Program-made: the position numbers and the translations under genes | Part shown: positions 1 through 54,078 of the stretch, one piece after another | How the letters are laid out: every line of letters begins with the position of its first letter | How positions within the stretch are numbered: the first letter of the stretch is position 1 | The notes under the pieces: generated by a model | Told to the model about the DNA's origin: nothing | Database searches by the model: none | The model's input: the letters and a program-made list of their open reading frames with translations, nothing else | Assembly: GCA_043810865.1 (NCBI GenBank) | Contig: JBDRNS010000014.1 | Span: forward strand, 1-54,078 | DNA length: 54,078 bases | Direction of reading: 5' to 3' | Origin: an archaeon | GTDB taxonomy: Archaea > Nanobdellota > Nanobdellia > Pacearchaeales > GW2011-AR1

Positions 1-2
1 TT

Positions 3-287
3 TTTGAAGATTCATTTGCTTGTGCAGAGCTTTTAACTATGGCTTTGCTAATACAGTTTCGTAAACAATCTACTCTAAAAAACCATAATCAGCGTTTAGA
101 GGGATTAAAATCTTGGGCAGAACTTGGAAATGTTAAAGAAAAGTTTTCAGAGAAATTAAGCAAACTTTGGGGACTAAGAGATTCTGCAAGATATTTATCG
201 AATACAGAATTCAAAAAAGAAAATCCTAAAGAATATTTAGAGGTAATTGAAGAAATGTTTAGTTTTGTTAAAGAAAGTTTTTCTTGA
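3..287 (+). CDS. HEPN-like helical protein, 5' end outside window
   Basis: The frame is open from nt 3 (FEDSFACAELLT precedes the listed Met at 39), so the gene probably starts upstream of the window. All-helical; the LWGLRDSARYLSN segment resembles the conserved Arg helix of HEPN-domain proteins. By-eye assignment only. Confidence 0.35.
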   Translation, partial: FEDSFACAELLTMALLIQFRKQSTLKNHNQRLEGLKSWAELGNVKEKFSEKLSKLWGLRDSARYLSNTEFKKENPKEYLEVIEEMFSFVKESFS

Positions 288-290
288 CAG

Positions 291-379
291 CAACCCCCTT
301 GCCGAGATTCGAACTTGTTGGTGCCAATGCACCGCAGGGGGGTGGTGGGGGATTAGTGCTATGCCCCGCATGGGGGTTG
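291..379 (-). ncRNA. GC-rich tRNA-like structured element (does not fold as a canonical tRNA)
   Basis: Perfect 8-bp terminal stem CAACCCCC/GGGGGTTG. Canonical T-loop GTTCGAATC plus the CTCGG strand shared with the tRNA-Glu genes. Hairpin GGTGC-ATTG-GCACC and a C-rich run. About 62% GC by hand count in an AT-rich genome. Lies 17 nt downstream of tRNA-Glu(UUC) on the same strand. Confidence 0.3.
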
Positions 380-396
380 GCTAAATTATGTGTGAA

Positions 397-469
397 TGCC
401 CCGACCGAGATTCGAACTCGGGTTACATCCGTGAAAGGGATGCGTCCTTGGCCACTAGACTATCGGGGC
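397..469 (-). tRNA. tRNA-Glu (anticodon UUC), no intron
   Basis: Reverse complement folds as GCCCCGA-TA-GTCT-AGTGGCCAA-GGAC-G-CATCC-CTTTCAC-GGATG-TAAC-CCGAG-TTCGAAT-CTCGG-TCGGGGC-A. CCA is not encoded. Confidence 0.9.
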
Positions 470-490
470 TATAATTAAAATAAGAAAATA

Positions 491-500
491 GTTTTTAAAG
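491..500 (-). promoter_or_regulatory. TATA-like box for tRNA-Glu(UUC)
   Basis: Minus-strand CTTTAAAAAC, proximal edge 22 nt upstream of the mature 5' end. All seven tRNAs show the same spacing. Confidence 0.45.
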
Positions 501-524
501 ATTTGTTAGGGTGTTGATTATATG

Positions 525-720
525 CTCACTTCGTTCGCAATTATCTGCCTCAAACCAAACTTCGTTAAGGTTTTCGCTTAAAGAAATAATTAATCGATTA
601 AAACTTTTAGCGAAGAAACCTGATGAAGTTGGTTTCTAAATACATCCATCTGCGAACTAAATCCAAGGTAAATTCCTTTAGGAGTTTAGTATCGGCGAGC
701 GAGACACCAGATTAATAACT
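525..720 (+). repeat. Composite intergenic repeat, copy A (CTCACTTCGTTCGCA family)
   Basis: Shares an exact 15-mer (525-539) and an exact 17-mer ACCAAACTTCGTTAAGG (554-570) with copy B at 36523-36571. The two arms 533-585 and 603-656 form a long imperfect inverted repeat. Hairpin CTAAATCC-AAGG-TAAATT-CCTT-TA-GGAGTTTAG at about 656-691. Inverted CG motif GGCGAGCGAGACACC at 694-708. Confidence 0.55.
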
Positions 721-729
721 TTTAAATAT
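720..729 (+). promoter_or_regulatory. TATA-like box for tRNA-Ile
   Basis: TTTTAAATAT ends 22-23 nt upstream of the tRNA 5' end at 752. Confidence 0.45.
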
Positions 730-751
730 CTTCAAATTTCTAATGATATGT

Positions 752-923
752 GAGCCTGTAGCTCAGCCGGGTTAGAGCACTGCTCTTATAGGAGTGCAAT
801 TCATAGGGATTGTATTTCTCTTTGATGCGAAGCCCAGTCATGGTTGCTGGATTCGTGAAAACCCGCTGGAGGTTTTTACTCTAAGAGAGGCAGGGGTCCG
901 AGGTTCAAATCCTCGCAGGCTCA
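752..923 (+). tRNA. tRNA-Ile (anticodon UAU) with 97-nt intron (791-887) at 37/38
   Basis: GAGCCTG-TA-GCTC-AGCCGGGTTA-GAGC-A-CTGCT-CTTATA^intron^A-GGCAG-GGGTC-CGAGG-TTCAAAT-CCTCG-CAGGCTC-A. Textbook BHB: central helix CTTA/TAAG, 3-nt bulges TA^G and AG^A, inner helix GAGT/ACTC. Confidence 0.85.
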
Positions 924-928
924 TTTTT
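924..928 (+). terminator. Oligo-T run after tRNA-Ile
   Basis: TTTTT immediately follows discriminator A923, and more T-runs follow. Archaeal terminators are oligo-T tracts. Confidence 0.4.
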
Positions 929-983
929 CTTTGATTTTTCTGCTTACTTTTTGATAAATCCCCTCTGCCCTGAAATTGCCTCT

Positions 984-1010
984 CTCACTTCGCTCGTTCG
1001 AAATTAATAA
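984..1010 (+). repeat. Intergenic CG-motif repeat (CTCACTTCGCTCGTTCGAAATTAATAA)
   Basis: Variant of the CTCACTTCGTTCGCAGATTAATAA-type motif seen at 525, 2093, 33106(rc), 36523 and 50503. Confidence 0.5.
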
Positions 1011-1193
1011 ATTGAAATTTTAATGGAAAGATTTTTTAGCAGTGAAGTAGTGGTGCAGAAAACCAATTAAAAATGTTTTACTATATGAAATTGAAATATC
1101 CCTAAAAGTTTTAATGTATAGGTTCTTTTATTAGTTATTGATTTAATGGGGTTGTATGGATGTAGCGGACAATTTAAAGATAAATTTATCAAT

Positions 1194-1209
1194 AACGAGC
1201 GGAGCGAGG
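1194..1209 (-). repeat. Intergenic CG-motif repeat, inverted (AACGAGCGGAGCGAGG)
   Basis: The reverse complement CCTCGCTCCGCTCGTT fits the CTCRCTYCGYTCG pattern of the family. Confidence 0.35.
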
Positions 1210-1277
1210 CAAAATCTTAAATTAATTTTTAGCAACAAAAAACAAACTTTTTTAAACAAAAGTTTCTTTAACAAAAC

Positions 1278-2081
1278 ATGAAAAAGATACTTTCAGTTTT
1301 GTTTTTGTGCTTCATAATTCTGGGATATGCAGTAATGCCTTTGGCTATTGCAAAAAATGACAATTCAGATAAAAACCAAAATCGCATAACTGCTTCTGCG
1401 GCAAATGATTTTGAAAACCTGGCTGATGAACTGGATGATAACGCATCTGATGATTCGGAGGATTTAGAAGATGAAGAAAATGAAAGCGATGAAGATGATT
1501 TAGAAGAGGAATCAGACAACAGTGGAAGGGGTAACAGGGAAGAAAAAAGAACGGAAAGCAGATTTATTGATAGTGAAGGAAATGAAGTTAGAATAAAAGA
1601 GAAAATAAAATTCCGTGACGGTGAATATGAAATTGAAACAGAAGTTGAAATTGAGGGAGAAGGCGACAACATAAATGCTGTTGATTCCCGAGGAGAGAGG
1701 CACAAAATTAGAGTTACACCTGAAAGAATAAAGGCAACAATCAGGGAGAGATTCAAGAATGCAAATGTTTCTGATGTAAGATTGGAAGAAGTTGAAAGAA
1801 ATAATATTCCTGCAGTTGTTTACAAAGTTAATTCAGAACATCCAGGAAAGTTCTTGGGAATTTTTAAGATGGTTGTAAAAGCCGAGACAGATGTTGATCC
1901 TGAGACGGGCGAAATTGTTGATGTAAATGTTCCGTGGTGGGCTGTTTTAGTCAGCGGATTGATTGATGAAGTTGAAGAAGGTAATGAGACAGACGGAAGT
2001 GGTGTGGAAAACGAAACACCTGTTCCGGGAGAAGAGGTTAATGAGACAGAGGTAGTTGAAGAAGAGAATGTTTCTGGTTGA
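1278..2081 (+). CDS. Secreted acidic protein (signal peptide, D/E-rich N- and C-terminal regions)
   Basis: N-terminal Sec-type signal MKKILSVLFLCFIILGYAVMPLAIA. Long D/E-rich tracts around a small globular core. No recognisable catalytic motif. Confidence 0.65.
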   Translation: MKKILSVLFLCFIILGYAVMPLAIAKNDNSDKNQNRITASAANDFENLADELDDNASDDSEDLEDEENESDEDDLEEESDNSGRGNREEKRTESRFIDSEGNEVRIKEKIKFRDGEYEIETEVEIEGEGDNINAVDSRGERHKIRVTPERIKATIRERFKNANVSDVRLEEVERNNIPAVVYKVNSEHPGKFLGIFKMVVKAETDVDPETGEIVDVNVPWWAVLVSGLIDEVEEGNETDGSGVENETPVPGEEVNETEVVEEENVSG

Positions 2082-2092
2082 TACCAATTTAC

Positions 2093-2118
2093 CTACTCGT
2101 AAACTCGCAGATTAATAA
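2093..2118 (+). repeat. Intergenic CG-motif repeat (CTACTCGTAAACTCGCAGATTAATAA)
   Basis: Starts 11 nt after the stop of the 1278-2081 gene. Closely matches 25501-25530(rc) CTCACTCGTAAACTCGTTCGCC and 50503 CTCACTCGCAAACTCGCTCGAA. Confidence 0.5.
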
Positions 2119-2185
2119 AAAAGAATTTTAAAGAGAAACAATTAAAGATTCTGGGAAGAGTTTATTATTAACATCTTTAGAAAAA

Positions 2186-2204
2186 TCCGAGCGCAGCGAG
2201 ACAC
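2186..2204 (-). repeat. Intergenic CG-motif repeat, inverted (TCCGAGCGCAGCGAGACAC)
   Basis: Resembles 691-708 (ATCGGCGAGCGAGACACC) and 36620-36630 (TCCGAGCGAGA). Confidence 0.4.
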
Positions 2205-2227
2205 ATTTTAAGACAAATTATTTTTAT

Positions 2228-2728
2228 TCACTTCTTCCTGAAAACATTCATCATGTCAAGAATTGATTTCTTTTCGAATTCTGTTATTTTATTTTCAGGC
2301 AATTTTATTTTTACTTTTATCATGCCCAGCATTGAAACAAAAACAGTGCCGAGGAGAAAAGTTTTTCTGTTTGAATTCTGAAGAGAAAGAATTATTTTTT
2401 GGACTTTGTCTTTCAGGTTTTCTTTCTGCATTTTTTCCAGAATAAGATTTTCAATTTCGTTAAAATCAAAATTCATTTCTTCTGAAATTTCTCCGGGCAT
2501 TTTTTTACTTAACGACTGTGCAGGCATTCTTGTTATTTTCCCGTCAATCTTAAAAACAGCCAGCTCATTTTTTTCTTGTGTGAAGAAATCAAGATGAACT
2601 TCATTCGCATTTTTTTCCCTGTCCAGGATAAAAAAACCAGAGCAGAAAAATGCCTTTGGGTTTTCCTTTTTGAATTTCCTGAACTCCTCTGAAGAATGAA
2701 GCTTCTCAAGGTAGAATTGAAGATTCAT
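2228..2728 (-). CDS. Hypothetical protein, translationally coupled to thrS
   Basis: Its ATG overlaps the thrS stop (ATGA at 2725-2728). No recognisable motif. Confidence 0.6.
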   Translation of the reverse strand: MNLQFYLEKLHSSEEFRKFKKENPKAFFCSGFFILDREKNANEVHLDFFTQEKNELAVFKIDGKITRMPAQSLSKKMPGEISEEMNFDFNEIENLILEKMQKENLKDKVQKIILSLQNSNRKTFLLGTVFVSMLGMIKVKIKLPENKITEFEKKSILDMMNVFRKK

Positions 2729-4044
2729 CTTCTCTCTTCAATCTCTTTTTTGATTTTTTGTGCAAAAATCTCTGGTTTGACATTGAATTCAACTTTTCCG
2801 TCTCTTGTTCTTACTGCAAGAGTTTTTGATTTCTCCTCTTTTTCACCGAGTGTTACCATGTAAGGGACTTTTTCAACTTGAGCATCATGAACTTTTTTTT
2901 GCACGGGAACGTCGCGCTCATCAATTTCAACTCTTATCATTTTTTTCAAAAGTTCATCGTGCAATTTTTCTACAGATGCAACATTTTTGCTTGTCATTGA
3001 TAAAACCTTTACCTGAATTGGAGAGAGCCATGTTTTTAGATTCCCTTGTGTTAATTCAAGAATGTGTGCCATTGTTCTCTCAGTTGTTCCTGTTGATGAA
3101 CGATGAATCACCATAACTTTTTCCTCTTTTCCTTTTTCATTCTTGTAACTGAGATTGAACTTTTCAGGAGAAACAAAATCAATTTGGACTGTGAATAAAG
3201 TATCTTCTTTTCCATAAACATCTTTATACTGCAAATCCAATTTAGGTCCGTAAAAAGCCGCCTCGCCCTTTGCTTCAACATATTTTAATTTAAGTTTGTC
3301 AAGAATTTTTTTCATAAGTTTTTCTGTTGATTCCCATGCTTCGGGGTTGTTAACATATTTCTCCTTGTTTTTTGAATCCCATTTCGAAAACCTGAACCAA
3401 GTATCGTTAACACCAAGTTTTTCCATTGAGAATTTAATCAAGTCAAGAACTTTTGCAAATTCTTCTTCCAATTGCGACGGCGTGCAAAGAATATGTGCAT
3501 CTGCAAGTGTCATTTGCCTTACCCGCGTAAGTCCTCTTAATTCTCCGGATTTCTCGTTCCTGAATAAAGTTGAAATTTCCGCATATTTTAACGGGAGTTC
3601 TTTATAACTTCTTGATTTTCTTTTGAAAAGAACAAAATGGAAAGGGCATGTCATCGGGCGTAGCGCAAAATCTTCTCCATGAATGTTCATAACAAACATG
3701 TCTTCTTTGTAATGCTGCCAATGTCCTGAAATTTTATACAAATCACTTTTTGCCATGAAAGGCGTTGCAGTGTGCAGATATCCTCGCTTAAGTTCTTCAT
3801 CAGTGATAAATCTTTCAATTTCTCTTTTTATCGTCGCTCCTTTCGGTGTAAGAAGAGGCAAACCGCTTCCAACCACATCACTGACAACATACAAATCCAA
3901 ATCGCGCCCAAGTTCAACATTGCTTTTGAGATTATTTTTTCCTTTTGGCGCAGACATTTTTATTTTCGTGAGTTTGTTCTGCAATTGCTTTAAATCAATT
4001 TTTTCCTCTTTAACTTTCTTATATTTCTCAGAAGATTTTTTCAT
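2725..4044 (-). CDS. thrS: Threonyl-tRNA synthetase, catalytic core plus anticodon-binding domain only (no editing domain)
   Basis: Class II motifs (FALRPMTCPFH; FRNEKSGELRGLTRVRQMTLADAHI) and a C-terminal anticodon-binding domain. Only about 45 Lys-rich residues precede the core; total length 439 aa. Confidence 0.85.
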   Translation of the reverse strand: MKKSSEKYKKVKEEKIDLKQLQNKLTKIKMSAPKGKNNLKSNVELGRDLDLYVVSDVVGSGLPLLTPKGATIKREIERFITDEELKRGYLHTATPFMAKSDLYKISGHWQHYKEDMFVMNIHGEDFALRPMTCPFHFVLFKRKSRSYKELPLKYAEISTLFRNEKSGELRGLTRVRQMTLADAHILCTPSQLEEEFAKVLDLIKFSMEKLGVNDTWFRFSKWDSKNKEKYVNNPEAWESTEKLMKKILDKLKLKYVEAKGEAAFYGPKLDLQYKDVYGKEDTLFTVQIDFVSPEKFNLSYKNEKGKEEKVMVIHRSSTGTTERTMAHILELTQGNLKTWLSPIQVKVLSMTSKNVASVEKLHDELLKKMIRVEIDERDVPVQKKVHDAQVEKVPYMVTLGEKEEKSKTLAVRTRDGKVEFNVKPEIFAQKIKKEIEERR

Positions 4045-4074
4045 GACAGAAATAATTGAGAGATGTTTATAAAA

Positions 4075-5181
4075 TTAGTGCTTCACCAAAAACTTTCCAA
4101 CCTGCTTTTCCGCGAGTTTTCTTTTCTTTTGATGCTCTCTCAAAAACGCGTTGATTTTTTCAATGAGAATTTGTTTTAATTCAGATGTAAGAAGTTTTCC
4201 TGACTTGTAATCCTCGTAAATTGCTTCAAGTTTGTTGTCGTCGGGTTCGAATAAAAACTTAAGGTATTGAAATGAGACATCTCTTTCCGGATTGCCGCCG
4301 TGTTTTCTGTGCTCTTCAATTGTGTCTCTCCCTCCTGAAAAAGCATATTTTTTAATTTTCATTTCAACTTCTTTCGGAGTGTCAGAGAGATTTATCTGCA
4401 TGCCTTCTGAAGAGGACATTTTCGCTCCTCCGTAAAGCGACGGAAGAAACTGAGAATGTAATGCTGTCGGCTTTTCAAGATTAAAATCTTTGTGATTTGC
4501 AATATCTCTTGTAAGCCGTATGAAAGGATCCTGGTCAATTGCAACGGGAACAACAGAGATGTGTTTTCCGTGATAAAACTGCGGGAATAAAATGTGCGCC
4601 GCCTGCATTGCCGGATAAAAACTCCAGCCAATATTATTCTCCGGCTTCAGCCCGAAACTTGCCTTTGCCGTCGAATATGTGATTTTTTTTGCAATTTTTG
4701 CTGCATATTTGTAGATATCTGTGTAAACAAAATCCTGAAAAATAAATGTCTTCCCTGGCTTGAATCCAAGTGCAATCAAGTCAAGAATATTATCTTTTCC
4801 GAATTTTACTGCCTCATCAAAACTTAATTTCTCCTTGACATAAAATTTTTCGTCGTCAGAAACAGGAATAAAAACTTCGCAGTTAAAATTTTCCTGAAGC
4901 GACTTTGCAACAAGAAATGGAATTAAATGCCCGATATGCATCTTCTCGCTCGGCCCTCTTCCCGTAATGACAGAAACTTTTTTTCCTTTGCTGTGCGCAT
5001 CAAGCCACTTGTCAAAATCCCTGTGTGAAAAGTACAAGCCCCTGCGAATTAAAGGATGGGTTTTTCCAAGTTTTTTCTTTATGCTGTCTGAAATCGGCGT
5101 CGTTCCAAACTCCTTAATCAATTTCCCGTAATCAACCTCTCCTGAGACCTCCCACGGCGTAACTTTTCCCTCTTTTTTCAT
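4075..5181 (-). CDS. trpS: Tryptophanyl-tRNA synthetase (archaeal/eukaryotic type)
   Basis: VTPWEV...DYGKLIKEFG N-terminus, HIGH-like MHIGH, KMSKS-like KMSSS. Confidence 0.85.
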   Translation of the reverse strand: MKKEGKVTPWEVSGEVDYGKLIKEFGTTPISDSIKKKLGKTHPLIRRGLYFSHRDFDKWLDAHSKGKKVSVITGRGPSEKMHIGHLIPFLVAKSLQENFNCEVFIPVSDDEKFYVKEKLSFDEAVKFGKDNILDLIALGFKPGKTFIFQDFVYTDIYKYAAKIAKKITYSTAKASFGLKPENNIGWSFYPAMQAAHILFPQFYHGKHISVVPVAIDQDPFIRLTRDIANHKDFNLEKPTALHSQFLPSLYGGAKMSSSEGMQINLSDTPKEVEMKIKKYAFSGGRDTIEEHRKHGGNPERDVSFQYLKFLFEPDDNKLEAIYEDYKSGKLLTSELKQILIEKINAFLREHQKKRKLAEKQVGKFLVKH

Positions 5182-5261
5182 CTAAATCTAGAGTGAAAGA
5201 TGTTTTTAAATTTTACACAAACAAGAATAATATTTATAAATAAGTGTTCATATTTTATTTC

Positions 5262-7256
5262 ATGAAAATGAGGGTGATAATTGCTTCAGTGATTTTTTTG
5301 TTTTTGATGGTTTCGACAGTTTCTGCAGAAATAATTTTTGACCAGCAGCCAGGAGAAGTTTACAATCTTGGAGATAATTTTCCTGTTTTTGTGACATTAA
5401 AACCAAATGTTGACGTTACCGGAAATTTTGACATGAACCTCATATGCAACGGGCAGGAAGTTAATTTTTACAAGAATCCTGTTATTATTTCTGCGGGAGA
5501 GGAAAAGAAAATTGAGGCGGCATTAATTCTCAGGAAAGATTTTATCGGGAACCTGACGGGAAATTGCAAAATAAAAGCAATTCTTGGAGGTGATACTGCA
5601 CCAACAAATCAGTTTAAAGTTTCTGACATGGTGGAAATAATTCTCAGGACAGGGAAAACAGAGTTCAATCCAGGAGAAAACATTCTTATCGAGGGAGATG
5701 CCTCAAAAGAAAACAACAAGGGTGTTAATGGTTTTGTTGATTTGGCTGTCATGGGCGAGAATTCAGCGAATCAGACATACAAAGGAACTGTGAATAACGG
5801 CTATTTTGCGATAAATTTTGCATTCCCAAAAGAAACAAAAGCAGGGCTGTATTCCATGATGCTAAATGCTTATGAGAAGGACTCAAACGGGGAAATAACA
5901 AACAAAGGAGTTGCTATTTCAAGCATTACAATAAAACAAGTCCCGACGAGTTTGGAAATAATATTTAACGAGCAGGAAGTTTTACCCGGGACGAACATGG
6001 AAGTCAAGGCAGTTCTCCATGACCAGACAGGGGAGAGCATTCCTTCAAAAGCAATAATAACAGTCAAGGACAAGAACAATAAAATTTATGAGCAAACAGA
6101 AATGCCGACGGATGAGTTCCTTGAATTTCTTACCGCGAACAACCAGCCGCCTTCTGAGTGGACAGTTGTTGCTGTTTCAAACAAGCTTACAAGCCATTCG
6201 ATGTTCAAAGTTATAGCGAAGGAATCAATAAAAACAGAAGTTATTAACAAGACATTAATTATTTATAACGACGGGAATGTGCCTTACAATAAGACACTTC
6301 TTGTGAAAATAGGCGAGGAAAGTTTGAATCTTAATGTTTATCTTCTGGTTGATGAAGTGAAGAAATATATCCTTTCTGCTCCCGACGGAGAATACAGTGT
6401 TGAGATAATAGAAGACGGTGAGACAGCGCTTATTTCCGGCGGTGTGACTCTTACAGGAAAGGCAGTTGACATAAGAGAGTTTAACAGCGCGGGCTTCAAG
6501 AGTTATTATCTTGCATGGATTTTTGTAATCCTTATTCTCGGTTTTGTGGCTTTCATTATTTTCAGGAGAGGATACAGAAGAAGTTTTTTTGGATACATTC
6601 CTTTCAGAAGAAAAAAGGCGGACAAAGTTATAAGCAAAAAAAGTTTCCTGCCTCATCCAAGAAATGCGGCTGAACTATCTCTTTCATTAAGGGGGGACAG
6701 GCAAAACACAAGCATGGTTTGCCTTAAATTAAAGAACTTTGACGAAATACAAAACAGCGACGGAAATGCCGATGAGACAATTAAGAATATAATAGGTGCT
6801 GCCGAGAATGAAAAGGGGTATGTGTATGAAAACAATGACAATTTATTTTTTATTTTTGCTCCTCTTAATACCAGAACATTCCATAATGAAAAAACATCTA
6901 TGAAATTTGCAAAAAACGCGGAAGAAATTTTAACAGAACACAACAAAATGTTCAAGCAGAAAATAGAATTCGGAATATCTGTTGATTATGGCTCGGTAAT
7001 TGCTAAAAAAGAAGGGGACGAAATGAGATTCCTTAGCTTCGGCGATTTGATTCAAAGAATGAAGAAAATAGCTTCAGTTGCTGAAAATGAAGTTTTGCTC
7101 AGCGAGAAAATGAAAGAAAAACTTGCAACTGAAATAAAAACAGAGAGGCATGTTAAAAGCGGAATGAATGTTTATTCTGTTAAGGAAGTAAGAGACAGAG
7201 AAAAGCATAAAAAACTTGCAGAGGATGTTATGAAAAGAATCAATAAGAAAGATTAA
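5262..7256 (+). CDS. Receptor-like membrane protein: extracellular beta-rich domains, one TM, cytoplasmic degenerate cyclase-homology-like domain
   Basis: Signal/anchor MRVIIASVIFLFLMVSTVSA. TM segment YLAWIFVILILGFVAFIIF. The C-terminal ~190 aa aligns by eye to class III cyclase motifs (GDRQNTSMVCLKLKNFD; IEFGISVDYGSVIA; FGDLIQRMKKIAS). Start moved to ATG 5262 because the TATA box ATTTATAAAT (5232-5241) lies inside the longer ORF. Confidence 0.6.
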   Translation: MKMRVIIASVIFLFLMVSTVSAEIIFDQQPGEVYNLGDNFPVFVTLKPNVDVTGNFDMNLICNGQEVNFYKNPVIISAGEEKKIEAALILRKDFIGNLTGNCKIKAILGGDTAPTNQFKVSDMVEIILRTGKTEFNPGENILIEGDASKENNKGVNGFVDLAVMGENSANQTYKGTVNNGYFAINFAFPKETKAGLYSMMLNAYEKDSNGEITNKGVAISSITIKQVPTSLEIIFNEQEVLPGTNMEVKAVLHDQTGESIPSKAIITVKDKNNKIYEQTEMPTDEFLEFLTANNQPPSEWTVVAVSNKLTSHSMFKVIAKESIKTEVINKTLIIYNDGNVPYNKTLLVKIGEESLNLNVYLLVDEVKKYILSAPDGEYSVEIIEDGETALISGGVTLTGKAVDIREFNSAGFKSYYLAWIFVILILGFVAFIIFRRGYRRSFFGYIPFRRKKADKVISKKSFLPHPRNAAELSLSLRGDRQNTSMVCLKLKNFDEIQNSDGNADETIKNIIGAAENEKGYVYENNDNLFFIFAPLNTRTFHNEKTSMKFAKNAEEILTEHNKMFKQKIEFGISVDYGSVIAKKEGDEMRFLSFGDLIQRMKKIASVAENEVLLSEKMKEKLATEIKTERHVKSGMNVYSVKEVRDREKHKKLAEDVMKRINKKD

Positions 7257-7894
7257 GCCCTGTTGTTTTTTATTTTTGGTTTTTGCTCTTTATTTCTGCG
7301 CGACATGATTTTATTTATTTTATCCGAGAAGAAATAACTAAGATTAAGGAATTTCATCCCCATCCCAAGCATTATAAAAATCAGGCCAAACAGAACATAT
7401 ATTACAAATACAGTTCCTGCCCTGGAAAACAGGATTGACAGGAAACCGAAGAAAGAATTTTCAACAAAAGAAAGAAGATATTTTATAATTAAAGCAGGGA
7501 GAGAAACAAATATTAAAAAAACACCTGCAAGAAATAAGAAATTTGTTTTTTGCTCTGAGAGGAAGAACACTAATACAATCATAGCCAAAGAGATAATTAA
7601 TGAAATGTAAAATGTTTTTGCCCAGAATTTTCCTGCATCCTCGGAAAACATGGAATTAATAAAACCAAACAAGCATTCAAAAAATGACTCGCATTCCCTG
7701 CTGTTAATTTCGTTTTCTATTTGCTCCAAGACAGCAGGATTGTCTACATAATCTGAAAAATGAGATTGTCCTTCGGAATTTAACTGATAATCCTGAAGCG
7801 AGAGCATAAAATTAAGAGACAAACTTCCTGCGAACAAAGAAAAAAACAGCAAAAATCCCGCGAAAAAATGCAAACTGCCTCTGATAAATCCCAT
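7253..7894 (-). CDS. Integral membrane protein, unknown function
   Basis: Several hydrophobic segments. TTTTATAAAC-type box upstream on the minus strand (about 7912-7921). Confidence 0.6.
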   Translation of the reverse strand: MGFIRGSLHFFAGFLLFFSLFAGSLSLNFMLSLQDYQLNSEGQSHFSDYVDNPAVLEQIENEINSRECESFFECLFGFINSMFSEDAGKFWAKTFYISLIISLAMIVLVFFLSEQKTNFLFLAGVFLIFVSLPALIIKYLLSFVENSFFGFLSILFSRAGTVFVIYVLFGLIFIMLGMGMKFLNLSYFFSDKINKIMSRRNKEQKPKIKNNRA

Positions 7895-7924
7895 TGCAGA
7901 ATACGGGAAGCCAAGTTTATAAAA

Positions 7925-8287
7925 TTAGTGTCTTCTTATCAATTTCTTCTCGGTTTTTTCAGGATTGAAAGCACTGATTAATTCTCTGAAGATATTTTTT
8001 GCATTAGGAATATTATTTTTATTGTAATTACAAACAAAGATATCCAGAGTAAGATAATTATTTCTCTCGGGCCAGGTGTGAATTGAAACATGCGACTCGG
8101 AGAGAAGAACATAGCCGGTTATTCCTCCGTCTTCACCAAACTTGTGAAAATATTTCTTCAGTATAGTTAAATTATTTTTCCTGATTGATTTCTTCAGGAG
8201 TTCGCTCAGTTTTGTTTTGTCTACAAGCAAGTCAGAATTTTTGCATCCATAAAAGTTGGCTATTATGTGCAGTCCCTTTTCATTCAT
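7925..8287 (-). CDS. speH: S-adenosylmethionine decarboxylase proenzyme (pyruvoyl, class 1)
   Basis: LLSESHVSIHTWPE self-cleavage motif. Start trimmed to ATG 8287 (MNEKGLH...), which is preceded by GGTGGTGA. The longer ORF would run through its own AT-rich promoter. Confidence 0.85.
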   Translation of the reverse strand: MNEKGLHIIANFYGCKNSDLLVDKTKLSELLKKSIRKNNLTILKKYFHKFGEDGGITGYVLLSESHVSIHTWPERNNYLTLDIFVCNYNKNNIPNAKNIFRELISAFNPEKTEKKLIRRH

Positions 8288-8361
8288 TTCACCACCGTTA
8301 AAATATTTATTTGAAATATATATCATCAAATTCTATTTAAAAATCTATTCCTTTAAGGATT

Positions 8362-9240
8362 TTACATCCTTTCCAGAAGTTCTATTCTTTTTTCCAAAGG
8401 AGGGTGGGTTGAAGAAAGATTTCTGAAAGGGTTTGAAAAAAATAAAGGAGCAACGGCTTTGCTGATTTTTTTCTCAACCAATCCCTCGCTCTGAATTTTC
8501 TTTAGTGCGCCGATAAGTCCGTGAGGATAACGCGTGAATTTTACAGCTGTTGAGTCGGCATTATATTCTCTGCGACGTGAAATTGCAAGCTGCACAAGTG
8601 AAACAATTATCGGCGCGAGAATTGCAAGAGCAATTCCAATTAAGATAAATATGAAATTTTTATTATCGTTGTTACCGCTTCTGAACCACAAACTTCTTAA
8701 AAAAATTTCAGAAACAATTGCAATCATTCCCACCATAATTGTCGCAAGAGTCATATATCTTATATCATAATTTGCAACATGCGAAAGTTCGTGCGCGAGA
8801 ACGCCTTCAAGTTCTCTTTTGTCAAGTTTTTCCAAAGCACCTTTTGTAACGCAAACAACAGCGTTTTCAGGATTTCTGCCTGAAGCAAAAGCGTTTATTT
8901 GCTGAGATTCCATGATATAAAGTTTTGGCATCGGCATTCCAGAAGCAATTGTCAGTCCTTCCACCAAATCATGAAACTGCTTGTGTTTTTCTCCGGAAGC
9001 CGGCTTGGCACCGACGCTGGCAATTGCAATTTTTCCTGAATTGTAATAACTAATCCAAATGTAAGTCAGGGAAAAAATTATAGCGATTATCATGATAATA
9101 AAAAAATATCCCGGAGAAAATGCAAATGAAATTACATATCCAAACAAAACAAAAACAATGAAAATTGCAACCATTAAGAAAAATGATTTCCATTTGTTTC
9201 TTGAAATTTCATCGCGGAAGTCAATTCTTGTTTTTTGCAT
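8362..9240 (-). CDS. htpX: M48 family zinc metalloprotease HtpX
   Basis: Four TM segments, HELSHVANYD (HExxH), typical HtpX length. Confidence 0.85.
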   Translation of the reverse strand: MQKTRIDFRDEISRNKWKSFFLMVAIFIVFVLFGYVISFAFSPGYFFIIMIIAIIFSLTYIWISYYNSGKIAIASVGAKPASGEKHKQFHDLVEGLTIASGMPMPKLYIMESQQINAFASGRNPENAVVCVTKGALEKLDKRELEGVLAHELSHVANYDIRYMTLATIMVGMIAIVSEIFLRSLWFRSGNNDNKNFIFILIGIALAILAPIIVSLVQLAISRRREYNADSTAVKFTRYPHGLIGALKKIQSEGLVEKKISKAVAPLFFSNPFRNLSSTHPPLEKRIELLERM

Positions 9241-9274
9241 GAATTAAAGGAGAAGAGGAAGTTTTTAAGATTTA

Positions 9275-10552
9275 TTAGTATAAAACAAAAACACAGGATT
9301 CATGATAACACCCTATAGCCCCATTTGTAAACTTTGGATTAAGTACTTTTTCATTAAATACTTCTCTTCCAGTCCATTGTTGATACATCAAATTAAATGA
9401 ACTTTCTTCAAGATTTTCTAATTTTGTAGATAACACTTCAACGTTTGTTAAACTATATTTTTGGGATACTTCATTTAGATTATCTCTTGAAATATAATAA
9501 TTGTTAGTATTATAAAAATTAATTGCTAAATGGACCGCCATTTTATAGGCATCTGAATTGTATATTAAAATAGGCAAATTATTTTGTTCCCTAAGGTTGT
9601 TAATATTGTTGAAAATAACTCCAGTCAAACTTTTGGATTCAAATTGACTCCCAGAATTTTTCACAGAATACCCAAAATAAAGTAAACTTCCCAAGATAAT
9701 AATAAAAACAATAAAGAAGACAAATTTCCAATTACTTTTATTCAACTTCTTTTCTAATTTTTCTTTTTTTTGAGGATAATAAGAAGAAAAAAGTATTTTT
9801 TCATCCTCTTCATCTTTAACATTAAAAGATTCCTCTTTTGTATTACTCTGAAAGTTTAAATGAGATTTTCTCGCTTTATCATAATTTTCCCATGCTTTAT
9901 CATTCTCCCTATCTTCTTTTTTCTTTTTTTCTTTCCGATAATCCCAATAAGGAATACAGGGGTGTCCTCCTTCAGTTTTATAGCTTTTTTCTAAGAATTC
10001 AATATCTTCAAGTTTAGTGCTATTAAACTTAGGCATTCCTGCTAAAGTAGGATTTTTATGTTCTAAGCAGAAGATTAACTCACAAAATTTACATTTACTT
10101 AAATTTTTCTTTTTATCACATTTGTGACGATTACATTCATTTTTAATAATTTTGTCTTTTTCTCTTTTACTTTTTTGCCCTTTTTTAAATAAAGATTCTG
10201 GAATTGCTCCAGTAGTTCCCGAAGGAGGTTCCCAAGAACCCAGTTCTAAATTTGAGTGAGTTTCATGAAATTCTCCTCCGTGCCCAATATGTTGTAAATG
10301 ACTAACTTCATGTGTAGCAGTTTTTCTTATATCATCCTCTGACATTGTTTTTAATTCTGGTTCAGCAATACATATTATTTTTTCTTCATGATGTATGTGT
10401 GCCCTCTCTCCTTTATCAAAGTGATTCTCATAATGATTCCAAAATCTAACTTTTGGATTTTTAGCACCTAAAGAATTTGCTGCTTTTTCTACTTCTTTTA
10501 AGAAGAAACTTTTCTTATACTCCAGTATTGCTTTATCTGGTTTTGATACCAT
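9275..10552 (-). CDS. Multidomain protein: HExxH metalloprotease-like N-domain, AN1-like zinc finger, TM, extracellular CAP/SCP-like domain
   Basis: THEVSHLQHIGHGGEFHE (nt 10298-10312 encode HEVSH). Cys/His cluster CNRHKC-x8-CKFC-x4-CLEH...GGHPC (nt 9956-10135). TM segment WKFVFFIVFIIILGSLLYFGY. The C-terminal ~130 aa resembles YkwD/CAP domains. Confidence 0.5.
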   Translation of the reverse strand: MVSKPDKAILEYKKSFFLKEVEKAANSLGAKNPKVRFWNHYENHFDKGERAHIHHEEKIICIAEPELKTMSEDDIRKTATHEVSHLQHIGHGGEFHETHSNLELGSWEPPSGTTGAIPESLFKKGQKSKREKDKIIKNECNRHKCDKKKNLSKCKFCELIFCLEHKNPTLAGMPKFNSTKLEDIEFLEKSYKTEGGHPCIPYWDYRKEKKKKEDRENDKAWENYDKARKSHLNFQSNTKEESFNVKDEEDEKILFSSYYPQKKEKLEKKLNKSNWKFVFFIVFIIILGSLLYFGYSVKNSGSQFESKSLTGVIFNNINNLREQNNLPILIYNSDAYKMAVHLAINFYNTNNYYISRDNLNEVSQKYSLTNVEVLSTKLENLEESSFNLMYQQWTGREVFNEKVLNPKFTNGAIGCYHESCVFVLY

Positions 10553-10606
10553 TTTGTAAAACTTTATTATTAGAAATAAATATAAGATTTAAAACTTGCT
10601 AAATCC

Positions 10607-11158
10607 TTAAAACTCAACCTTAACATTTTTCTTCTCTGCCTCTGTTATCTGCAAAAATTCTTTTCTCTTTTTTCCGTAAAGCTGCGCGAAGAATTTTCCC
10701 GGGAAAGTTGCATAAAGATTATTGTAAGTCAAGATGCTGTCGTTGTAATACTGCCTTGCATAAGCAATTCTGTCTTCTGTCGTGCTTAACTCTCTTTGCA
10801 GTTCAAGGAAATTTGTGTTTGCTTTCAAGTCAGGATAATTTTCCGCGATTGCGAACAGCCGTCCTAAAAAACCTTCAAGTTTTTTGTCTGCTTTTACTTT
10901 TTCTCCCACGCCACGGGCAGAAACAAGCGCTTTTCTGGCGTCGTTAACTGACTGAATAAGCGTTTTCTCGTGCTTCATATAGCCCTTCACACTTTCAATC
11001 AAATTTGGAATTAAATCAGCTCTTCTTTTCAGCTGAACATTAATCTGGCTTAGAGAATTTTCAATTCTGTTTTCCAAAACCGCGAAGCGGTTGTAATACC
11101 AAAAAAGAATAAACACAATTAATGCTGCAATTCCGACAACAATCCAAATCCAAACCAT
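10607..11158 (-). CDS. lemA: LemA family membrane protein
   Basis: N-terminal TM plus the conserved LemA core (QLKRRADLIPNLIESVKGYMKHEK; ARQYYNDSILTYN). Confidence 0.85.
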   Translation of the reverse strand: MVWIWIVVGIAALIVFILFWYYNRFAVLENRIENSLSQINVQLKRRADLIPNLIESVKGYMKHEKTLIQSVNDARKALVSARGVGEKVKADKKLEGFLGRLFAIAENYPDLKANTNFLELQRELSTTEDRIAYARQYYNDSILTYNNLYATFPGKFFAQLYGKKRKEFLQITEAEKKNVKVEF

Positions 11159-11232
11159 AATGAAAAAAGATGAAAGGAATTTATAAAGTTATCTGACAAA
11201 AACTTTATTAAGTTTGCAGAGTTTTGGTTGAG

Positions 11233-13830
11233 ATGAAAAAGAGCGTGAAGAAAAAAGCAATTTCTGAACACGATTCTTCTGATTTTATAAAGTGGTTTTC
11301 TGAAATCAGCAAAAATGATGTGAAAACTGCAGGAGGGAAAGGGGCAAATCTCGGCGAGATGTATAATTTCAAAATTCCTGTTCCTCCTGGATTTGCCGTG
11401 ACAGCACAGGCATATGATTATTTTATTGAGAAAGCAGGAATAAAAGAAAAAATCAGCAAGCTTCTCGGAGAGATTGAATACAGCAACACAAGACAACTTG
11501 ACGAAACGACGAAAAAAATCAGGGAATTAGTAATAAAATCAGAAATGCCTGAAGAAATGAGAAGCGAAATTGTTGAGGCGTATGAAACACTTAACTTTGA
11601 GTGGGAGTCGGACAACAAAACAGTTAATGACATATTAAAGAGAATGCCTGAGAATGTTTTTGTCGCAGTCAGGAGTTCAGCGACGGCGGAGGATTTGGAA
11701 GATGCGAGTTTTGCGGGACAGCAAGAGACATTTCTTAATATAAAGGGGAACGAAAATTTAATTGAGGCGATAAAAAAATGCTTTGCGTCTCTTTTCACGT
11801 CGAGGGCAACATATTACAGGCAAAAAAAAGGTTTCAAGCATGAGGAAACGAGCTTGGCTGTTATTGTGCAAAAGATGGTTGATTCGGATAAGTCAGGAGT
11901 CATATTCTCAAAAGATCCTTCATACAAAAATGACAATGTAATAATCGAGGCGGTTTTTGGGCTCGGAGAAGGAATTGTTTCAGGAAAAATTACGCCGGAC
12001 AAATATGTTGTTTCCGGAGGAATGGAAATTATCGACGAGAAAATAGCAAACAAAAAAATTGCGATAACGAGAAATTCCGGCGGAGAGCAGACAGAAGTCA
12101 AGCTTAGCAACGACAAAGCAAATTCAAAAGTCCTCAAAGACGGCGAGATAAAAAAACTTGCCGAGCTCTCATTGAAACTGGAAAAGCATTATCAAAAGCC
12201 ACAGGATATTGAATTTGCGATTGAGGGAGATGAAATATATATTGTCCAAACGAGAGCAATAACAACTGTGAAAAACAGAATTGAAATAGGAGATGCAGAA
12301 GGGCTGAAGGGTGAAATCATACTCAAGGGGCTTGCAGCGTCGCCGGGAATTGCGGCGGGAAAAATAAGAATTGTCAGAAGAATGGAGGATTTGGACAAAA
12401 TCAAAGAAGGTGATGTTCTTGTTACAAAAATGACTAATCCGGATATGGTTGTAAGCATGCAAAAAGCCGCGGCGATTGTGACGGATGAAGGAGGTTTAAC
12501 AGCGCACGCGGCGATTGTTTCAAGAGAAATGGGAATTCCCTGTGTCGTCGGGACGGGAACAGCGACGGAGAAACTAAAAGAAGGTGAAATTATAACTGTC
12601 GATGGTTTTAGAGGAGAAATTTACAAGGGCAAACTTGAAAGCGCGAAGGCAGGTAAAAAAGAAATTCTTCCTGTAACTGCAAAAACAAAGACAAAAATAA
12701 AGGTCATAGTTGACCTGCCAAGTTTTGCGCAAAGAGCGTCAAAAGCAGGAATAAAAGAAGTCGGTTTGCTCAGAATTGAAGGAATTATTGCAGAATCGGG
12801 AAAGCACCCGTATTATTTTCTTGAAAAAAACAAAATTCAGGATTATGAAAATGTAATCTGCAAAGGTGTTGATGAAATTGCAAAATATTTTGATGAACTA
12901 TGGGTGAGAACTTCTGATATCAGGAGCGATGAGTTTCAGAATTTGGATGGAGCCAAGAAAGAAAAAGAAGCGAATCCTATGCTGGGCATGCACGGAATAA
13001 GATTTGGTGTTAAAGAGCCGGAGATTTTAAAAGCAGAACTTAATGCACTTAAAAGAGTTGCGGCAAAAAAGAAAAGAATTGGTGTCATGATGCCGCAGGT
13101 GATATCTGTCGATGAAGTAAAAAAAACAAAAGAAATTCTTAAGGAAATAAATTTCAGCGACGCTAAAGTCGGAGTGATGATTGAAACGCCTGCATCTGTG
13201 CAAATTATAAGAGAGCTCTGCGAAGAAGGAATTGATTTTATTTCTTTCGGAACAAATGATTTAACGCAGTATATTCTTGCTGTTGACAGAGGAAATGAAC
13301 AGGTTCAGCATCTTTACAATGAAATGCATCCGGCAGTTCTTCGACAGCTTGGATATGTTTTAAGAGTTGCGAAAAAAAACAAAGTTGAAACAAGCATTTG
13401 CGGGCAGGCAGGAAGCAGAAAAGAAATGGTTAAGTTTTTGGTGGAAAGAGAAATAGACAGCATCTCTGTAAATGCAGATGTTGCAAAAGAAATCTCAGAT
13501 TATGTTTCTGAACTGGAAAGCGGAAAAGTTCCTGAAGAAGAAAATGAAGAAACAAAAGAAAAAACAGAAGTCGTGAAAGATAAAGAAAAACCTGAAAGAG
13601 AGGGAGAGCGGCAGGAAGAGAAAAAGCTTGATGAAAAAGATGAAAACGAAATTCAAGAGGAACAGAAGGAAGGGGAAAAAGAACAGGATAAAGACAAAGA
13701 AGAAATTAAGAAAGAAAAACCTGAAAAAGAAGGTGAAGAAGAAAAACCTGAAAAAGACGTTGAAAAAAACGAATCGGGAAAAGAGGAAGAACAGCAGGAA
13801 GAGAAAAAAGAAGGATTGGATATTTTTTGA
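11233..13830 (+). CDS. ppsA: Phosphoenolpyruvate synthase / pyruvate,water dikinase with E/K-rich C-terminal tail
   Basis: GGKGANLGEM ATP-grasp region. Phosphohistidine swivel GGLTAHAAIVSREMGIPCVVG. PEP-utilising barrel GVMIETPA / FISFGTNDLTQY. The last ~110 aa are a low-complexity E/K tail. ATG 11233 is preferred over TTG 11224. Confidence 0.85.
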   Translation: MKKSVKKKAISEHDSSDFIKWFSEISKNDVKTAGGKGANLGEMYNFKIPVPPGFAVTAQAYDYFIEKAGIKEKISKLLGEIEYSNTRQLDETTKKIRELVIKSEMPEEMRSEIVEAYETLNFEWESDNKTVNDILKRMPENVFVAVRSSATAEDLEDASFAGQQETFLNIKGNENLIEAIKKCFASLFTSRATYYRQKKGFKHEETSLAVIVQKMVDSDKSGVIFSKDPSYKNDNVIIEAVFGLGEGIVSGKITPDKYVVSGGMEIIDEKIANKKIAITRNSGGEQTEVKLSNDKANSKVLKDGEIKKLAELSLKLEKHYQKPQDIEFAIEGDEIYIVQTRAITTVKNRIEIGDAEGLKGEIILKGLAASPGIAAGKIRIVRRMEDLDKIKEGDVLVTKMTNPDMVVSMQKAAAIVTDEGGLTAHAAIVSREMGIPCVVGTGTATEKLKEGEIITVDGFRGEIYKGKLESAKAGKKEILPVTAKTKTKIKVIVDLPSFAQRASKAGIKEVGLLRIEGIIAESGKHPYYFLEKNKIQDYENVICKGVDEIAKYFDELWVRTSDIRSDEFQNLDGAKKEKEANPMLGMHGIRFGVKEPEILKAELNALKRVAAKKKRIGVMMPQVISVDEVKKTKEILKEINFSDAKVGVMIETPASVQIIRELCEEGIDFISFGTNDLTQYILAVDRGNEQVQHLYNEMHPAVLRQLGYVLRVAKKNKVETSICGQAGSRKEMVKFLVEREIDSISVNADVAKEISDYVSELESGKVPEEENEETKEKTEVVKDKEKPEREGERQEEKKLDEKDENEIQEEQKEGEKEQDKDKEEIKKEKPEKEGEEEKPEKDVEKNESGKEEEQQEEKKEGLDIF

Positions 13831-13831
13831 A

Positions 13832-14341
13832 ATGATTATAAGAAAAGCGTGGTCTTGGATTGGAAACAATGATAAGCAGATACAAGTCTTGATGATAATT
13901 TTATTAATTCTTATTACATTATTTTATGCAATCTCCACATATAATATGGCGAGCATAATGAAAGAAGAATATAAAGATTTAAACACCCCTTTTGTTTCTG
14001 TGATAGTTAAACCATCTTTTTCAAACAGCGTTTATTCTCAAGAAATATTAGTGATTAATTCTGGAAATGTGCCTGTTAGAATTAAACAGACGGAAGTTAA
14101 TTTTGTTGCTGATAAAAGATTTGATAATACAATTAACAGTTCTTTTGATGTCTTATTAGGTCCAGGAAATTCCGCCTCTAACTTTATAGTTGTTGAAAAA
14201 ATGGATGAGGAATACCTTTCTTTTAATCGTATTAGAGTATATTATTCCTCTATTAATAATGGTGAAATATTCTGTCAGGAGACCCTTATGTCCTATATTA
14301 AGATTTTTGGATTTAACACTTTATCTTCCAAGACATGTTAA
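13832..14341 (+). CDS. Small membrane-anchored protein, unknown function
   Basis: Start trimmed to ATG 13832 (MIIRKAW...). The upstream part of the listed ORF is an alternative frame of the ppsA purine-rich tail. One TM segment (VLMIILLILITLFYAI). Confidence 0.55.
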   Translation: MIIRKAWSWIGNNDKQIQVLMIILLILITLFYAISTYNMASIMKEEYKDLNTPFVSVIVKPSFSNSVYSQEILVINSGNVPVRIKQTEVNFVADKRFDNTINSSFDVLLGPGNSASNFIVVEKMDEEYLSFNRIRVYYSSINNGEIFCQETLMSYIKIFGFNTLSSKTC

Positions 14342-14387
14342 ATCTCCTTTTCCCAATCTTCTAAAAATTTATAAATAATTAAACCCA

Positions 14388-14861
14388 ATGTATAACATGG
14401 TAAAAAAGAGAGTGAAGAAAAAGCCGGAACACATGAAGAAAACTTCTGCCGGAAAAGGGACGGATAAAATTCTTGTTGAAAATTTTGTCGCGCTGCAAAA
14501 AGTCATGACAAATCTTTCGGTAAGTTTTGACAATCTTTCTACCAGAATTTCCAAACTTCTTGACTTGTTTGAGATATCTGCAAAAAATCTTGCCGGAAAA
14601 GATTTTTCCATTGAGAAAAGCAACAAGAATGAAAAAGAAATTCTTAACAAGCTTAATACTTTAGGTGACCAGAATAAAGTTATTGCCCGTGGATTGACTC
14701 TTCTTCATGAAAAAGACGGCGGGCAGGAGCACAAAATAGTGCAGGAACGCATGCCTCCTGAAAAAATTCCTAGACCGCCTCAACCCGAAGGGCAAAGAAG
14801 AAACGTAATGGGCGGAGAATATCAAAAGTCGATTTCTTACAATCCTAAAAAAACAGAATAA
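14388..14861 (+). CDS. Hypothetical protein (basic N-terminus, coiled-coil-like)
   Basis: ORF with normal composition, immediately upstream of 14864-15523. No motif recognised. Confidence 0.55.
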   Translation: MYNMVKKRVKKKPEHMKKTSAGKGTDKILVENFVALQKVMTNLSVSFDNLSTRISKLLDLFEISAKNLAGKDFSIEKSNKNEKEILNKLNTLGDQNKVIARGLTLLHEKDGGQEHKIVQERMPPEKIPRPPQPEGQRRNVMGGEYQKSISYNPKKTE

Positions 14862-14863
14862 AA

Positions 14864-15523
14864 ATGGAGCCAAATCTTAAATTTGCAAGTGAGCAGAAAA
14901 AAGCACTCATTCTCCTTAAATTCACGGGCGAATTGATAAGAAATTCCGGCGGAGAAATTATTCGGCTTGAAAATGTTCTTGATGAAAAAAGTGAAGAAAA
15001 AGATGAGAAAAGAGAAGAGTCGAGAAAACTTACAGAAGTTCTGAAAAAGCCGCTGGAAAAAGAAATCAAAGAAGATATTTCTTCCGGACAAACCAATGAA
15101 ATTTTCAGGCAGTTTTTGAAGCAACATGCGGAAAAAAATCGCAAAGTTTTGAGAATTCCTGAGCCGAAAATTCCAAGACAATTTCAGTATCTAAAACCAA
15201 GTTCAGCAAATGCAGAAATTGATTTGGGAAAATTAAATTCCCTGATAAAAGATCCGTTAGTAAAATTAATAGAATGCAACGGGCCAAACAAAAATGTTCT
15301 TGTTATCGGAAATTTCGGGATAAAAAACACCGGAATTTTCCTGGACAAAAACGAGATTAACGATATTATAAAAAAGTTTTCGGTTGAAACAAAAATTCCT
15401 GTTCATGAGGGTGTTTTCAATGTAATCTTTGGAAAATTAATTTTCTCAGCGATTGTTTCCGAAGTCATTGGCTCGAAATTTATCATAAAGAAAATGACTT
15501 ACAGCCCTTATCCTGGGAGATAA
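14864..15523 (+). CDS. Protein resembling only the N-terminal domain of type II/IV secretion (FlaI/PilB/VirB11-like) ATPases
   Basis: LGKLNSLIKDPLVKLIECNGPNKNVLV...IFLDKNEINDIIKKFSVETKIPVHEG...KFIIKK follows the pattern of the T2SSE N-domain up to the point where Walker A would begin. The ORF stops there and abuts a convergent gene. Confidence 0.4.
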   Translation: MEPNLKFASEQKKALILLKFTGELIRNSGGEIIRLENVLDEKSEEKDEKREESRKLTEVLKKPLEKEIKEDISSGQTNEIFRQFLKQHAEKNRKVLRIPEPKIPRQFQYLKPSSANAEIDLGKLNSLIKDPLVKLIECNGPNKNVLVIGNFGIKNTGIFLDKNEINDIIKKFSVETKIPVHEGVFNVIFGKLIFSAIVSEVIGSKFIIKKMTYSPYPGR

Positions 15524-17008
15524 TCATATTTCATAACTTCCAATCAAATTATCTATTTTTTCATATTCCCTATTTCTTTCAGAAAGCGAATTAACCAAGT
15601 CCTTCAGCCATTTGTTTTTGTCTGCTTCTATTTTTTCCCTGAGCTCATTTTCAGATAAAGACAAATCATAAGTGTGTTCAACCCAGTAATTTCCTATTTC
15701 AAATCTTACGACAATTCCATTGTCCTGCTTTTCTGCTGAGGTTATTTCAACTGAAGAGTTTCCAAACTCATCAAGGAGAATATTTTTTTCCGAGTCAGTC
15801 AGGATGTATTCAGGGATTTCCAGAGTTTTTTCCGGTTTTGATTCATTTAAGGTTTTGTTAATGCTTTCATTTAAAATTTCACTTTCAGTTGTTGCATTAA
15901 CCTCTCCTTGCTGAAGCGAAGTTGTAACTGAACTTATTTCCTGATTATCATAAACCAAAGTTATTTTTAATTCTCCTTCCGGAAAAACAAGATTAAGATT
16001 TGAGAGAATTACAGGTAACTTTTTTTCACTTGTTCCGAGATATTCCTCTCCGAAACCTGTTTCTCCATCTGAATAATCTGTTGTTACTGTAACCTCATTT
16101 CCGTTTAAAATCAGATTAACGTCGCTGTCGGATAAATCAGAGAAAGATGTTTTCACGCTTCCGGAAACAATTTCAGCTGTTTCGCCGTTGCTGAGAGTGT
16201 AAGTAAATGGGTTGTCTCTTGAAGTTCTGCCTTCAATAGTTGTTTCAAGATTCAGAACAGCGTTTCCTGTCAGACCGCGGAATGAATTGAAAATTTTAAT
16301 AACACCTGCTGTAATTATGTTTTCTGTTTCCGGTTGAGGGTTTTCTTCCACAGGTTGTTCAGCAGGAATTGCTTCTGGGTTTGTTTCTTCTGCAGTTGTT
16401 TCAGGAGAAGAATCTTCTGCTGGAATTGTTTCTTCAACAGGTTCTTCTGAAGGAATTATTTCTTCTGTATTTTCTGTGTTTTCCTGAGGAGTAATTTCTT
16501 CCTGGACAGAAGTTTCGTTATTGCTTTCCGACTCATTGCTAATTTCAGTATTGTTTTCAGGAGTTGTTTCATTAGTGCTTGCTTCAGGAATATTTTCTTC
16601 TACAGAACTGGGTTCAGTATTTTCGCTGTCTGAAAAAATTTTCATTGCGAAGTATACTTCTTCAGAGTCCTTTGTTCCTTCAATTCCAAAACCATTACCA
16701 TTTCCAGATAATGAAATTCCTTCAAGATAAAAATCTCCTGAAACAGGAGCTTCAGAAAGAACATCTCCCAAATTATATTCGTATTTTTCTCCGTTAGTTT
16801 CGAAAATTATCTTTGATGATGCAGGAATCAATTCCCCTTCTTTTAAAACAAGGTTCAGATTTCCGTTGAGCGGCTGCCCTTCCTCGTAAACAGAATTAAA
16901 GTTCATCGCAACTTTCCCTGTAATGTTAAAGAAAGGCAGAAAATAAATTAATGAAAATACAACAAATACTCCGAGCAAAACCAAAACAAGTTCTCCTGTT
17001 TTTTTCAT
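15524..17008 (-). CDS. Surface/secreted protein with N-terminal hydrophobic anchor and E/T/P-rich linker
   Basis: MKKTGELVLVLLGVFVVFSLIYF N-terminus and a long acidic low-complexity linker (nt ~16300-16640). Confidence 0.6.
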   Translation of the reverse strand: MKKTGELVLVLLGVFVVFSLIYFLPFFNITGKVAMNFNSVYEEGQPLNGNLNLVLKEGELIPASSKIIFETNGEKYEYNLGDVLSEAPVSGDFYLEGISLSGNGNGFGIEGTKDSEEVYFAMKIFSDSENTEPSSVEENIPEASTNETTPENNTEISNESESNNETSVQEEITPQENTENTEEIIPSEEPVEETIPAEDSSPETTAEETNPEAIPAEQPVEENPQPETENIITAGVIKIFNSFRGLTGNAVLNLETTIEGRTSRDNPFTYTLSNGETAEIVSGSVKTSFSDLSDSDVNLILNGNEVTVTTDYSDGETGFGEEYLGTSEKKLPVILSNLNLVFPEGELKITLVYDNQEISSVTTSLQQGEVNATTESEILNESINKTLNESKPEKTLEIPEYILTDSEKNILLDEFGNSSVEITSAEKQDNGIVVRFEIGNYWVEHTYDLSLSENELREKIEADKNKWLKDLVNSLSERNREYEKIDNLIGSYEI

Positions 17009-17058
17009 CTTATCCTCTTTTATTTTAATGAGAAAGAAATGTATATAAATTTTCCTAA

Positions 17059-17334
17059 TTAATTGTTTTGAGGATTTTCAAAAAGTTCTGGTGGTAAACA
17101 TTCCACGGCAACCACATTCATCGTTTGGTTTCCGAATGTCAAAGGGACGGGCTGGCATTTTGCAGCTTCAAGCATTATTGAATAAACAGCATACTGGACC
17201 CCCTGATTTTGCGCGTTAATCGCATAACCGCTTATTGCGGGCTTCAAGGCAAATGAATAAACAACCAAACCACCAAGAAGCAAAACGAGCAAAACCAAAA
17301 TGCCAATAATCAATCCCCTTTTGTTTTCTTTCAT
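17059..17334 (-). CDS. Small protein with possible class III (pilin-like) signal peptide
   Basis: MKENKRG-LIIGILVLLVLLLGGLVVY: a K/R-G followed by a ~20-aa hydrophobic stretch, as in archaeal prepilins. Two Cys in the mature part. Confidence 0.5.
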   Translation of the reverse strand: MKENKRGLIIGILVLLVLLLGGLVVYSFALKPAISGYAINAQNQGVQYAVYSIMLEAAKCQPVPLTFGNQTMNVVAVECLPPELFENPQNN

Positions 17335-17368
17335 TTTATTTTTATGCTTATGTTATTTAAAAATGTTT

Positions 17369-18037
17369 TCAATTTGTTATTTCGAGCAGAGTTGAAATGT
17401 CCCTGAATGAAGTGTCTGATTTTGCATAAACAGAAATCACGTCGCCGGGCTGGAAAGTTACAACTCCCTCTGACTGCGTGTCAAAATCATTTTTTACTCC
17501 TGTTCCTGAAAAAGAATTCTCAAATCCCAATGCTTTGCCATTTTTGAATATTATAATTTCAACGTTTCCTTCCTTGGTAATCTCAATATTTGTTGAAATC
17601 CCTGTTATGCTTCCTGCTCTCAGCATTACATAGCCCCTTTCCAAATCGCCACTTACACCTGTCGATGTTTTAAGGAAAAGTGATTCGTTGCTTTCTCCGT
17701 CGAAACCGAAGTTAAGGAGAGAGACAGAAGAACTTTGCTGCGAGATTTTTTTGTAATTTTCATTTGAAAGTGTTACTACAAAGACAGATTTGTTGCCGAT
17801 AGTTTCAACTTTGTAAAGAGCGAGATTTGTATCGTCGATGTTTTGGAGATTTATTTCTTTCGGAAGATTGCTGAAATCAACCTGCGAAACATTTGAGATT
17901 TCATTCTCATTTATTCCTTTTTTTCCCGCGACTTTCTTGACAAAGTTTTGCACATCCGAGCTTAATTGCTCTGCGAAAACACCTGAAATCATCAGGAAAA
18001 TCAGTGCAAATCCAATCAGGAAAAAACCTCTTTTCAT
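17369..18037 (-). CDS. Secreted/anchored protein with possible class III signal peptide
   Basis: MKRG-FFLIGFALIFLMISGVFA N-terminus; the remainder is beta-rich. Confidence 0.55.
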   Translation of the reverse strand: MKRGFFLIGFALIFLMISGVFAEQLSSDVQNFVKKVAGKKGINENEISNVSQVDFSNLPKEINLQNIDDTNLALYKVETIGNKSVFVVTLSNENYKKISQQSSSVSLLNFGFDGESNESLFLKTSTGVSGDLERGYVMLRAGSITGISTNIEITKEGNVEIIIFKNGKALGFENSFSGTGVKNDFDTQSEGVVTFQPGDVISVYAKSDTSFRDISTLLEITN

Positions 18038-18087
18038 TTCTTTTTTAAGATAGCAATATATTTAAAAGTTTCTTCCCGGAAAGTGGG

Positions 18088-18369
18088 ATGGAAAAAGAAA
18101 TCACAAAAGAAAAACTTGAGAAATATTTTAGTTTGACTTCGGAAGCACTTGCGAAAGTTAAGAAAAAAATTATCATGGGAAATGAGAAAGAGGCAAAAGA
18201 AATAATTGAAATGGCTTCAAATTATCTTTCTGATGCGAGGCATTTTGAGAAAAAAAGCGATTTTGTAAACGCGTTTGCCGCGCTGAATTACGCGCACGGC
18301 TGGCTTGATTCCGGCGTTAGATTAGGAATTTTTGATGTTGATGATGACAGGTTGTTTACTGTGAGATAA
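18088..18369 (+). CDS. DUF357-like small archaeal protein
   Basis: ASNYLSDARHF...AFAALNYAHGWLDSGVRLG matches the conserved YAHGWLD core I associate with the DUF357 family. Confidence 0.55.
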   Translation: MEKEITKEKLEKYFSLTSEALAKVKKKIIMGNEKEAKEIIEMASNYLSDARHFEKKSDFVNAFAALNYAHGWLDSGVRLGIFDVDDDRLFTVR

Positions 18370-18422
18370 TTCTCTATAGATTAATTCTTAATCTTTATAA
18401 AGCTTATTTTTAGTGTAATTTT

Positions 18423-19625
18423 ATGGGTTTAGTAAAAATAATTAATGATTGGGTTAGAAGACCAAATGAAATGCTCCTCTCTCAAAGAATTAAAGCATCA
18501 AAACCACCAGTAGACAGAAGAGTTTTTTATTTTACCGAGACATTTTATAGTGAGGAATTGAGTGAAGAACAAATTGCTGGAATAAGAAGTGAATTAAAAG
18601 TTGATAGCCCTGTTACTATAATAAATTTAGATAAATTGGATGTTCTTATACACACAACACCTACAGGAGTAGTAATTAACTCTCTTGATGCTGAAAAAGA
18701 TTCTAAACTTGTAAGATTAGTTAGAACTTTATGCTCTCCAAGAGAAATTCCTGTAATTTTTTATGATGGTTCTCCAGGTGAAATAAGAAGAGTTCATAAC
18801 AATTGGAGAGATTTATTGGATTCTGATGAGGTTAAATGGTTTATATCTTATCGTGAGTTAATAGATGAAAAATCTCTAAGATTAAATGAGTTAGTTGATC
18901 AGGAGGGATATGAAAGGACAAGGAGAGCAGATTTATCTCAAGCAAATAAAGAATATGACCCAAGAAAGCTTGAAGCCAAATGCAAAAAAGCATTTGAAAA
19001 ACTTAGAAATTCTAGAAAATATCCCGAAATTGTTGAAAATCGTGAAGATGAAGTTAAAAAACTTATTGAAGAATATAATAAACGACTAGCAGAATATCTT
19101 CTTGCCGGAAGAAGATTGCCAGTTCCATTAGGCTCTATAGATGGGGAGCGTATAAATGTAAGAAAAGGATATTTTATAAGAGAGGGACATTATGCTACCC
19201 AGAATTTTAGGATTTTACCTCAAGAAAAACCCCCTTACTTTGTAAACACACAAAGTCCAGGTCAAGAAGTTAGAGATTATCAAGTACGATGCGCATTTTG
19301 CAATAATTCTATTTTTCCAAATAAACCCAAATCAAAAAGGAATGGAACTAAAAATCTATTTGTCTGGCCATCCTTTTCGTTCAAGGATTATCATAATTTA
19401 TGCAATTCAGAAGGATGTAAGGAACTTTTCTCGGGATTATGTATAGATGCGATGATGAAAGAGATAAAAATAAATAGATGGTATCTTAAGAGAAAATTAG
19501 AATTATATTCTAAATTGGAAGGGAGAAAAATAACTGAAGGGCAAGTTCCCATGTATGAACATATGATTCAAGAAGAAGTTATTAGAAGATTTAAAAAAAT
19601 TTTTGACAGAGAAGTAGTAGAATAA
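18423..19625 (+). CDS. Orphan 400-aa protein with C-terminal Cys cluster
   Basis: VRCAFCNN...YHNLCNSEGCKELFSGLC suggests a zinc-binding module. More AT-rich than its neighbours: about 32% GC in the first 120 nt, versus about 43% in pyrG. Confidence 0.55.
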   Translation: MGLVKIINDWVRRPNEMLLSQRIKASKPPVDRRVFYFTETFYSEELSEEQIAGIRSELKVDSPVTIINLDKLDVLIHTTPTGVVINSLDAEKDSKLVRLVRTLCSPREIPVIFYDGSPGEIRRVHNNWRDLLDSDEVKWFISYRELIDEKSLRLNELVDQEGYERTRRADLSQANKEYDPRKLEAKCKKAFEKLRNSRKYPEIVENREDEVKKLIEEYNKRLAEYLLAGRRLPVPLGSIDGERINVRKGYFIREGHYATQNFRILPQEKPPYFVNTQSPGQEVRDYQVRCAFCNNSIFPNKPKSKRNGTKNLFVWPSFSFKDYHNLCNSEGCKELFSGLCIDAMMKEIKINRWYLKRKLELYSKLEGRKITEGQVPMYEHMIQEEVIRRFKKIFDREVVE

Positions 19626-19678
19626 TTACTGTAAAATAGCACATAAATTCTTTTAAAGAAATTCCTTTTATTTTATTC

Positions 19679-21274
19679 ATGAAGAGGAAATACGTCGTTA
19701 TCACCGGCGGTGTTCTTTCCGGCTTGGGAAAAGGGATTGCAATCGCGAGTATCGGAAATATTCTTTCTTCGACATACAAAGTTGTTCCTGTTAAGTGTGA
19801 TGGTTATTTGAATGTTGATCCCGGGACGATGAATCCATTTGAGCACGGCGAGGTTTTTGTTCTCGACGACGGGGGGGAGGTCGACATGGACTTCGGGCAT
19901 TACGAAAGATTTTTGGGAGTAAACTGCAAATCGCACTGGAATTTGACTATGGGAAAAGTTTTCGAGGAAATAAGAAAAAAAGAGAGGACAGGAGATTATC
20001 TCGGGCGAACTGTGCAGATGATTCCACATGTTTCAAATTTTATAAAAAATTATTTCAAGGGCATCGGAGAGGAAACAAATGCTGATGTTGTTTTGATAGA
20101 AATCGGCGGAACTGTTGGGGATTTGGAAAATGAACTTTTTATCGAGGCGACGAGAGGACTTAAACAGGAAGCAGGAGAGGGGAATGTTATTTTTATTCAT
20201 CTCACGTATGTTCCGATTCCAAACGGCGTCGGAGAGCAGAAATCAAAACCGACGCAACAGAGCATAAGTTTGCTTAGGCAAAGAGGAATTGAGCCGGACA
20301 TAATAATCGGAAGATGCAAGGAAATGCTAAGTGATGAAGTGAAGAAAAAAATTGCATTGAGCAGCAACATAAACAAAGAAGATGTAATAACCGGATTGGA
20401 TGTTGACAATGTTTACAAAATTCCGCTGGTTTTTGAGGAGCAGGGATTGTCGCAGCTGCTTGCAAGAAAACTTAATCTTCTGATAAAGCCAAACATGGAG
20501 ACGTGGAAAAAACTTATTGAAAACAGAGAGAATGCAAAAAAAGAAATCACAATCGCTGTTGCGGGGAAATACACTTCGCTGGAGGACTCTTATGCAAGCA
20601 TAATAGAAGCACTGCATCATTGCGAAGCGCATTTTTCAACAAAAGTAAAAATAAAACTTGTTGAAACAACAAATGAAGAAATTGATTTTCAGGGAATTTC
20701 AGGAGTGATTGTTCCGGGAGGATTCGGAGCGAGAGGAACAGAGGGGAAAATAAAAGCGATTGAAAAATGCAGGAAAGAAAAAATTCCGTTCCTTGGACTT
20801 TGTTATGGCTTGCAAATGTCTGTGATTGAATTCGCAAGGAATGTTTGCGGGCAGAAAAATGCAAACACGACAGAAGTTGAGGAGAATGCAGAAAATCCTG
20901 TGATTGATTTTCTTGACGAGCAGAAAAATGTCAAGGAAAAAGGCGGGACAATGCGCCTCGGCGCTTACCCTGCTATAATAAAAGAAAACACAATTGTAAA
21001 TTCTTTGTATAACTCAAAAATTGTTTCTGAGAGGCATCGGCACAGGTATGAAGTAAATCCGAATTATCACAAGATTCTTGAAGAGAACGGAATGATTTTT
21101 TCAGGTATGTCTCCCGACGGGAAACTTGTTGAATTTATTGAGCTGAAAGAGCATCCTTTTTTTGTTGCAACGCAGGCGCATCCTGAACTTAAAAGCAGTT
21201 TGACAAATCCCGCGCCGTTGTTCAGGGGATTTGTTGATGCGGCGATAAAATATTCTGAAAAGTTTGTTTCATAA
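19679..21274 (+). CDS. pyrG: CTP synthase
   Basis: VTGGVLSGLGKGI synthetase N-terminus. GATase domain with GLCYGLQ and HRHRYEVN. Confidence 0.9.
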   Translation: MKRKYVVITGGVLSGLGKGIAIASIGNILSSTYKVVPVKCDGYLNVDPGTMNPFEHGEVFVLDDGGEVDMDFGHYERFLGVNCKSHWNLTMGKVFEEIRKKERTGDYLGRTVQMIPHVSNFIKNYFKGIGEETNADVVLIEIGGTVGDLENELFIEATRGLKQEAGEGNVIFIHLTYVPIPNGVGEQKSKPTQQSISLLRQRGIEPDIIIGRCKEMLSDEVKKKIALSSNINKEDVITGLDVDNVYKIPLVFEEQGLSQLLARKLNLLIKPNMETWKKLIENRENAKKEITIAVAGKYTSLEDSYASIIEALHHCEAHFSTKVKIKLVETTNEEIDFQGISGVIVPGGFGARGTEGKIKAIEKCRKEKIPFLGLCYGLQMSVIEFARNVCGQKNANTTEVEENAENPVIDFLDEQKNVKEKGGTMRLGAYPAIIKENTIVNSLYNSKIVSERHRHRYEVNPNYHKILEENGMIFSGMSPDGKLVEFIELKEHPFFVATQAHPELKSSLTNPAPLFRGFVDAAIKYSEKFVS

Positions 21275-21305
21275 TATTTATAAATGCAATTTTTTCTTTC
21301 ATAAA

Positions 21306-21740
21306 ATGGGTAGAAGAATAAATATAGATGGTGAAACATCTAGACAAGTCAAGCAAGAATCTTTCGCAGATCTAAATTTTGCAGATAAAGTAATTTATAG
21401 AATGGCAGAAAAGCATAGCGCAGCATATCATTTTATTTTAGGTTTAACAATTGATAGGAAAGATCCTGTAGAAATGAATTTGGCTCTTAGAACAGGAGCA
21501 GCAGTTTACCGTGCAATAGAAATACAAGCAGAGAAGGAGGGCATTACTCTTCCTTCAGATCTAGAATCTACTCTAAACCTAACAAGAAAGGATTTTAATG
21601 TAACACGAGGTAGGGTTGAAGATCCAGAATTAACTAATCTTATAGAAGATATCAAAGATGGAACAGGATCTAATTACGGAGAAACATTATCAGAAGTCGT
21701 ATCTGGATTGTATCATATGCTTGCATATAATGAAAGTTAG
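21306..21740 (+). CDS. Orphan protein, unknown function
   Basis: Start trimmed to ATG 21306 (MGRRINIDG...). No motif recognised. Confidence 0.5.
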   Translation: MGRRINIDGETSRQVKQESFADLNFADKVIYRMAEKHSAAYHFILGLTIDRKDPVEMNLALRTGAAVYRAIEIQAEKEGITLPSDLESTLNLTRKDFNVTRGRVEDPELTNLIEDIKDGTGSNYGETLSEVVSGLYHMLAYNES

Positions 21741-21761
21741 AATTATTTTCAGAGAAAAATA

Positions 21762-22538
21762 TTATTTAACAACAAACCAAGGATTCAGCAAATTTTCCTT
21801 GTTGTAAATTAGTTCTTCATCTTTGCCGTATTGATAAACTTTTTTTCCGGCGGCGTTAACAATTGCGTGCGCTGCTGCAGTATCCCACTCAGAAGTCAAG
21901 CCGAGGCGAGGATAAATATCTGCTTTTCCTTCTGCTACAAGGCAAAATTTCAAAGAACTCCCGACATTTGCAAGTCCAACTTCATTTTCTTTTTCCAAAC
22001 CAGAGATAAAGTTCTCTGTTTCCTTGTTCATGTGATTTTTGCTGGCAACAACAATCAGTTTGTTTCTTTTACCATAGTTAATAGGAATTTTAATTGGTCT
22101 TTCATCTTGAACCTGCTTGAATGCCCCGTTATTATCTGCATAATAGCAAATATCTTTTACAGGAACATAAACAACTCCCAATATTGGCTTGCGATTTTTT
22201 ATCAGGGCAATATTAACTGTGAATTCTCCGGATTTTTTTATAAATTCTTTTGTGCCATCAAGAGGATCAACCAGCCAGAAAATTTCCCAGTTTTTTCTTT
22301 CTTCGTAAGAAATTTTCTTGCTTTCTTCTGATAGAAAAGGAATTTCAGGATACAACTCTTGCAGTTCATTTGCAATTATTTCATTTGAATTTTTGTCTGC
22401 CTGTGTAAGTGGAGAAGTTCCTTCCTTAAATGTCTCGTCTTTTTTGTATTCAACATCAAAGTCAGATTTGTAAACTTCAAGAATTGCCTCGCCTGCTTTT
22501 TTTGCGATGCCGATTATTTTTCCAATATCAATATCCAT
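21762..22538 (-). CDS. cysQ: 3'(2'),5'-bisphosphate nucleotidase / inositol monophosphatase family
   Basis: FLSEES, WLVDPLDGTKEFI and WDTAAAHAIV motifs. Confidence 0.8.
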   Translation of the reverse strand: MDIDIGKIIGIAKKAGEAILEVYKSDFDVEYKKDETFKEGTSPLTQADKNSNEIIANELQELYPEIPFLSEESKKISYEERKNWEIFWLVDPLDGTKEFIKKSGEFTVNIALIKNRKPILGVVYVPVKDICYYADNNGAFKQVQDERPIKIPINYGKRNKLIVVASKNHMNKETENFISGLEKENEVGLANVGSSLKFCLVAEGKADIYPRLGLTSEWDTAAAHAIVNAAGKKVYQYGKDEELIYNKENLLNPWFVVK

Positions 22539-22633
22539 AAGAAAGTTTTAATTTTGTTGCTTATAAAATTTTGTAAATTGTATACTTTAGCATCATAATG
22601 TTTATAAATGTCATTTTTTAGTAAAGACATATA

Positions 22634-23557
22634 ATGCACATTATTAAATTTTGTCGTTCTTTATGTCTGCGTGAAAAGGGAATTTACGAAAGCAGAGGAG
22701 CAAATGTTGTCACGGAATTTCCCGGAGCAGTTGTAACTCCTATGCACAAAGTTGCGGGAGAAAACCATGTTCTTTATGGTTCAAAGCCGGTTCTTTATGA
22801 CTTGGAAACTAAAAAAGTAAGATTTCTAACAGCTCATGAAACATATACAAAAGAAAAAGTTGATGCATTGCTTTCAATTCCAAGATATCTTGCTGTGGGT
22901 GCAGATTCCGCGCTTGATGCCAAGGGATCAACATTGGGAATAACTTCCTTAATGTTTAGAGAAAGGGATAATAATCTTAAAATGCTTGCAGAAGGGTTAT
23001 TCAGGAAAGGGTATGAGGAAGTTGTTCTTTTTGCAAATAATGGTATTGGAAATGATACGACAGAAGAATCTGATGAAGACGGTGTTATAAGAGATGAGCA
23101 CGGAATTGCATATGCCACAAGAGTTAAAGGAAAAAGAGAAGATTCTTATCAGAAGGGGATTCTAACAACACTTCAAAATGCTCCACATGACCACATGCAT
23201 GTTCTTACAATAGGGAAAGATAGTGGCTTGGAAGTCATGCTTAATGGTGTTCTTGGTTCTATAAGCCAGGGCAAAACAGTGGAAGATTTACAGGCATTCC
23301 GAGAGACATTCCGACAGATGGAAAAAGAAAATTCAGGAACATATCTCTCTGCAATTTCTGTAGGAGTTATAACACCAGAAAACATAGATGGAAATTTAAT
23401 ATTTACGCACTATCATTTTAGAAACCCCCAGAATCTTGCAGGAATAGCAAGAACTACTGTTGCAAGTTACAATATGGCAACAGGACTTAATGTTGAAGAC
23501 AAATCTGTGAAGGAACACCTCTTAAGAAAAACTGCAGAAACTTATGCTTCTTTTTAG
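22634..23557 (+). CDS. Orphan 307-aa protein, unknown function
   Basis: Long ORF with no motif recognised. The true start may be an internal Met. Confidence 0.5.
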   Translation: MHIIKFCRSLCLREKGIYESRGANVVTEFPGAVVTPMHKVAGENHVLYGSKPVLYDLETKKVRFLTAHETYTKEKVDALLSIPRYLAVGADSALDAKGSTLGITSLMFRERDNNLKMLAEGLFRKGYEEVVLFANNGIGNDTTEESDEDGVIRDEHGIAYATRVKGKREDSYQKGILTTLQNAPHDHMHVLTIGKDSGLEVMLNGVLGSISQGKTVEDLQAFRETFRQMEKENSGTYLSAISVGVITPENIDGNLIFTHYHFRNPQNLAGIARTTVASYNMATGLNVEDKSVKEHLLRKTAETYASF

Positions 23558-23616
23558 TTCACATTTTATGTAACTAAATACTCAAGTTTTAAATATATAT
23601 TTTCATTTGACATATT

Positions 23617-24309
23617 ATGAAAAAAGAGATTATTGTTTTAAGTTTGGGTGGGAGTTTGATAATTCCCGACGAGATAAATTTGGAATACCTAAAAAAATTC
23701 AGAAAAGTTATCAGAAAAAATACAAGGAAATACCAATTTATTATTGTTTGTGGTGGGGGAAATATTGCGCGAAAATATATTTCTGCACTGAGAGAATCAG
23801 GAATCAGCGAGGAACTTCAGAGTTTTGCGGGAATTTCAGCGACGAGAACAAATGCGAGATTCATGAGTTATTTTTTCAACCAGAATCCAAAGAGTGGAAT
23901 TCCGCAAAAAATGGAAAATGTAAAGAAATATCTGAGAAAACAAAATATTGTTTTTTGCGGTGCGCTGGATTACAAGCCGAAGCAAACATCTGACTCAACA
24001 TCTGCCCAGATTGCAGAACATTTGAAAACAAGATTCATCAATCTCACAGACGTAAAAGGATTGTATGATAAAAATCCGAAGCAATTTAGAAATGCAAGAT
24101 TAATTTCCAAAATTTCATGGAAAGATCTTTATAAAATGGCAAGAAAAATAAAATACAAACCAGGACAGCATTTTGTTCTTGATCAGAATGCTGCAAAAAT
24201 AATCATGAACAAAAAAATCCCAACTTATATTATGGGAAATGATTTAAAGCAACTTGATAATCTTTTAAATGGGAGAAAATTTATGGGGACTATAATAGGC
24301 GAGCAATAG
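23617..24309 (+). CDS. pyrH: UMP kinase (archaeal type)
   Basis: Amino-acid-kinase fold signatures VLSLGGSLI and VCGGGNIAR. Length of 230 aa is typical of archaeal PyrH. Confidence 0.8.
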   Translation: MKKEIIVLSLGGSLIIPDEINLEYLKKFRKVIRKNTRKYQFIIVCGGGNIARKYISALRESGISEELQSFAGISATRTNARFMSYFFNQNPKSGIPQKMENVKKYLRKQNIVFCGALDYKPKQTSDSTSAQIAEHLKTRFINLTDVKGLYDKNPKQFRNARLISKISWKDLYKMARKIKYKPGQHFVLDQNAAKIIMNKKIPTYIMGNDLKQLDNLLNGRKFMGTIIGEQ

Positions 24310-24823
24310 AACCAGAATAAGGCCTATAAAGCCATTCTTTTAATAACAGGGGCGAAATTCCTTTGATATCATATTCAAAATTTAATGGGTAAGCGCCACT
24401 AACTAAAATTATTCCTTTATTTCCGTGAGGAGCATCTAAGTGAATTGTGTCTCTTACATCTCCTCGATCTTCTAAAAAATGTCCTTCATGAAAAACTGAA
24501 ACATCTTCTGTAAGCAGTTCAAGATTAGGGGCTGCTACAACATACGTGTCTGGAGTGGAACCCTTAATAACAGAACTTGCTCCAATATATGCTTCTAATT
24601 TCTCTACGCCTCCCTTAATAACTACTGGAGCAAATGCAACAATTCTTAATGGTCCCTGTTGTTCTATAAATGTAGGACTATTAATTAGGAATTCGTGTCG
24701 CTCCCCATGGTGCAAATCATCAATAACTTCAAACTCTAAATCCTCAAATTCTCTCCTAGGCGGCAAGTTGTCCATAACTTTTAGTCCCAATTCCTTAAAA
24801 CTTTTATACATATAAAACTGCAA
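24290..24823 (-). CDS. Orphan protein, unknown function
   Basis: Its 3' end overlaps the pyrH 3' end by 20 nt (convergent). No motif recognised. Confidence 0.45.
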   Translation of the reverse strand: MQFYMYKSFKELGLKVMDNLPPRREFEDLEFEVIDDLHHGERHEFLINSPTFIEQQGPLRIVAFAPVVIKGGVEKLEAYIGASSVIKGSTPDTYVVAAPNLELLTEDVSVFHEGHFLEDRGDVRDTIHLDAPHGNKGIILVSGAYPLNFEYDIKGISPLLLKEWLYRPYSGSIARLL

Positions 24824-24899
24824 TAAAATATCTTTTTAAATCTATTCAAAACAACCACCAGAAATAAAAACATAAAAACCTATTTCTCCTGTTTTATTT

Positions 24900-25355
24900 A
24901 TGCAAGATACAATTTTCATCAACGAAAAAACATTTGAAAAAGCGCGGAAAGAAATCAGGAAAAATAAAGGCAGGGAGATAATTTTTTCCAGCAATGATGA
25001 TGAATTAAACCGCAAAATTTTAGAGAAGGAAAAAATCAATGTTCTTTTGCTTAATCATAAAGGAAGAAGGGACAGGCAGAAGCAGAGAGAATCAGGATTA
25101 AATCATGTTTTGGCGAAAATTGCGAAGAAAAATAATATTGCTATTGGAGTGAATTTTGATGAAATTTTTGAAGCGAGAGGAAAAGCAAAAGCAGATATTT
25201 TGGCTAGGATTTCTCAAAACATAAAACTTTGCAATAAAGCGCGGATTCCAATGAAATTTATTGCGCAAAAAAAGGAAAATTACCGAGATATCAATGATTT
25301 GAAAGCGCTGGGTTTGGTTTTGGGAATGCCGACGTGGATGACAAAGGAGATTTAA
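24900..25355 (+). CDS. RNase P protein component 3 (Rpp30-like), short form
   Basis: ESGLNHVLAKIAKKNNIAIGVNFDEI...ILARISQNIKLCNKARIPM...DLKALGLVLGM follows the archaeal Rpp30 (PHP-like barrel) pattern. Only 151 aa, versus about 210-240 typical. Confidence 0.6.
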   Translation: MQDTIFINEKTFEKARKEIRKNKGREIIFSSNDDELNRKILEKEKINVLLLNHKGRRDRQKQRESGLNHVLAKIAKKNNIAIGVNFDEIFEARGKAKADILARISQNIKLCNKARIPMKFIAQKKENYRDINDLKALGLVLGMPTWMTKEI

Positions 25356-25530
25356 TTGCTCGCCAAAGCCAAGATAAATTCTTTTAGAATTTAGTGTCGG
25401 CGCTCGCAAGATTAATGAGTTAAAATTTCTTCGCGGAAAATCTGAGCTAAGCCGGATTTGGAGTCAATAAATATCTGTGAGTTTACGAACAGGTAAATTA
25501 TCGGCGAACGAGTTTACGAGTGAGCGCAAT
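25356..25530 (-). repeat. Composite intergenic repeat, copy E (inverted orientation)
   Basis: The reverse complement begins CTCACTCGTAAACTCGTTCGCCGATAATTTACC. It contains the duplicated unit GAGTTTACGA (25479-25488 and 25511-25520), an AAATC...GATTT hairpin (25437-25459) and GTCGGCGCTCGCAAGATTAAT. TTGCTCGCC starts 1 nt after the Rpp30 stop. Confidence 0.5.
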
Positions 25531-25575
25531 ACAAAAAATCTATAAACTTTTTAAGCCACTTTTCTTAATTAAAAA

Positions 25576-27084
25576 ATGGACAAACAGAGAATTATTGAAT
25601 CGTTAAGCTTGAATGAAATCAAGATTTTGCCTTACCTGAAAAAAAGCGTTGATGAAATTTGTTCTGAAACAAAATTAGACAGAACTTCTGTCTTGAGGGC
25701 ATTGGAATATTTGAAGAACAAAAATCTGGTAAATCTTTCTTACAAAAATAAAAAGATTGTTGAGTTGGGAGTTAACGGCGCGCTTTACAAAAAAAGAGGG
25801 CTGCCTGAGAGGAGATTGCTCAATATTTTAAAAGAAAAAAGAATTCTTCATTTTGAGGAAGCGCAGAAACTTGCCTTGCTTTCTGACGAGGAATTCAAAG
25901 CAGCGCTCGGAATTTTAAAAAGAAATAATTTTATTGAACTGAAAAACCAAAAAGTAATTCTTAGTCAAGGAGGGGTTTTCAGGAAATTTCCCGAGGAATC
26001 ACTGCTGGAACTTTTGCCGGTTGAATATGATTCACTGGACAAAGAACAAATTTCTGTTTTAAAATCTCTTCATAGCAGAAAAGAAATCGTTCACATCAAA
26101 GATGAAAAGGAAATTGAAATTCAGCCGACAAAATTGGGCGAAGAATTATCCAAAGAAAAAATAAAAACAGACAATTTTGTAGAACAAATTACTCCAGAGA
26201 TTCTTAAGAAAGATTCTTTGTGGAAAGGCAAGAAGTTCAGAAGATATGATGTCGCTGCAAGAGTTCCGACTGTTTACGGCGGGAAAAGGCATTTTGTAAA
26301 TCAGGCAAGCGATTATGCAAGAAAAATCTGGACAGAAATGGGTTTCAAGGAGATGACCGGGAACTTGGTTGAAAGTTCTTTCTGGAATTTTGACGCTTTG
26401 TTTACTGCACAGGACCATCCAGTGAGGGAAATGCAGGATACTTTTTTTATTGACAAAAAAATAGCACTTCCTGAAAAGAAAATTTTGAAAGAAGTCAGGG
26501 GAAGCCATGAGGGAAAAATAAAAGGAAGTAAAGGGTGGAGTTATGAATGGAGCGAAGAAGAAGCTAAGAAAGCTGTTTTGAGAACGCACACAACAATGCT
26601 TTCTGCTCAGACACTTTCAAAATTGAGCGCGAAAGAACTGCCACAGAAATTTTTCGCGCTAGGAAAATGCTTCAGAAACGAAACACTTGACTGGAAGCAC
26701 GGATTTGAATTCAACCAAACCGAGGGAATTGTCGTCGACAAAAATGCAAATTTCAGGCATCTTCTAGGTTACCTAACCCAATTCTTCAAGAAAATGGGTT
26801 TTGAAAAAATAAGAATTCGTCCAGGATATTTCCCCTACACAGAACCAAGCGTTGAGATTGACGTTTACAATGAAGAAAAAAAAGAGTGGCTTGAACTCGG
26901 AGGTGCGGGAATTTTCAGGCCAGAAGTTGTAATTCCATTACTGGGAGAAAATATTCCTGTTCTTGCATGGGGACCTGGCTTTGACAGAATTCTGATGGAT
27001 TATTACAAAATTACAGACATACGAGAACTTTACAAAAATGACATAACTAAATTAAGAAAAATGAAATTTTGGATAAAAACATGA
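25576..27084 (+). CDS. pheS: Phenylalanyl-tRNA synthetase alpha subunit (archaeal/eukaryal type)
   Basis: N-terminal winged-helix repeats. Class II core FRNETLDWKHGFEFNQTEG and GAGIFRPEV. Confidence 0.9.
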   Translation: MDKQRIIESLSLNEIKILPYLKKSVDEICSETKLDRTSVLRALEYLKNKNLVNLSYKNKKIVELGVNGALYKKRGLPERRLLNILKEKRILHFEEAQKLALLSDEEFKAALGILKRNNFIELKNQKVILSQGGVFRKFPEESLLELLPVEYDSLDKEQISVLKSLHSRKEIVHIKDEKEIEIQPTKLGEELSKEKIKTDNFVEQITPEILKKDSLWKGKKFRRYDVAARVPTVYGGKRHFVNQASDYARKIWTEMGFKEMTGNLVESSFWNFDALFTAQDHPVREMQDTFFIDKKIALPEKKILKEVRGSHEGKIKGSKGWSYEWSEEEAKKAVLRTHTTMLSAQTLSKLSAKELPQKFFALGKCFRNETLDWKHGFEFNQTEGIVVDKNANFRHLLGYLTQFFKKMGFEKIRIRPGYFPYTEPSVEIDVYNEEKKEWLELGGAGIFRPEVVIPLLGENIPVLAWGPGFDRILMDYYKITDIRELYKNDITKLRKMKFWIKT

Positions 27085-27410
27085 TGGACTTTGAAGAACT
27101 GAAAAAATTTGTAGAAATGGAGAATAAAAGATTAAGAGAAAAATATGGAAACTATGGTGATGAAGAAAAAAGAATTTTAGCAAGAGCAGTTAAATTAAGC
27201 GAAGAAATTGGAGAATTATGCAGTGAGATTTTATCTATGAATTCATTTCAGAGAAAAGAAAAATTAGATTTGCACAACAAAGAAAGTTTATCAAATGAAT
27301 TTGCAGATGTTATAATAACAACTTTATTGCTTGCAAAATCCACAGACGTTGATATTGAAAAATCATTGGAAAATAAAATTGAAAAAATAAATCAGAGATA
27401 CAAAAAATGA
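27081..27410 (+). CDS. MazG-like nucleoside triphosphate pyrophosphohydrolase
   Basis: LSEEIGELCSEIL and EFADVIITTLLLA (EExxE...ExxD four-helix MazG pattern). The ATG overlaps the pheS stop (ATGA). Confidence 0.7.
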   Translation: MMDFEELKKFVEMENKRLREKYGNYGDEEKRILARAVKLSEEIGELCSEILSMNSFQRKEKLDLHNKESLSNEFADVIITTLLLAKSTDVDIEKSLENKIEKINQRYKK

Positions 27411-27871
27411 AAAAAACAATGACTCTTTGCATAATTCAAAAACCGGAAAAAATATTGCTGGGAATGAAAAAACGCGGGTTGGGAGAAGGAAAATGGAACG
27501 GATTCGGAGGCAAGGTTGAAGAAAATGAAACAGTTAAGGAAGCGGCAATCAGAGAATTAAAGGAGGAAGCAGGAGTAATTGTTGATAAACTTGAAAAAAT
27601 CGGAGTAAATGAATTTAAATTTGAAAATGAAGATAAGATTTTTGAGGTTCATATTTTCAAGGCAAGAGAATTTTCCGGAGATATTAGAGAAAGCGAGGAA
27701 ATGAAACCGCAATGGTTCTCTCTTGATGAAATTCCTTTTGAAAAAATGTGGCCCGACGATAAATTCTGGCTGCCGTTGTTTTTGAAAGAAAAGAAATTCA
27801 GGGGAGATTTTTTGTTTCAGGGCTTTGATAAAATACTTGAACATGAACTTGCAGAGGTGGGGGAAATATAA
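27407..27871 (+). CDS. NUDIX hydrolase (MutT/MTH1-like)
   Basis: Nudix box GGKVEENETVKEAAIRELKEEAGV. The ATG overlaps the mazG-like stop (ATGA). Confidence 0.8.
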   Translation: MKKTMTLCIIQKPEKILLGMKKRGLGEGKWNGFGGKVEENETVKEAAIRELKEEAGVIVDKLEKIGVNEFKFENEDKIFEVHIFKAREFSGDIRESEEMKPQWFSLDEIPFEKMWPDDKFWLPLFLKEKKFRGDFLFQGFDKILEHELAEVGEI

Positions 27872-29505
27872 TGGCGGTTGTAAATTTCAGCAGAAAAATT
27901 TTTGAAAGAGAAATCGGAAAACTTGATGAAAAAACGCAGACGCGGATTTCAATGTTCGGAACTCCTGTAGAAGCGATTGATGACAAGGAGATACAAATTG
28001 AGATTTTTCCGAACCGCCCTGATTTGCTCTCTTATCACGGATTCAAAAGAGCATTTCTGGCTTTTCTTGGGAAAAAAACAGGGCTGAGAGAATACAAAAT
28101 AAAATCTCCTGAAAAAGATTACAAAGTTATCATTGAGTCGTCTGTAAAATCTGTGAGACCTTATACAGCATGCACAATTGTCCGCGGGTTGAGATTGGAT
28201 GACGAAAAAATAAAAGAAATAATTGAAATTCAGGAGAAAATTCACGCGACTTTAGGCAGAAAAAGAAAAAAGGTTGCGATAGGAATTTATCCTCTTGACA
28301 AAATAAAACTTCCAATAACATTCAAGGCAATTGAACCGGATAAAATAAAATTTATTCCCTTGGAAACAGAAAAGGAAATGTCAGGATTAGAAATTTTGCA
28401 AAGGCATCCGGCAGGAAAAGAATACGCGCATCTTCTTTCAGGCAAGGAGAAATTTCCGCTTTTTGTCGACGCTGCAAATAATATCCTGAGCATGCCCCCC
28501 ATAATTAATTCAGAACTCACAGGAAAAATAACTGCAGAAACAAAAGATATCTTTGTCGAATGCTCCGGTTTTGACTTTGAGATACTAAAAAAAAGCATAA
28601 ACATTCTCGCAACAATGTTTTCTGATATGGGCGGAACGATTTACCAAATGGAAATTTATTACGGCAGGAAAAAAGAAATAACTCCCAATCTGAAAACAGA
28701 TGAAATGAAAATTTCTGCTGAAAACACGAACAAACTTCTTGGGCTTGAACTTAAAGAAAAGCAGATAAAATATTGTCTTGAGAAAATGGGGCATGCATAC
28801 AGCAAGGGAATTGTGAAAATTCCGTCGTGGAGAACAGATGTGCTGCATGAAGTTGATTTGATAGAAGATGTTGCAATTGCTTACGGGCTTGAAAATTTTG
28901 TTCCGGAAATTCCTGATATTTCAACAATCGGCGGAGAAGATAAAAAGGAAATCATGAAAAGAAAAATCTGTGAAATCCTTTCAGGATTGGGAATGCTGGA
29001 AGTTTCAAGTTACCACCTTACAAACAAAATTTTCCAGTTTAAAAAAATGAACATGCCGGAGGAAAATTTTGTTGAACTGGAAGAATCAAAAACCGACTAC
29101 AATATTTTAAGAAAAAATCTATCGCATTATTTGCTGAAAATATTTTCTGAAAATCCTGATTCTGAATACCCTCAAAAAATATTTGAAATCGGAAAAGTTT
29201 TTGAGTCAAACAATGAAAAAATAAATGAAAGCGAAAAACTTGCCCTTGCTGTCTCGCCTGGGAATTTTACAGATGTAAAACAAATTCTTGAATATCTGGC
29301 GAAAGTGACTGAAAAAGAAATAAAAATAACTGAATCAGAGGAATCTCCTAATTATTTCATTCACGGAAGAACCGGAAAGATAATCTTAAACGGAAAAGCA
29401 ATTGGGTTTATCGGAGAGATTCATCCGAAAATTTTGAGAAACTGGAAAATAAAAATGCCTGTTTCCCTGTTTGAAATTGATTTGGAAGAAGTTTTAAGAG
29501 ATTAA
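27871..29505 (+). CDS. pheT: Phenylalanyl-tRNA synthetase beta subunit (archaeal type)
   Basis: 544 aa with B3/4-B5-catalytic-like organisation. N-terminus MAVVNFSRKIFEREIG and IFPNRPDLLSYHG are typical of archaeal PheT. Start overlaps the nudix stop (TAATG). Confidence 0.85.
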   Translation: MAVVNFSRKIFEREIGKLDEKTQTRISMFGTPVEAIDDKEIQIEIFPNRPDLLSYHGFKRAFLAFLGKKTGLREYKIKSPEKDYKVIIESSVKSVRPYTACTIVRGLRLDDEKIKEIIEIQEKIHATLGRKRKKVAIGIYPLDKIKLPITFKAIEPDKIKFIPLETEKEMSGLEILQRHPAGKEYAHLLSGKEKFPLFVDAANNILSMPPIINSELTGKITAETKDIFVECSGFDFEILKKSINILATMFSDMGGTIYQMEIYYGRKKEITPNLKTDEMKISAENTNKLLGLELKEKQIKYCLEKMGHAYSKGIVKIPSWRTDVLHEVDLIEDVAIAYGLENFVPEIPDISTIGGEDKKEIMKRKICEILSGLGMLEVSSYHLTNKIFQFKKMNMPEENFVELEESKTDYNILRKNLSHYLLKIFSENPDSEYPQKIFEIGKVFESNNEKINESEKLALAVSPGNFTDVKQILEYLAKVTEKEIKITESEESPNYFIHGRTGKIILNGKAIGFIGEIHPKILRNWKIKMPVSLFEIDLEEVLRD

Positions 29506-29804
29506 ACAGAATTAATCAATTCTCTCTCCCAATTTCCTCTTCTTAAATAAAGCAAATTAGCTCCTGTATATCTTGGGACTTGTCCTATTGTGGTATAACA
29601 TCCTGAAAAAACTGTTTTTCCATTATGCCTGACATGAAATTTAATCCCACCAGAAGATTCATCAAGGGAAATTCTTAAGTTATCAAAAATTACTTCTTTA
29701 CCCGCGAAATCCGAGAGTAAGTCATAAAGTTTCCCGCAAACTTTTTTCAATTTTCGCTGCTTTACTTTAACACCCTGATAATTTACAAAATCAATGTCCG
29801 CCAT
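29502..29804 (-). CDS. Orphan 100-aa protein
   Basis: Convergent 4-nt overlap with pheT. No motif recognised. Confidence 0.45.
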   Translation of the reverse strand: MADIDFVNYQGVKVKQRKLKKVCGKLYDLLSDFAGKEVIFDNLRISLDESSGGIKFHVRHNGKTVFSGCYTTIGQVPRYTGANLLYLRRGNWERELINSV

Positions 29805-29847
29805 TATTATTAATACTCTGGGGATTTATAAAAATTATTGCATTAAA

Positions 29848-30336
29848 TCATCCAAAATAGCCCTTGCCATTTCCTTCGACCTTATTGTCCCACTTCTTTT
29901 TTATTGAATCAACAACATCAAGCAAGTCGTCTTTCATCCCGCGCCACATTTTAAAAGAGCTTTTAATGAATTCTATTTCTTTATTCTCTGAGAATTCAAT
30001 ATCAAGTTCTATTATATTTACTTCATTTTTTATGAGCTGCTTGTAAATTTCTGTTATTTTCTTTTTGTCCTCGGCGTTGAGAGTTTTTATGACGCTGAAT
30101 ACAAACATCGGAGCACCTGTCGGATTTAACAGCATTTCAAGGAATCTCAGGTAAGCGGAAAATTTTTCAGCCATGTGTCTTCTCACTTCCCTGACAAGAA
30201 TTTCAGATTCATTTTCCTGAATTTTTTCTATGGAAAAATCCTCGTTCATTTCATTAAAAGACGGCAGAGAATATTTTTTCTGAATCTCTGAATAGTCCTT
30301 TTTCAGTTTTTCAAGTTTTGATTCTTCTTTTGACAT
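29848..30336 (-). CDS. Hypothetical helical protein
   Basis: Composition resembles the core genes. No motif recognised. Confidence 0.55.
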   Translation of the reverse strand: MSKEESKLEKLKKDYSEIQKKYSLPSFNEMNEDFSIEKIQENESEILVREVRRHMAEKFSAYLRFLEMLLNPTGAPMFVFSVIKTLNAEDKKKITEIYKQLIKNEVNIIELDIEFSENKEIEFIKSSFKMWRGMKDDLLDVVDSIKKKWDNKVEGNGKGYFG

Positions 30337-30430
30337 TTTTAGAAATACGATAATGATTTTATAAATTTATTGAAAAAAGAATTATTAGATTTTATACTAA
30401 GAGTTATTTTTAGATGATTTATGGTTTAGA

Positions 30431-30901
30431 TTAATTTAAAAGATGTCTAATATCGCTTTTGTCCGCAGTAAAAGTGTAAACTTCACATTCTCCATCAGAA
30501 GTTATAGGTTCTCCAAAAGAATTATCTCTTCTTTTTGCGTAAAGGAATCTATAAGTCAACTCTGCCCAATGAACACGTCTTCTCTTTTCTTCAAGATATG
30601 TAGTTAAGGCTCTTTTAAACTCTCTTGGAGCATTTGGGAGAACAGCATCAACATCCTCATAAGAACTTAAGGATTTAAGAACCATTTGAAATGCATTATC
30701 TCCTCCAGTTTGGGGGGCGATTTCTCCCAAAAGAGGGTGTACTATTCTACTTTTATCAGTAAAAATTAAATCTCCTCCTGGAAACATTAGATAATACCCT
30801 TCTTGCCCATTTGAAGATCTTCCCCTAAATCCTTCAATCTCAAATTCACTTGAATGAGTTGGAAATATTTCATTTAACATAAAACTCTTAAAATTAGTCA
30901 T
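30431..30901 (-). CDS. Orphan 156-aa protein
   Basis: No motif recognised. Lies immediately downstream of tRNA-Thr on the same strand. Confidence 0.5.
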   Translation of the reverse strand: MTNFKSFMLNEIFPTHSSEFEIEGFRGRSSNGQEGYYLMFPGGDLIFTDKSRIVHPLLGEIAPQTGGDNAFQMVLKSLSSYEDVDAVLPNAPREFKRALTTYLEEKRRRVHWAELTYRFLYAKRRDNSFGEPITSDGECEVYTFTADKSDIRHLLN

Positions 30902-30923
30902 TTATAAATCTTATGAAACAAAA

Positions 30924-30997
30924 AGCCTCAGCTGAGAATTGAACTCAGGACCTCGACATTACCAATGTCGCGCTCTAACCGACTGAGCTACTGAGGC
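30924..30997 (-). tRNA. tRNA-Thr (anticodon GGU), no intron
   Basis: GCCTCAG-TA-GCTC-AGTCGGTTA-GAGC-G-CGACA-TTGGTAA-TGTCG-AGGTC-CTGAG-TTCAATT-CTCAG-CTGAGGC-T. Confidence 0.9.
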
Positions 30998-31018
30998 CTG
31001 AGAATAAATTTCAAGAAT

Positions 31019-31028
31019 TATATTTAAA
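31019..31028 (-). promoter_or_regulatory. TATA-like box for tRNA-Thr
   Basis: Minus-strand TTTAAATATA, 22 nt upstream of the tRNA 5' end. Confidence 0.45.
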
Positions 31029-31030
31029 TC

Positions 31031-31363
31031 TTACCTGCGCATCATCCTGAGGAAAAACAAAATCAAATACACTAGAACAAATGCCACAAAGACAAATCCC
31101 GTAACCAGCGCGAACATTTTGAAGAAATTTCTGAAGAGTTCGTTTGAAGTAACGTAATAAAGTCCAAGGGAAATAATGAATAATATTCCAAAAACAAACA
31201 TATTCTTTATGACAATATTCTTTTTTCTTTCAGGATGAACCATTCTTTTTGAAGTTCTTGTTCCTGAATTTCTTCTGCTTCTTCTGTAAGATGAAGTTCT
31301 TCCCGAGACCCTTCCTGAAGTTTTTCGTGAAACTCTCTTCTTACTTCTCCTCTTTTTAACCAT
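31031..31363 (-). CDS. Small membrane protein with Arg/Ser-rich basic N-terminus
   Basis: MVKKRRSKKRVSRKTSGRVSGR... followed by two TM segments. Confidence 0.55.
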   Translation of the reverse strand: MVKKRRSKKRVSRKTSGRVSGRTSSYRRSRRNSGTRTSKRMVHPERKKNIVIKNMFVFGILFIISLGLYYVTSNELFRNFFKMFALVTGFVFVAFVLVYLILFFLRMMRR

Positions 31364-31400
31364 ATTAATTTATAGACAATATTGTTTTTAAGGGTTTCTA

Positions 31401-31718
31401 CTATGAGGTTTTGTTTTCTGTTCCCCAGTCCATATTAATTGCGTCAGATGTCAGGACTTTCATGTTTTCAAAAGCCGAGCCAATCCATGAGAAATAAACT
31501 CTGCTGAAATCAGTCATGTCACTAAAGTCATTTATATTTGCGTCGGAGACGACATAAACGTATCCCAATGAACCCATTAAAAAAACAAACAGAACAATGA
31601 ACAATCTCACTGCGAATGCCTGTTTTTTGGTAATGATTGACAATGAAATCATGACTATAAGAACGACGATTGCGATAAGTATCGGGATTGTAATTAGCAT
31701 AAAATACAGAAACAACAA
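31401..31718 (-). CDS. Small membrane protein
   Basis: Two TM segments followed by an acidic tail. Confidence 0.5.
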   Translation of the reverse strand: MLFLYFMLITIPILIAIVVLIVMISLSIITKKQAFAVRLFIVLFVFLMGSLGYVYVVSDANINDFSDMTDFSRVYFSWIGSAFENMKVLTSDAINMDWGTENKTS

Positions 31719-31772
31719 TTGTATAAAAATGTTTCTAGTAACATTTAAAATGTTCAGAGAATTACTTTAACT

Positions 31773-32144
31773 ATGAAAAGTGGTGTTGTATTTGGAATTA
31801 TTTTAGTGATTGCATTGATTATTGCAGGGTATTTTTTATTTATGGGGAAAAGTTCAGATAATTTACCATTGCAAAACAGCGGAACTGAAAGCGGGAATAT
31901 AATTGAAATAAAAAATTTTGCATTTCAGCCAAATGAATTAACAATAAGCCAGGGTGATACTGTTGTTTGGACTAACAAAGATGCAGGAGTAAAACATACA
32001 GTTACTTCTGATTCCGGAAATGAACTTGATTCAGAACTTCTCTCAAAAGGAGAAAGTTATTCTCACACTTTCAATGAAAAAGGAACTTTTGATTATCACT
32101 GCACACCGCATCCTTATATGGAAGGGAAAGTGATTGTGGAGTAA
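31773..32144 (+). CDS. Membrane-anchored type-1 copper protein (amicyanin/plastocyanin-like cupredoxin)
   Basis: N-terminal TM. Cu ligands His (VKHTVTS) and C-x2-H-x2-M in DYHCTPHPYM, the spacing found in amicyanin. Confidence 0.75.
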   Translation: MKSGVVFGIILVIALIIAGYFLFMGKSSDNLPLQNSGTESGNIIEIKNFAFQPNELTISQGDTVVWTNKDAGVKHTVTSDSGNELDSELLSKGESYSHTFNEKGTFDYHCTPHPYMEGKVIVE

Positions 32145-32192
32145 TTTTTAGTATAATAATTTATTTAAAGGAGTATAAATCTCGATTTTATA

Positions 32193-33074
32193 ATGAACGA
32201 AGAGATAAATTTTATTGTCCCAGAAAAAATTAGTTTATTAAATCACCCAACATTAAATGAAAAATGGGTTCAGCAAAAAATAGCAGATACTCCCCAAGTA
32301 TTAGATATTAGTGGACATAATCTAATTTTAAGGGATAAAGAAAGAATACAACCAAGAGCAGGGAGGCTTGACTTATTATTTCAATGTTCTGATTGTGATA
32401 AAAGATTTGAAGTGGAAGTTCAACTTGGAAAAGTTGATGAAAGCCATATCATAAGAACTATTGAATATTGGGATATAGAAAGAAAAAGATACCCTCAATA
32501 TGACCATTGTGCAGTTATAATTGCTGAAGATATAACAAACAGATTTCTAAATGTAATAAATCTTCTTAATGGGGCGATTCCCTTAATTGTTATAAAAATG
32601 GAAGCATATAAACATCAAAATAATTCTTGGCTTACTTTTACAACGGTTTTAAATGAAGCTAATTTGGGGTTAGTTGAAGAAGATGAAATAAAAGAAGTAA
32701 CAGACAGAAATTATTGGGAGAAAATGGGGCCAAAAACCATTACATTAGCAGATGAGGTAATTAAAATGATAAAAGAATTTGATAGTAATTATGAATTAAA
32801 ATATAATAAATTTTATATTGGATTGGCAAAAAATGGACAACCAGATAATTTTGTTACTTTTCGGCTTAGAAAAACAATGGTTGTAATGGACATTAAGTTA
32901 GAACAACTTAATGAAACAGATAAATTAATTGAAGATTCTGGATTAGATTTAATGGGTTATGATAGTAAATGGGGAAGGTATAATATAAGAATTTCTGGTG
33001 GAGATTTAGAAAAAAACAGAGAATTAATTATGAGGTTATTAAAAATGGCTTCTGGTAGAAACATAGAAGATTAA
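32193..33074 (+). CDS. PD-(D/E)xK nuclease-like protein (NucS/DUF91-like core) with C-terminal extension
   Basis: RAGRLDLLFQ...FEVEVQLGKVDESHIIRTIEYW matches the D...ExK core followed by the conserved helix seen in RecB-like nucleases. Confidence 0.5.
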   Translation: MNEEINFIVPEKISLLNHPTLNEKWVQQKIADTPQVLDISGHNLILRDKERIQPRAGRLDLLFQCSDCDKRFEVEVQLGKVDESHIIRTIEYWDIERKRYPQYDHCAVIIAEDITNRFLNVINLLNGAIPLIVIKMEAYKHQNNSWLTFTTVLNEANLGLVEEDEIKEVTDRNYWEKMGPKTITLADEVIKMIKEFDSNYELKYNKFYIGLAKNGQPDNFVTFRLRKTMVVMDIKLEQLNETDKLIEDSGLDLMGYDSKWGRYNIRISGGDLEKNRELIMRLLKMASGRNIED

Positions 33075-33084
33075 TAACAATCTT

Positions 33085-33106
33085 ATCAATCTGCGAACGA
33101 AGTGAG
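33085..33106 (-). repeat. Intergenic CG-motif repeat, exact 16-mer copy
   Basis: The reverse complement reads CTCACTTCGTTCGCAGATTGAT, identical over 16 nt to 36523-36538. It starts 15 nt after the stop of the minus-strand gene 33122-33523. Confidence 0.6.
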
Positions 33107-33121
33107 CAGGAAGATTTTTAT

Positions 33122-33523
33122 TTATTTTTTCTTATCTAAAATTCCTGAAATTTCCAAGCCGAGATAGAAAACCAAAATGTGATAAATCCACCAGAAAAAA
33201 GGATGAAGGAAAATTCCGAATATTACAAATGGCGGCGGAGCGTAAAGTGCTGTAACTCCAAGGAACTGGACAAATCCTGAATAAGATGAAACCAGATAAT
33301 AAAACGAAATCCACGTTCCGAAGACGAATGAAAAAATTAATTTTCTCATATGGGATTTTTTGTTGTAAATTGAAAACCAAATGAAAGCGAACAGAGTTGC
33401 ATTCGCAAATTTTGAAATGTAATAATAATTTGTTTCACCGACGCCTGTTAGATGAAGAATAAAATCCATAATCCAGAAAACAGCAACAACTATTGCTATT
33501 TTGTAAATCACTTCTTTTTTCAT
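33122..33523 (-). CDS. Integral membrane protein (4 TM)
   Basis: Hydrophobic throughout. No motif recognised. Confidence 0.6.
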   Translation of the reverse strand: MKKEVIYKIAIVVAVFWIMDFILHLTGVGETNYYYISKFANATLFAFIWFSIYNKKSHMRKLIFSFVFGTWISFYYLVSSYSGFVQFLGVTALYAPPPFVIFGIFLHPFFWWIYHILVFYLGLEISGILDKKK

Positions 33524-33573
33524 TGAAACACTAGTATAATTAAATTTATAAAATCTTCTTATACAGAAAATTA

Positions 33574-33879
33574 ATGGGACTTAAAAGAATTTTAGCAGGA
33601 GTTGGAATTGTATTAACTTTGTATGGTTGCGCGGCAAAACAAGGAAATGTACCACCATATTCCATACAAGAATATGCACGGGAATATTCGCAAAGAAGAC
33701 AAATGATTGATAGGTTGGTTGAAACAGGACAATTTGATGAAGGCGCAGCTATTGGTTTAGTTTGTTCAGCAACAAGTTACAGGAGAACGGCCTTTGGAAA
33801 TGTAGATGATAGAAGAAAAGAACAGGAATGTCTAGATTGGTTTCATTTTGGAGAATTTAATCCTGGAAACACACCTTAA
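33574..33879 (+). CDS. Small lipoprotein-like protein
   Basis: MGLKRILAGVGIVLTLYGC has a lipobox-like LYGC. Confidence 0.5.
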   Translation: MGLKRILAGVGIVLTLYGCAAKQGNVPPYSIQEYAREYSQRRQMIDRLVETGQFDEGAAIGLVCSATSYRRTAFGNVDDRRKEQECLDWFHFGEFNPGNTP

Positions 33880-34739
33880 ATCAAATTCGGAATTAATCTT
33901 TTCTCTAAAGAAAGAACTTTATTATTATAAGAAACCAGAGTAAAAATTGATCTTGCAGTCATTTCTATTTCATTTTTATAAACAGGAAAGTTTAATTTTT
34001 CATAAATCGCTACGACAGATTTTTTTAATGTTTCAAGAGGACTATGGCTGCGAATTTCTTTTCCTCCTGAAAAATAAGACAGAAGTGTTCTGTATGCAAG
34101 ATTCATTCTATCTTTTCTATCCTGCGTGCTATTAAGCGAGTGAAATTCCCTTAACTGACTTTCAAGAGAGATAATCTCATTTCTTGATTGAATGGTTCTT
34201 TTTTGCAGGGCTAAAACAATATTTCTTATTTCATATGGCTTTGCTTCAAATCCTTTAGCATTATAAAAATCAACAGTTAAATTCTGAAAAGTTCTTGCAG
34301 AGTTTCTTGAAGCAATTCTTCCTTTCCTGTTTATCTCTGATAAAATATAATTAAATGCTAATCCCTCTCTTTCTTTTCTCTCCCTGCTTCCATAAGATGA
34401 AAAATTTGCAATTTGCTCCCTTATATTTTCTATTTGAGAAATTTTATCTTTTATATAACCAAGAAAAATTTTTACAATGCTATTAAGCTGAGTCCGATTC
34501 AAAGTTCTGTTTGCAAATCCTGAAACATAATTCTTAATTATTTGTAGTTTATCTTCTGACTCTGCAAAATATCTAACAATTCTTGGAGTTAATTTATGAT
34601 ATGCAAGAGAAGCAACCCCCTCTTCAGAATTTCGCGCTGACTTCTGTCTATGCCTTCCCAATATTTCTGAATTTCTTTTTTCTGTTTCTTCTTCAATTTC
34701 TCTTAATATCCTTTCTGCAGCATCCATAAAAAAACCCAA
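33876..34739 (-). CDS. Orphan helical protein with apparent internal duplication
   Basis: Two ~65-aa segments beginning GFANRT... and GFEAKP... align loosely. No known motif. Confidence 0.5.
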   Translation of the reverse strand: MGFFMDAAERILREIEEETEKRNSEILGRHRQKSARNSEEGVASLAYHKLTPRIVRYFAESEDKLQIIKNYVSGFANRTLNRTQLNSIVKIFLGYIKDKISQIENIREQIANFSSYGSRERKEREGLAFNYILSEINRKGRIASRNSARTFQNLTVDFYNAKGFEAKPYEIRNIVLALQKRTIQSRNEIISLESQLREFHSLNSTQDRKDRMNLAYRTLLSYFSGGKEIRSHSPLETLKKSVVAIYEKLNFPVYKNEIEMTARSIFTLVSYNNKVLSLEKRLIPNLI

Positions 34740-34747
34740 ATAGAAGA

Positions 34748-34757
34748 TTTAATAAAT
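34748..34757 (+). promoter_or_regulatory. TATA-like box for tRNA-Gln
   Basis: TTTAATAAAT ends 22 nt upstream of 34779. Confidence 0.45.
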
Positions 34758-34778
34758 CTTTTTAATTAAACAATTTAA

Positions 34779-34911
34779 AGCCCCATAGTACAGCGGTCAA
34801 GTATGTCGCCCTCTGGGCGAGCGATTTCGTGGTAGAGAGTAAATCTCCATCCATGGCTCGTGCGAAGTCGGGAGAGAGGCGGTGACCCAGGTTCGAATCC
34901 TGGTGGGGCTA
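34779..34911 (+). tRNA. tRNA-Gln (anticodon CUG) with 60-nt intron (34817-34876) at 37/38
   Basis: AGCCCCA-TA-GTAC-AGCGGTCAA-GTAT-G-TCGCC-CTCTGG^intron^A-GGCGG-TGAC-CCAGG-TTCGAAT-CCTGG-TGGGGCT-A. The A1:U72 pair is typical of archaeal tRNA-Gln. BHB-like: CTCT/GGAG helix with bulges GG^G and AG^A. Confidence 0.8.
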
Positions 34912-34919
34912 TACTTAAA

Positions 34920-35336
34920 ATGGAAAACTGCGGGTTATGTATTGCATTTAAAAAAGGTTCACAAGTTATAGATGAAAGTGACTTGTGTTTTTCAATGGTG
35001 AATTATGAGCCGATGCAAAAAGGACATGTGATGGTTGTGCCGAAGAGACATGTTGAATTATTGGCTGATTTTTCTGACGATGAGATAAAAGATTTTTTCA
35101 GGATGATTGATAAAACGCGGAAGTTGGTTGAGAAAAGTCACGATAATGGTGTTCTTATTTTGCTGAACGGGAAAAAATTCAAATCGCAGAATCATTTTCA
35201 TATGCACATAGTTCCTGTTCCTGAGGGCTTGAGGGAAATCATGTCAAAATATAACAACTCTCCGGTAAGGAAGAAAATATCTGAAGAAGAAATGAAAGAA
35301 ACCAGAGAACATTTGTTAAAAAATCTCAGAGATTAA
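34920..35336 (+). CDS. HIT (histidine triad) family hydrolase
   Basis: HFHMHIVP triad. Start trimmed to ATG 34920 because the listed N-terminal extension is the tRNA-Gln 3' exon read as protein. Confidence 0.8.
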   Translation: MENCGLCIAFKKGSQVIDESDLCFSMVNYEPMQKGHVMVVPKRHVELLADFSDDEIKDFFRMIDKTRKLVEKSHDNGVLILLNGKKFKSQNHFHMHIVPVPEGLREIMSKYNNSPVRKKISEEEMKETREHLLKNLRD

Positions 35337-35344
35337 TTTCTAAA

Positions 35345-35641
35345 ATGGCGACAGAAGTAGCGTATCTTTTATGCGATAGATTAAGAGAAGAAGAAAAGAA
35401 AGTTGTTCTTGGATTTAGAGATTACGGGGGAGATTATATAGAGGGTTATTTTGGAGCAAGAGACATAACTCCGGCATTCAGAAGAAATTCCGTGTGTTTA
35501 AGAGTTGTTGTTACAAATGCTGACGGCGGATTTAGATTTGAAGTTCGTCTTCCGTCTTCAAGAACAACAAAGGGAACGAATCTTTATCATGTTGAAAGAG
35601 ATATTTTAAGATTTCAGGATGACTCTGATTATGCTTCGTGA
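35345..35641 (+). CDS. Orphan 98-aa protein
   Basis: No motif recognised. Follows HIT with an 8-nt spacer. Confidence 0.45.
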   Translation: MATEVAYLLCDRLREEEKKVVLGFRDYGGDYIEGYFGARDITPAFRRNSVCLRVVVTNADGGFRFEVRLPSSRTTKGTNLYHVERDILRFQDDSDYAS

Positions 35642-35689
35642 GCAATATAGTATAATAATTCTTATATAGGATTATTTAGTAAATAAATT

Positions 35690-36172
35690 ATGGAAAAAGG
35701 AGGGTGGGAACCAACGAGAATTTCTCCAGAACATTTAGTTTCCGCATATATCTTAAATCAGATTAGTCATGGGAATATAAGACATCTTGATGATGAGGAA
35801 TGTGCTCATGTCATCTCTTTGTTTTTATCTTTGTTTCGAGAAAATAAGAATTCCCTTAAATTTGATTTAACATATACTACTTACAGAGGTTCTGCTCGGG
35901 GCGAGTATTCTCCCGAAGTTGGGGCAGAATTTCAATTTCTTTGTGATACTAGGCGTGCTATTGAATATTTTCCCGGAGAATTTATAATTACTCGAAAAGG
36001 TATTAAATATGCCATGGAAAAAGTGGATGAATTGCGACGCGAAGATTTAGATGCTGCTAATCAACTTGAAGTTATGACTGAGCAGGCAAATTATGATTTA
36101 AGACAGAGGAAAACTTGGCGTAAGCATGATATTTTTATGTCCCGTGCCAGAAAACTTTTGTTTGGAATTTAG
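35690..36172 (+). CDS. Orphan 160-aa protein, possible winged-helix module
   Basis: YSPEVGAEFQFLCDTRRAIEYFPGEFIITRKGIKYAME has the look of a wHTH wing. Weak, by eye only. Confidence 0.45.
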   Translation: MEKGGWEPTRISPEHLVSAYILNQISHGNIRHLDDEECAHVISLFLSLFRENKNSLKFDLTYTTYRGSARGEYSPEVGAEFQFLCDTRRAIEYFPGEFIITRKGIKYAMEKVDELRREDLDAANQLEVMTEQANYDLRQRKTWRKHDIFMSRARKLLFGI

Positions 36173-36212
36173 AATGCAATAAATTTAAATATTCCAAATT
36201 CTTAAATAAAAT

Positions 36213-36515
36213 ATGCCGAAAACAAAAAAAGAAAAGGTGAAACCAAAAAAAGTTTCTGCCGGGAAAAAAGAAAAATTGGTTGGTGAGGTTTCAAATTATT
36301 TTGAACATGCGAAAGCGGCTGCGATAAAATTGAAATCTCCATTAAAGGTTGGCGACAAAATTCACATAAAAGGCGGAGAAAAGGACTTTGTGCAAAAAGC
36401 GAAGAGTATGCAGATACACAGAAAAGATGTGAAGAGCGGAAAAAAGGGAGATGAAGTCGGATTGATTGTCGACGAGAAAGTTAGAAAAGGATACAAAGTT
36501 TTCTTGGTTGAATAA
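36213..36515 (+). CDS. Small protein with EF-Tu domain-2-like beta-barrel (translation-factor-like)
   Basis: VGEVSNYFEHAKAAAIKLKSPLKVGDKIHIKG...MQIHRKDVKSGKKGDEVGLIVDEKVRKGYKV matches the pattern of stand-alone elongation-factor-like barrel proteins. Lys-rich N-terminus. Confidence 0.55.
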   Translation: MPKTKKEKVKPKKVSAGKKEKLVGEVSNYFEHAKAAAIKLKSPLKVGDKIHIKGGEKDFVQKAKSMQIHRKDVKSGKKGDEVGLIVDEKVRKGYKVFLVE

Positions 36516-36522
36516 AATACTA

Positions 36523-36688
36523 CTCACTTCGTTCGCAGATTTATTTATCTCCGTACCAAACTTCGTTAAGGCACTCCGCGAAAAAAAGTTTTAATGTGTT
36601 AGATTTCTTATACAAAAAATCCGAGCGAGAATGGATTTAGAGTTATCAAGGATGCTGAATTAATAAGCGAGCACGAAGTGCGAGCGAA
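36523..36688 (+). repeat. Composite intergenic repeat, copy B
   Basis: The exact 15-mer CTCACTTCGTTCGCA starts 7 nt after the upstream stop codon. Exact 17-mer ACCAAACTTCGTTAAGG at 36555-36571. Hairpin AAATCC-GAGCGAGAAT-GGATTT at about 36616-36637. Inverted terminal motif AGCGAGCACGAAGTGCGAGCGAA at 36666-36688. Confidence 0.55.
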
Positions 36689-36694
36689 ATATAA

Positions 36695-36703
36695 TTTTAA
36701 AAA
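36695..36703 (+). promoter_or_regulatory. TATA-like box for tRNA-Glu(CUC)
   Basis: TTTTAAAAA ends 22 nt upstream of 36725. Confidence 0.45.
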
Positions 36704-36724
36704 CCAAATACTCTATTTCATTTC

Positions 36725-36880
36725 AGCCCTCATAGTCTAGAGGCCAAGGACGCCACCCTCTCAATGCTGAAGTTTAGTCGTTGAGACAATAACTTCTGTC
36801 TTAAATGACAGGCAATTCGTGGGAATTTTATTCTCACATAGGGAACGGTGGTAACCCGAGTTCGAATCTCGGTGAGGGCG
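36725..36880 (+). tRNA. tRNA-Glu (anticodon CUC) with 83-nt intron (36763-36845) at 37/38
   Basis: GCCCTCA-TA-GTCT-AGAGGCCAA-GGAC-G-CCACC-CTCTCA^intron^C-GGTGG-TAAC-CCGAG-TTCGAAT-CTCGG-TGAGGGC-G. BHB-like: CTCT/AGGG helix with bulges CA^A and AA^C. Confidence 0.8.
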
Positions 36881-36890
36881 TATCCAAAGA

Positions 36891-36908
36891 TTGAGCGAAG
36901 CGAGTAGG
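36891..36908 (-). repeat. Intergenic CG-motif repeat, inverted (TTGAGCGAAGCGAGTAGG)
   Basis: The reverse complement CCTACTCGCTTCGCTCAA fits the family pattern. Followed by a T6 run. Confidence 0.4.
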
Positions 36909-36917
36909 TAGAGGGCG

Positions 36918-36923
36918 TTTTTT
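36918..36923 (+). terminator. Oligo-T run downstream of tRNA-Glu(CUC)
   Basis: GAGGGCG-TTTTTT, 38 nt after the tRNA 3' end. Confidence 0.35.
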
Positions 36924-36977
36924 GAAGATATATTAGGAAAGAGAAAACTATAAAATTGTTTAATTCTTGAGAAGATT

Positions 36978-38153
36978 ATGAAAAAGAGAGTAAAAATCTT
37001 TATCTTTATTTTGATTGTTTTAGTTTTGGGAGTTCTGGGAATTATTATTAAAGGATTAAATACACATGGCCAAATCGAACCTTTTATGCCAACAATTATA
37101 ACTGAACCTTATACTGATATTTATCTTCCGGTTAGCAGTTATCCTATTGATGTTGATGGTAATGGATTAGTTGATTATTTAGTAGTTGAGTTTGAAACTA
37201 ATCTTTCTAACGAAGAAAACTATGATATCTCAGGAATTCTTCTTGGGGAAAATGAGGATTATATCTCTTCAAGTGGTAAAATTGTAGATTTTAGCAATAA
37301 AAGAATTATTCAATTAAATTTTAGTGGGCTCGGTATTCGTTCAAAAGAAATGGGTGGCAAATTTAGATTTGGAAATGTATATGTAATAGGAGATAATACT
37401 CGTTTGAATATTCAAAATAAAACTTATTTTACTCAGAACTATAATAAAAATGATTTTGAATATCAATCTCATCTATTAGAATGTGGAAAAATTGTCTTGC
37501 CTAATTTGGTATATATTTTAGATAATAACCTAAATACTAGTGGTGATTGTTTCAATGTTCAAACAGGAAATATTATTTTAAATCTAAATGAGCACATTAT
37601 TTCTGGAGATGGTTCTGGAATAGGAATCTATGAGAGTTACCAAAGTAATGTTTCAATAAAAAATGGGAGAATCTCCAATTTTTCTAAGGGCATGGAAATA
37701 AGACACTCAAATAACAATATAATAACCAATTTGTTCATTGGTTCAAATAAAGGAGATGGAATAAACAATGGGCAAGGAATTGACTTTCTTCTTAGTAATT
37801 ATAATTTAATTAGTAATAATACTTTTGATAATAACGAAGGAGATGCTATAAACTTGGATGGTTCTAGTTCTAATAATATTTCTAATAACAATTTTACTAG
37901 TGGTTTTAGGGCAGGGGTTTATTTATTAGGATCTAATAATAATACAATAAAAGAAAATTTTATCATGAATAGTCAATATATTGGAATTTATCTTAATCAA
38001 GCTTCGGGAAATCAAATAACCAATAACACTATTAGTTTGACTAAATTTTGGGGCATATACGTAGAAAAATCTAGTGTAGATCAGAATATTATTAGCAATA
38101 ACACTCTTTCTAAAAATGGAAGAAAAGGTATTTATTTTGAAGAGATAACGTAA
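36978..38153 (+). CDS. Membrane-anchored right-handed beta-helix (NosD/pectate-lyase-like PbH1 repeat) protein
   Basis: N-terminal TM. The C-terminal half has ~22-aa repeats of the type NNxIxNNxFxxNxxxGIxL (NNIITNLFIGSNKGDGI; NLISNNTFDNNEGDAI; NNISNNNFTSGFRAGV; NTIKENFIMNSQYIGI). Confidence 0.7.
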   Translation: MKKRVKIFIFILIVLVLGVLGIIIKGLNTHGQIEPFMPTIITEPYTDIYLPVSSYPIDVDGNGLVDYLVVEFETNLSNEENYDISGILLGENEDYISSSGKIVDFSNKRIIQLNFSGLGIRSKEMGGKFRFGNVYVIGDNTRLNIQNKTYFTQNYNKNDFEYQSHLLECGKIVLPNLVYILDNNLNTSGDCFNVQTGNIILNLNEHIISGDGSGIGIYESYQSNVSIKNGRISNFSKGMEIRHSNNNIITNLFIGSNKGDGINNGQGIDFLLSNYNLISNNTFDNNEGDAINLDGSSSNNISNNNFTSGFRAGVYLLGSNNNTIKENFIMNSQYIGIYLNQASGNQITNNTISLTKFWGIYVEKSSVDQNIISNNTLSKNGRKGIYFEEIT

Positions 38154-38238
38154 TCAACTTGTTTTCTTATTCCTCCTTGATGTTTACCCAGGGTGTTTCT
38201 TTCACAATCTTATTAAATTCCTTCACATTGATATTTTT

Positions 38239-38556
38239 ATGAAAGACGTGATAAAATATTCCCTAATTAATTCTCTCGGAACAGCGATTTATATTGTAAT
38301 TGCGGCGTCATTTATTTATTTTTTGGGAAATAGATTTTCGGGAGATACAAAGACAATTTTTGCCCCGATTGCGATGCTCATGCTTTTTGTTTTTTCAGCA
38401 GCCCTTACTGGATTTTTGGTTTTCGGGCGTCCTATAATGTGGTATCTCGACGGAAAAAAGCAGAAGGCGCTTTCATTGCTATTTTATACTCTGGGAATTT
38501 TCTTAGCCATAATAATTATTGTCTTTGCTTTTTTGATTTTTATTTCTGGCTTTTAA
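38239..38556 (+). CDS. Small membrane protein (3 TM)
   Basis: Hydrophobic profile only. Confidence 0.55.
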   Translation: MKDVIKYSLINSLGTAIYIVIAASFIYFLGNRFSGDTKTIFAPIAMLMLFVFSAALTGFLVFGRPIMWYLDGKKQKALSLLFYTLGIFLAIIIIVFAFLIFISGF

Positions 38557-38741
38557 TAAAATAACTAACTCCTCCCTATTCCTGAGAGTTCATTAATTAT
38601 CATAGACAAGCCCTTTTCAAGAGTTTCATTTATTGCACCAAGTTTGGCGGAAATTTCTTTCAGAATTTTGCCGATATTTTCCTCATCCATGGAATTAAAT
38701 AGTTTTGTTCTTTTTATAATTTTTTATAATCTCTTGCAAAA

Positions 38742-39431
38742 TTAATTATTCTTTTTTGCTACTAAAAGCAAAAATCTACACTCAAGAATATATGGGGGAT
38801 TTGCTTTTTTCATAACTATTCTCATAGGTTCTGATTCTGTTATTTTAAATTCGTAGTCATTAAACATCCTCTTAAGAAAGATTTTTGCTTCATCAATAGT
38901 GTAGTCCTTTCTATTTTTTATTATATAAGGCATTCCGTCATTTATTTTTGTTCTTTTTGCATCAACTGCAAAATCAATTATAACTTTTCCTCCTGGTTTT
39001 AACACACGATGAATTTCTTTGAATATGTGCTCGGCAACTTCCTGAGGAAACAAATGTAATGTGCCTGTGTTAAAAATTCCGTCAAGAGAATCATCTTTAA
39101 ACGGAAACTTATCGAGTAGATTAAAAACTTTAATTTTAAGGTTAGATTTGTATTCTTCGGGAGTATAATACCAAAGTTTGCTAAGAGCGCTTGCATCAAT
39201 GTCCGTTACTGTGACAGAATCAGCTTTTTTTAATAAGATAAGATTATATCTTCCATCTCCTGCCGCCAAATGTAACCAGTTTCCCTTAATTTGTTCTTTA
39301 TCTAACAGGTTAAGTGTTTCTTTATCTCCTTGTCCCCAAATAGATTTTTTGCCTGTGTTAAAATAATTCATATTTTCTGTAAACACATATCTTCTTTCAT
39401 CTACTGGGCATGGTTTTGTTATTTTTTCCAT
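38742..39431 (-). CDS. Class I SAM-dependent methyltransferase
   Basis: Motif I WLHLAAGDGRYN, acidic post-I residue in VTDIDAS, and LKPGGKVIIDF. Confidence 0.75.
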   Translation of the reverse strand: MEKITKPCPVDERRYVFTENMNYFNTGKKSIWGQGDKETLNLLDKEQIKGNWLHLAAGDGRYNLILLKKADSVTVTDIDASALSKLWYYTPEEYKSNLKIKVFNLLDKFPFKDDSLDGIFNTGTLHLFPQEVAEHIFKEIHRVLKPGGKVIIDFAVDAKRTKINDGMPYIIKNRKDYTIDEAKIFLKRMFNDYEFKITESEPMRIVMKKANPPYILECRFLLLVAKKNN

Positions 39432-39647
39432 GAAGAATAAACAAAAAAAGAATTTTTAGAACTTCCTATTTTTCAAAACATTTAAAAAGTTCACGATTGT
39501 TTAAACATCAGAAAAATATCTTCATAGATTATTTTCACATTCACATTCATTTGGTTATTGAAACCTTTAGAAAGGGATTATAATAAAATTGATATTTTTC
39601 TAAGAATTTCCATAAGGAAATTTACAATTAAATTACTAATAAACAAT

Positions 39648-40823
39648 ATGGCAAAAATAAGTCCTGTATCGATAAAATACATGATACATGCGAATTTTGA
39701 TGCTGAAGGCGCTTTGGAAAAGCCGGATGTAATCGGAGCTATCTTCGGGCAGACCGAGGGCTTGCTTGGAACTGACTTGGAAATGAGAGAATTGCAGAAA
39801 GAGGGCAAAATCGGAAGAATTGAAGTTGACTTGGAAAGAAATGACAAGAAAACAACCGGAAAGATAAAAATTCCGACTGCTTTGGATCAGTCAGAAACAA
39901 CGCTGATTGCCGCTGCAATTGAGACAATAGAAAGAATCGGGCCGAGCGACGCGCAGATAGATGTTGAAAGAATCGAGGATGTCAGAGGAAGCAAAAGAGA
40001 TTACATAATTGACAGAGCGAAAAAGCTAATGAAAGAAATTCACGGGACAACTGACTCAAGAGAGATTTCAAATCAGATAAAAGATTACTCAAGAACTTCT
40101 GAAGTTTCTGAATACGGAAGCGAAAAACTTCCTGCAGGAGACATAAGCGGAAGAGAAGTCATTGTTGTTGAGGGAAGGGCTGATGTTCTTAACTTGCTGA
40201 GAGCAGGAATAAAGAATGTCATTGCAATGAACGGGACAAAACTTCCGGACGCGATAAAAGAACTTGGAAAAGAAAAAGAACTTACGCTTTTTGTCGACGG
40301 TGACAGGGGCGGAAAGCTGATTGCAAGAAATGTAGTTGACAACGCAAGAGTGAGATATATTGCTGTTGCTCCTGACGGAAAAGAAGTTGAAGAAATCAGC
40401 GGAAAGGAAATCTGGATGTGCTTGAGAAAAAAAGTTCCGACATCTGAATTTTTTTCAGGAAGAAGTTTTTCCGAGGAAAAGTTTGAGAGAAAAAAGGCGG
40501 AAATAACTTCTGAGGTCTCAAAAGCACCTGAAATTGACGAGAGTTCTGATGAGGATGAAAGCGGAAAACTCCGGGAAGTTTTTGAGAAAATTCAGGGAAA
40601 AGGAAAAGCAGTTCTTCTTGACAGGAATCTTAAAGAAGTGAAAAGCGTTTCAGCAAGAGCTGCCGGCAGTGCACTGAAAAAAGAAAGCAATGTTTATGCT
40701 GTTGCAATTGACGGCACTGCAACTTCAAGCGTAATAAGTTCTGCAGAAGACGCAAACGTTCAGATAGTCGCAGCAAAGAATTTCGCATCAACAAGCGACA
40801 AGGTTAAACTTGTAAGCTTGTAG
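39648..40823 (+). CDS. dnaG: Archaeal DnaG primase-like protein (TOPRIM)
   Basis: KYMIHANFDAEGALEKPDVIGAIFGQTEGLLG is the hallmark archaeal DnaG N-terminus. TOPRIM motifs VVEGRADVLNL and FVDGDRGG. Start trimmed to ATG 39648. Confidence 0.85.
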   Translation: MAKISPVSIKYMIHANFDAEGALEKPDVIGAIFGQTEGLLGTDLEMRELQKEGKIGRIEVDLERNDKKTTGKIKIPTALDQSETTLIAAAIETIERIGPSDAQIDVERIEDVRGSKRDYIIDRAKKLMKEIHGTTDSREISNQIKDYSRTSEVSEYGSEKLPAGDISGREVIVVEGRADVLNLLRAGIKNVIAMNGTKLPDAIKELGKEKELTLFVDGDRGGKLIARNVVDNARVRYIAVAPDGKEVEEISGKEIWMCLRKKVPTSEFFSGRSFSEEKFERKKAEITSEVSKAPEIDESSDEDESGKLREVFEKIQGKGKAVLLDRNLKEVKSVSARAAGSALKKESNVYAVAIDGTATSSVISSAEDANVQIVAAKNFASTSDKVKLVSL

Positions 40824-40893
40824 AAATAATTTATTTTTTTATTATTTTTTTGGTTTTGATAAAATTTATAAAGGCATTAATGCAGAAAGTTTT

Positions 40894-41262
40894 ATGGGAA
40901 GATTTACAGATAGTGGATTTTTTGAACTTTTAGTGTGTTCAATGATAGGAATTCCCTTAGCAGTACCAATAGGGGGTTTCGTAGATGGTTTAGTAAATTC
41001 GTATACCCCCATCTATTCGGGAAGATTTGAAGGAAGAAATGTCCGGATTGAAGATAGGGAATTTATGCCCTCCCGCAGAGTGATAATAGATGAAAAAGAA
41101 ATAAAGATAGGTGGAAAAAGAATTGGTGTAATTTATGAAGAACTTAAAGATAAGGGGATAGATGGCATTCTAGATAAGGATTATTTCCCTGGCGCACAGG
41201 AATTTTATAACAGATTAATGGATGAAGTCGGAGATGTGGTTGCAAATCGAAATCCAAATTAA
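40894..41262 (+). CDS. Orphan small protein with N-terminal hydrophobic segment
   Basis: FFELLVCSMIGIPLAVPIGGFV anchor. No motif recognised. Confidence 0.45.
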   Translation: MGRFTDSGFFELLVCSMIGIPLAVPIGGFVDGLVNSYTPIYSGRFEGRNVRIEDREFMPSRRVIIDEKEIKIGGKRIGVIYEELKDKGIDGILDKDYFPGAQEFYNRLMDEVGDVVANRNPN

Positions 41263-41304
41263 TTATTTCTAAATCTTTATAAAACAGATTTTTGTAAATT
41301 CTTG

Positions 41305-41667
41305 ATGAATTTGAAAAAGATTCTTGCGACAGGATTTGCTTTTCTTGAATTGAGTTCTCTTGCGTTAGGGGCTGAAAACGGAAGAAGCCATATAAGAGTA
41401 GTTCAAACAAATTACGGGGAAATAAGATACGAAAAAGGAAGATATGTTAATATTAAAGTTGATTTGGAAAAATTGTTTGGGACAAAAGAAATAATAATCT
41501 TGGGTTTGGAATTTGAAGAGAACATTAATATTAGCGGACGGGTTGCAGATGAAGGAAGTAGAGTGTCAACAAAAACAATACCTTATCCCTGCTCTATTGA
41601 TAAAAGATTACTTAAGCCCACTCAAACAAATGGATATCTTGAACTTGATTCCCGATGCTTATATTGA
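41305..41667 (+). CDS. Orphan small secreted protein
   Basis: Signal-like MNLKKILATGFAFLELSSLALGA. ATG 41305 is preferred over TTG 41302. Confidence 0.45.
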   Translation: MNLKKILATGFAFLELSSLALGAENGRSHIRVVQTNYGEIRYEKGRYVNIKVDLEKLFGTKEIIILGLEFEENINISGRVADEGSRVSTKTIPYPCSIDKRLLKPTQTNGYLELDSRCLY

Positions 41668-41747
41668 AAACCCTGATAAAAATTTACCACCACTTGTTCC
41701 TAACAGTGAGTACTATATAATTATGTCAAAGTGTCGTCACCATAAAG

Positions 41748-41757
41748 TTTATAAATA
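41748..41757 (+). promoter_or_regulatory. TATA box for surface-protein gene
   Basis: TTTATAAATA lies 51 nt upstream of ATG 41808. The leader contains the inverted repeat GTTTCCT...AGGAAAC (41759-41786) and a GGAG 8 nt before the ATG. Confidence 0.5.
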
Positions 41758-41807
41758 GTTTCCTGGTAGGGATTTTATAGGAAACTTTGTTTCCCGGAGT
41801 TAAATAA

Positions 41808-42971
41808 ATGCAAAAAACAAATATGAAGACAAAAAACCTTTTTGGTTTTTTTCTGGCAGTTGCAAGCGTTTTGCTATTAGCTGCAAATGTAAGTGCTAGC
41901 TTCAGCAATGTGCAGGTTACTGTTGACAATGTTGACGTTCTTGACAGTCCGTCAATTGTTGCAGGCGAACTTGTTACATTCAAAGTTTACTTCACATCAA
42001 CTTCTGATGCCACAGATGTCAAGGCAAGAGTTGAAATTGAAGGAAAGAAAACAGACGTTACCGAAACAACTTCTGTCTTTGATGTTGAAGGCGGGCACAG
42101 ATATGTGAAAGTTTTGACTCTCAGAGTTCCTTACGAGCTTTATGATGAAGTAAGCGAGGACGCAGACCTTAATGTAAAAATTTGGGGCGGAGAATCAACA
42201 ACTTATGAAAACTCATTTGCGGTAAGAGTCCAGAGACCATCATACAACGCGGACTTGATGTCAGTAAGTGTCGGACAGACAGTAAATGCTGGAGAAATTT
42301 TTCCAGTTGACGTTGTTTTGAAAAACACAGGTTACAACAAGCTTGATGACTTGTATGTTACTGTGAAAATTCCAGAGCTTGAAATCAAGAAAACAGCTTA
42401 CTTTGGCGACTTGGTTTCTTTGGAAAACGATGACAACGATGACACAATAAGCGGAAGAATTTTGTTGCAGACACCGTTCAGCACAAAGCCGGGTGTTTAT
42501 ACACTTGAAGTTGAAGTCAAAAACAATGACATGACTATGAACGTTGTGAAACAGATTTCAATAGAAAATCATTTCATAAGCAATGTTGTTGTTTCAGGCA
42601 ATGAGCTGATGATTGTCAATCCAACAAACAAGCTGATGGTTTTGAGATTAGTTGCTGATGCGCCCCAGGGTGTTTCAGTAGTTCTAAGCGATGAAGTGGT
42701 TGCTGTTCCGGCTGGTTCAAGCAGAACAGTTATCGTGGATTCAAACAGCTTGGGCGGAACTAAGAGCTATAGCATAAACCTTTTCACAATGGATGGCGAA
42801 CTGGTTGATTCAGTTACTTTGAGCACATCTCAGAGTGCATCTGCCGGCAATGCAGTGGCTGTCTTGACAGTCATACTAACAATAGTATTTTTGGTATTAT
42901 TGGTGGTATTAGTTGTATTGCTTAGAAAGAAACCGGAAAAATCCAGCGAACTGGGTGAAAGCTATTACTAA
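41808..42971 (+). CDS. Candidate S-layer / major surface protein with C-terminal TM anchor
   Basis: Signal peptide, beta-rich T/V/S/D-rich ectodomain, C-terminal AVAVLTVILTIVFLVLLVVLVVLL anchor followed by RKKPEK. Strong promoter and SD. Codon usage looks GC3-richer than that of its neighbours. Confidence 0.6.
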   Translation: MQKTNMKTKNLFGFFLAVASVLLLAANVSASFSNVQVTVDNVDVLDSPSIVAGELVTFKVYFTSTSDATDVKARVEIEGKKTDVTETTSVFDVEGGHRYVKVLTLRVPYELYDEVSEDADLNVKIWGGESTTYENSFAVRVQRPSYNADLMSVSVGQTVNAGEIFPVDVVLKNTGYNKLDDLYVTVKIPELEIKKTAYFGDLVSLENDDNDDTISGRILLQTPFSTKPGVYTLEVEVKNNDMTMNVVKQISIENHFISNVVVSGNELMIVNPTNKLMVLRLVADAPQGVSVVLSDEVVAVPAGSSRTVIVDSNSLGGTKSYSINLFTMDGELVDSVTLSTSQSASAGNAVAVLTVILTIVFLVLLVVLVVLLRKKPEKSSELGESYY

Positions 42972-43047
42972 ATTAATTTTTTATTTTTTTAATTTTAATT
43001 ATTTTAATGAAAGAAAAGACATAATAAACGGAAGTTTTCCAAATAAA

Positions 43048-43293
43048 ATGGCGGAAGAAAAAAGTTTGAGAGTTACAGGAACATTGGGAGATGAAACAAA
43101 AAGAAATGCAGAAGGAATTCCTACAGAGGCAGAACTTGAGAGAAATTCAAGAATTAAATGCCCTTTCTTGAGAGGAAACGAGAAACAAGGATATATTTGT
43201 GGAGCAGATATTAAAAGAATTGTATCAGAAGCTCATTTGGAAAATTTTTGTCATGACAATTATCAAGAATGCACAAGTTATAAAGGAAGATAA
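43048..43293 (+). CDS. Small 4-Cys protein
   Basis: Start trimmed to ATG 43048 (MAEEKSL...). Cys pattern C-x13-C...C-x7-C (KCPFLRG...YICGA...FCHDNYQEC). Confidence 0.45.
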   Translation: MAEEKSLRVTGTLGDETKRNAEGIPTEAELERNSRIKCPFLRGNEKQGYICGADIKRIVSEAHLENFCHDNYQECTSYKGR

Positions 43294-43320
43294 ATTTATA
43301 AAAAATATTATTTGATTAAG

Positions 43321-43713
43321 ATGATGGATTTTAAAAAAAGTTTTAGATTGGGTTTGGCAGGAATATTATCTCCCTTGTTAATTAATCCGATTTTATCTTT
43401 AAGTTCAGAGGAAGCAAATCAATGTCAGACATTTTATTCAAATATTGGAGGTATGAGCACCCAGTATGTAAGGTGCCCTGAATCGCAACGTTATGAGACA
43501 CTTTCAGAAGTAGAAGGGATAGGAAAATATACTGTAGAACACATTGATGCAAATAAAAACGGAACAGTAGATGTAATTATTGTCAGAATAAAAGATAAAA
43601 ATATCATAATGTTGAGAAGTGAATATGAGGAATATTTTTGGCAGGCAGATGCTGCTTTAAGATATTTAGACAGAACAAATCCGCCAAGAGATAACAATAT
43701 TAATAGTACTTAA
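43321..43713 (+). CDS. Small secreted protein with DxNxNGxxD calcium-loop-like motif
   Basis: Signal-like N-terminus. DANKNGTVD resembles an EF-hand/dockerin-type loop. ATG 43321 is preferred over TTG 43312. Confidence 0.45.
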   Translation: MMDFKKSFRLGLAGILSPLLINPILSLSSEEANQCQTFYSNIGGMSTQYVRCPESQRYETLSEVEGIGKYTVEHIDANKNGTVDVIIVRIKDKNIIMLRSEYEEYFWQADAALRYLDRTNPPRDNNINST

Positions 43714-44277
43714 TTATTTCACTTTCAAAAAATTCAATGTCTTTTCCAGAATTCCTGGCTGGATTTTTTCTTCAAAGTGCCCTTTGTTTTTTTCAGTTAC
43801 AATTTTTGCGCTGAGTTCTTTTTTGAAAATTTCTGCGTTTGACTGAGAAACATAAGGGTCGTTATCGGAGAAAATCGCGAGAAAATTTGTGCAGTGCTCC
43901 AAAATTCTGAGAAAATCAATTTTGCTGTTCAGCCAAGGATGCGCGATTTCCATTTCTTCCGGTTCAAGGTTTATGAGATTAAACCATCCCGCGACAAAAA
44001 TGCAACCGCCGATTTTTTTGTTTTTGTGAAGTTTTTCAAGAAACCTGAGAATTGCCTGGCAACCAACACTATGTCCTATAAAATATGTTTCTTCGTCAAC
44101 ATCTTTTACATTTTCTCCCATGTGTTTAACCCATTCCTCTATTTTTGGATGTTCAGAGTTTGGCATGTCAAATGCAATCACTTCAACATTTCTTTTTTCA
44201 AGTTCTTCTTTCAACCAAGGATACCATAATTCCTCGGAATTTCCATCCCACATGTGAATCAAATAAATTTTTTTCAT
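43714..44277 (-). CDS. Alpha/beta serine hydrolase (RBBP9/YdeN-like)
   Basis: GHSVG nucleophile elbow. Size of ~190 aa and N-terminus IYLIHMWDGNSEELWYPWL are typical of the family. Its ATG directly abuts the smc stop. Confidence 0.65.
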   Translation of the reverse strand: MKKIYLIHMWDGNSEELWYPWLKEELEKRNVEVIAFDMPNSEHPKIEEWVKHMGENVKDVDEETYFIGHSVGCQAILRFLEKLHKNKKIGGCIFVAGWFNLINLEPEEMEIAHPWLNSKIDFLRILEHCTNFLAIFSDNDPYVSQSNAEIFKKELSAKIVTEKNKGHFEEKIQPGILEKTLNFLKVK

Positions 44278-47139
44278 TTAAATTTTCAAGCTAACAACTT
44301 TACTTACTCCTTCGTGCATGCTGACTCCGTAGAGATTTGTCGCGTTTGTAATGACTTCGTCATTGTGAGTTATAACTATGTATTGCCCTTTCTTCATATA
44401 TTTTTTCAAAAGTTCTGCAAGACGTTCCGAGTTTCTTTTATCCAGGGCTGCGTCAATTTCGTCGAGAATGTAAAAGCTGTATGGTTTTAGTTCCTGAATT
44501 GCGAAAATCAGCGACAGTGCGACAAGTGTCTGCTCTCCGCCTGAAAGAGATGTTACATCAAAATATTTTCCGTGTCCTGTTTTCACGACAATTCTCACGC
44601 CTGAGCCGGATTCAAACGGCTCTTTCTTATTTTCTATTTCAAGATATGCAATTCCTTTTGAGCTTAAGTCAGAAAAGTTTCGCGAGAAAATTTCACTCAA
44701 AGATTCAAGAGTGTGGAGGAATGTCTTTTTCTTTTTTATGTCAATCTCATGAATTATTCTCATGATTCCTTCTTTTTCTTTTTCAATCACTTCAACTTTC
44801 TCCTTCACTGAATCATATTCTTTTTTTACAGAATCATAAACCTCAAGAGAAAGAAGATTTACAGAGCCGATTCTTATCAGCGCGTCTTTTGCCTGTTCAA
44901 GACGGTTGATTAAGGATTCCCTGCTTGCTTTTATTATTTCAATGTTCTTGAATTCAAAAAAATCTGTTTTCAAATTGTCCATCTCCGCATTTATTCTTGC
45001 CTTGTCAATGCTGAAATTGTTAATTTCCTGTTCAATTGAGTGAATTTTATTTTGGTTTTCAAAAAGTTCTGTTTCGTTCTCGCGGATTTTTTTCTGGAAA
45101 CCGTCGCGTTCAGAGATAAGTTTCCGGAATTTTCTCGTAAGTTCTTCTTCCTGCATTTTCTTGTCTTCCAGAAATTCCTCTTTTTCATTTGCAGAATCCT
45201 CAAGTAAAGAAAGTTCTTCCTGCATTTCTTCCTCGTCTCTTGAGAGCTGTTTTACATTAATTTTTGCCCTCTCCAATTCACGCTGCTTGAAGGAAATTTC
45301 AGAATCAACATTTTTGTCTGTTCTCATTGAGATTTCCTGCATTTCTATTCTCGCTGTTTCATACTTTCTTTCAACATCATAATTTTCATCCATTGCATTT
45401 TCAAGATTTTTTCTTTTTTTCCCAAGTTCGGAAATTTCCTTTTCCAAAAATTCTTTTTTTCCCTGCAGAATTTTTATCTGCTCTTTTTTTTCTTCCATGC
45501 CTGAGAGCTTAACCAAGTCAGATTCTCTTTTTGCAATTTCAGAATTAATCTGCTCGATGTCCTGCTTCAGAATTTCTTTTTTCTTCATAATTTCATTCAG
45601 TTCCCTATCTGATTTTTTAATCTCGCTTTCAAGAATCTTAATTTCCTCTTCTGTTTCAGAATTTATTGAATGAACATGTTCAGGAGTAATTTTTGATTTG
45701 CAGACAGGGCATATGTCAATTTTTTCTATTTTTTCCATAAATTTTTTCTGTTTTTCTATTTCATGCTCATCGGCGTAGGATTTCTTTTCAAATTCTTTTT
45801 CTGATTTTTCTATGCTTTCCAACATTTTCTTTTTTTCTTCCAAAGACAATTGAAGCTCGCGCACTTTTTTTCCGTCTGTTTTTTTGTCAAAAAGCATTTG
45901 TGAAACCTGCGATATTTGCTTTATCAAAAATTCCGACTCATTTGAATAATTCTGCAGAAGTTTTTGCTTGTCGTCAATTCTCTCCCTAATTGATTTCAGT
46001 TCTGTTTTGATAGTGTAAAACCTTTTTCTTTTCTCCTCAAGTTTTTCAAGCTCCTTTTTCTTTTGTTCAATGTCTTTTTGTTTCAGTGTTTCAGGAGCTC
46101 CTTTTTTCAATTCTTTTACAGAAATTTCATTTTCCCTTATCCATAATTCAAGTTCTGTTCTTTTCTTTTGTGTTTCAGAAATTTTGTTTTTGTAGTTTTC
46201 AATTCTTACATCAATACCTGCAATTTCCGCACGGAGGTTCGCTATTTCCTGATTAAGCTTTTCCTGCTCAAAGCCGGTTGATTTTTGAATTGAAGAATTT
46301 ATTGAGATTATTTTTGACTCGCAATCAGAAATATCTTTTCTTATCTCAGCGAGGATTTTTCTCAGTTTTTCAATTTCCTTGTTTTTCTTTGATATTTCCT
46401 CTTCTGTTTTTTTAATCTCTTTTTCTTTTCTCTGCAAATCAAGATTTATTATGCTTGCCTTGAATTTTTTTGTATCCTCCTCCAGCTTCTTGAATCTCAG
46501 TGCCTGCTGTCTTTCTTTTTCAAGATTGTTAAGATAAGATGTTCTTTCCCTCAAAATTGCGGTGATTTCTTTCAGTTTCTCTTCGGTTTTCTGCAATTCC
46601 CTTAAAGATTTTTCTTTTCGCGTTTCATATATTGCAATTCCTGATACCTCCTCAATAACTTTTCTTCTTTCCTCCGGATGCATTTTCACGAAGTTTTGTA
46701 TTTCTCCCTGAAGAATTATGTTAAAACCGTAAGAATCAATTCCTGCCTGAGCAAGCAACGAGAGAATTTCCTGTCTTGTTTTTGTTTCGCCCTGAATCTT
46801 GTAAATGCTCTGCCCGTTTTTTCGCACTATTCTTTTTATTGCAACTTCATCTTTGTCAATTGAAAAAATTCTGTCGCTGTTGTCAAGAACAAGTTCAACG
46901 ATTGCTTCTTTTGCAGGGGACGCGACTTTGCTTCCCAGAAATATTAAATTGCTTGCCTTCGCTGCTCTTATGGATTTTATGCTCAAACGCCCGAGGACAA
47001 AACACAATGCATCTGAAACATTGCTCTTCCCGCTTCCGTTAGGACCGAGGATAACATTGATGTTCGGCGTGAAAATCAGTTCTGTTTTTCTGGGGAAACT
47101 TTTGAAACCGTGCATCACCAATTTTTTAATATAAGCCAT
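44278..47139 (-). CDS. smc: SMC-type chromosome ATPase lacking a hinge, with central CPVC motif
   Basis: N-terminal FKSF...GPNGSGKSNVSDALCFVLG. Q-loop-like LQGEIQNF. C-terminal LSGGEQTLVALSLIFAIQELKPYSFYILDEIDAALD. About 620 aa of continuous coiled coil. CPVC at residues 477-480 of 953 (nt 45700-45711). Confidence 0.85.
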   Translation of the reverse strand: MAYIKKLVMHGFKSFPRKTELIFTPNINVILGPNGSGKSNVSDALCFVLGRLSIKSIRAAKASNLIFLGSKVASPAKEAIVELVLDNSDRIFSIDKDEVAIKRIVRKNGQSIYKIQGETKTRQEILSLLAQAGIDSYGFNIILQGEIQNFVKMHPEERRKVIEEVSGIAIYETRKEKSLRELQKTEEKLKEITAILRERTSYLNNLEKERQQALRFKKLEEDTKKFKASIINLDLQRKEKEIKKTEEEISKKNKEIEKLRKILAEIRKDISDCESKIISINSSIQKSTGFEQEKLNQEIANLRAEIAGIDVRIENYKNKISETQKKRTELELWIRENEISVKELKKGAPETLKQKDIEQKKKELEKLEEKRKRFYTIKTELKSIRERIDDKQKLLQNYSNESEFLIKQISQVSQMLFDKKTDGKKVRELQLSLEEKKKMLESIEKSEKEFEKKSYADEHEIEKQKKFMEKIEKIDICPVCKSKITPEHVHSINSETEEEIKILESEIKKSDRELNEIMKKKEILKQDIEQINSEIAKRESDLVKLSGMEEKKEQIKILQGKKEFLEKEISELGKKRKNLENAMDENYDVERKYETARIEMQEISMRTDKNVDSEISFKQRELERAKINVKQLSRDEEEMQEELSLLEDSANEKEEFLEDKKMQEEELTRKFRKLISERDGFQKKIRENETELFENQNKIHSIEQEINNFSIDKARINAEMDNLKTDFFEFKNIEIIKASRESLINRLEQAKDALIRIGSVNLLSLEVYDSVKKEYDSVKEKVEVIEKEKEGIMRIIHEIDIKKKKTFLHTLESLSEIFSRNFSDLSSKGIAYLEIENKKEPFESGSGVRIVVKTGHGKYFDVTSLSGGEQTLVALSLIFAIQELKPYSFYILDEIDAALDKRNSERLAELLKKYMKKGQYIVITHNDEVITNATNLYGVSMHEGVSKVVSLKI

Positions 47140-47179
47140 ATAAAAACCTCCAGCGGGTTTTTATGAATCCCGCAACCAT
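47140..47179 (-). repeat. 40-nt element shared with the tRNA-Ile intron (36/40 identical to 840-879)
   Basis: Minus strand ATGGTTGCGGGATTCATAAAAACCCGCTGGAGGTTTTTAT versus intron ATGGTTGCTGGATTCGTGAAAACCCGCTGGAGGTTTTTAC. Includes the GGAGG Shine-Dalgarno 7 nt before the smc ATG. Confidence 0.8.
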
Positions 47180-47214
47180 TGATTAAGTTATATGAAGAAG
47201 TTTTTAAAGATTGT

Positions 47215-47886
47215 TCAAAATTCCGCGAGTTTTTTCTGGCTTAATCCGGATTTTGCATTTTTCCAAGTTGCCCAGGATTTTCTGAAAATTCCGTCTTTGT
47301 GATATTTCTTTATGTTGCTTGCAAGAAACTTTGCTGTCAAAGGATCAGAACTGTAACCGGAACCGATTTCATTTCCGTATTTTTCTTTCAGCATTTTCAT
47401 TTCCTCCTCTCTTGTTGATTTTGCAAGTATCGAGGCGGCTGAAACAGAAACATGATTTATATCTGCCTTGTGTTCGCATGAGACATCAAGGTTTGAAAGA
47501 TTTTCTATCTGCATCTTCAAAAAGTCCTGCCACTTTTCCCTGTTAACAGACGGGCAATCAACAAGAACATTTATTTTTTTGAAACCCTTGTTTATTTTGT
47601 TTATAATCCGTGCGCATGCAAATGCCTCAACCTCGTTCAGTTTCACACCGTCCAGGTTTTTTTCATCAATCTCTTCCGGATGAATTATAATTACCTCAAA
47701 TGTCTCTGCTTTTTCACGTATTACTTCAGCGAGAAATTCGCGTCTTTTTTCTGTGAGTTGCTTGCTGTCCTTAACTCCCAGACGCTTAAATTCTTTTTCT
47801 GTTTTTTCGTCAATCAAACATCCGGCGAGAACCATCGGGCCAATCACAGGGCCGCGCCCTGCATCGTCAATTCCAAGTTTTAGCAT
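47215..47886 (-). CDS. rnhB: Ribonuclease HII
   Basis: LGIDDAGRGPVIGPMVLAG N-terminus and downstream DSK/ASI motifs typical of RNase HII. Confidence 0.85.
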   Translation of the reverse strand: MLKLGIDDAGRGPVIGPMVLAGCLIDEKTEKEFKRLGVKDSKQLTEKRREFLAEVIREKAETFEVIIIHPEEIDEKNLDGVKLNEVEAFACARIINKINKGFKKINVLVDCPSVNREKWQDFLKMQIENLSNLDVSCEHKADINHVSVSAASILAKSTREEEMKMLKEKYGNEIGSGYSSDPLTAKFLASNIKKYHKDGIFRKSWATWKNAKSGLSQKKLAEF

Positions 47887-47907
47887 GAAGTTTGAATAAT
47901 GATAAGC

Positions 47908-47917
47908 TTTATAAGAT
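47908..47917 (+). promoter_or_regulatory. TATA-like box for initiator tRNA
   Basis: TTTATAAGAT ends 22 nt upstream of 47939. Confidence 0.45.
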
Positions 47918-47938
47918 TTATTCTTTTGAATTTCTCAT

Positions 47939-48057
47939 AGCGAGGTGGAGCAGTCTGGAGTGCTCGCAGGGCCCATAAGCGAGATTCACGGAATCTCTCA
48001 TTCCATGCTATCGCACGGAAACCCTGAGGTCGTGTGGTTCAAATCCCACCCTCGCTA
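47939..48057 (+). tRNA. Initiator-type tRNA-Met (anticodon CAU) with 43-nt intron (47978-48020)
   Basis: A1:U72 (AGCGAGG/CCTCGCT) and three G:C pairs at the bottom of the anticodon stem (CAGGG/CCCTG) are initiator hallmarks. Loop CCCATA^intron^A. T arm GTG(T)GG-TTCAAAT-CCCAC has one extra U. Confidence 0.7.
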
Positions 48058-48070
48058 TTCTTCAATAACT

Positions 48071-48079
48071 TTTTTAAGC
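48071..48079 (+). promoter_or_regulatory. TATA-like box for tRNA-Ser
   Basis: TTTTTAAGC ends 22 nt upstream of 48101. Confidence 0.4.
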
Positions 48080-48100
48080 AGATAATTCTCTTTAATTTTA

Positions 48101-48249
48101 GCCCACTTCGCATAATGGTATTGCACTGGATTGCTAATCCCCAACTTTCTTTAGAAAAGAAAGTTCAGTGCTCAAAGAAACTACAAGAGCAAGGAGAGAC
48201 AAAGATCCAGGCCCTTCGGGGCTCGCAGGTTCGATTCCTGCAGTGGGCG
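48101..48249 (+). tRNA. tRNA-Ser (anticodon GCU) with ~68-nt intron (48137-48204)
   Basis: GCCCACT-TC-GCAT-AATGGTA-TTGC-A-CTGGA-TTGCTA^intron^A-TCCAG. Long variable arm GCCCTTCGGGGCTC. GCAGG-TTCGATT-CCTGC-AGTGGGC-G. The duplicated ATCC at both junctions makes the exact splice point ambiguous (37/38 to 41/42). Confidence 0.75.
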
Positions 48250-48259
48250 TTTATTAAAA

Positions 48260-48478
48260 ATGAGAAAATATACTGATAGGAAACCACCTGAGCTTGGAGA
48301 ATTGAGAGATTACTCTGAAGAACAAAAATATGAACTGCATGAAAATCGGCTGGAATTGGCGGCAAGAGCAGTTGATGAATACATTAAAATTGCAGGAAAT
48401 TATTTAAGAAGAAGAGGACATTATTTGGTTGAAACAATTTCGGATTTTTACAGACAAAGAAGTCCTGCTTATGGATAA
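48260..48478 (+). CDS. Small hypothetical protein
   Basis: ATG lies 10 nt after the tRNA-Ser 3' end. Helical, no motif recognised. Confidence 0.4.
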   Translation: MRKYTDRKPPELGELRDYSEEQKYELHENRLELAARAVDEYIKIAGNYLRRRGHYLVETISDFYRQRSPAYG

Positions 48479-48496
48479 TTAAAATTAAAAAATATT

Positions 48497-49636
48497 ATGG
48501 ACATAAAAAAAGAATCTCTGGATTTGCATGAAAAGCTGAAAGGCAAACTTGAGGTAAAATCAAAAATTGCGCTGAAGACGAAAAAAGATTTTTCTCTTGC
48601 ATACACGCCGGGCGTTGCGGAGCCGTGCAAGAAAATCCATGAAAACAAAAATGATGTTTACAAATATACAATAAAACAGAATACTGTTGCAGTAATTTCC
48701 AACGGCACGGCGGTTCTTGGTTTGGGAAACATCGGCGCAGAGGCAGCAATACCGGTTATGGAAGGAAAAGCCGCGATATTCAAAGAACTTGCAGGCATTG
48801 ACGCGTTTCCAATCTGCATAAATTCCGAAGACGCTGAAGAAAACATAAACATAATAAAAAAGATTTCCCCTGTTTTCGGAGGTGTAAATCTTGAGGATTA
48901 CAAGTCGCCGGAATGTTTTGAAATAGAAAAAAACCTGCAGGACTTAGGGATTCCGGTGATGCACGACGACCAGCACGGAACAGCAGTTGTTGTCCTAGCA
49001 GCTTTGATTAATTCGCTGAAAGTTTTAAATAAAAAAATAGAGGATGTGAAAATTGTTTTTTCCGGCGCGGGCGCTGCGGCGATTGCAATATCAAAACTAT
49101 TGATAAGCTATGGGGCGAAAGGTGACAATGTTATTTTGTGCGACAGGAAAGGAGCAATCTATGATGGAAGAGACAATCTTAACAAGCCGAAGAAAGAAAT
49201 CTCGGAAATTACAAATCTTAAAAAAGAAAATGGGAGTTTGAAAAAAGTCCTGGAAGGCGCGGATGTTTTTATCGGGGTTTCGACAGGAGATGTTCTTGAA
49301 GAAAAAGATGTGGAGAAAATGAATGGGGGAATAATTTTTGCAATGGCAAATCCTGTTCCTGAGATTTCTCCTGAAAAAGCGAAGAAAGGCGGGGCGAAAA
49401 TCATTGCTACAGGAAGGAGTGATTTTCCAAATCAGGTTAACAATGCTCTTGCGTTCCCGGGAATTTTCAGAGGTGCATTGGATGTGAGAGCAAAGAGAAT
49501 TACAGAGAAAATGAAAATTGCCGCCGCAGAAGCAATCGCAAATTTTGTTGAACCGACAAGCGAGAAAATACTTCCTGAGATTACAGACAGGAAAGTTGTT
49601 GCTGCTGTCGCAGAGGCGGTAAAAAAAGCGGTGTAA
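48497..49636 (+). CDS. NAD(P)-dependent malic enzyme (short form)
   Basis: LAYTPGVAEPC, VAVISNGTAVLGLGNIGAEAAIPVMEGKAAIFKELAGIDAFPIC, and NAD-binding FSGAGAAAIA. Confidence 0.85.
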   Translation: MDIKKESLDLHEKLKGKLEVKSKIALKTKKDFSLAYTPGVAEPCKKIHENKNDVYKYTIKQNTVAVISNGTAVLGLGNIGAEAAIPVMEGKAAIFKELAGIDAFPICINSEDAEENINIIKKISPVFGGVNLEDYKSPECFEIEKNLQDLGIPVMHDDQHGTAVVVLAALINSLKVLNKKIEDVKIVFSGAGAAAIAISKLLISYGAKGDNVILCDRKGAIYDGRDNLNKPKKEISEITNLKKENGSLKKVLEGADVFIGVSTGDVLEEKDVEKMNGGIIFAMANPVPEISPEKAKKGGAKIIATGRSDFPNQVNNALAFPGIFRGALDVRAKRITEKMKIAAAEAIANFVEPTSEKILPEITDRKVVAAVAEAVKKAV

Positions 49637-49699
49637 CAAAAGATATAAAAAGCATTTTTGCGGTAATTAATAATCCATTGTAAATGGACAATAAATAAA

Positions 49700-50428
49700 A
49701 TGGAAGAAGAGAAAACAATTTCGATAAAGAAGAGTGACTTGTGGAAGTATTCGACACTGCTTTTGCTTGCAGTTGTTGTAATCGGAGGTGTTTTTCTGTT
49801 CACAGGAAACCCGGGAACAGGAAATGCTGTAAATACAGGCACGGAAGATGTTGACTTGGGTGTTTTTACAGATAATCCTTCGCTGTTTCCCTCTCTTGGA
49901 CCTGAAAATGCAGACAATGTTGTCTTGGAATTTTCTGACTTTCAGTGCCCTTATTGTGCGATGGCATCAGGATTGCCTTCCTGGACAAGCCAGTATCAGG
50001 CACAGTATGGCGACTTGATTAATTCTGCAGGAAAGATTCAGGAACTGGCTGAACAGGGTGAATTAAGATTCATTTATGTTCCAATGAGTTTCCTCGGGCA
50101 GGAATCGGTTTATGCGGCTGAAGCAGGATATTGCGCAAATGAACAGGGCAAGTTCTGGGAAATGCACGACAAGATTTTTGCAGCGCATGACATGCAGGAA
50201 AACAACGGGAAATACAGCAAAGACAAACTGAAGATACTTGCACAGGGAATAAGCGGACTTGATTCGGAAAAGTTTAACAAATGCCTTGACGACGACAAAT
50301 ACAGCAATGCTGTTCAGCAGGCAGCTGCTTATGCAAGCACTGCGGCAACAGGAACGCCAACATTCTACGTCAACGGGCAGAAGCTCTCAGGAAGCTGGAC
50401 TCAGTTGTCCGCTACCTTGGGAATTTAA
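49700..50428 (+). CDS. Membrane-anchored DsbA-like thiol:disulfide oxidoreductase
   Basis: N-terminal TM and a thioredoxin-fold CPYC active site (FSDFQCPYC). Confidence 0.75.
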   Translation: MEEEKTISIKKSDLWKYSTLLLLAVVVIGGVFLFTGNPGTGNAVNTGTEDVDLGVFTDNPSLFPSLGPENADNVVLEFSDFQCPYCAMASGLPSWTSQYQAQYGDLINSAGKIQELAEQGELRFIYVPMSFLGQESVYAAEAGYCANEQGKFWEMHDKIFAAHDMQENNGKYSKDKLKILAQGISGLDSEKFNKCLDDDKYSNAVQQAAAYASTAATGTPTFYVNGQKLSGSWTQLSATLGI

Positions 50429-50473
50429 TTTTATTTTTTATTTCTTATTTTATTTTTTTGGGAAGAATTTATA

Positions 50474-50536
50474 CTGCTCGCCTTCGGCTCGCTTTAATTT
50501 GTCTCACTCGCAAACTCGCTCGAATTGATAATTTAA
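50474..50536 (+). repeat. Intergenic CG-motif repeats (two tandem units)
   Basis: CTGCTCGCCTTCGGCTCGCT followed by CTCACTCGCAAACTCGCTCGAATTGATAATTTAA. The latter closely matches copy E(rc) and 2093-2118. Confidence 0.5.
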
Positions 50537-50710
50537 TTTTAACAAAAAAGTTTTTTAGCGAGGAGATTAGAATTTACAAAGAGTATTAATGAATATTTTA
50601 ACATAGTAGCATTTTTAGTGTATGATGTGGGAAGTAAATCATGAACAAGTGAACACAAATTCTAAATTACCTACAGACAGATTTAAAAGTATAAATTTTC
50701 TCTTTAAAAC

Positions 50711-51025
50711 ATGGTAAAATTTCCAAGATTACAAAGAATCGCAGAAGAAGCAAAAGAGAGAATTAAGAATAGAGCTAAAGAAATAAATATGATTAGATAT
50801 GTTGTTGAGGAAGGATTCCTACCCTGGAACAACACAGACAGAATTAATGCGAACATTTTTCTTAATGGAGAATCAGAATATGGGGGGAAAGCTAGTAGAA
50901 GAGAAAGAGTAGATGCTTTTGAAGATATTGCAATGAAATTAATACTTTACGGCGCATCTGCATATTGGCTACATCGCGGATTAGAGAAGAGCGGTGCATA
51001 TGATTTGGTAAGCAGATTATTTTGA
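50711..51025 (+). CDS. Orphan 104-aa protein
   Basis: No motif recognised. Confidence 0.45.
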   Translation: MVKFPRLQRIAEEAKERIKNRAKEINMIRYVVEEGFLPWNNTDRINANIFLNGESEYGGKASRRERVDAFEDIAMKLILYGASAYWLHRGLEKSGAYDLVSRLF

Positions 51026-51066
51026 TAATTCTCAAGATTTTTAAACAACTTTTTATTATATTAAAC

Positions 51067-51552
51067 ATGGAAAACAAAAATGTCGGTTATTTGATTTTGG
51101 GAATTGCAGCGATACTTGTAGTAATAATTTTCCTTTTTCAAAATGCATTGAAAGAAATTGTCGCGGTTGGCTGTGATGTCGGGCACGGATTGGAATGTCC
51201 AATGTATGACACGATAAACCAGCAGACATGGCTCGCTCTTGCGATAGTCGGGATTTTGATAGTGATTTCCGGATTTTTAATTTTCTCGAAACAAAGTGAA
51301 AAAATTATCGTGAAGAAAGTGAAGGAAAAAGAAAAGAAGAAGAAAATAAACCTTGATGGTTTGGACAAAGATGAGAAAAAAGTTGTTCAGATTTTGCAGG
51401 AAGAAAACAACGCGATGTTCCAATCCGCGTTAATGGAAAAACTTGAAATCGGAAAAGTAAAATTGACAAGATTGCTTGACAAACTGGAAGCAAAACAATT
51501 CATAGAAAGAAAGCGAAGAGGAATGAATAATATTGTTGTGTTGAAGTCCTAA
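51067..51552 (+). CDS. Membrane-anchored winged-helix transcription regulator
   Basis: Two TM segments bracket a loop with GCDVGHGLEC. Cytoplasmic MarR/ArsR-like wHTH (EKKVVQILQEENNAMFQSALMEKLEIGKVKLTRLLDKLEAKQFIERKRRG). Start trimmed to ATG 51067. Confidence 0.6.
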   Translation: MENKNVGYLILGIAAILVVIIFLFQNALKEIVAVGCDVGHGLECPMYDTINQQTWLALAIVGILIVISGFLIFSKQSEKIIVKKVKEKEKKKKINLDGLDKDEKKVVQILQEENNAMFQSALMEKLEIGKVKLTRLLDKLEAKQFIERKRRGMNNIVVLKS

Positions 51553-51983
51553 CCAATCATCAAAACAGTCAAAAAAACAAAACTCCACCAACCAGTAAAT
51601 GAAACGATAAAACTTAACATTATTTTGTTCTGAAGTTCCTTAGGTAATAACTTGTTCTTTCCAAGCAATTTATCCAATCTTGGGCTTATGTAAAATGAAA
51701 GAAAACCGCCGTTCAAAATCAAAGCAAGAAGAATAAAACTTTTCCAATAAGCAATTGAAGAAAAGTCAAATAAAAATATCCAACTAATTAAAGCAATTAT
51801 TGTTCCTATCCAAATTAAGGGCTTTGTGACATGATGAGCTCTTATTGTTGTTTCTGTATTATATTTAGATTTTCTTGAAATAAATCCAAGAGTATCTATT
51901 ACTGTCACAGCTCCGAGTCCGATTATCATGCCTGCAATATGAAAAAACAAAGCCCAATTGTAATCTAATAACACCTCTAACAT
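51549..51983 (-). CDS. Integral membrane protein (4 TM)
   Basis: Hydrophobic profile. Convergent 4-nt overlap with the preceding gene. Confidence 0.55.
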   Translation of the reverse strand: MLEVLLDYNWALFFHIAGMIIGLGAVTVIDTLGFISRKSKYNTETTIRAHHVTKPLIWIGTIIALISWIFLFDFSSIAYWKSFILLALILNGGFLSFYISPRLDKLLGKNKLLPKELQNKIMLSFIVSFTGWWSFVFLTVLMIG

Positions 51984-52033
51984 TTTTTATTGAGTAAAGA
52001 AGCATATATAAATTTGTTGAACTTAATATTGAA

Positions 52034-52453
52034 ATGGTGAGGATAAATCTGTTAAATCCAGAAAAGCTCTCGGATCAACACCTGATTGCGGAATATAATG
52101 AAATTTTGATGTTGCTCGGCCACGTTAAGAAATTCCCTGAGATAAGAAATCAACCAAAGATGTACACTTTAGGAAAAGGGCATATTAATTTTTTTAAAGA
52201 CAAACTTTTCTATCTGAAGAAAAGACATGAAAAAATAAAGAAAGAGATGAAAAGGCGCGGTTTCAAGACAAATAAGAAAATTTCATTAAATGAGTTTGGA
52301 AGCAAGCATAAAAAACCTTGGCTCCCAACAAAAGAAGATTTCCTAATTATTAAAAAAAGAATCAAAAAACGAATAGGACAAAAGCCGAATTTTTACAGGC
52401 ATTATGGAGAAAAGAAATCAAAGAATTTTTTCCACAAGTTAATGGATGACTGA
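52034..52453 (+). CDS. Pyrimidine-dimer DNA glycosylase (T4 endonuclease V / DenV family)
   Basis: MVRINLLNPEKLSDQHLIAEYNE...GKGHINFFKDKLFYLKKRHEKIKKEMKRRGF parallels T4 DenV MTRINL...LADQHLMAEYRE...GAGHVTFFYDKLEFLRKR, including the catalytic Glu in AEYxE. Confidence 0.8.
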   Translation: MVRINLLNPEKLSDQHLIAEYNEILMLLGHVKKFPEIRNQPKMYTLGKGHINFFKDKLFYLKKRHEKIKKEMKRRGFKTNKKISLNEFGSKHKKPWLPTKEDFLIIKKRIKKRIGQKPNFYRHYGEKKSKNFFHKLMDD

Positions 52454-52902
52454 CAAAAGATATATAAAAATAATTTGATAGTTATTAAAATGAAACTCAA
52501 TTACAAAGTCCTGATAATATCGCTTATTGCGGTTTATTCTGTTGCGTTTTTGGGGGGTTTGTTCATGCTGTTAATGATGACAGGACAAAAATCATGAAAG
52601 AAAGTCAGTTAAAGAAGGGAAGTATTGAATACAAAATGAGTTTAATTATTGACACTCAGTTAAATTTAATCAGAAGAAAAAAGTAATAGAATCGGGAACT
52701 CGTCAATCCTACTAACCGCCTCAAAGGACGGAATTCGTCAGAGTCCTTTCATCTATTATGAATTATACAATAACAGAAACTATAAAAATATTTCGGTTTT
52801 TGAGTTTTAACGGAAAGGGTTTTAATCAAAAAGGGCGAAGTTGGGTGTCGTGTTGAAAGGATGATTCAATATATTTATATATGATTATGGTTTTTTGACA
52901 TA

Positions 52903-53121
52903 ATGAATTCTGAAAAAGAATGGAATTTCATAACAAAGGAAACACATAAAGAAAAGCCAACAAAAGAAAATTTGCTAAAAAGAGAAATGCTTTTTGCTTT
53001 GCAGGTTTTGCTTGCGAGCAGATATGAAATTGACAGAGAAGTTTATTGGAAGGTTAAGGGGATGTATTTTGGTGAAGGATGTCGTCCTCCGTTAGGAGGA
53101 ACTAATTTTTATAAACTATAA
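52903..53121 (+). CDS. Small hypothetical protein
   Basis: 72-aa ORF upstream of the methyltransferase. No motif recognised. Confidence 0.35.
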   Translation: MNSEKEWNFITKETHKEKPTKENLLKREMLFALQVLLASRYEIDREVYWKVKGMYFGEGCRPPLGGTNFYKL

Positions 53122-53136
53122 TTGCATAATTAATAT

Positions 53137-53901
53137 ATGAAAAAGAGAGATGAAGGTTTTCTTAATGTAATTAGTATAAAAAATAAAATTATTAAATCAG
53201 ACGCAGATAATTTTCTTAAAAAAATCCCCAATAATTTTATTGATTTAGTTGTAACCGATCCTCCTTATGGTATTGGGATAAGTTCTTGGGATCATAAAGC
53301 CCCAACAGGATGGTGTAGTGAAATACCCAGAATTTTAAAAGAAAATGGTTCATTACTAGTTTTTTGTGGCAAACAAAATAGATTTGAAGTTGAAAAAGCC
53401 CTTAGAGAATCTGGATTATATTTTTGGCAAGAATTAATCTGGATTTATGGTAATGGAGGGATAACTAGAAAAAGTTCATATAACGGACATCATGAACCGA
53501 TTCTTTGGTTTGTTAAAGATCAAACAAAATTTAAATTTAATATTAAAGGAAATTTATGGATAGATACTTGGACTGTTATAGATAGAGCAAGACCACAAAG
53601 AAATTTCAAAAAAGATAAAAAGATTCATCCTACTCAAAAAGCTTTAGAGGTAGTTAAAAAATTAATAGAGGAGCATTCAAATCCAGACGACATAGTCCTT
53701 GATTGTTTCATGGGTTCAGGAACAACAGCAGTCGCTTGTAAGCAATTAGGGAGAAACTTTATAGGGTTTGAAATTTCACCAGAATATTGTAAAATAGCAA
53801 ACAAAAGACTTGCACAGAATACTTTAAACCAACTAAAATCGGAGGGCATTTCTCCTCCCAATCCTAAAGGAATGGGTATCCAAAATGCAAAACTTATATG
53901 A
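53137..53901 (+). CDS. Beta-class DNA methyltransferase (N6-adenine or N4-cytosine)
   Basis: Motif IV VVTDPPYGI precedes motif I CFMGSGTTAVAC, the circular-permuted beta order of the N4/N6 MTase family. Confidence 0.8.
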   Translation: MKKRDEGFLNVISIKNKIIKSDADNFLKKIPNNFIDLVVTDPPYGIGISSWDHKAPTGWCSEIPRILKENGSLLVFCGKQNRFEVEKALRESGLYFWQELIWIYGNGGITRKSSYNGHHEPILWFVKDQTKFKFNIKGNLWIDTWTVIDRARPQRNFKKDKKIHPTQKALEVVKKLIEEHSNPDDIVLDCFMGSGTTAVACKQLGRNFIGFEISPEYCKIANKRLAQNTLNQLKSEGISPPNPKGMGIQNAKLI

Positions 53902-54078
53902 GAACATTAGATAAAAAATTTATGTTTTGGGGATGGGGAATAGACATAAAATTTTGGGAAGATACTCCCATCTTAGCTTTGCCTATTATTTTTTTATCTA
54001 ACGCCTTTTTGTTTTTAGCTTGGTTTTTTATCTCTATCCCAGTTTCAATTTTTATGCTTTTAGAAAGGAGAGATAAAA
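53898..54078 (+). CDS. Hydrophobic protein, 3' end outside window, coupled to the methyltransferase
   Basis: Its ATG overlaps the MTase stop (ATGA at 53898-53901). MRTLDKKFMFWGWGIDIKFWEDTPILALPIIFLSNAFLFLAWFFISIPVSIFML... is open to the window edge. Confidence 0.45.
   Translation, partial: MRTLDKKFMFWGWGIDIKFWEDTPILALPIIFLSNAFLFLAWFFISIPVSIFMLLERRDK

Follow-up and report, generated by a model that had tools for sequence, protein, structure and literature searches.

The window analysed here, that is, the whole stretch of DNA of 54,078 nt, carries a tRNA-Ile(UAU) gene with an intron near its beginning and, near its other end on the minus strand, an smc gene that follows an RNase HII gene. A block of 40 nt lies within the tRNA intron, and a closely similar block lies immediately before smc; both are referred to below as copies of a module, the parts of which are a 5′ box and a hairpin. 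The features concerned are as follows.

752–923, plus strand: tRNA-Ile(UAU) gene (Rfam tRNA model, 51.1 bits; also called by ARAGORN)
752–790, plus strand: exon 1 of tRNA-Ile(UAU)
791–887, plus strand: intron of tRNA-Ile(UAU), 97 nt, at the canonical 37/38 position
888–923, plus strand: exon 2 of tRNA-Ile(UAU)
840–879, plus strand: module copy within the intron (65.1 bits with covariance model R1)
842–854, plus strand: 5′ box of the intron copy, GGTTGCTGGATTC
855–863 and 871–879, plus strand: hairpin arms of the intron copy, with the loop CGCTGGA at 864–870
868–872, plus strand: GGAGG of the intron copy
44278–47139, minus strand: smc coding sequence, 953 aa (Pfam SMC_N, PF02463, E = 6.8e-48)
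47140–47179, minus strand: module copy ahead of smc, predicted to form the entire 5′ UTR (65.8 bits with covariance model R1)
47177–47165, minus strand: 5′ box of the smc copy
47164–47156 and 47148–47140, minus strand: hairpin arms of the smc copy, with the loop at 47155–47149
47151–47147, minus strand: GGAGG of the smc copy, 7 nt ahead of the smc ATG
47201–47209, minus strand: TATA box of the smc promoter, cTTTAAAAA, 21 nt ahead of the block ATG at 47179
47215–47886, minus strand: RNase HII gene upstream of smc, leaderless, with a TATA box 21 nt ahead of its ATG

The intron copy reads ATGGTTGCTGGATTCGTGAAAACCCGCTGGAGGTTTTTAC and the smc copy, on the minus strand, reads ATGGTTGCGGGATTCATAAAAACCCGCTGGAGGTTTTTAT; they are identical at 36 of 40 positions and differ at block positions 9, 16, 18, and 40. 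A repeat search of the window recovered the pair as a match of 39 nt at 92%, the second-longest inverted pair. The 19-mer common to both blocks, AAAACCCGCTGGAGGTTTT, occurs twice against 0.03 occurrences expected from shuffles, and none of 100 shuffles contained a match to the block. The original prediction that this identity is far beyond chance is borne out by these controls, as are the placement of the smc copy immediately 5′ of the ATG (it ends right before 47139) and the reading of two short ORFs, each opening with ATG. When the family covariance model was run over the whole window with filters off, the two copies were the only ones found; the next-best score was 11 bits, and the 54 kb contained neither a third copy nor any copy antisense to its host gene. 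The hairpin of the intron copy is its minimum free energy (MFE) structure (−9.3 kcal/mol) and is retained in the fold of the whole pre-tRNA, while the hairpin stability of the window copies is unremarkable by itself (z −1.2 and −0.4). Four unrelated contigs carry copies that match the smc copy at all 40 positions, and two other copies match the intron copy at 39 of 40. Each window copy is thus nearer to copies from other organisms than the two are to each other, so that both are members of a family and not the products of a private duplication.

The position of the intron was supported by two independent programs. The Rfam tRNA model places an insert of 98 nt after position 37, following CUUAUA, and ARAGORN with introns allowed reports tRNA-Ile tat at 751–924 with the intron i(41,97); a location between 37 and 38 is the canonical one of archaeal bulge–helix–bulge (BHB) introns, a class defined by two 3-nt bulges on either side of a 4-bp helix at the exon–intron junctions. 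According to the sequence and the MFE fold, the exon loop CUCUUA (785–790) is able to pair with the intron 3′ end UAAGAG (882–887), and the module hairpin lies 2 nt from this splice-site pairing. A search with Rfam over 700–960 at E ≤ 1 returned no family besides tRNA, and a search of the whole window at the gathering score returned tRNAs only, so that the module is no known riboswitch, guide RNA, or ribozyme. A box C/D or H/ACA guide RNA housed in the intron was considered and rejected, since C/D boxes are absent and no such family matched in this interval.

The two blocks belong to a family of more than 170 copies across the DPANN archaea. The module is 38–40 nt long and consists of a 5′ box, GGUUGCKGGAUUC, which is predicted to be single-stranded, followed by a 9-bp hairpin, with GGAGG lying across the loop and the 3′ arm. 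In the DNA, the parts follow one another as GGTTGC(T/G)GGAT(TC), a variable triplet, AAAACC, CGCTGGA as the loop, GGTTTT, and a triplet that pairs with the variable one. The three outer pairs of the hairpin covary, with 56 double-change cells compared with 15 in shuffles (none of 500 shuffles reached 56), and 94.5% of cells are paired, compared with at most 61% when the partners are slid. An alternative helix between the 5′ box and the loop (GCGGG/CCCGC), which is the MFE structure of the smc copy, was not adopted because the T/G polymorphism of the 5′ box shows no covariation with the loop. The 5′ box was also considered as a mimic of the 16S rRNA 3′ end, a candidate that was set aside because the resemblance of its motif GCUGGAU to the 16S sequence GUUGGAUCA extends over only 5–7 nt.

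In a scan with one genome per species, 91 genome blocks matched the 19-nt core, against about four expected by chance; about 65 of the blocks belong to Woese-, Pace-, Nano-, and Aenigmatarchaeota. All archaeal copies are also alike beyond the 19-nt core, and their conservation is therefore no product of the search method. Metagenomes were then searched with the 5′ box and the 5′ arm alone, which left the other half of the module unascertained, and at least 120 loci were recovered. Samples such as those of the Hainich groundwater and of Rifle type were the source of many matches. Among the 123 metagenome matches listed, the rest of the module was present in about 105, with a nearly invariant GGAGG; the unascertained half read CGCTGGAGGTTTT in 53, and the other full copies listed carried single loop changes with GGAGG almost always retained. 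Bacterial matches to the 19-mer were set aside as module copies, since they lack the 5′ box and apparently lie within protein-coding sequence; many translate through a conserved ...KNPLEVF... stretch, which, recognised by eye, we take to resemble ribosomal protein S7. The core 19-mer had no match in IMG/VR that would point to a viral origin, and literature searches by sequence and by topic returned no description of the motif. Copies number about one to five per genome, with three or four in the best-sampled MAGs and one apiece in two closed Aenigmatarchaeota chromosomes (exact-core search); the covariance model gave 69 strong matches in 449 kb of loci that had been chosen for carrying a copy. 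The observation leads beyond the pair, to a conserved, low-copy hairpin module of DPANN archaea that is apparently mobile. A duplication specifically from the intron to the smc leader, as in the original prediction, is not supported, given the size and spread of the family. A repeat without intron or leader specificity, which it had named as a counter-case, describes the module only in part: the module is a dispersed repeat, but a low-copy one with a strong bias to tRNA genes and gene 5′ ends.

At smc, the block sits in the 75-nt spacer that follows the stop codon of the RNase HII gene. The homologs of the smc product at 65–72% identity are named SMC of Pacearchaeota or Nanoarchaeota, which assigns the window to a DPANN archaeon. 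A perfect YTTWWAWA box precedes 34 genes of the window, in 27 of them exactly 21 nt before the ATG, and an SD-like sequence is found upstream of only 2 of 61 window genes, one of which is smc by virtue of its block; judged from sequence, the genes of the window are leaderless. The smc TATA box keeps the 21-nt spacing to the ATG that opens the block (47179) and not to the smc ATG (47139). A comparison of smc leaders across orthologs, which had been proposed earlier as a check, showed that the block is an extra piece. The smc promoter, AATCTTTAAAAACTTCTT, is conserved in L212 and L214. In L212, which carries the closest ortholog (72% identity, with RNase HII upstream), AATCTTTAAAAACTTCTT is followed by 15 more nt and then directly by the ATG, and in L213 the promoter likewise stands directly before the ATG of a leaderless smc; the RNase HII orthologs of both contigs match PF01351 (RNase_HII). 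In the alignment, the block corresponds to a clean gap of 40 nt in L212 and L213, and L214 has a decayed block at the same place that has lost the 5′ box and GGAGG. The clean gap together with the conserved promoter places the block as an addition between the transcription start and the start codon. The 16S rRNA of a DPANN archaeon (L063) ends in GGATCACCTCCT, which contains CCUCC and is complementary to the GGAGGU of the module, and the distance of 7 nt at smc falls within the range of about 5–9 nt expected of a Shine–Dalgarno sequence. The smc transcript would thus start at the block and its GGAGG would be used for initiation; smc would stay translatable because the inserted piece carries GGAGG.

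A similar arrangement recurs within the family. Contexts were classified for 178 copies defined by a regular expression, and about half of these lie directly before an ORF, with the start codon 0–2 nt past the hairpin and GGAGG 6–9 nt upstream of it. The start codon falls 1–5 nt past the 3′ arm in 60 of 62 distinct ORFs, and an ATG or GTG that opens a long ORF follows the core GGAGGTTTT after 2–5 nt in 43 of 68 genome copies. The genes concerned include those for SMC, MCM, DNA ligase, RNase HII, Toprim proteins, Spt4, Sec61-beta, ArgRS, PheRS-beta, and GAPDH. Fifty-nine ORFs downstream of modules matched 82 Pfam families, none of them with more than three matching members, and the module was rejected as a regulon marker because this gene set is sporadic. 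A promoter inside the module was likewise rejected, since the module is itself preceded, at the normal distance, by good TATA boxes. Apparent stand-alone units of promoter and hairpin module without an ORF were also seen (L137, L142, and L155).

At least 38 of the 178 copies (21%) lie in or adjoin tRNA genes, which make up well under 2% of such genomes. Ten sense copies abut a mature tRNA 5′ end, eight of them without a gap. Sense copies within introns number six and are found only in tRNA-Ile(UAU) (6/6), in six different organisms and at the same place, 8–9 nt ahead of the 3′ splice site (besides the window, in L015, L100, L148, L181, and L202). All tRNA-Ile(UAU) genes compared were recovered through the motif itself, and a search for motif-independent ones via the neighbouring 267-aa protein gave no synteny and no tRNA. 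The introns of Gln, Leu, Arg, Gly, Ser, Glu, and Ala tRNAs, about ten tRNA species in all, hold fifteen antisense copies; these start at intron nucleotide 1–3 and make up the first 38–40 nt of the intron, and Rfam independently confirms 11 of 13 tRNAs with antisense intron copies. Three further antisense copies stand directly after a tRNA 3′ end, one of them that of the tRNA-Ala in the spacer of an rRNA operon, and some copies lie in tRNA T-loops (L030 and L184). The orientation is antisense in all non-Ile introns and sense in all tRNA-Ile introns and tRNA leaders. Among the metagenome matches listed, a set unbiased in this respect, CCUCC is retained in 11 of 11 antisense intron copies, where no SD role is possible, and two of four tRNA-Ile copies (out of six overall) have lost GGAGG yet keep the hairpin. 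These observations, the orientation rules, and the sequence identity across phyla at low copy number suggest a conserved master copy from which the others arise, a structural role of the hairpin by the splice motif, or an RNA–RNA relationship. In tRNA-Ile(UAU), the module is best read as a long-inherited piece of the intron that would be removed by splicing.

Signatures of insertion were found among the copies. In 17 of 146 copies, the insert lies between direct repeats of 10 nt or more, compared with 2 of 141 control places; after tandem arrays and redundant samples are set aside, about 11 independent duplication events remain, and a clear target duplication is seen in about 10% of copies only. 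The smc copy has no target duplication beyond ATGG. The duplications measure 10, 11, 13, 14, 16, 21, 22, or 23 nt. Inserts in ORF leaders include one of 90 nt flanked on both sides by TATGGAAAAAGAGG, the duplicated gene start, and others of 81 nt between two copies of TTATGATAAAA, 78 nt between two copies of ATGAAAAGAAAAAT, and 56 nt between two copies of ATGCCGAGTTATAC. The repeat in such cases includes the start codon, which makes its upstream copy the stranded old start. In tRNA genes, the repeats are 11–23 nt long and duplicate the 3′ part or the 5′ part of the tRNA. The inserts always end in a canonical module, 0–6 nt (mostly 0–4 nt) from the downstream repeat, while their 5′ parts differ and their lengths range from 56 to 108 nt. 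Their 5′ parts often hold a first, diverged module, GGMTGCWGGA...GRAACC-loop-GGTTCY, and two loci of one MAG (L033 and L087) carry the same two-module insert before two different genes with different duplications.

A precise 3′ end, a variable 5′ end, and duplications of variable length (10–23 nt) are SINE-like traits, although no 3′ A-rich tail was seen in the insert sequences, and the inserts may be likened to those left by target-primed retroposition, a resemblance in pattern only. A MITE was rejected as the type of element, since the ends GGTTGC... and ...GGTTTTTAT form no inverted repeats, the sole palindrome is the internal hairpin, and the target duplications are variable in length and not of a fixed short size. 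A REP/RAYT-type repeat was rejected as well; the shape is similar, but only 1–5 copies are present per genome. The earlier idea of intron mobility by transposition-like events pointed in the right direction, given the smc orthologs without the block and the target-site duplications elsewhere, but the specific link that it drew between the intron and smc is not supported.

Based on the family, its hairpin and contexts, the empty orthologous sites, and the target duplications, we infer that the element moves. A possible course of events at this locus can be proposed, and we regard it as probable, if only just: both blocks would be one conserved module, the 3′ unit of a small non-autonomous insertion element, and its arrival would have made the leaderless smc gene SD-led. 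The module would form the precise 3′-terminal unit of an element of 40–110 nt that is dispersed at low copy across DPANN archaea. The element may have landed between the transcription start and the AUG of an ancestrally leaderless smc, after which the old promoter would start the transcript at the block, so that the block would form the entire 5′ UTR. The GGAGG of the block, 7 nt ahead of the AUG, could then pair with the CCUCC of the 16S rRNA 3′ end, and smc would be translated by Shine–Dalgarno-led initiation in a nearly all-leaderless genome. The insertion would in this way compensate its own damage by supplying a ribosome-binding site. In tRNA-Ile(UAU), the module would adjoin the splice-site helix and be spliced out. 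Several findings count against insertion as the full account. A selfish repeat would not be expected to stay near-identical across phyla at 1–5 copies per genome, which points to a conserved master copy or a cellular function; the orientation rules are too strict for random insertion; clear target duplications are confined to about 10% of copies; and the hairpin is by itself of unremarkable stability.

A wider form of this proposal, which we hold tentatively and consider less than likely, is that DPANN archaea gained tRNA introns through this module as the mobile unit. The element would be derived from a tRNA intron and possibly be RNA-mediated and SINE-like, and a conserved master such as the tRNA-Ile(UAU) intron would seed introns, tRNA leaders, and SD leaders. 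Sense and antisense RNAs could be released by RNase P and the splicing endonuclease, and these products may form a regulatory pair.

Other explanations place the conservation of the module in a different cause. Chance similarity, contamination, or an assembly chimera is effectively refuted: none of the 100 shuffles matched the block, the module is confined to DPANN archaea apart from coding matches in putative bacterial ribosomal protein genes, and the same sequence occurs at biologically coherent positions in contigs of dozens of independent projects and samples, which also disposes of the chimera that the original prediction had named as its possible undoing. A peptide encoded by the block, which had been suggested from the nearly identical translations of the two copies, is very improbable. 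According to this explanation, a short ORF, MVAGF[IV]KTRWRF..., would be read from the 5′-terminal AUG of a leaderless transcript, and the peptide or its translation would regulate smc. The block ATG lies exactly at the leaderless start position, where ribosomes may well start, the ORF of 17 codons overlaps the AUG of smc, the GCT/GCG and GTN differences are at the third position of the codon, and most versions of the variable triplet are codons for I, V, or L. Across the family, however, an ATG is present in 35 of 143 copies (24%) and any start codon in 75 of 143 (52%), a stop codon is found in four, and 13% of the copies are out of register by 1-nt indels with the nucleotides kept. The would-be Arg codon CGC varies 18 times non-synonymously and once synonymously, and the would-be Trp codon TGG changes to AGG, CGG, or GGG (Arg or Gly). 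The sequence also occurs in introns, in tRNA leaders, and in the antisense orientation, where no peptide is possible. On the grounds of start codon, frame, and substitution pattern, the shared peptide and a regulatory uORF or leader peptide were both rejected; at smc itself, the 17-codon ORF may nevertheless be translated.

The remaining two explanations invoke the module as a working RNA. In the one, which is rather unlikely and is compatible with a mobile origin of the module, a sense/antisense RNA network would operate: antisense introns and tRNA 3′ trailers would pair with sense mRNA leaders through loop–loop kissing and the 5′ box, thereby occluding GGAGG and the AUG and coupling the translation of module genes to the synthesis of stable RNA, and decoys would be provided by sense copies freed from tRNA 5′ leaders and from the intron of tRNA-Ile. 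Such a network would be in keeping with the placement of the antisense copies at the start of introns of about ten tRNA species and directly after tRNA 3′ ends, including that in the rRNA operon spacer, and with the CCUCC that is kept in all 11 antisense intron copies among the metagenome matches listed. Sense and antisense copies are near-perfect complements across phyla, the intron copies being the exact complement of the leader copies over 38–40 nt, and both orientations occur within single MAGs, namely JACOYL01 (L010 and L071 versus L037) and CAZTJN01 (L062 versus L030). The antisense intron RNA is predicted to form a hairpin with a complementary loop and a single-stranded complementary tail, the classic shape of an antisense regulator, and free tRNA introns (fitRNAs) of yeast repress complementary mRNAs (PMC13079951). 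However, among closed chromosomes with an exact core, CP070804 has a sense leader only and CP070801 an antisense intron only, and the pair is therefore not obligatory; the 54-kb window contains no antisense copy, and the downstream genes form no regulon. In the other explanation, to which we give still less credence, the module would be a cis-acting RNA operator whose 5′ box and hairpin are recognised by a host protein (a tRNA-processing, ribosome-biogenesis, or translation factor), and it would be kept by use and not by movement. The extreme conservation in Woese-, Pace-, Nano-, and Aenigmatarchaeota, which includes single-stranded and loop nucleotides, the fixed position in the tRNA-Ile(UAU) introns of six genomes, and the presence of the module at orthologous genes of different MAGs (Spt4, Sec61-beta, ArgRS, and PheRS-beta) would be explained by such an operator. 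On the other hand, the closest smc orthologs differ in the presence of the block, one of them having a decayed block, inserts bear target duplications, and the downstream gene set is sporadic. Introns conserve the complement just as strictly, and a strand-specific RNA-binding protein would have no need of this.

Several known systems resemble the module in part. In the Thermoproteales, as treated in a 2014 review (PMC4090602), very similar introns occur in tRNA genes of different identity, a phenomenon called "intron transposition" (Fujishima et al. 2010, as cited there), at canonical and at non-canonical (T-loop) positions; the similarity of introns in different tRNAs indicates that they were gained after the divergence of the tRNAs, and the mechanism of intron gain is described in that review as still unknown. 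The present family is like these introns in that a similar intron sequence is found in tRNAs of different identity. It differs in being a defined 40-nt hairpin unit across several DPANN phyla, in occurring also in mRNA and tRNA 5′ leaders, in its target-site duplications and empty orthologous sites, and in its antisense orientation in all introns except that of tRNA-Ile(UAU). REP/BIME sequences, Correia elements, Rickettsia palindromic elements, and MITEs are small non-autonomous bacterial repeats with hairpins, dispersed and non-coding, which settle beside or inside genes and may provide signals for expression, and REP/RAYT repeats have a conserved 5′ tail and a palindrome, hundreds of copies, and a cognate RAYT transposase. 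The module shares with REP/BIME, Correia, Rickettsia palindromic elements, and MITEs that it is short, structured, dispersed, and non-coding. In contrast to them, it lacks terminal inverted repeats and has variable duplications of 10–23 nt, is near-identical across phyla at 1–5 copies per genome, and occupies precise positions, namely the 5′ ends of transcripts and the introns of tRNAs. SINE-like retroposons, which spread by target-primed reverse transcription, are to our knowledge not known in archaea. The inserts are like SINEs in their ends and duplications, and also in that some are dimeric (two modules), are linked to tRNA genes, and fit a conserved master copy; unlike SINEs, the module has no A-rich tail and no internal promoter.

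Archaeal initiation of both types, SD-led and leaderless, has been reviewed (PMC7531240). The module resembles an archaeal SD sequence in that GGAGG lies 6–9 nt ahead of the AUG, is complementary to the 16S 3′ end, and occurs amid mostly leaderless genes, whereas its SD sequence comes within a conserved, portable cassette of 40 nt that is predicted to form the entire 5′ UTR, with half of the SD sequence within a hairpin arm. Products of tRNA processing with long complementarity to mRNAs are also found among bacterial tRNA-spacer sponges, and the module, known here from DNA alone, is like these sponges and fitRNAs in this respect. It differs from fitRNAs in complementing a shared leader cassette and not coding regions, and in the absence of the pair from some genomes. 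Finally, an archaeal tRNA-Trp intron houses a box C/D sRNA; the module is similarly an RNA unit housed in a tRNA intron, but it has no C/D boxes and no Rfam match at E ≤ 1.

It is unusual for a non-coding 40-mer with few copies per genome to be near-identical in several DPANN phyla, and such near-identity at low copy implies a conserved master RNA or an undescribed host function. In about ten tRNA species, the 5′ part of the intron consists of the module, which also lands at gene 5′ ends; if it is the mobile unit of intron gain, a defined 40-nt unit would bear on the long-open question of how archaeal tRNA introns are gained. Target duplications, empty orthologous sites, and landing at gene 5′ ends make it possible to date and compare insertion events and to look for them in population metagenomes. 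A leaderless gene could become Shine–Dalgarno-led in a single step through an insertion that supplies a ribosome-binding site of its own.

A second conserved hairpin is often found 5' of the module (the unit of about 40 nt comprising the 5' box and the GGAGG hairpin), and its arms covary, for example as CCGAATC/GATTCGG, around a loop that reads AAUCRGAGGCAAC... In loci of other organisms, this hairpin is found in the following settings:

L002, L011, L013, L019, L041, L043, L048, L084 and L089: long leaders
L181: tRNA-Ile intron (one case)
L137, L142 and L155: promoter-driven units without an ORF

The arm and loop of the second hairpin are similar to the complement of the module 5' box, and the three ORF-less units may be small RNA genes.

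At further loci, the module itself is present in several arrangements. It occurs as a tandem array with a 48-nt period and three copies in L057 (3672-3805) and as tandem repeats with a period of 51 nt in L058 (7635-7776), and its 5' box has a 34-nt duplication upstream of the tRNA in L001 and L123. The intron of L191 is a further site of tandem or partial module duplication. In L214 (1460-1500), which holds the smc ortholog of a related archaeon, the leader is decayed and reads ..GTTTCATAAAGAAAACCTTGGTTGTTTTTATA before the ATG; in this form it resembles the variant class present upstream in L017 and L058 (GTTCATAAAGAGAACCGTAGGTGCTTTTTATAATGG), with GGTG in place of GGAGG. An antisense module is located in the rRNA operon of L063 (2985-3024), between tRNA-Ala and 23S rRNA and directly after the 3' end of the tRNA, and would be freed from there as the 5' end of the processed spacer.

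Long introns are possessed by four of the six tRNAs of the window. The tRNA-Gln(CUG) gene at 34779-34911 on the plus strand, which was missed by Rfam at gathering score and by default ARAGORN, has an intron of 60 nt according to ARAGORN -i; the antisense module is present in the intron of the orthologous tRNA-Gln(CUG) in L037 and absent from that of the window. The same ARAGORN -i settings describe the two tRNA-Glu genes as follows:

397-499, minus strand: tRNA-Glu(UUC), intronless
36696-36880, plus strand: tRNA-Glu(CUC), intron of 82 nt

In a repeat search of the window, the similarity between these two genes continues upstream of both for about 30 nt, which suggests a duplicated promoter-plus-tRNA unit. 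The repeat search also returned degenerate, GAA/AAA-rich repeats with a 27-nt period at 13520-13810, which correspond to an acidic, Lys/Glu-rich low-complexity region of the 865-aa ORF at 11233-13830.

Upstream of the ORFs of the window, Shine-Dalgarno sequences are nearly absent and the promoter layout is highly regular: of the 34 genes whose TATA box matches YTTWWAWA perfectly, 27 have the end of the box exactly 21 nt 5' of the ATG. Judged from this geometry, the transcriptome of the window is essentially leaderless.

Besides the module, a second block is conserved in introns; it reads CCCAACTTTCTTTAGAAAAGAAAG.TTC.G.GCTCAAAGAAACTACA and lies at 48141-48180, in the intron of the window tRNA at 48101-48249 (anticodon GCU). 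This block is common to the window tRNA and to tRNA-Gly(GCC) introns from other organisms (L001, L044, L123, L157 and L164), the L001 tRNA that carries it being called tRNA-Ala(AGC) by ARAGORN. The block is a further family of intron sequences that crosses tRNA identities.

What the first reader, a model, noticed from the sequence alone, without database searches (positions are those of the whole stretch)
36523..36538. Dispersed CG-containing intergenic repeat family, often placed just after stop codons
The 15-mer CTCACTTCGTTCGCA occurs exactly three times: at 525-539, at 36523-36537 and reverse-complemented at 33092-33106. The last two are identical over 16 nt. Degenerate relatives fit CTCRCTYCG(N0-6)TCG followed by AGATTRATAA. 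They occur at 984-1010, 2093-2118, 25501-25530(rc), 50503-50536, 36666-36688(rc), 36891-36908(rc), 1194-1209(rc), 2186-2204(rc) and 691-708(rc). In at least five cases the motif begins 1-47 nt after the stop codon of the gene on the same strand (after 2081, 25355, 33122 on the minus strand, 36515 and 50428). These CpG-rich islands stand out in otherwise AT-rich spacers, and they account for most spacers longer than 100 nt in this compact window. They could be a REP/MITE-like element, a 3'-UTR processing or termination signal, or a protein-binding site.
Basis: seen in the sequence. Interest (0 to 1): 0.65.

Follow-up and report, generated by a model that had tools for sequence, protein, structure and literature searches.

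The report
Palindromic mini-hairpin repeats in DPANN archaeon
The CG-containing motifs are a real family of short hairpin-forming repeats, usually set as inverted pairs, that were inserted between genes of a small-genome DPANN archaeon; relatives of the family sit in-frame inside conserved genes of other groundwater microbes, so it behaves like bacterial REP/REPIN and Rickettsia palindromic elements, which a 2022 preprint says had not been detected in archaea.

Summary
CTCACTTCGTTCGCA occurs three times (0.02 expected), and all the degenerate relatives are at the stated coordinates. About 21 modules lie in 7 of ~66 spacers.

The window is a housekeeping contig of a Pacearchaeota/Nanoarchaeota-like DPANN archaeon with no transposase. 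On its purine strand each module can form a mini-hairpin: G-C/C-G, two tandem G·A pairs, 1-4 compensating Watson-Crick pairs and a GNA loop. Standard folding programs do not detect this hairpin, so the case rests on covariation.

Modules form inverted doublets, always pyrimidine-form then purine-form, 60-230 bp apart around variable AT-rich spacers. Two doublets are lineage-specific insertions: the orthologous spacers in relatives are 1-105 nt and lack them.

Family members in other AT-rich groundwater contigs sit in-frame inside Elp3, AlaRS and a Bud32-like kinase. Close Elp3 homologues (about 450 aa, against 575) have empty sites.

Best reading (0.6): a REP/REPIN- or RPE-like mobile palindromic element. 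The mobilising enzyme is unknown and could not be tested here. A pure 3'-end or terminator signal is not supported.

The same hairpin cap recurs in haloarchaea, methanogens, CPR-like and other bacteria. That recurrence is unexplained.

The parts
523..718 (.). Element A, a doublet between the divergent tRNA-Glu(-) and the intron-bearing tRNA(+). Left module is TGCTCACTTCGTTCGCA at 523-539 (pyrimidine form). Second module is ACCAAACTTCGTTAAGG at 554-570. A fragment ATCTGCGAAC lies at 648-657. Right module is CGGCGAGCGAG at 693-703 (purine form), followed by AGATTAATAA at 709-718.
   Evidence: Folds far better than shuffles (z -6.6 on +, -4.2 on -). 74% identical over 66 nt to the in-frame Elp3 insert of L241.
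984..1208 (.). Element C, a doublet. Left is CTCACTTCGCTCGTTCGAAATTAATAA at 984-1010. Right is CGAGCGGAGCGAG at 1196-1208, which contains the mini-hairpin word GCGGAGC at 1199-1205.
   Evidence: The arms are alike over 41 nt (score 36 against 13.6 +/- 2.4 in shuffles, 0 of 300).
2086..2202 (.). Element D, in a convergent spacer. Left is AATTTACCTACTCGTAAACTCGCAGATTAATAA at 2086-2118. Right is AAAAATCCGAGCGCAGCGAGAC at 2181-2202, containing GCGCAGC at 2191-2197. Each flanking gene sees the pyrimidine form 14 or 25 nt after its stop codon.
   Evidence: 94% identical over 33 nt (23 nt exact) to a copy in the nearest relative, L125.
25358..25527 (.). Element E, between RNase P p30 and pheS. Left modules are GCTCGCC at 25358-25364 and CGGCGCTCGCAAGATTAATGAG at 25398-25419. 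Right modules are 25473-25499 and 25499-25527, both purine form with TTTA loops.
   Evidence: The orthologous spacer is 1 nt (L251), 14 nt (L121) and 35 nt (L123), without the motif.
33088..33108 (-). Solo module G, GCTCACTTCGTTCGCAGATT read on the minus strand, in a 47-nt convergent spacer. It lies 15 nt after the stop of gene 33122-33523(-).
   Evidence: 21-nt exact matches occur in Natrinema plasmids.
36523..36686 (.). Element B, between an EF-Tu-domain-2-like gene and the intron-bearing tRNA at 36726-36880. Left module is 36523-36541. Second module is 36555-36571. Internal hairpin AAAAATCCGAGCGAGA is at 36615-36630. Right module is AATTAATAAGCGAGCACGAAGTGCGAGCG at 36657-36686.
   Evidence: The arms are alike over 31 nt (p about 0.007). 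The orthologous spacer is about 85 nt in L123 and about 105 nt in L251, without the motif.
36893..36904 (+). Solo module H, GAGCGAAGCGAG, containing GCGAAGC at 36895-36901. It lies 13 nt after the tRNA 3' end and upstream of the promoter of gene 36978.
50476..50567 (.). Element F. It holds GCTCGCCTTCGGCTCGC at 50476-50492 (rc contains CCGAAGG), CTCACTCGCAAACTCGCTCGAATTGATAA at 50503-50531, and a weak purine-form partner AGCGAGGAG at 50559-50567.
   Evidence: The right end is weak.

Best explanation
The motifs are a family of REP-like palindromic modules in a DPANN (Pacearchaeota/Nanoarchaeota-like) archaeon. Most are organised as REPIN-like inverted doublets.

The module. Read on its purine-rich strand, the core is GC-GA-(1-4 nt)-GNA-(complement)-GA-GC. 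This can fold as a single-stranded mini-hairpin with two outer G-C pairs, two tandem G·A pairs, a short compensating Watson-Crick stem and a GNA triloop. A subfamily has a TTTA loop instead. A conserved AGATTRAT lies on the inner side of each module.

The doublet. Two modules are placed 60-230 bp apart and always read pyrimidine-form then purine-form on either strand. They bracket a variable AT-rich spacer that may hold further small hairpins.

What is shown. The family is real. The hairpin shows covariation. The orientation rule holds without exception. Elements E and B are insertions relative to relatives. Family members occur in-frame inside conserved genes of other genomes, with empty sites in close homologues.

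What is inferred. The elements spread, or once spread, as selfish DNA through single-stranded hairpin intermediates handled by a trans-acting structure-specific enzyme encoded elsewhere, of the HUH/Y1 (RAYT/IS200) type or something else. In this compact genome they survive only in the narrow neutral gap between a stop codon and the next promoter. Secondary effects on transcript ends or on insulating neighbouring genes are possible but not shown.
For: Repeat family:
- Enrichment statistics and the hexamer ranking.
- A profile search finds copies only in 7 spacers.

Hairpin:
- Window variants keep pairing through double changes: AC/GT, GCAC/GTGC, GCC/GGC and GC/GC, with loops GAA, GCA and GGA.
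- In 831 kb of other loci, 20 of 25 non-seed GCGA-NN-GNA-NN-GAGC instances have complementary NN (6% expected).
- In an unbiased scan the two middle positions are GA/GA 22 times, Watson-Crick 12, TC/TC 1 and other 41. The random ratio is 1:16:1:238. So the GA/GA pair and the GNA loop are selected on the same strand.
- 77% of 124 genome hits have the pairing G at position -1.

Doublets:
- Orientation is pyrimidine-then-purine in all 9-10 pairs: 6 in the window, 2 in L125, and one each in L179 and L206.

Selection on modules rather than linkers:
- A and B share exact 15-nt and 17-nt blocks separated by unlike 14-nt and 17-nt linkers.

Insertion and patchiness:
- Orthologous spacers lack the elements.
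- Family words: 4 modules in 7 kb of L125, 1 in L121, and none in L123, L249, L250 or L251.
- Positions differ between the window and L125.

Intragenic in-frame copies:
- L241 Elp3 has a 31-aa insert starting at the 19-mer. It also has a second insert of about 78 aa that is a full pyrimidine-then-purine element.
- Elp3 homologues at 68-74% identity are 450-455 aa and have both sites empty.
- L230 AlaRS has a 26-aa insert, and the L244 kinase has an insert carrying the same QSASEAS peptide.

Literature fit:
- REPIN definition (bioRxiv 10.1101/2021.07.10.451892).
- REP dimers close to gene 3' ends, and intragenic REPs/RPEs (PMC3733652, PMC10969869).
Against: - No transposase or RAYT gene lies in the 54-kb window (about 60 ORFs scanned) or beside the ten copies checked elsewhere.
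- No target-site duplication was seen.
- There is no GTAG or CGTC tag.
- Only elements C and B have significantly similar arms; the other pairs are heterotypic.
- Internal sequences are mosaic and lengths vary, so recent transposition is not shown.
- No close sister genome exists, and the public runs hold the organism at about 3x. No filled/empty polymorphism could be tested within the species.
- Nearest-neighbour folding gives the mini-hairpins no significant stability. The review PMC13037366 says standard parameters fail for this class.
- No copy in the window itself is intragenic.
Confidence: 0.6

Rival explanations
1. Host cis-regulatory cassette. The pyrimidine-form copy after a stop codon and the purine-form copy before the next TATA box act as a terminator, insulator or RNA-stabilising hairpin that separates neighbouring transcription units.
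For: - Copies lie 2-47 nt after stop codons and 5-45 nt upstream of TATA-like boxes.
- Modules are conserved while linkers drift.
- Bacterial REPs have such side functions (PMC3733652).
- In a CPR-like contig (L194) the same hairpin alternates with sigma70-like promoters.
- RNA-derived contigs of haloarchaea run through tRNA trailers that carry motif variants.
Against: - Orthologous gene pairs in relatives have 1-35-nt spacers without the motif.
- About 59 of 66 spacers in the window lack it.
- No oligo-T tract follows the copies.
- Copies also occur in a divergent promoter region.
- Related copies sit in-frame inside Elp3, AlaRS and a kinase, where a terminator would be harmful.
Confidence: 0.18
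2. Small structured non-coding RNA genes. Elements A and B are transcribed RNAs of about 170-190 nt closed by a terminal stem with G·U pairs between the left and right modules.
For: - Element A folds at z -6.6.
- The consensus fold of A, B and the L241 copy has a terminal 8-bp stem with G·U pairs possible on one strand only. Of 25 predicted pairs, 8 show compensatory changes.
Against: - The consensus rests on only three sequences.
- There is no Rfam match.
- Elements C-F fold no better than shuffles on at least one strand.
- The L241 copy is inside a coding sequence.
- No RNA data exist for this organism.
Confidence: 0.1
3. Duplex-DNA binding sites for a sequence-specific host protein, such as a transcription factor or chromatin protein that recognises CTCGC/ACTTCGTT words next to ATTAAT.
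For: - The 8-mer ACTTCGTT recurs in both module types.
- A conserved AGATTRAT word lies adjacent to the modules.
Against: - RCTTCGYT as such is not enriched (9 against 5.7 expected).
- The arms carry GA/GA on one strand rather than symmetric complementary bases (22 against 12 Watson-Crick and 1 TC/TC).
- Inner stem bases change freely as long as they stay complementary.
Confidence: 0.07

Closest known systems
REP sequences and REPIN doublets of bacteria (mobilised by RAYT, a Y1 HUH transposase)
   Same: - A short imperfect palindrome of about 15 nt.
- An extragenic location close to gene 3' ends.
- Inverted doublets whose spacer is variable while the palindromes are conserved.
- Heterodimers and singletons occur.
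- Patchy, lineage-specific abundance.
   Different: - The host is a DPANN archaeon. REPINs were stated not to have been detected in archaea (bioRxiv 10.1101/2021.07.10.451892).
- There is no GTAG or CGTC tag.
- The stem irregularity is a tandem G·A pair with a GNA triloop.
- No RAYT was found, and its presence was not testable on 54 kb.
- Spacers reach 230 bp.
Rickettsia palindromic elements (RPE) and intragenic REPs
   Same: Palindromic repeats of reduced genomes that occur both between genes and as in-frame, stop-free insertions in conserved housekeeping genes. Here the genes are Elp3, AlaRS and a Bud32-like kinase in related contigs, with empty sites in homologues.
   Different: - The sequences are unrelated.
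- No intragenic copy lies in this window.
- The hosts are groundwater DPANN and CPR-like organisms, not Rickettsia.
Correia elements and other prokaryotic MITEs
   Same: - Non-coding elements of 100-230 bp with inverted ends near genes.
- They can fold as long hairpins.
- They sit next to promoters.
   Different: - No target-site duplication.
- Ends are often heterotypic.
- Internal sequence is not conserved.
- No parent insertion sequence is known.
Mini-hairpin DNA d(GCGNAGC)/d(CCGAAGG) (Hirao and co-workers; review PMC13037366)
   Same: The window holds the exact words GCGAAGC, GCGCAGC, GCGGAGC and CCGAAGG at module centres. Each has a GNA triloop closed by C-G. The tandem G·A pairs lie in the pyrimidine-GA-purine context, which from general knowledge of DNA structure favours sheared pairs.
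   Different: The known natural examples are single sites in phage and plasmid origins or promoters, not dispersed chromosomal repeat families. Folding of these particular sequences was not measured.
PATEs (palindrome-associated transposable elements derived from IS200/IS605, described in haloarchaea and cyanobacteria)
   Same: Archaeal non-autonomous elements built around subterminal hairpins that a single-strand HUH transposase recognises.
   Different: No IS200/IS605 ends, tnpA or tnpB remnants are associated with the copies examined.

Membership tests
REP/REPIN-RAYT system | Short imperfect palindrome able to form a stem-loop | tested here: met
   Compensatory changes in the inner stem. 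GA/GA selected over Watson-Crick and TC/TC. The thermodynamic prediction is uninformative.
REP/REPIN-RAYT system | Two REPs in inverted orientation with a variable spacer | tested here: met
   Six doublets in the window, two in L125, and one each in L179 and L206. All are pyrimidine-then-purine. Spacers are 60-230 bp and poorly conserved.
REP/REPIN-RAYT system | Tens to hundreds of extragenic copies per genome | tested here: inconclusive
   About 21 modules lie in 7 of ~66 spacers of one 54-kb contig. The rest of the genome is not available.
REP/REPIN-RAYT system | Conserved terminal GTAG (or CGTC) tetranucleotide | tested here: not met
   The aligned copies have no such tag. The conserved flank is AGATTRAT on the inner side.
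REP/REPIN-RAYT system | A single-copy RAYT (Y1 HUH transposase) gene flanked by the REPs | not testable with these tools
   None among about 60 window ORFs or ten ORFs beside copies in other contigs. Only 54 kb of the genome is accessible.
MITE | Terminal inverted repeats | tested here: inconclusive
   Significant for C (41 nt) and B (31 nt), borderline for E, and not significant for A, D, F and the L125 pairs.
MITE | Target-site duplication | tested here: not met
   No direct repeat flanks any of the six doublets (sequence read).
MITE | Parent insertion sequence with the same ends | tested here: not met
   No pair of family ends 0.04-4 kb apart encloses an ORF in about 1.9 Mb of fetched loci.
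Rickettsia-palindromic-element-like intragenic repeats | In-frame, stop-free insertion in conserved genes, absent from orthologues | tested here: met
   Met in related contigs, not in the window: L241 Elp3 (two inserts), L230 AlaRS and the L244 kinase. Elp3 homologues of 450-455 aa have empty sites.
Archaeal intrinsic terminator | Oligo-T tract (five or more T) at the transcript end | tested here: not met
   The sequences following the pyrimidine-form copies have runs of at most four T.
Mini-hairpin DNA (GCGNAGC class) | C-G-closed GNA triloop word | tested here: met
   GCGAAGC at 36895-36901, GCGCAGC at 2191-2197, GCGGAGC at 1199-1205, CCGAAGG as rc of 50481-50487, and ACGAAGT five times.
Mini-hairpin DNA (GCGNAGC class) | Extraordinary thermal and nuclease stability of the folded strand | not testable with these tools
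   This needs melting curves or NMR. ViennaRNA DNA parameters give 0 to -3.6 kcal/mol.
Known RNA families (Rfam 15) | Covariance-model match | tested here: not met
   Only tRNAs match in the window spacers and in 33 other loci that carry the motif.

The most novel reading that the evidence does not exclude
The hairpin cap (T)GC-GA-NN-GNA-NN-GA-GC(A) is the recognition structure of a so far undescribed single-strand transposition system. That system would be active across domains: DPANN archaea, haloarchaea, methanogens, CPR and other bacteria. The window would then show the first archaeal REPIN-like population, one that can also colonise coding sequences.
Probability: 0.2. Interest if true: 0.85.

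Novelty: new variant of a known kind. Interest (0 to 1): 0.62.

Why it matters
REP/REPIN elements are regarded as long-lived intragenomic replicators of bacteria, and a 2022 preprint states that they had not been detected in archaea. RPE-type in-frame insertions are a curiosity known mainly from Rickettsia.

A family with both behaviours in ultra-small DPANN genomes, with relatives in CPR-like bacteria, would matter in three ways:
- It would show that very compact genomes still carry selfish palindromes.
- It would give a source of lineage-specific protein insertions in these organisms.
- It would offer a defined DNA structure (tandem G·A plus a GNA loop) with which to look for the enzyme that moves the elements.

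The modules are also practical markers. They explain the unusually long spacers in this contig and could be used to bin or type related genomes.

Tried and rejected
- Rfam at gathering and at permissive thresholds found only tRNAs on the window spacers and on 33 motif-bearing loci.
- A sister-genome presence/absence test failed. The best homologue of ORF 1278-2081 is 48% identical. The best PheRS is 73%. The window's PheRS is not on record elsewhere.
- Laying contigs of four groundwater runs on 24000-38000 confirmed the sequence but gave no empty-site joints at about 3x depth.
- No RNA runs hold the organism.
- Nearest-neighbour folding of single modules was uninformative.
- A search for long elements bounded by family ends found none.
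- Pfam scans for a transposase in the window and beside copies elsewhere were negative.
- Exact-string literature searches for the motifs returned only plasmid and primer sequences.
- The metagenome scan was largely taken up by one high-copy family in ORF-poor contigs. It shares the 19-mer but could not be identified.

Hypotheses considered and dropped:
- split-tRNA complementary leaders
- box C/D sRNAs (no C/D boxes)
- K-turn or K-loop (no 3-nt bulge)
- replication-origin ORB repeats (too many sites, and a different sequence)
- CRISPR (no regular spacing)
- sequencing adaptor contamination (the copies occur in isolates and in independent assemblies)

Full report
OBSERVATION

The 15-mer CTCACTTCGTTCGCA occurs at 525, 36523 (+) and 33092-33106 (-). 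That is 3 matches against 0.02 expected. The shared stretches are longer than reported: 19 nt between 36523-36541 and rc 33088-33106, and 17 nt between 523-539 and rc 33092-33108. The degenerate pattern CTCRCTYCG has 7 matches against 0.48 expected.

I found further ones:
- a second exact 17-nt module at 554-570 and 36555-36571
- 25398-25419
- 25473-25499
- 36615-36630
- 50476-50492

A profile built from the copies finds them in seven spacers and nowhere else in the window. The three hexamers most specific to intergenic DNA are CGTTCG, CGCTCG and GCTCGC, which rank ahead of the TATA-box words. Contigs from independent public runs reproduce two of the spacers exactly.

CONTEXT

The window is a whole 54-kb contig at 35% G+C. 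It has archaeal features:
- an RNase P p30 subunit
- archaeal-type PheRS subunits
- several tRNA genes with long introns

PheRS-alpha is at most 73% identical to anything public, and its best hits are named Pacearchaeota or Nanoarchaeota. Four groundwater metagenomes hold the sequence at low depth. About 60 ORFs were scanned against Pfam. They are housekeeping genes or unknowns, and no transposase is present.

ANATOMY OF A MODULE

Read on the purine-rich strand, the exact repeat is (T)GC-GA-AC-GAA-GT-GA-GC(A). This allows:
- two outer Watson-Crick pairs
- two tandem G·A pairs
- two inner Watson-Crick pairs
- a GAA loop

Other window copies keep this plan with different inner stems and loops: GCGA-GCAC-GAA-GTGC-GAGC (36667-36685), GCGA-GCC-GAA-GGC-GAGC (rc 50476-50492), and CGA-GC-GAA/GCA/GGA-GC-GAG (36893, 2188, 1196). 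A subfamily has G-TTTA-C at the tip (2096-2110, 25477-25490, 25508-25521).

In 831 kb of unrelated loci that carry the 15-mer, 25 further GCGA-NN-GNA-NN-GAGC words occur. Twenty of them have complementary NN, against 6% expected. In a scan that leaves the two middle positions free, they are GA/GA 22 times, Watson-Crick 12 times, TC/TC once and other 41 times. The random ratio is 1:16:1:238.

So the GA/GA pair is selected, and it is selected on the same strand as the GNA loop. This points to a single-stranded hairpin rather than a symmetric duplex site.

Standard folding parameters give these hairpins no significant stability. The review of mini-hairpin DNA states that current parameters fail for GCGNAGC-type hairpins (PMC13037366). 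The exact words GCGAAGC, GCGCAGC, GCGGAGC and CCGAAGG are at module centres.

ARRANGEMENT

Modules come mostly as inverted pairs 60-230 bp apart: 523/693, 984/1196, 2086/2181, 25358+25398/25473+25499, 36523/36615+36657, and 50476+50503/50559. Two are solo: 33088-33108 and 36893-36904.

On the + strand the left partner is always the pyrimidine form and the right partner the purine form. The same holds in two pairs of the nearest relative L125 and in L179 and L206. A conserved AGATTRAT lies on the inner side of each module.

The rule holds whatever the flanking genes do: divergent tRNAs at 397-469 and 752-923, tandem genes, and convergent genes. As a result, every gene sees the pyrimidine form after its stop codon and the purine form upstream of its TATA box.

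Only elements C and B have arms that are significantly alike. The others pair different subtypes, as REP heterodimers do (PMC3733652).

A and B share exact 15-nt and 17-nt blocks separated by unlike linkers of 14 and 17 nt. This indicates selection on the modules rather than recent copying.

INSERTION AND PATCHINESS

The p30-pheS spacer is 220 nt here. It is 1, 14 and 35 nt in L251, L121 and L123.

The spacer between the EF-Tu-domain-2-like gene and the intron-bearing tRNA is 210 nt here. It is about 85 and 105 nt in L123 and L251, without the motif.

Family words are absent from L123, L249, L250 and L251. One occurs in L121. Four modules occur in 7 kb of L125, at positions that are not orthologous to those of the window. 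L125 shares a 23-nt exact stretch with 2096-2118.

COPIES INSIDE GENES ELSEWHERE

A scan of metagenome contigs with CTCRCTTCGYTCGCAGATT returned more than 120 loci. Among the AT-rich, gene-dense loci, three carry the module inside a conserved gene.

1. L241 Elp3.
   - It aligns to the solved Dehalococcoides Elp3 with a 31-residue insert (residues 332-362, NLGSLRSQIDG...) where the structure has two residues.
   - The insert starts 6 nt before the 15-mer. It is 74% identical over 66 nt to window element A.
   - A second insert of about 78 residues is a full pyrimidine-then-purine element ending CGAGCTAAGCGAGGCAA, which resembles 1196-1212 of the window.
   - Elp3 homologues at 68-74% identity are 450-455 residues long with both sites empty. 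Others carry different inserts at the same two sites.
2. L230 AlaRS, of bacterial type. It has a 26-residue insert, PSEKVSANNKSASEASPIGLGGREIS, with no gap in the Aquifex structure.
3. L244, a Bud32/RIO-like kinase. It has an insert with QSASEASLIRGGG between the catalytic loop and the DFG motif.

These are the hallmarks of Rickettsia palindromic elements and intragenic REPs (PMC3733652, PMC10969869).

INTERPRETATION

The best-supported reading is a REP/REPIN- or RPE-like family of palindromic, mobile or formerly mobile elements.

Bertels and Rainey describe REPINs as two inverted REPs, each with a palindrome of about 14 bp. The spacer is variable and the REPs are conserved. [quoted passage not shown]

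Di Nocera et al. report that REP dimers lie 20-100 bp apart, mostly between tandem and convergent genes. They are often less than 20 bp from the 3' ends (PMC3733652). This matches the placement after stop codons seen here.

What is missing:
- the enzyme, since no RAYT or other transposase was found
- any target-site duplication
- the GTAG or CGTC tag
- within-species polymorphism, which could not be tested

I therefore treat this as a new variant that works like REP/REPIN and RPE elements, not as a member of the RAYT system.

RIVALS

- A host terminator or insulator cassette is compatible with the placement. It does not explain the absence from orthologous spacers, the lack of oligo-T tracts, or the intragenic copies.
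- A small RNA gene is suggested by the strong fold of element A (z -6.6) and by a three-sequence consensus with a G·U-containing terminal stem. The other elements do not fold significantly, and no RNA data exist for this organism.
- A duplex binding site is disfavoured by the GA/GA asymmetry.

WIDER OCCURRENCE (unexplained)

The 15-mer was found in 120 genome loci before the scan stopped.
- 77% have the pairing G at position -1.
- 15% sit at the tip of a perfect stem of 6 bp or more, against 0.9% of control positions.
- About 36 of the 120 loci are archaeal by their record titles. The scan order may bias this figure.

Examples:
- hairpins beside or between tRNA genes in haloarchaea
- 62-nt tandem units in Methanosarcinaceae
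- a 22-bp-arm palindrome in a Lachnospiraceae genome
- a conserved element of about 150 nt in Natrinema megaplasmids that carries two such hairpins, with AC/GT and CC/GG stems

I cannot tell whether this reflects a shared mobilising system, horizontal spread, or convergence on an exceptionally stable DNA hairpin cap.

Noticed in passing
window 752-923, 36726-36880, 48101-48249; by eye also about 34793-34895, 47941-48062 and 290-392(-): There are many tRNA genes with long introns of 75-100 nt. ARAGORN misses them. Rfam finds three, and the others were seen only by eye. The stretch 290-392(-) looks tRNA-like with an unusually long acceptor-like stem, but no tool called it.
   Followed up: partly
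L128, L139, L140, L162 and about 90 other loci from the metagenome scan (samples Ga0209367, Ga0056128, Ga0209671, Ga0209454): One high-copy repeat family carries ...TTTTTCTGCTCGCTTCGCTCGCAGATTATTTGTACC... in contigs at 40-45% G+C. Under any stop-codon reassignment tested, the longest reading frame in nearly all of these contigs stays below about 370 residues, so this is probably eukaryotic host DNA. It is 88-91% identical over 33 nt to window 33088-33120. There is no Rfam match.
   Followed up: partly
L194 4737-5001 (also L145, L198, L203, L209): In a gene-dense contig at 37% G+C, four 31-nt hairpins (AAGAATCTGC-TCGCTTCGCTC-GCAGATTCTT and a variant) alternate with three sigma70-like promoters (TTGATT-N17-TATAAT). 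The array lies directly upstream of a gene.
   Followed up: partly
L044, L047, L054, L061, L064, L099, L116 and others (Methanosarcinaceae MAGs): The 15-mer lies in a unit of about 62 nt, GAAAATGCTCACTTCGTTCGCATTAACTTGGACTACATAATCTTATAGATTATATACAAC..., repeated in tandem and dispersed over several contigs.
   Followed up: no
L246 and L247 2470-2640 (Natrinema megaplasmids); L025, L030, L091, L096, L113 (haloarchaeal chromosomes): A conserved intergenic element of about 150 nt holds two hairpins of the same plan (GCGAACGAAGTGAGC and GCGACCGAAGGGAGC). In other haloarchaea the 15-mer caps a hairpin between convergent tRNA genes. RNA-derived contigs of related species run from the tRNA into trailers that carry motif variants.
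   Followed up: partly
literature search: CGAGCGCAGCGAG, the word at window 2188-2200, appears in many papers only because it is part of plasmid or primer sequences printed there. From memory it belongs to the pBR322/pUC (ColE1-type) backbone near the origin; this was not checked.
   Followed up: no
alignment of Elp3 homologues P0136-P0166: Elp3 of these DPANN lineages has two insertion hot spots, after REVGF.L and after LLRLRI. Homologues at 60-75% identity carry unrelated or related inserts of 10-90 residues there, many starting F(D/E)(N/E)L(R/H)S.
   Followed up: partly
window 52454-52902 and 38557-38741: These are long spacers (449 and 185 nt) without the repeat family and without a called gene or RNA. 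Their content was not examined.
   Followed up: no

Follow-up and report, generated by a model that had tools for sequence, protein, structure and literature searches.

The hinge is a defining part of SMC proteins, and it is credited both with DNA binding and with serving as a DNA gate during loading. Its replacement has been achieved in B. subtilis Smc(Zh), in which the zinc hook of P. furiosus Rad50 takes the place of the hinge; growth was normal and activity remained dependent on arm length (Burmann et al. 2017, PMC5344682), and this chimera suggested that the fold of the dimerisation domain is unimportant (PMC5344682). Zinc-hook motifs at the apex of a coiled coil are also found in ASRP, ClsN (coalescin) and Sph, which are archaea-specific SMC-related proteins (PMC9389158), and a hinge-less SMC of marine Actinobacteria, of metagenomic origin, has been described as explicitly lacking a CXXC (Sussfeld et al. 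2025, PMC12153180). The full-text literature searched, which did not include the classification of ABC ATPases by Krishnan et al. (2020, NAR), yielded no account of an SMC that naturally bears a hook. Within the limits of that literature, the hinge-to-hook swap had previously been made only in the laboratory, and the present work describes a conserved natural case.

The protein in question is encoded by the smc ORF at 44278-47139 of the window (by which is meant the whole 54,078-nucleotide stretch of archaeal DNA that was analysed), which lies on the minus strand, as do all of the features given below, and which comprises 953 codons plus a stop codon and begins with ATG. It specifies an SMC ATPase with a zinc hook at the position of the hinge, and it is likely to be the housekeeping condensin-type SMC of a Pacearchaeota-like DPANN archaeon in which the hinge has been replaced by a Rad50-type CxxC hook; the zinc binding, the dimerisation through the hook, the partners and the cellular role are inferred. 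A search for contigs encoding exactly this protein found no record.

The ATPase heads are of the SMC type, and this includes the Walker B and D-loop region. The Pfam SMC_N match (6.8e-48) spans residues 3-946, and the SMC_prok_A model TIGR02169 scores 511.3 bits against an equivalog cut-off of 729.4, with TIGR02168 scoring 502.2 against 567.35, whereas the Rad50 equivalog models give only 60-117 bits against cut-offs of 700-1087. The shortfall of the TIGR02169 and TIGR02168 scores may be attributable to the missing hinge, although this attribution has not been checked. SbcC_Walker_B reaches 13 bits (E 0.12), and the ASRP model NF045487, which has a cut-off of 300, gives 115.7 bits, much less than the SMC models do. 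In a search of the PDB the Pyrococcus Smc head 5xei was matched at 1.9e-102 and Rad50 heads at 3e-13, and Foldseek gave TM scores of 0.87-0.91 to the Pyrococcus Smc heads 4i99 and 5xns, the score for the P. furiosus head 4i99 being 0.90.

The N-terminal half of the head (46636-47139, residues 1-168) is covered by an alignment with the head of Pyrococcus Smc that takes in residues 1-199 and continues past them, is modelled by AlphaFold as an alpha/beta fold with a pLDDT of about 80-90, and contains the Walker A motif GPNGSGKSN (47020-47046, residues 32-40), in whose region G32, N34, G35, G37, K38, S39 and N40 are invariant in the family alignment. The C-terminal half, with the stop codon, occupies 44278-44664 (residues 826-953), and the alignment to the Pyrococcus Smc C-terminal head extends over residues 768-952; this half carries the signature LSGGE (44533-44547, residues 865-869) and the Walker B and D-loop segment FYILDEIDAALD (44440-44475, residues 889-900). 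Its invariant residues are L865, S866, G867, G868, E869, F889, Y890, D893, E894, D896, L899, D900 and H925, the last of which lies downstream of the Walker B/D-loop segment and is possibly the H-loop histidine, an assignment of our own which is inferred from position. In all, the head motifs GPNGSGKSN, LSGGEQTLVALSLIFAIQ and FYILDEIDAALD are present in the 953-residue ORF, and their core residues are invariant across the family.

Between the heads, a hinge of about 170 residues is truly absent, and a hook segment of about 30 residues stands in its place. Pfam SMC_hinge (PF06470) detects nothing in the protein at E<=10, and a local profile HMM of the hinge derived from 98 related hinge SMCs (run with --max, E<=10) gives zero matches in any hook-type protein. 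As a positive control, the closest relatives that do have a hinge were also searched with SMC_hinge, and were matched at 1e-29 to 1e-33. In an alignment with the hinge-type protein P0154, residues of about 490-660 of the latter correspond to residues of about 462-492 of the hook protein, and, starting at about residue 478-494, the C-terminal strand of the hook protein is colinear with the C-terminal arm of hinge-type SMCs. The AlphaFold model (mean pLDDT 80 at full length, 89.5 for the hook fragment) likewise contains no globular middle domain, and its helices over residues 169-473 and 486-825 fold back on one another at the apex.

The arm that leads to this apex resembles that of an SMC in its interruptions as well as in its strands. 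The N-terminal strand (45721-46635, residues 169-473, about 305 residues) is assigned DSSP helices at 169-203, 210-287, 290-344, 356-415 and 423-473 in the model, with SMC-like coiled-coil breaks at 204-209, 288-289, 345-355 and 416-422; the C-terminal strand (44665-45675, residues 489-825) has helices at 486-585, 589-603, 612-730, 740-757 and 763-825, with breaks of the same kind at 586-588, 604-611, 731-739 and 758-762. Conservation is high in the neck (0.81 for residues 169-215) and lower in the arm (0.57). The arm length in the hook family is fixed to within 1-2 residues: 115 of 131 proteins keep Walker A and the CxxC 445-446 residues apart, and 118 of 135 have 386 residues between the CxxC and LSGGE.

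The apex itself (45676-45720, residues 474-488, IDICPVCKSKITPEH) is built around one motif. The protein has cysteines at residues 46, 273, 477 and 480 only, and its sole CxxC is CPVC 477-480, encoded at nt 45700-45711 within a segment (45670-45741, minus strand) whose translation is FMEKIEKIDICPVCKSKITPEHVH; residue 477 of 953 lies at 0.50 of the length. Exactly one CxxC per protein, at 0.497-0.514 of the length, is found in all 120 close homologues, so the midpoint position of the motif is not due to chance. In 43 relatives, with identity falling as low as 38%, C477, P478 and C480 never vary, and they are the sole invariant residues in these 43 sequences across the roughly 425 residues of coiled coil between G289 and A714; T485 and H488 are conserved in at least 90% of the same set. 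In the AlphaFold model CPVC lies at the tip of a hairpin, in a non-helical loop (474-485) flanked by helices 423-473 and 486-585.

The likeness to the Rad50 hook extends past the CxxC to the flanking residues. The family and the P. furiosus Rad50 hook share the pattern C-P-V-C-x3-[I/L]-T-x-E-H, and an hhalign comparison between them gives a probability of 90.5% with E 1.4e-6. The Pfam Rad50_zn_hook model (PF04423) matches 25 of 25 family members, with a best E of 1.6e-7; the window protein itself scores 21.4 bits (E 2.3e-4), slightly under the gathering score of 24.3. Foldseek places 1l8d, the Rad50 Zn hook, at ranks 1 and 2 of 350,542 PDB chains (TM 0.83, rmsd 2.5 A); the E of 0.026 is weak, a helical hairpin being poor in information. 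A PDB profile search with a 94-residue hook alignment returned weak matches to the BRCA1 RING (0.24) and to 1l8d (0.29), which by themselves are insufficient, and the hook assignment was therefore made from the Pfam, hhalign and Foldseek results.

Several of these features had been proposed in an earlier reading made from the sequence alone. Its claim that the heads are SMC-type held (511 bits for SMC_prok_A vs 117 for the best Rad50 model, with the head motifs in place), as did its claims that CPVC sits at the midpoint as the only CxxC and that the hinge is missing, since both hinge models were empty at E<=10 and positive in relatives. Its description of the coiled coil as uninterrupted held only in part, in view of the SMC-like breaks on both strands of the model. 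The architecture it proposed, a condensin-type head combined with a zinc hook, is supported, with dimerisation through zinc remaining an inference. The hinge search, the comparison of the heads with Rad50 and SMC, and the examination of CxxC conservation in relatives were all carried out, and none refuted the interpretation.

The hook family occurs in at least 75 genome assemblies (counted as species representatives), whose names are nearly all Pacearchaeota, Woesearchaeota or Nanoarchaeota, with one smc copy per assembly; an apparent second copy in CAZOAN01 (L034 and L035) was rejected as a redundant contig of 100% identity, not a paralogue. Directly upstream of smc in the window, at a distance of 75 nt and in the same orientation, lies rnhB (47215-47886, minus strand; RNase HII, RNase_HII 1.8e-48), which adjoins smc in 63 of 79 related loci with a median gap of 68 nt and which is also found upstream of hinge-type and mini-type SMCs. 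In Pacearchaeota-like DPANN archaea the locus holds three SMC forms, namely hinge proteins of about 1100-1200 residues, hook proteins of about 950 and mini proteins of about 800; the mini forms (about 780-840 residues) have neither a hinge nor a CxxC, and no dimerisation domain is recognisable in them. In a head tree, hook and mini forms group together as a single clan, supported by a bootstrap of 99/100, and hinge-type SMCs with Woesearchaeota names lie next to it. This tree was built by neighbour-joining on 427 columns and rooted arbitrarily, and it therefore leaves unresolved whether the order was from hinge to hook to mini. The positional orthology of the hook SMC with hinge-bearing SMCs is established, and because the rnhB-smc locus is common to them and the head clan lies beside hinge SMCs, the hook protein is read as the housekeeping SMC with its hinge swapped. 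A search of IMG/VR viral contigs found no relatives of the hook SMC. A scan for sigma-70 promoters and terminators gave background levels only, and is in any case inapplicable to archaea.

On the other side of smc, a Ser_hydrolase ORF (43714-44277, minus strand; Ser_hydrolase 1.5e-23) has an ATG that abuts the smc stop codon. The sequence-only reading had named rnhB and this hydrolase as the flanking genes and had remarked on the abutting ATG, and in this it was correct. The 79 related loci contain no homologue of the hydrolase; since it is not a conserved neighbour, it is probably functionally unrelated to smc. One related locus (L085) has a single Ser_hydrolase gene, which lies upstream of rnhB.

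No partner of the protein has been identified. Pfam scans of 60 ORFs of the 54-kb window found no match to the ScpA, ScpB, Rad50 or Mre11 families, nor to the Metallophos domain, and neither ScpA nor ScpB was found within 10 kb of smc in 79 loci. ScpA was also absent among all ORFs of the window and 86 loci as judged by hmmsearch and phmmer, with no match better than E 0.2, using as queries the B. subtilis, Geobacillus and S. pneumoniae proteins together with the N-domain of T. onnurineus ScpA, which was taken from PDB alignments; the search for kleisins was confined to the window and the smc loci, the remainder of the genomes being outside its scope. Unannotated ORFs just upstream of smc in two hinge-type relatives yielded no ScpA match in PDB searches. 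The earlier statement that scpA and scpB are not adjacent thus held for the window, but the missing scpA is uninformative, because hinge-bearing relatives lack an adjacent scpA as well. No Mre11-like phosphoesterase is present among the gene calls of the loci inspected (L081, L082, L085 and L086).

In the mechanism that we propose, each chain folds back on itself to form an antiparallel coiled coil about 45 nm long, whose two ends are the ATPase head and the CPVC loop. Two chains would then share one Zn2+ through four cysteines, an inference for which there are no metal-binding data, and would thereby form a permanent homodimer joined at the tips of the arms, which is the role of the hinge in an ordinary SMC; this too is inferred, without dimerisation data. 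As Smc heads generally do, the heads would come together and separate with ATP, holding or extruding chromosomal DNA, and a kleisin partner, none having been identified, would probably bind at the conserved neck. A bolder reading, which we consider unlikely, is that the hook was captured from an archaeal Rad50 and that the hook SMC, and the mini SMC even more so, is a kleisin-free, Rad50-like two-subunit clamp which joins chromosome organisation and break tethering in a minimal genome. If that were the case, SMC proteins in nature could function with neither a hinge nor a tripartite ring of SMC and kleisin.

Other explanations of the hook must be weighed against the reading as a housekeeping SMC. 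The protein could do a Rad50-like job, holding DNA ends or sister chromatids together during repair, perhaps from one complex to another, and so replace or supplement Rad50-Mre11 in a reduced DPANN genome instead of acting as a condensin. In favour of this are the Rad50-type sequence and predicted fold of the hook segment, the tight linkage of smc to rnhB, a replication and repair gene, and the lack of a kleisin near smc and of Rad50 and Mre11 in the window. Against it, the heads are far nearer to Smc than to Rad50, with a Walker B and D-loop of the SMC type, no Mre11-like phosphoesterase is adjacent in the loci inspected, and the gene sits in the canonical SMC locus of related archaea; furthermore, the linkage to rnhB is older than the hook, because it is common to the hinge forms. 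We regard this alternative as very improbable. Equally little confidence can be placed in the proposal that the CxxC merely stabilises the hairpin turn, by a disulfide, an intramolecular metal or packing, with dimerisation left to the arms and heads alone. The mini relatives in the rnhB-smc locus, which have neither hinge nor CxxC, speak for it, since they indicate that the lineage apparently manages without a dedicated dimerisation domain, as does the fact that just two cysteines are available per chain. However, two cysteines per chain is the arrangement in Rad50, where four cysteines of two chains bind one Zn, the conserved CP.C...T.EH matches the Rad50 hook past the cysteines, and strict invariance down to 38% identity, while the coiled coil otherwise evolves fast, points to a specific chemical role.

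The protein might instead be the SMC-like part of a defence or mobile-element system such as Lamassu (LmuB), Wadjet (JetC) or MADS (mad3), and PADLOC does score mad3 at 167 bits, LmuB at 85 bits and JetC at 46 bits. These similarities lie in the head domain, however, with mad3 covering residues 3-260 against a model of 374 positions; no defence partner genes are nearby, the neighbours being housekeeping genes, and the family shows one copy per assembly and conserved synteny in at least 75 assemblies, without relatives on IMG/VR viral contigs. Membership in a defence system and a viral origin were rejected on the grounds of the head-only PADLOC matches, the housekeeping neighbours and the lack of viral relatives, and this alternative is all but ruled out.

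Under the preferred reading as a housekeeping SMC with a hook, the swap has been kept in nature for a long time, as is seen in the divergence to 38% identity, the fixed arm length and the fact that in at least 75 assemblies no SMC copy other than the hook form was detected. The hook SMC marks a clear shared character of a DPANN lineage, and its compactness makes it suitable for structural and single-molecule work. Surveys that gather SMCs by their hinge, as in PMC5344682, will miss the family.

Set beside the described systems, the hook protein agrees with canonical Smc (the Smc-ScpAB condensin, as in Pyrococcus) in the sequence and fold of the head, in its Walker A, signature, Walker B and D-loop, in the conserved neck and in arms whose strands run to about 300 residues each and have breaks like those of an SMC, and it shares the rnhB-smc locus with the hinge-bearing SMCs of related DPANN archaea; it differs in having no hinge, in scoring below the equivalog cut-off and in having no identified kleisin. 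With Rad50/SbcC (PF04423; P. furiosus Rad50, 1L8D) it shares an antiparallel coiled coil tipped by a CPxC, for which 1L8D is the best structural match, but it lacks Rad50-type heads, has a Walker B and D-loop of the SMC type and has no Mre11 nearby. ASRP, ClsN and Sph likewise belong to the SMC superfamily, are archaeal and carry a zinc-hook motif at the apex, whereas the hook protein has true SMC heads, occupies the SMC locus and falls far below the NF045487 cut-off. The hinge-less SMC of marine Actinobacteria, also of metagenomic origin, resembles it in having SMC heads and arms without a hinge, but is bacterial and has no CXXC, and is thus nearer to the mini forms than to the hook form. The Smc(Zh) chimera has the same design as the natural family, in that Smc heads and arms are combined with a Rad50 hook, and the natural family is also fixed in arm length; the chimera is, however, a laboratory construct in a bacterium that has ScpAB, while the DPANN form is natural, ancient and widespread, and the natural swap therefore constitutes an independent evolutionary test of which features of an SMC are essential.

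The smc ORF at 44278-47139 (-), which begins with ATG and encodes 953 aa, specifies heads of the SMC type rather than the Rad50 type. Pfam SMC_N matches residues 3-946 of the product at 6.8e-48, and in NCBIfam the prokaryotic SMC equivalogs score 511 and 502 bits, compared to at most 117 bits for Rad50 models, 116 for ASRP and 31 for SbcC. Among solved structures the top matches are Pyrococcus Smc heads (1.9e-102), followed by bacterial Smc and eukaryotic SMC2, SMC3, SMC1 and SMC4, and the first Rad50 head appears at 3e-13; the P. furiosus Smc head 4i99 superposes on the full-length AlphaFold model with a TM of 0.90-0.91. The key residues of the Walker A, signature, Walker B and D-loop motifs are invariant across the family, as are Q144 and H925, which by our own assignment are likely to be the Q-loop and H-loop residues, and from this motif conservation it is inferred that the protein is in all likelihood an active ATPase. 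The SMC-type heads claimed in the sequence-only reading are thus upheld by Pfam, NCBIfam, the structure matches and the model, and the membership in Rad50/SbcC that it named as a refutation is not borne out by the profile and structure scores.

No match to Pfam SMC_hinge is found in the protein even at E<=10. Lack of sensitivity is not the cause: P0150, P0154, P0158 and P0166, the closest relatives that do bear a hinge, match the same model at 1e-29 to 1e-33. When 98 related hinges were used to make a local HMM, a search with filters off at E<=10 likewise gave no match in the hook-type proteins, those with SMC heads and a CxxC but no hinge. In direct alignment the arms are colinear with those of hinge-type relatives, and residues ~490-660 of P0154, which comprise the hinge and proximal coil, correspond to residues ~462-492 of the window protein. 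We attribute to this replacement both the 187-aa length deficit and an SMC score that falls under the equivalog cut-off. Two of the hinge-bearing relatives, P0158 (943 aa) and P0166 (963 aa), have arms ~90 residues shorter per strand, with the hinge at residues ~407-532; as SMCs whose arms are naturally short, they can be compared with the engineered mini-Smc variants (PMC5344682).

What occupies the hinge position, as shown for the sequence and the predicted fold, is a Rad50-type hook, for which zinc binding and dimerisation are inferred. The protein has four cysteines (residues 46, 273, 477 and 480), and its sole CxxC, the CPVC at residues 477-480 (nt 45700-45711), lies at 0.50 of its length. 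Exactly one CxxC, always CP[LVIT]C, is present in 120/120 close homologues (65-72% identity), at 0.497-0.514 of length. In an alignment of 43 sequences extending down to 38% identity, C477, P478 and C480 are the only invariant residues between G289 and A714, and T485 and H488 are retained at a level of 90% or more. The hook has a mean conservation of 0.70, against 0.46-0.57 for the coil around it. When 94-residue segments centred on the motif were scanned, all 25 of 25 matched Pfam Rad50_zn_hook (best E 1.6e-7), the window protein's own segment scoring 21.4 bits (E 2.3e-4), slightly below Pfam's gathering cut-off (24.3). Spacing in the segment of the window protein is identical to that in the Rad50 hook of P. 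furiosus, CPVCKSKITPEH aligning with CPVCGRELTDEH, and hhalign relates the two with 90.5% probability (E 1.4e-6). In the AlphaFold models (mean pLDDT 80 for the full length, 89.5 for a fragment), residues 474-485 alone are non-helical in the span from helix 423-473 to helix 486-585, and no globular domain is present; a Foldseek search with the fragment places both chains of the Rad50 coiled-coil Zn hook structure 1L8D at ranks 1 and 2 of 350,542 PDB chains (TM 0.83/0.77, rmsd 2.5 A); the E-value of 0.026 is modest, as is expected for a helical hairpin. The earlier claims of a missing hinge and of a Rad50-like CxxC at the apex therefore both held: the profile search that might have refuted the former detected no hinge, and loss of the motif in orthologues was not seen, since it is kept in relatives down to 38% identity.

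Walker A and CxxC are 445-446 residues apart in 115/131 proteins, and 386 residues separate CxxC and LSGGE in 118/135; arm length is therefore kept within 1-2 residues, and conservation of the arm sequence is only 0.57. The usual helical rise is 0.15 nm per residue, so the ~305 helical residues per strand in the model give a computed arm length of ~45 nm, close to the literature value of 47-49 nm for bacterial Smc. Breaks in the model at 345-355 and 604-611 are equidistant from the apex and are likely to make up a paired discontinuity. Conservation of the neck (0.81 at 169-215, 0.73 at 756-825) is level with that of the heads. Because the neck is the binding site of the kleisin N-domain in Smc-ScpA, it is plausible, by inference only, that a kleisin partner has been retained. 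ScpA, ScpB, Mre11 and Rad50 families were not detected in 60 ORFs of the window, and no ORF of 86 related loci matches ScpA profiles; the search was limited to the window and these loci, the remainder of the genomes being outside its scope. The lack of an adjacent scpA/scpB, remarked on earlier, is true but uninformative, because hinge-type relatives also lack a neighbouring scpA.

The hook SMC was found in 76 loci of 75 assemblies in a scan of species-representative genomes, nearly all of them bearing the name Pacearchaeota, Woesearchaeota or Nanoarchaeota, and accounts for 36 of the top 150 clusters in a 50%-identity representative library, with full-length members of 946-1023 aa reaching down to 38% identity with the query. 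An intein occurs in the family: the hook-type SMC P0123 (1479 aa) is split in its Walker A region, after ~query residue 22, by a ~525-aa intein that contains a LAGLIDADG homing endonuclease. P0129 (1483 aa) appears, from its length and alignment coordinates only, to share this arrangement, and several relatives of ~1660-1810 aa that align in three stretches may also contain inteins. Full-length archaeal hook SMCs with 59-64% identity to the query were also met on L049 (DATJPO010000036.1, labelled Omnitrophota bacterium), L074 (DAIQOR010000001.1, labelled bacterium), and L014 and L045 (labelled Iainarchaeum / Diapherotrites); these labels, the bacterial ones especially, apparently reflect mis-binned contigs or wrong taxon assignment.

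In the window the RNase HII gene (rnhB, 47215-47886 (-)) lies 75 nt upstream of smc on the same strand, and the start of a Ser_hydrolase ORF directly abuts the smc stop codon; ORF translation, cysteine positions and neighbour annotation thus confirmed the ORF, the midpoint CxxC and both flanking genes as first read. A co-oriented RNase HII gene is immediately upstream in 63/79 loci, and ~50 loci have a ~400-aa secreted protein and a DnaG-like gene downstream. Hinge-, hook- and mini-type SMCs all share the rnhB-smc order in this DPANN group (the window and loci L080, L081, L083, L085 and L086), and it is found around the hinge-bearing P0154 (L080) and P0155 (L083) of related archaea and around P0146, the most distant hook form. 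The conserved order and the ~70-nt gap in most hook loci suggest co-transcription, and RNase HII and SMC may be linked in function as well. In a neighbour-joining tree of the heads, a distance tree that lacks outgroups and rests on 427 columns from 73 full-length proteins, all hook forms and some 800-aa forms make up one clan with bootstrap 99/100, adjoining hinge-type proteins of which two are named Woesearchaeota. The only assembly with two loci has two identical contigs. On the basis of locus and tree the hook SMC is likely to be the orthologue of the ordinary SMC, and the simplest reading is that a hinge was replaced by a hook once, in the housekeeping SMC of the lineage ancestor.

Some Pacearchaeota have mini SMCs of ~730-840 aa, with SMC heads, no hinge and no CxxC at all (P0140, whose cluster includes P0278 = PIU75690.1; P0142, P0143, P0148, P0205, P0234, P0238 and P0262; also L085:6279-8693). 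At least four of these (P0140, P0142, P0143 and P0148) fall inside the hook-SMC clan, and P0278 is located in the same rnhB-smc locus. The mini forms appear to be hook forms that have been reduced further, with a mode of dimerisation that is unknown.

The window has a G+C of ~35% and also contains ordinary housekeeping genes (among them those for aminoacyl-tRNA synthetases, CTP synthase, PEP synthase and a DnaG-like Toprim protein), and the source is assigned to a DPANN archaeon because the nearest relatives of the protein carry the names Pacearchaeota, Nanoarchaeota or Woesearchaeota, as given by depositors. A 387-aa protein encoded at 41808-42971 (+), with an N-terminal signal-like segment, a C-terminal hydrophobic segment and no Pfam match, has counterparts ~1-7 kb from smc in 51/79 loci; because these match NPCBM_assoc or Ig-like domains, if only faintly, a place at the cell surface or in an S-layer is possible. 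Near the window end, a T4 endonuclease V-type pyrimidine-dimer DNA glycosylase (52034-52453 (+), Pyr_excise 2.3e-16) lies close to an N6/N4 DNA methylase (53137-53901 (+), 1.7e-46). Large ORFs of 283-664 aa with no or sub-threshold Pfam matches, at 5262-7256 (+), 33876-34727 (-), 9275-10552 (-), 15524-17008 (-) and 18423-19625 (+), encode proteins of unknown function of a sort typical for DPANN archaea, the 664-aa ORF having only a sub-threshold match to the MG2 domain (28.6 bits).

By inference from the Rad50 hook, one Zn2+ held by four cysteines would join two chains at the arm tips, the arms would line up as a rod, and head engagement would be driven by ATP as in Smc; an inferred kleisin would probably span neck to cap, and the complex may entrap or extrude chromosomal DNA. 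Such a hook-for-hinge design is workable, because B. subtilis Smc(Zh) is functional, supporting normal growth and keeping its sensitivity to arm length (PMC5344682), and the reverse swap, a MukB hinge in fission-yeast Rad50, is functional too (PMC6969161).

Three other explanations are less well supported than this chromosomal role. The hook SMC could act in repair in the manner of Rad50, with which it shares the apex; its SMC-type heads speak against this. The cysteines could have a structural role without zinc, against which stands the match of the segment around them to the Rad50 zinc-hook profile and fold. Or the protein could be the ATPase of a defence system, in favour of which PADLOC reports mad3 at 167 bits and LmuB at 85 bits; these similarities are confined to the head domain.

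Public records label hook SMCs merely 'chromosome segregation protein SMC', and no natural hook-bearing SMC was reported in the full-text literature searched, which yielded related reports only, so that the natural form is apparently undescribed, with the reservation that coverage was incomplete. Engineered Smc/Rad50 chimeras have already been described. Of the known natural systems, the ASRP/ClsN proteins possess hooks but have non-SMC heads (PMC9389158), while a clade of SMCs in marine Actinobacteria is hinge-less and, unlike the hook SMC, explicitly without CXXC (PMC12153180).
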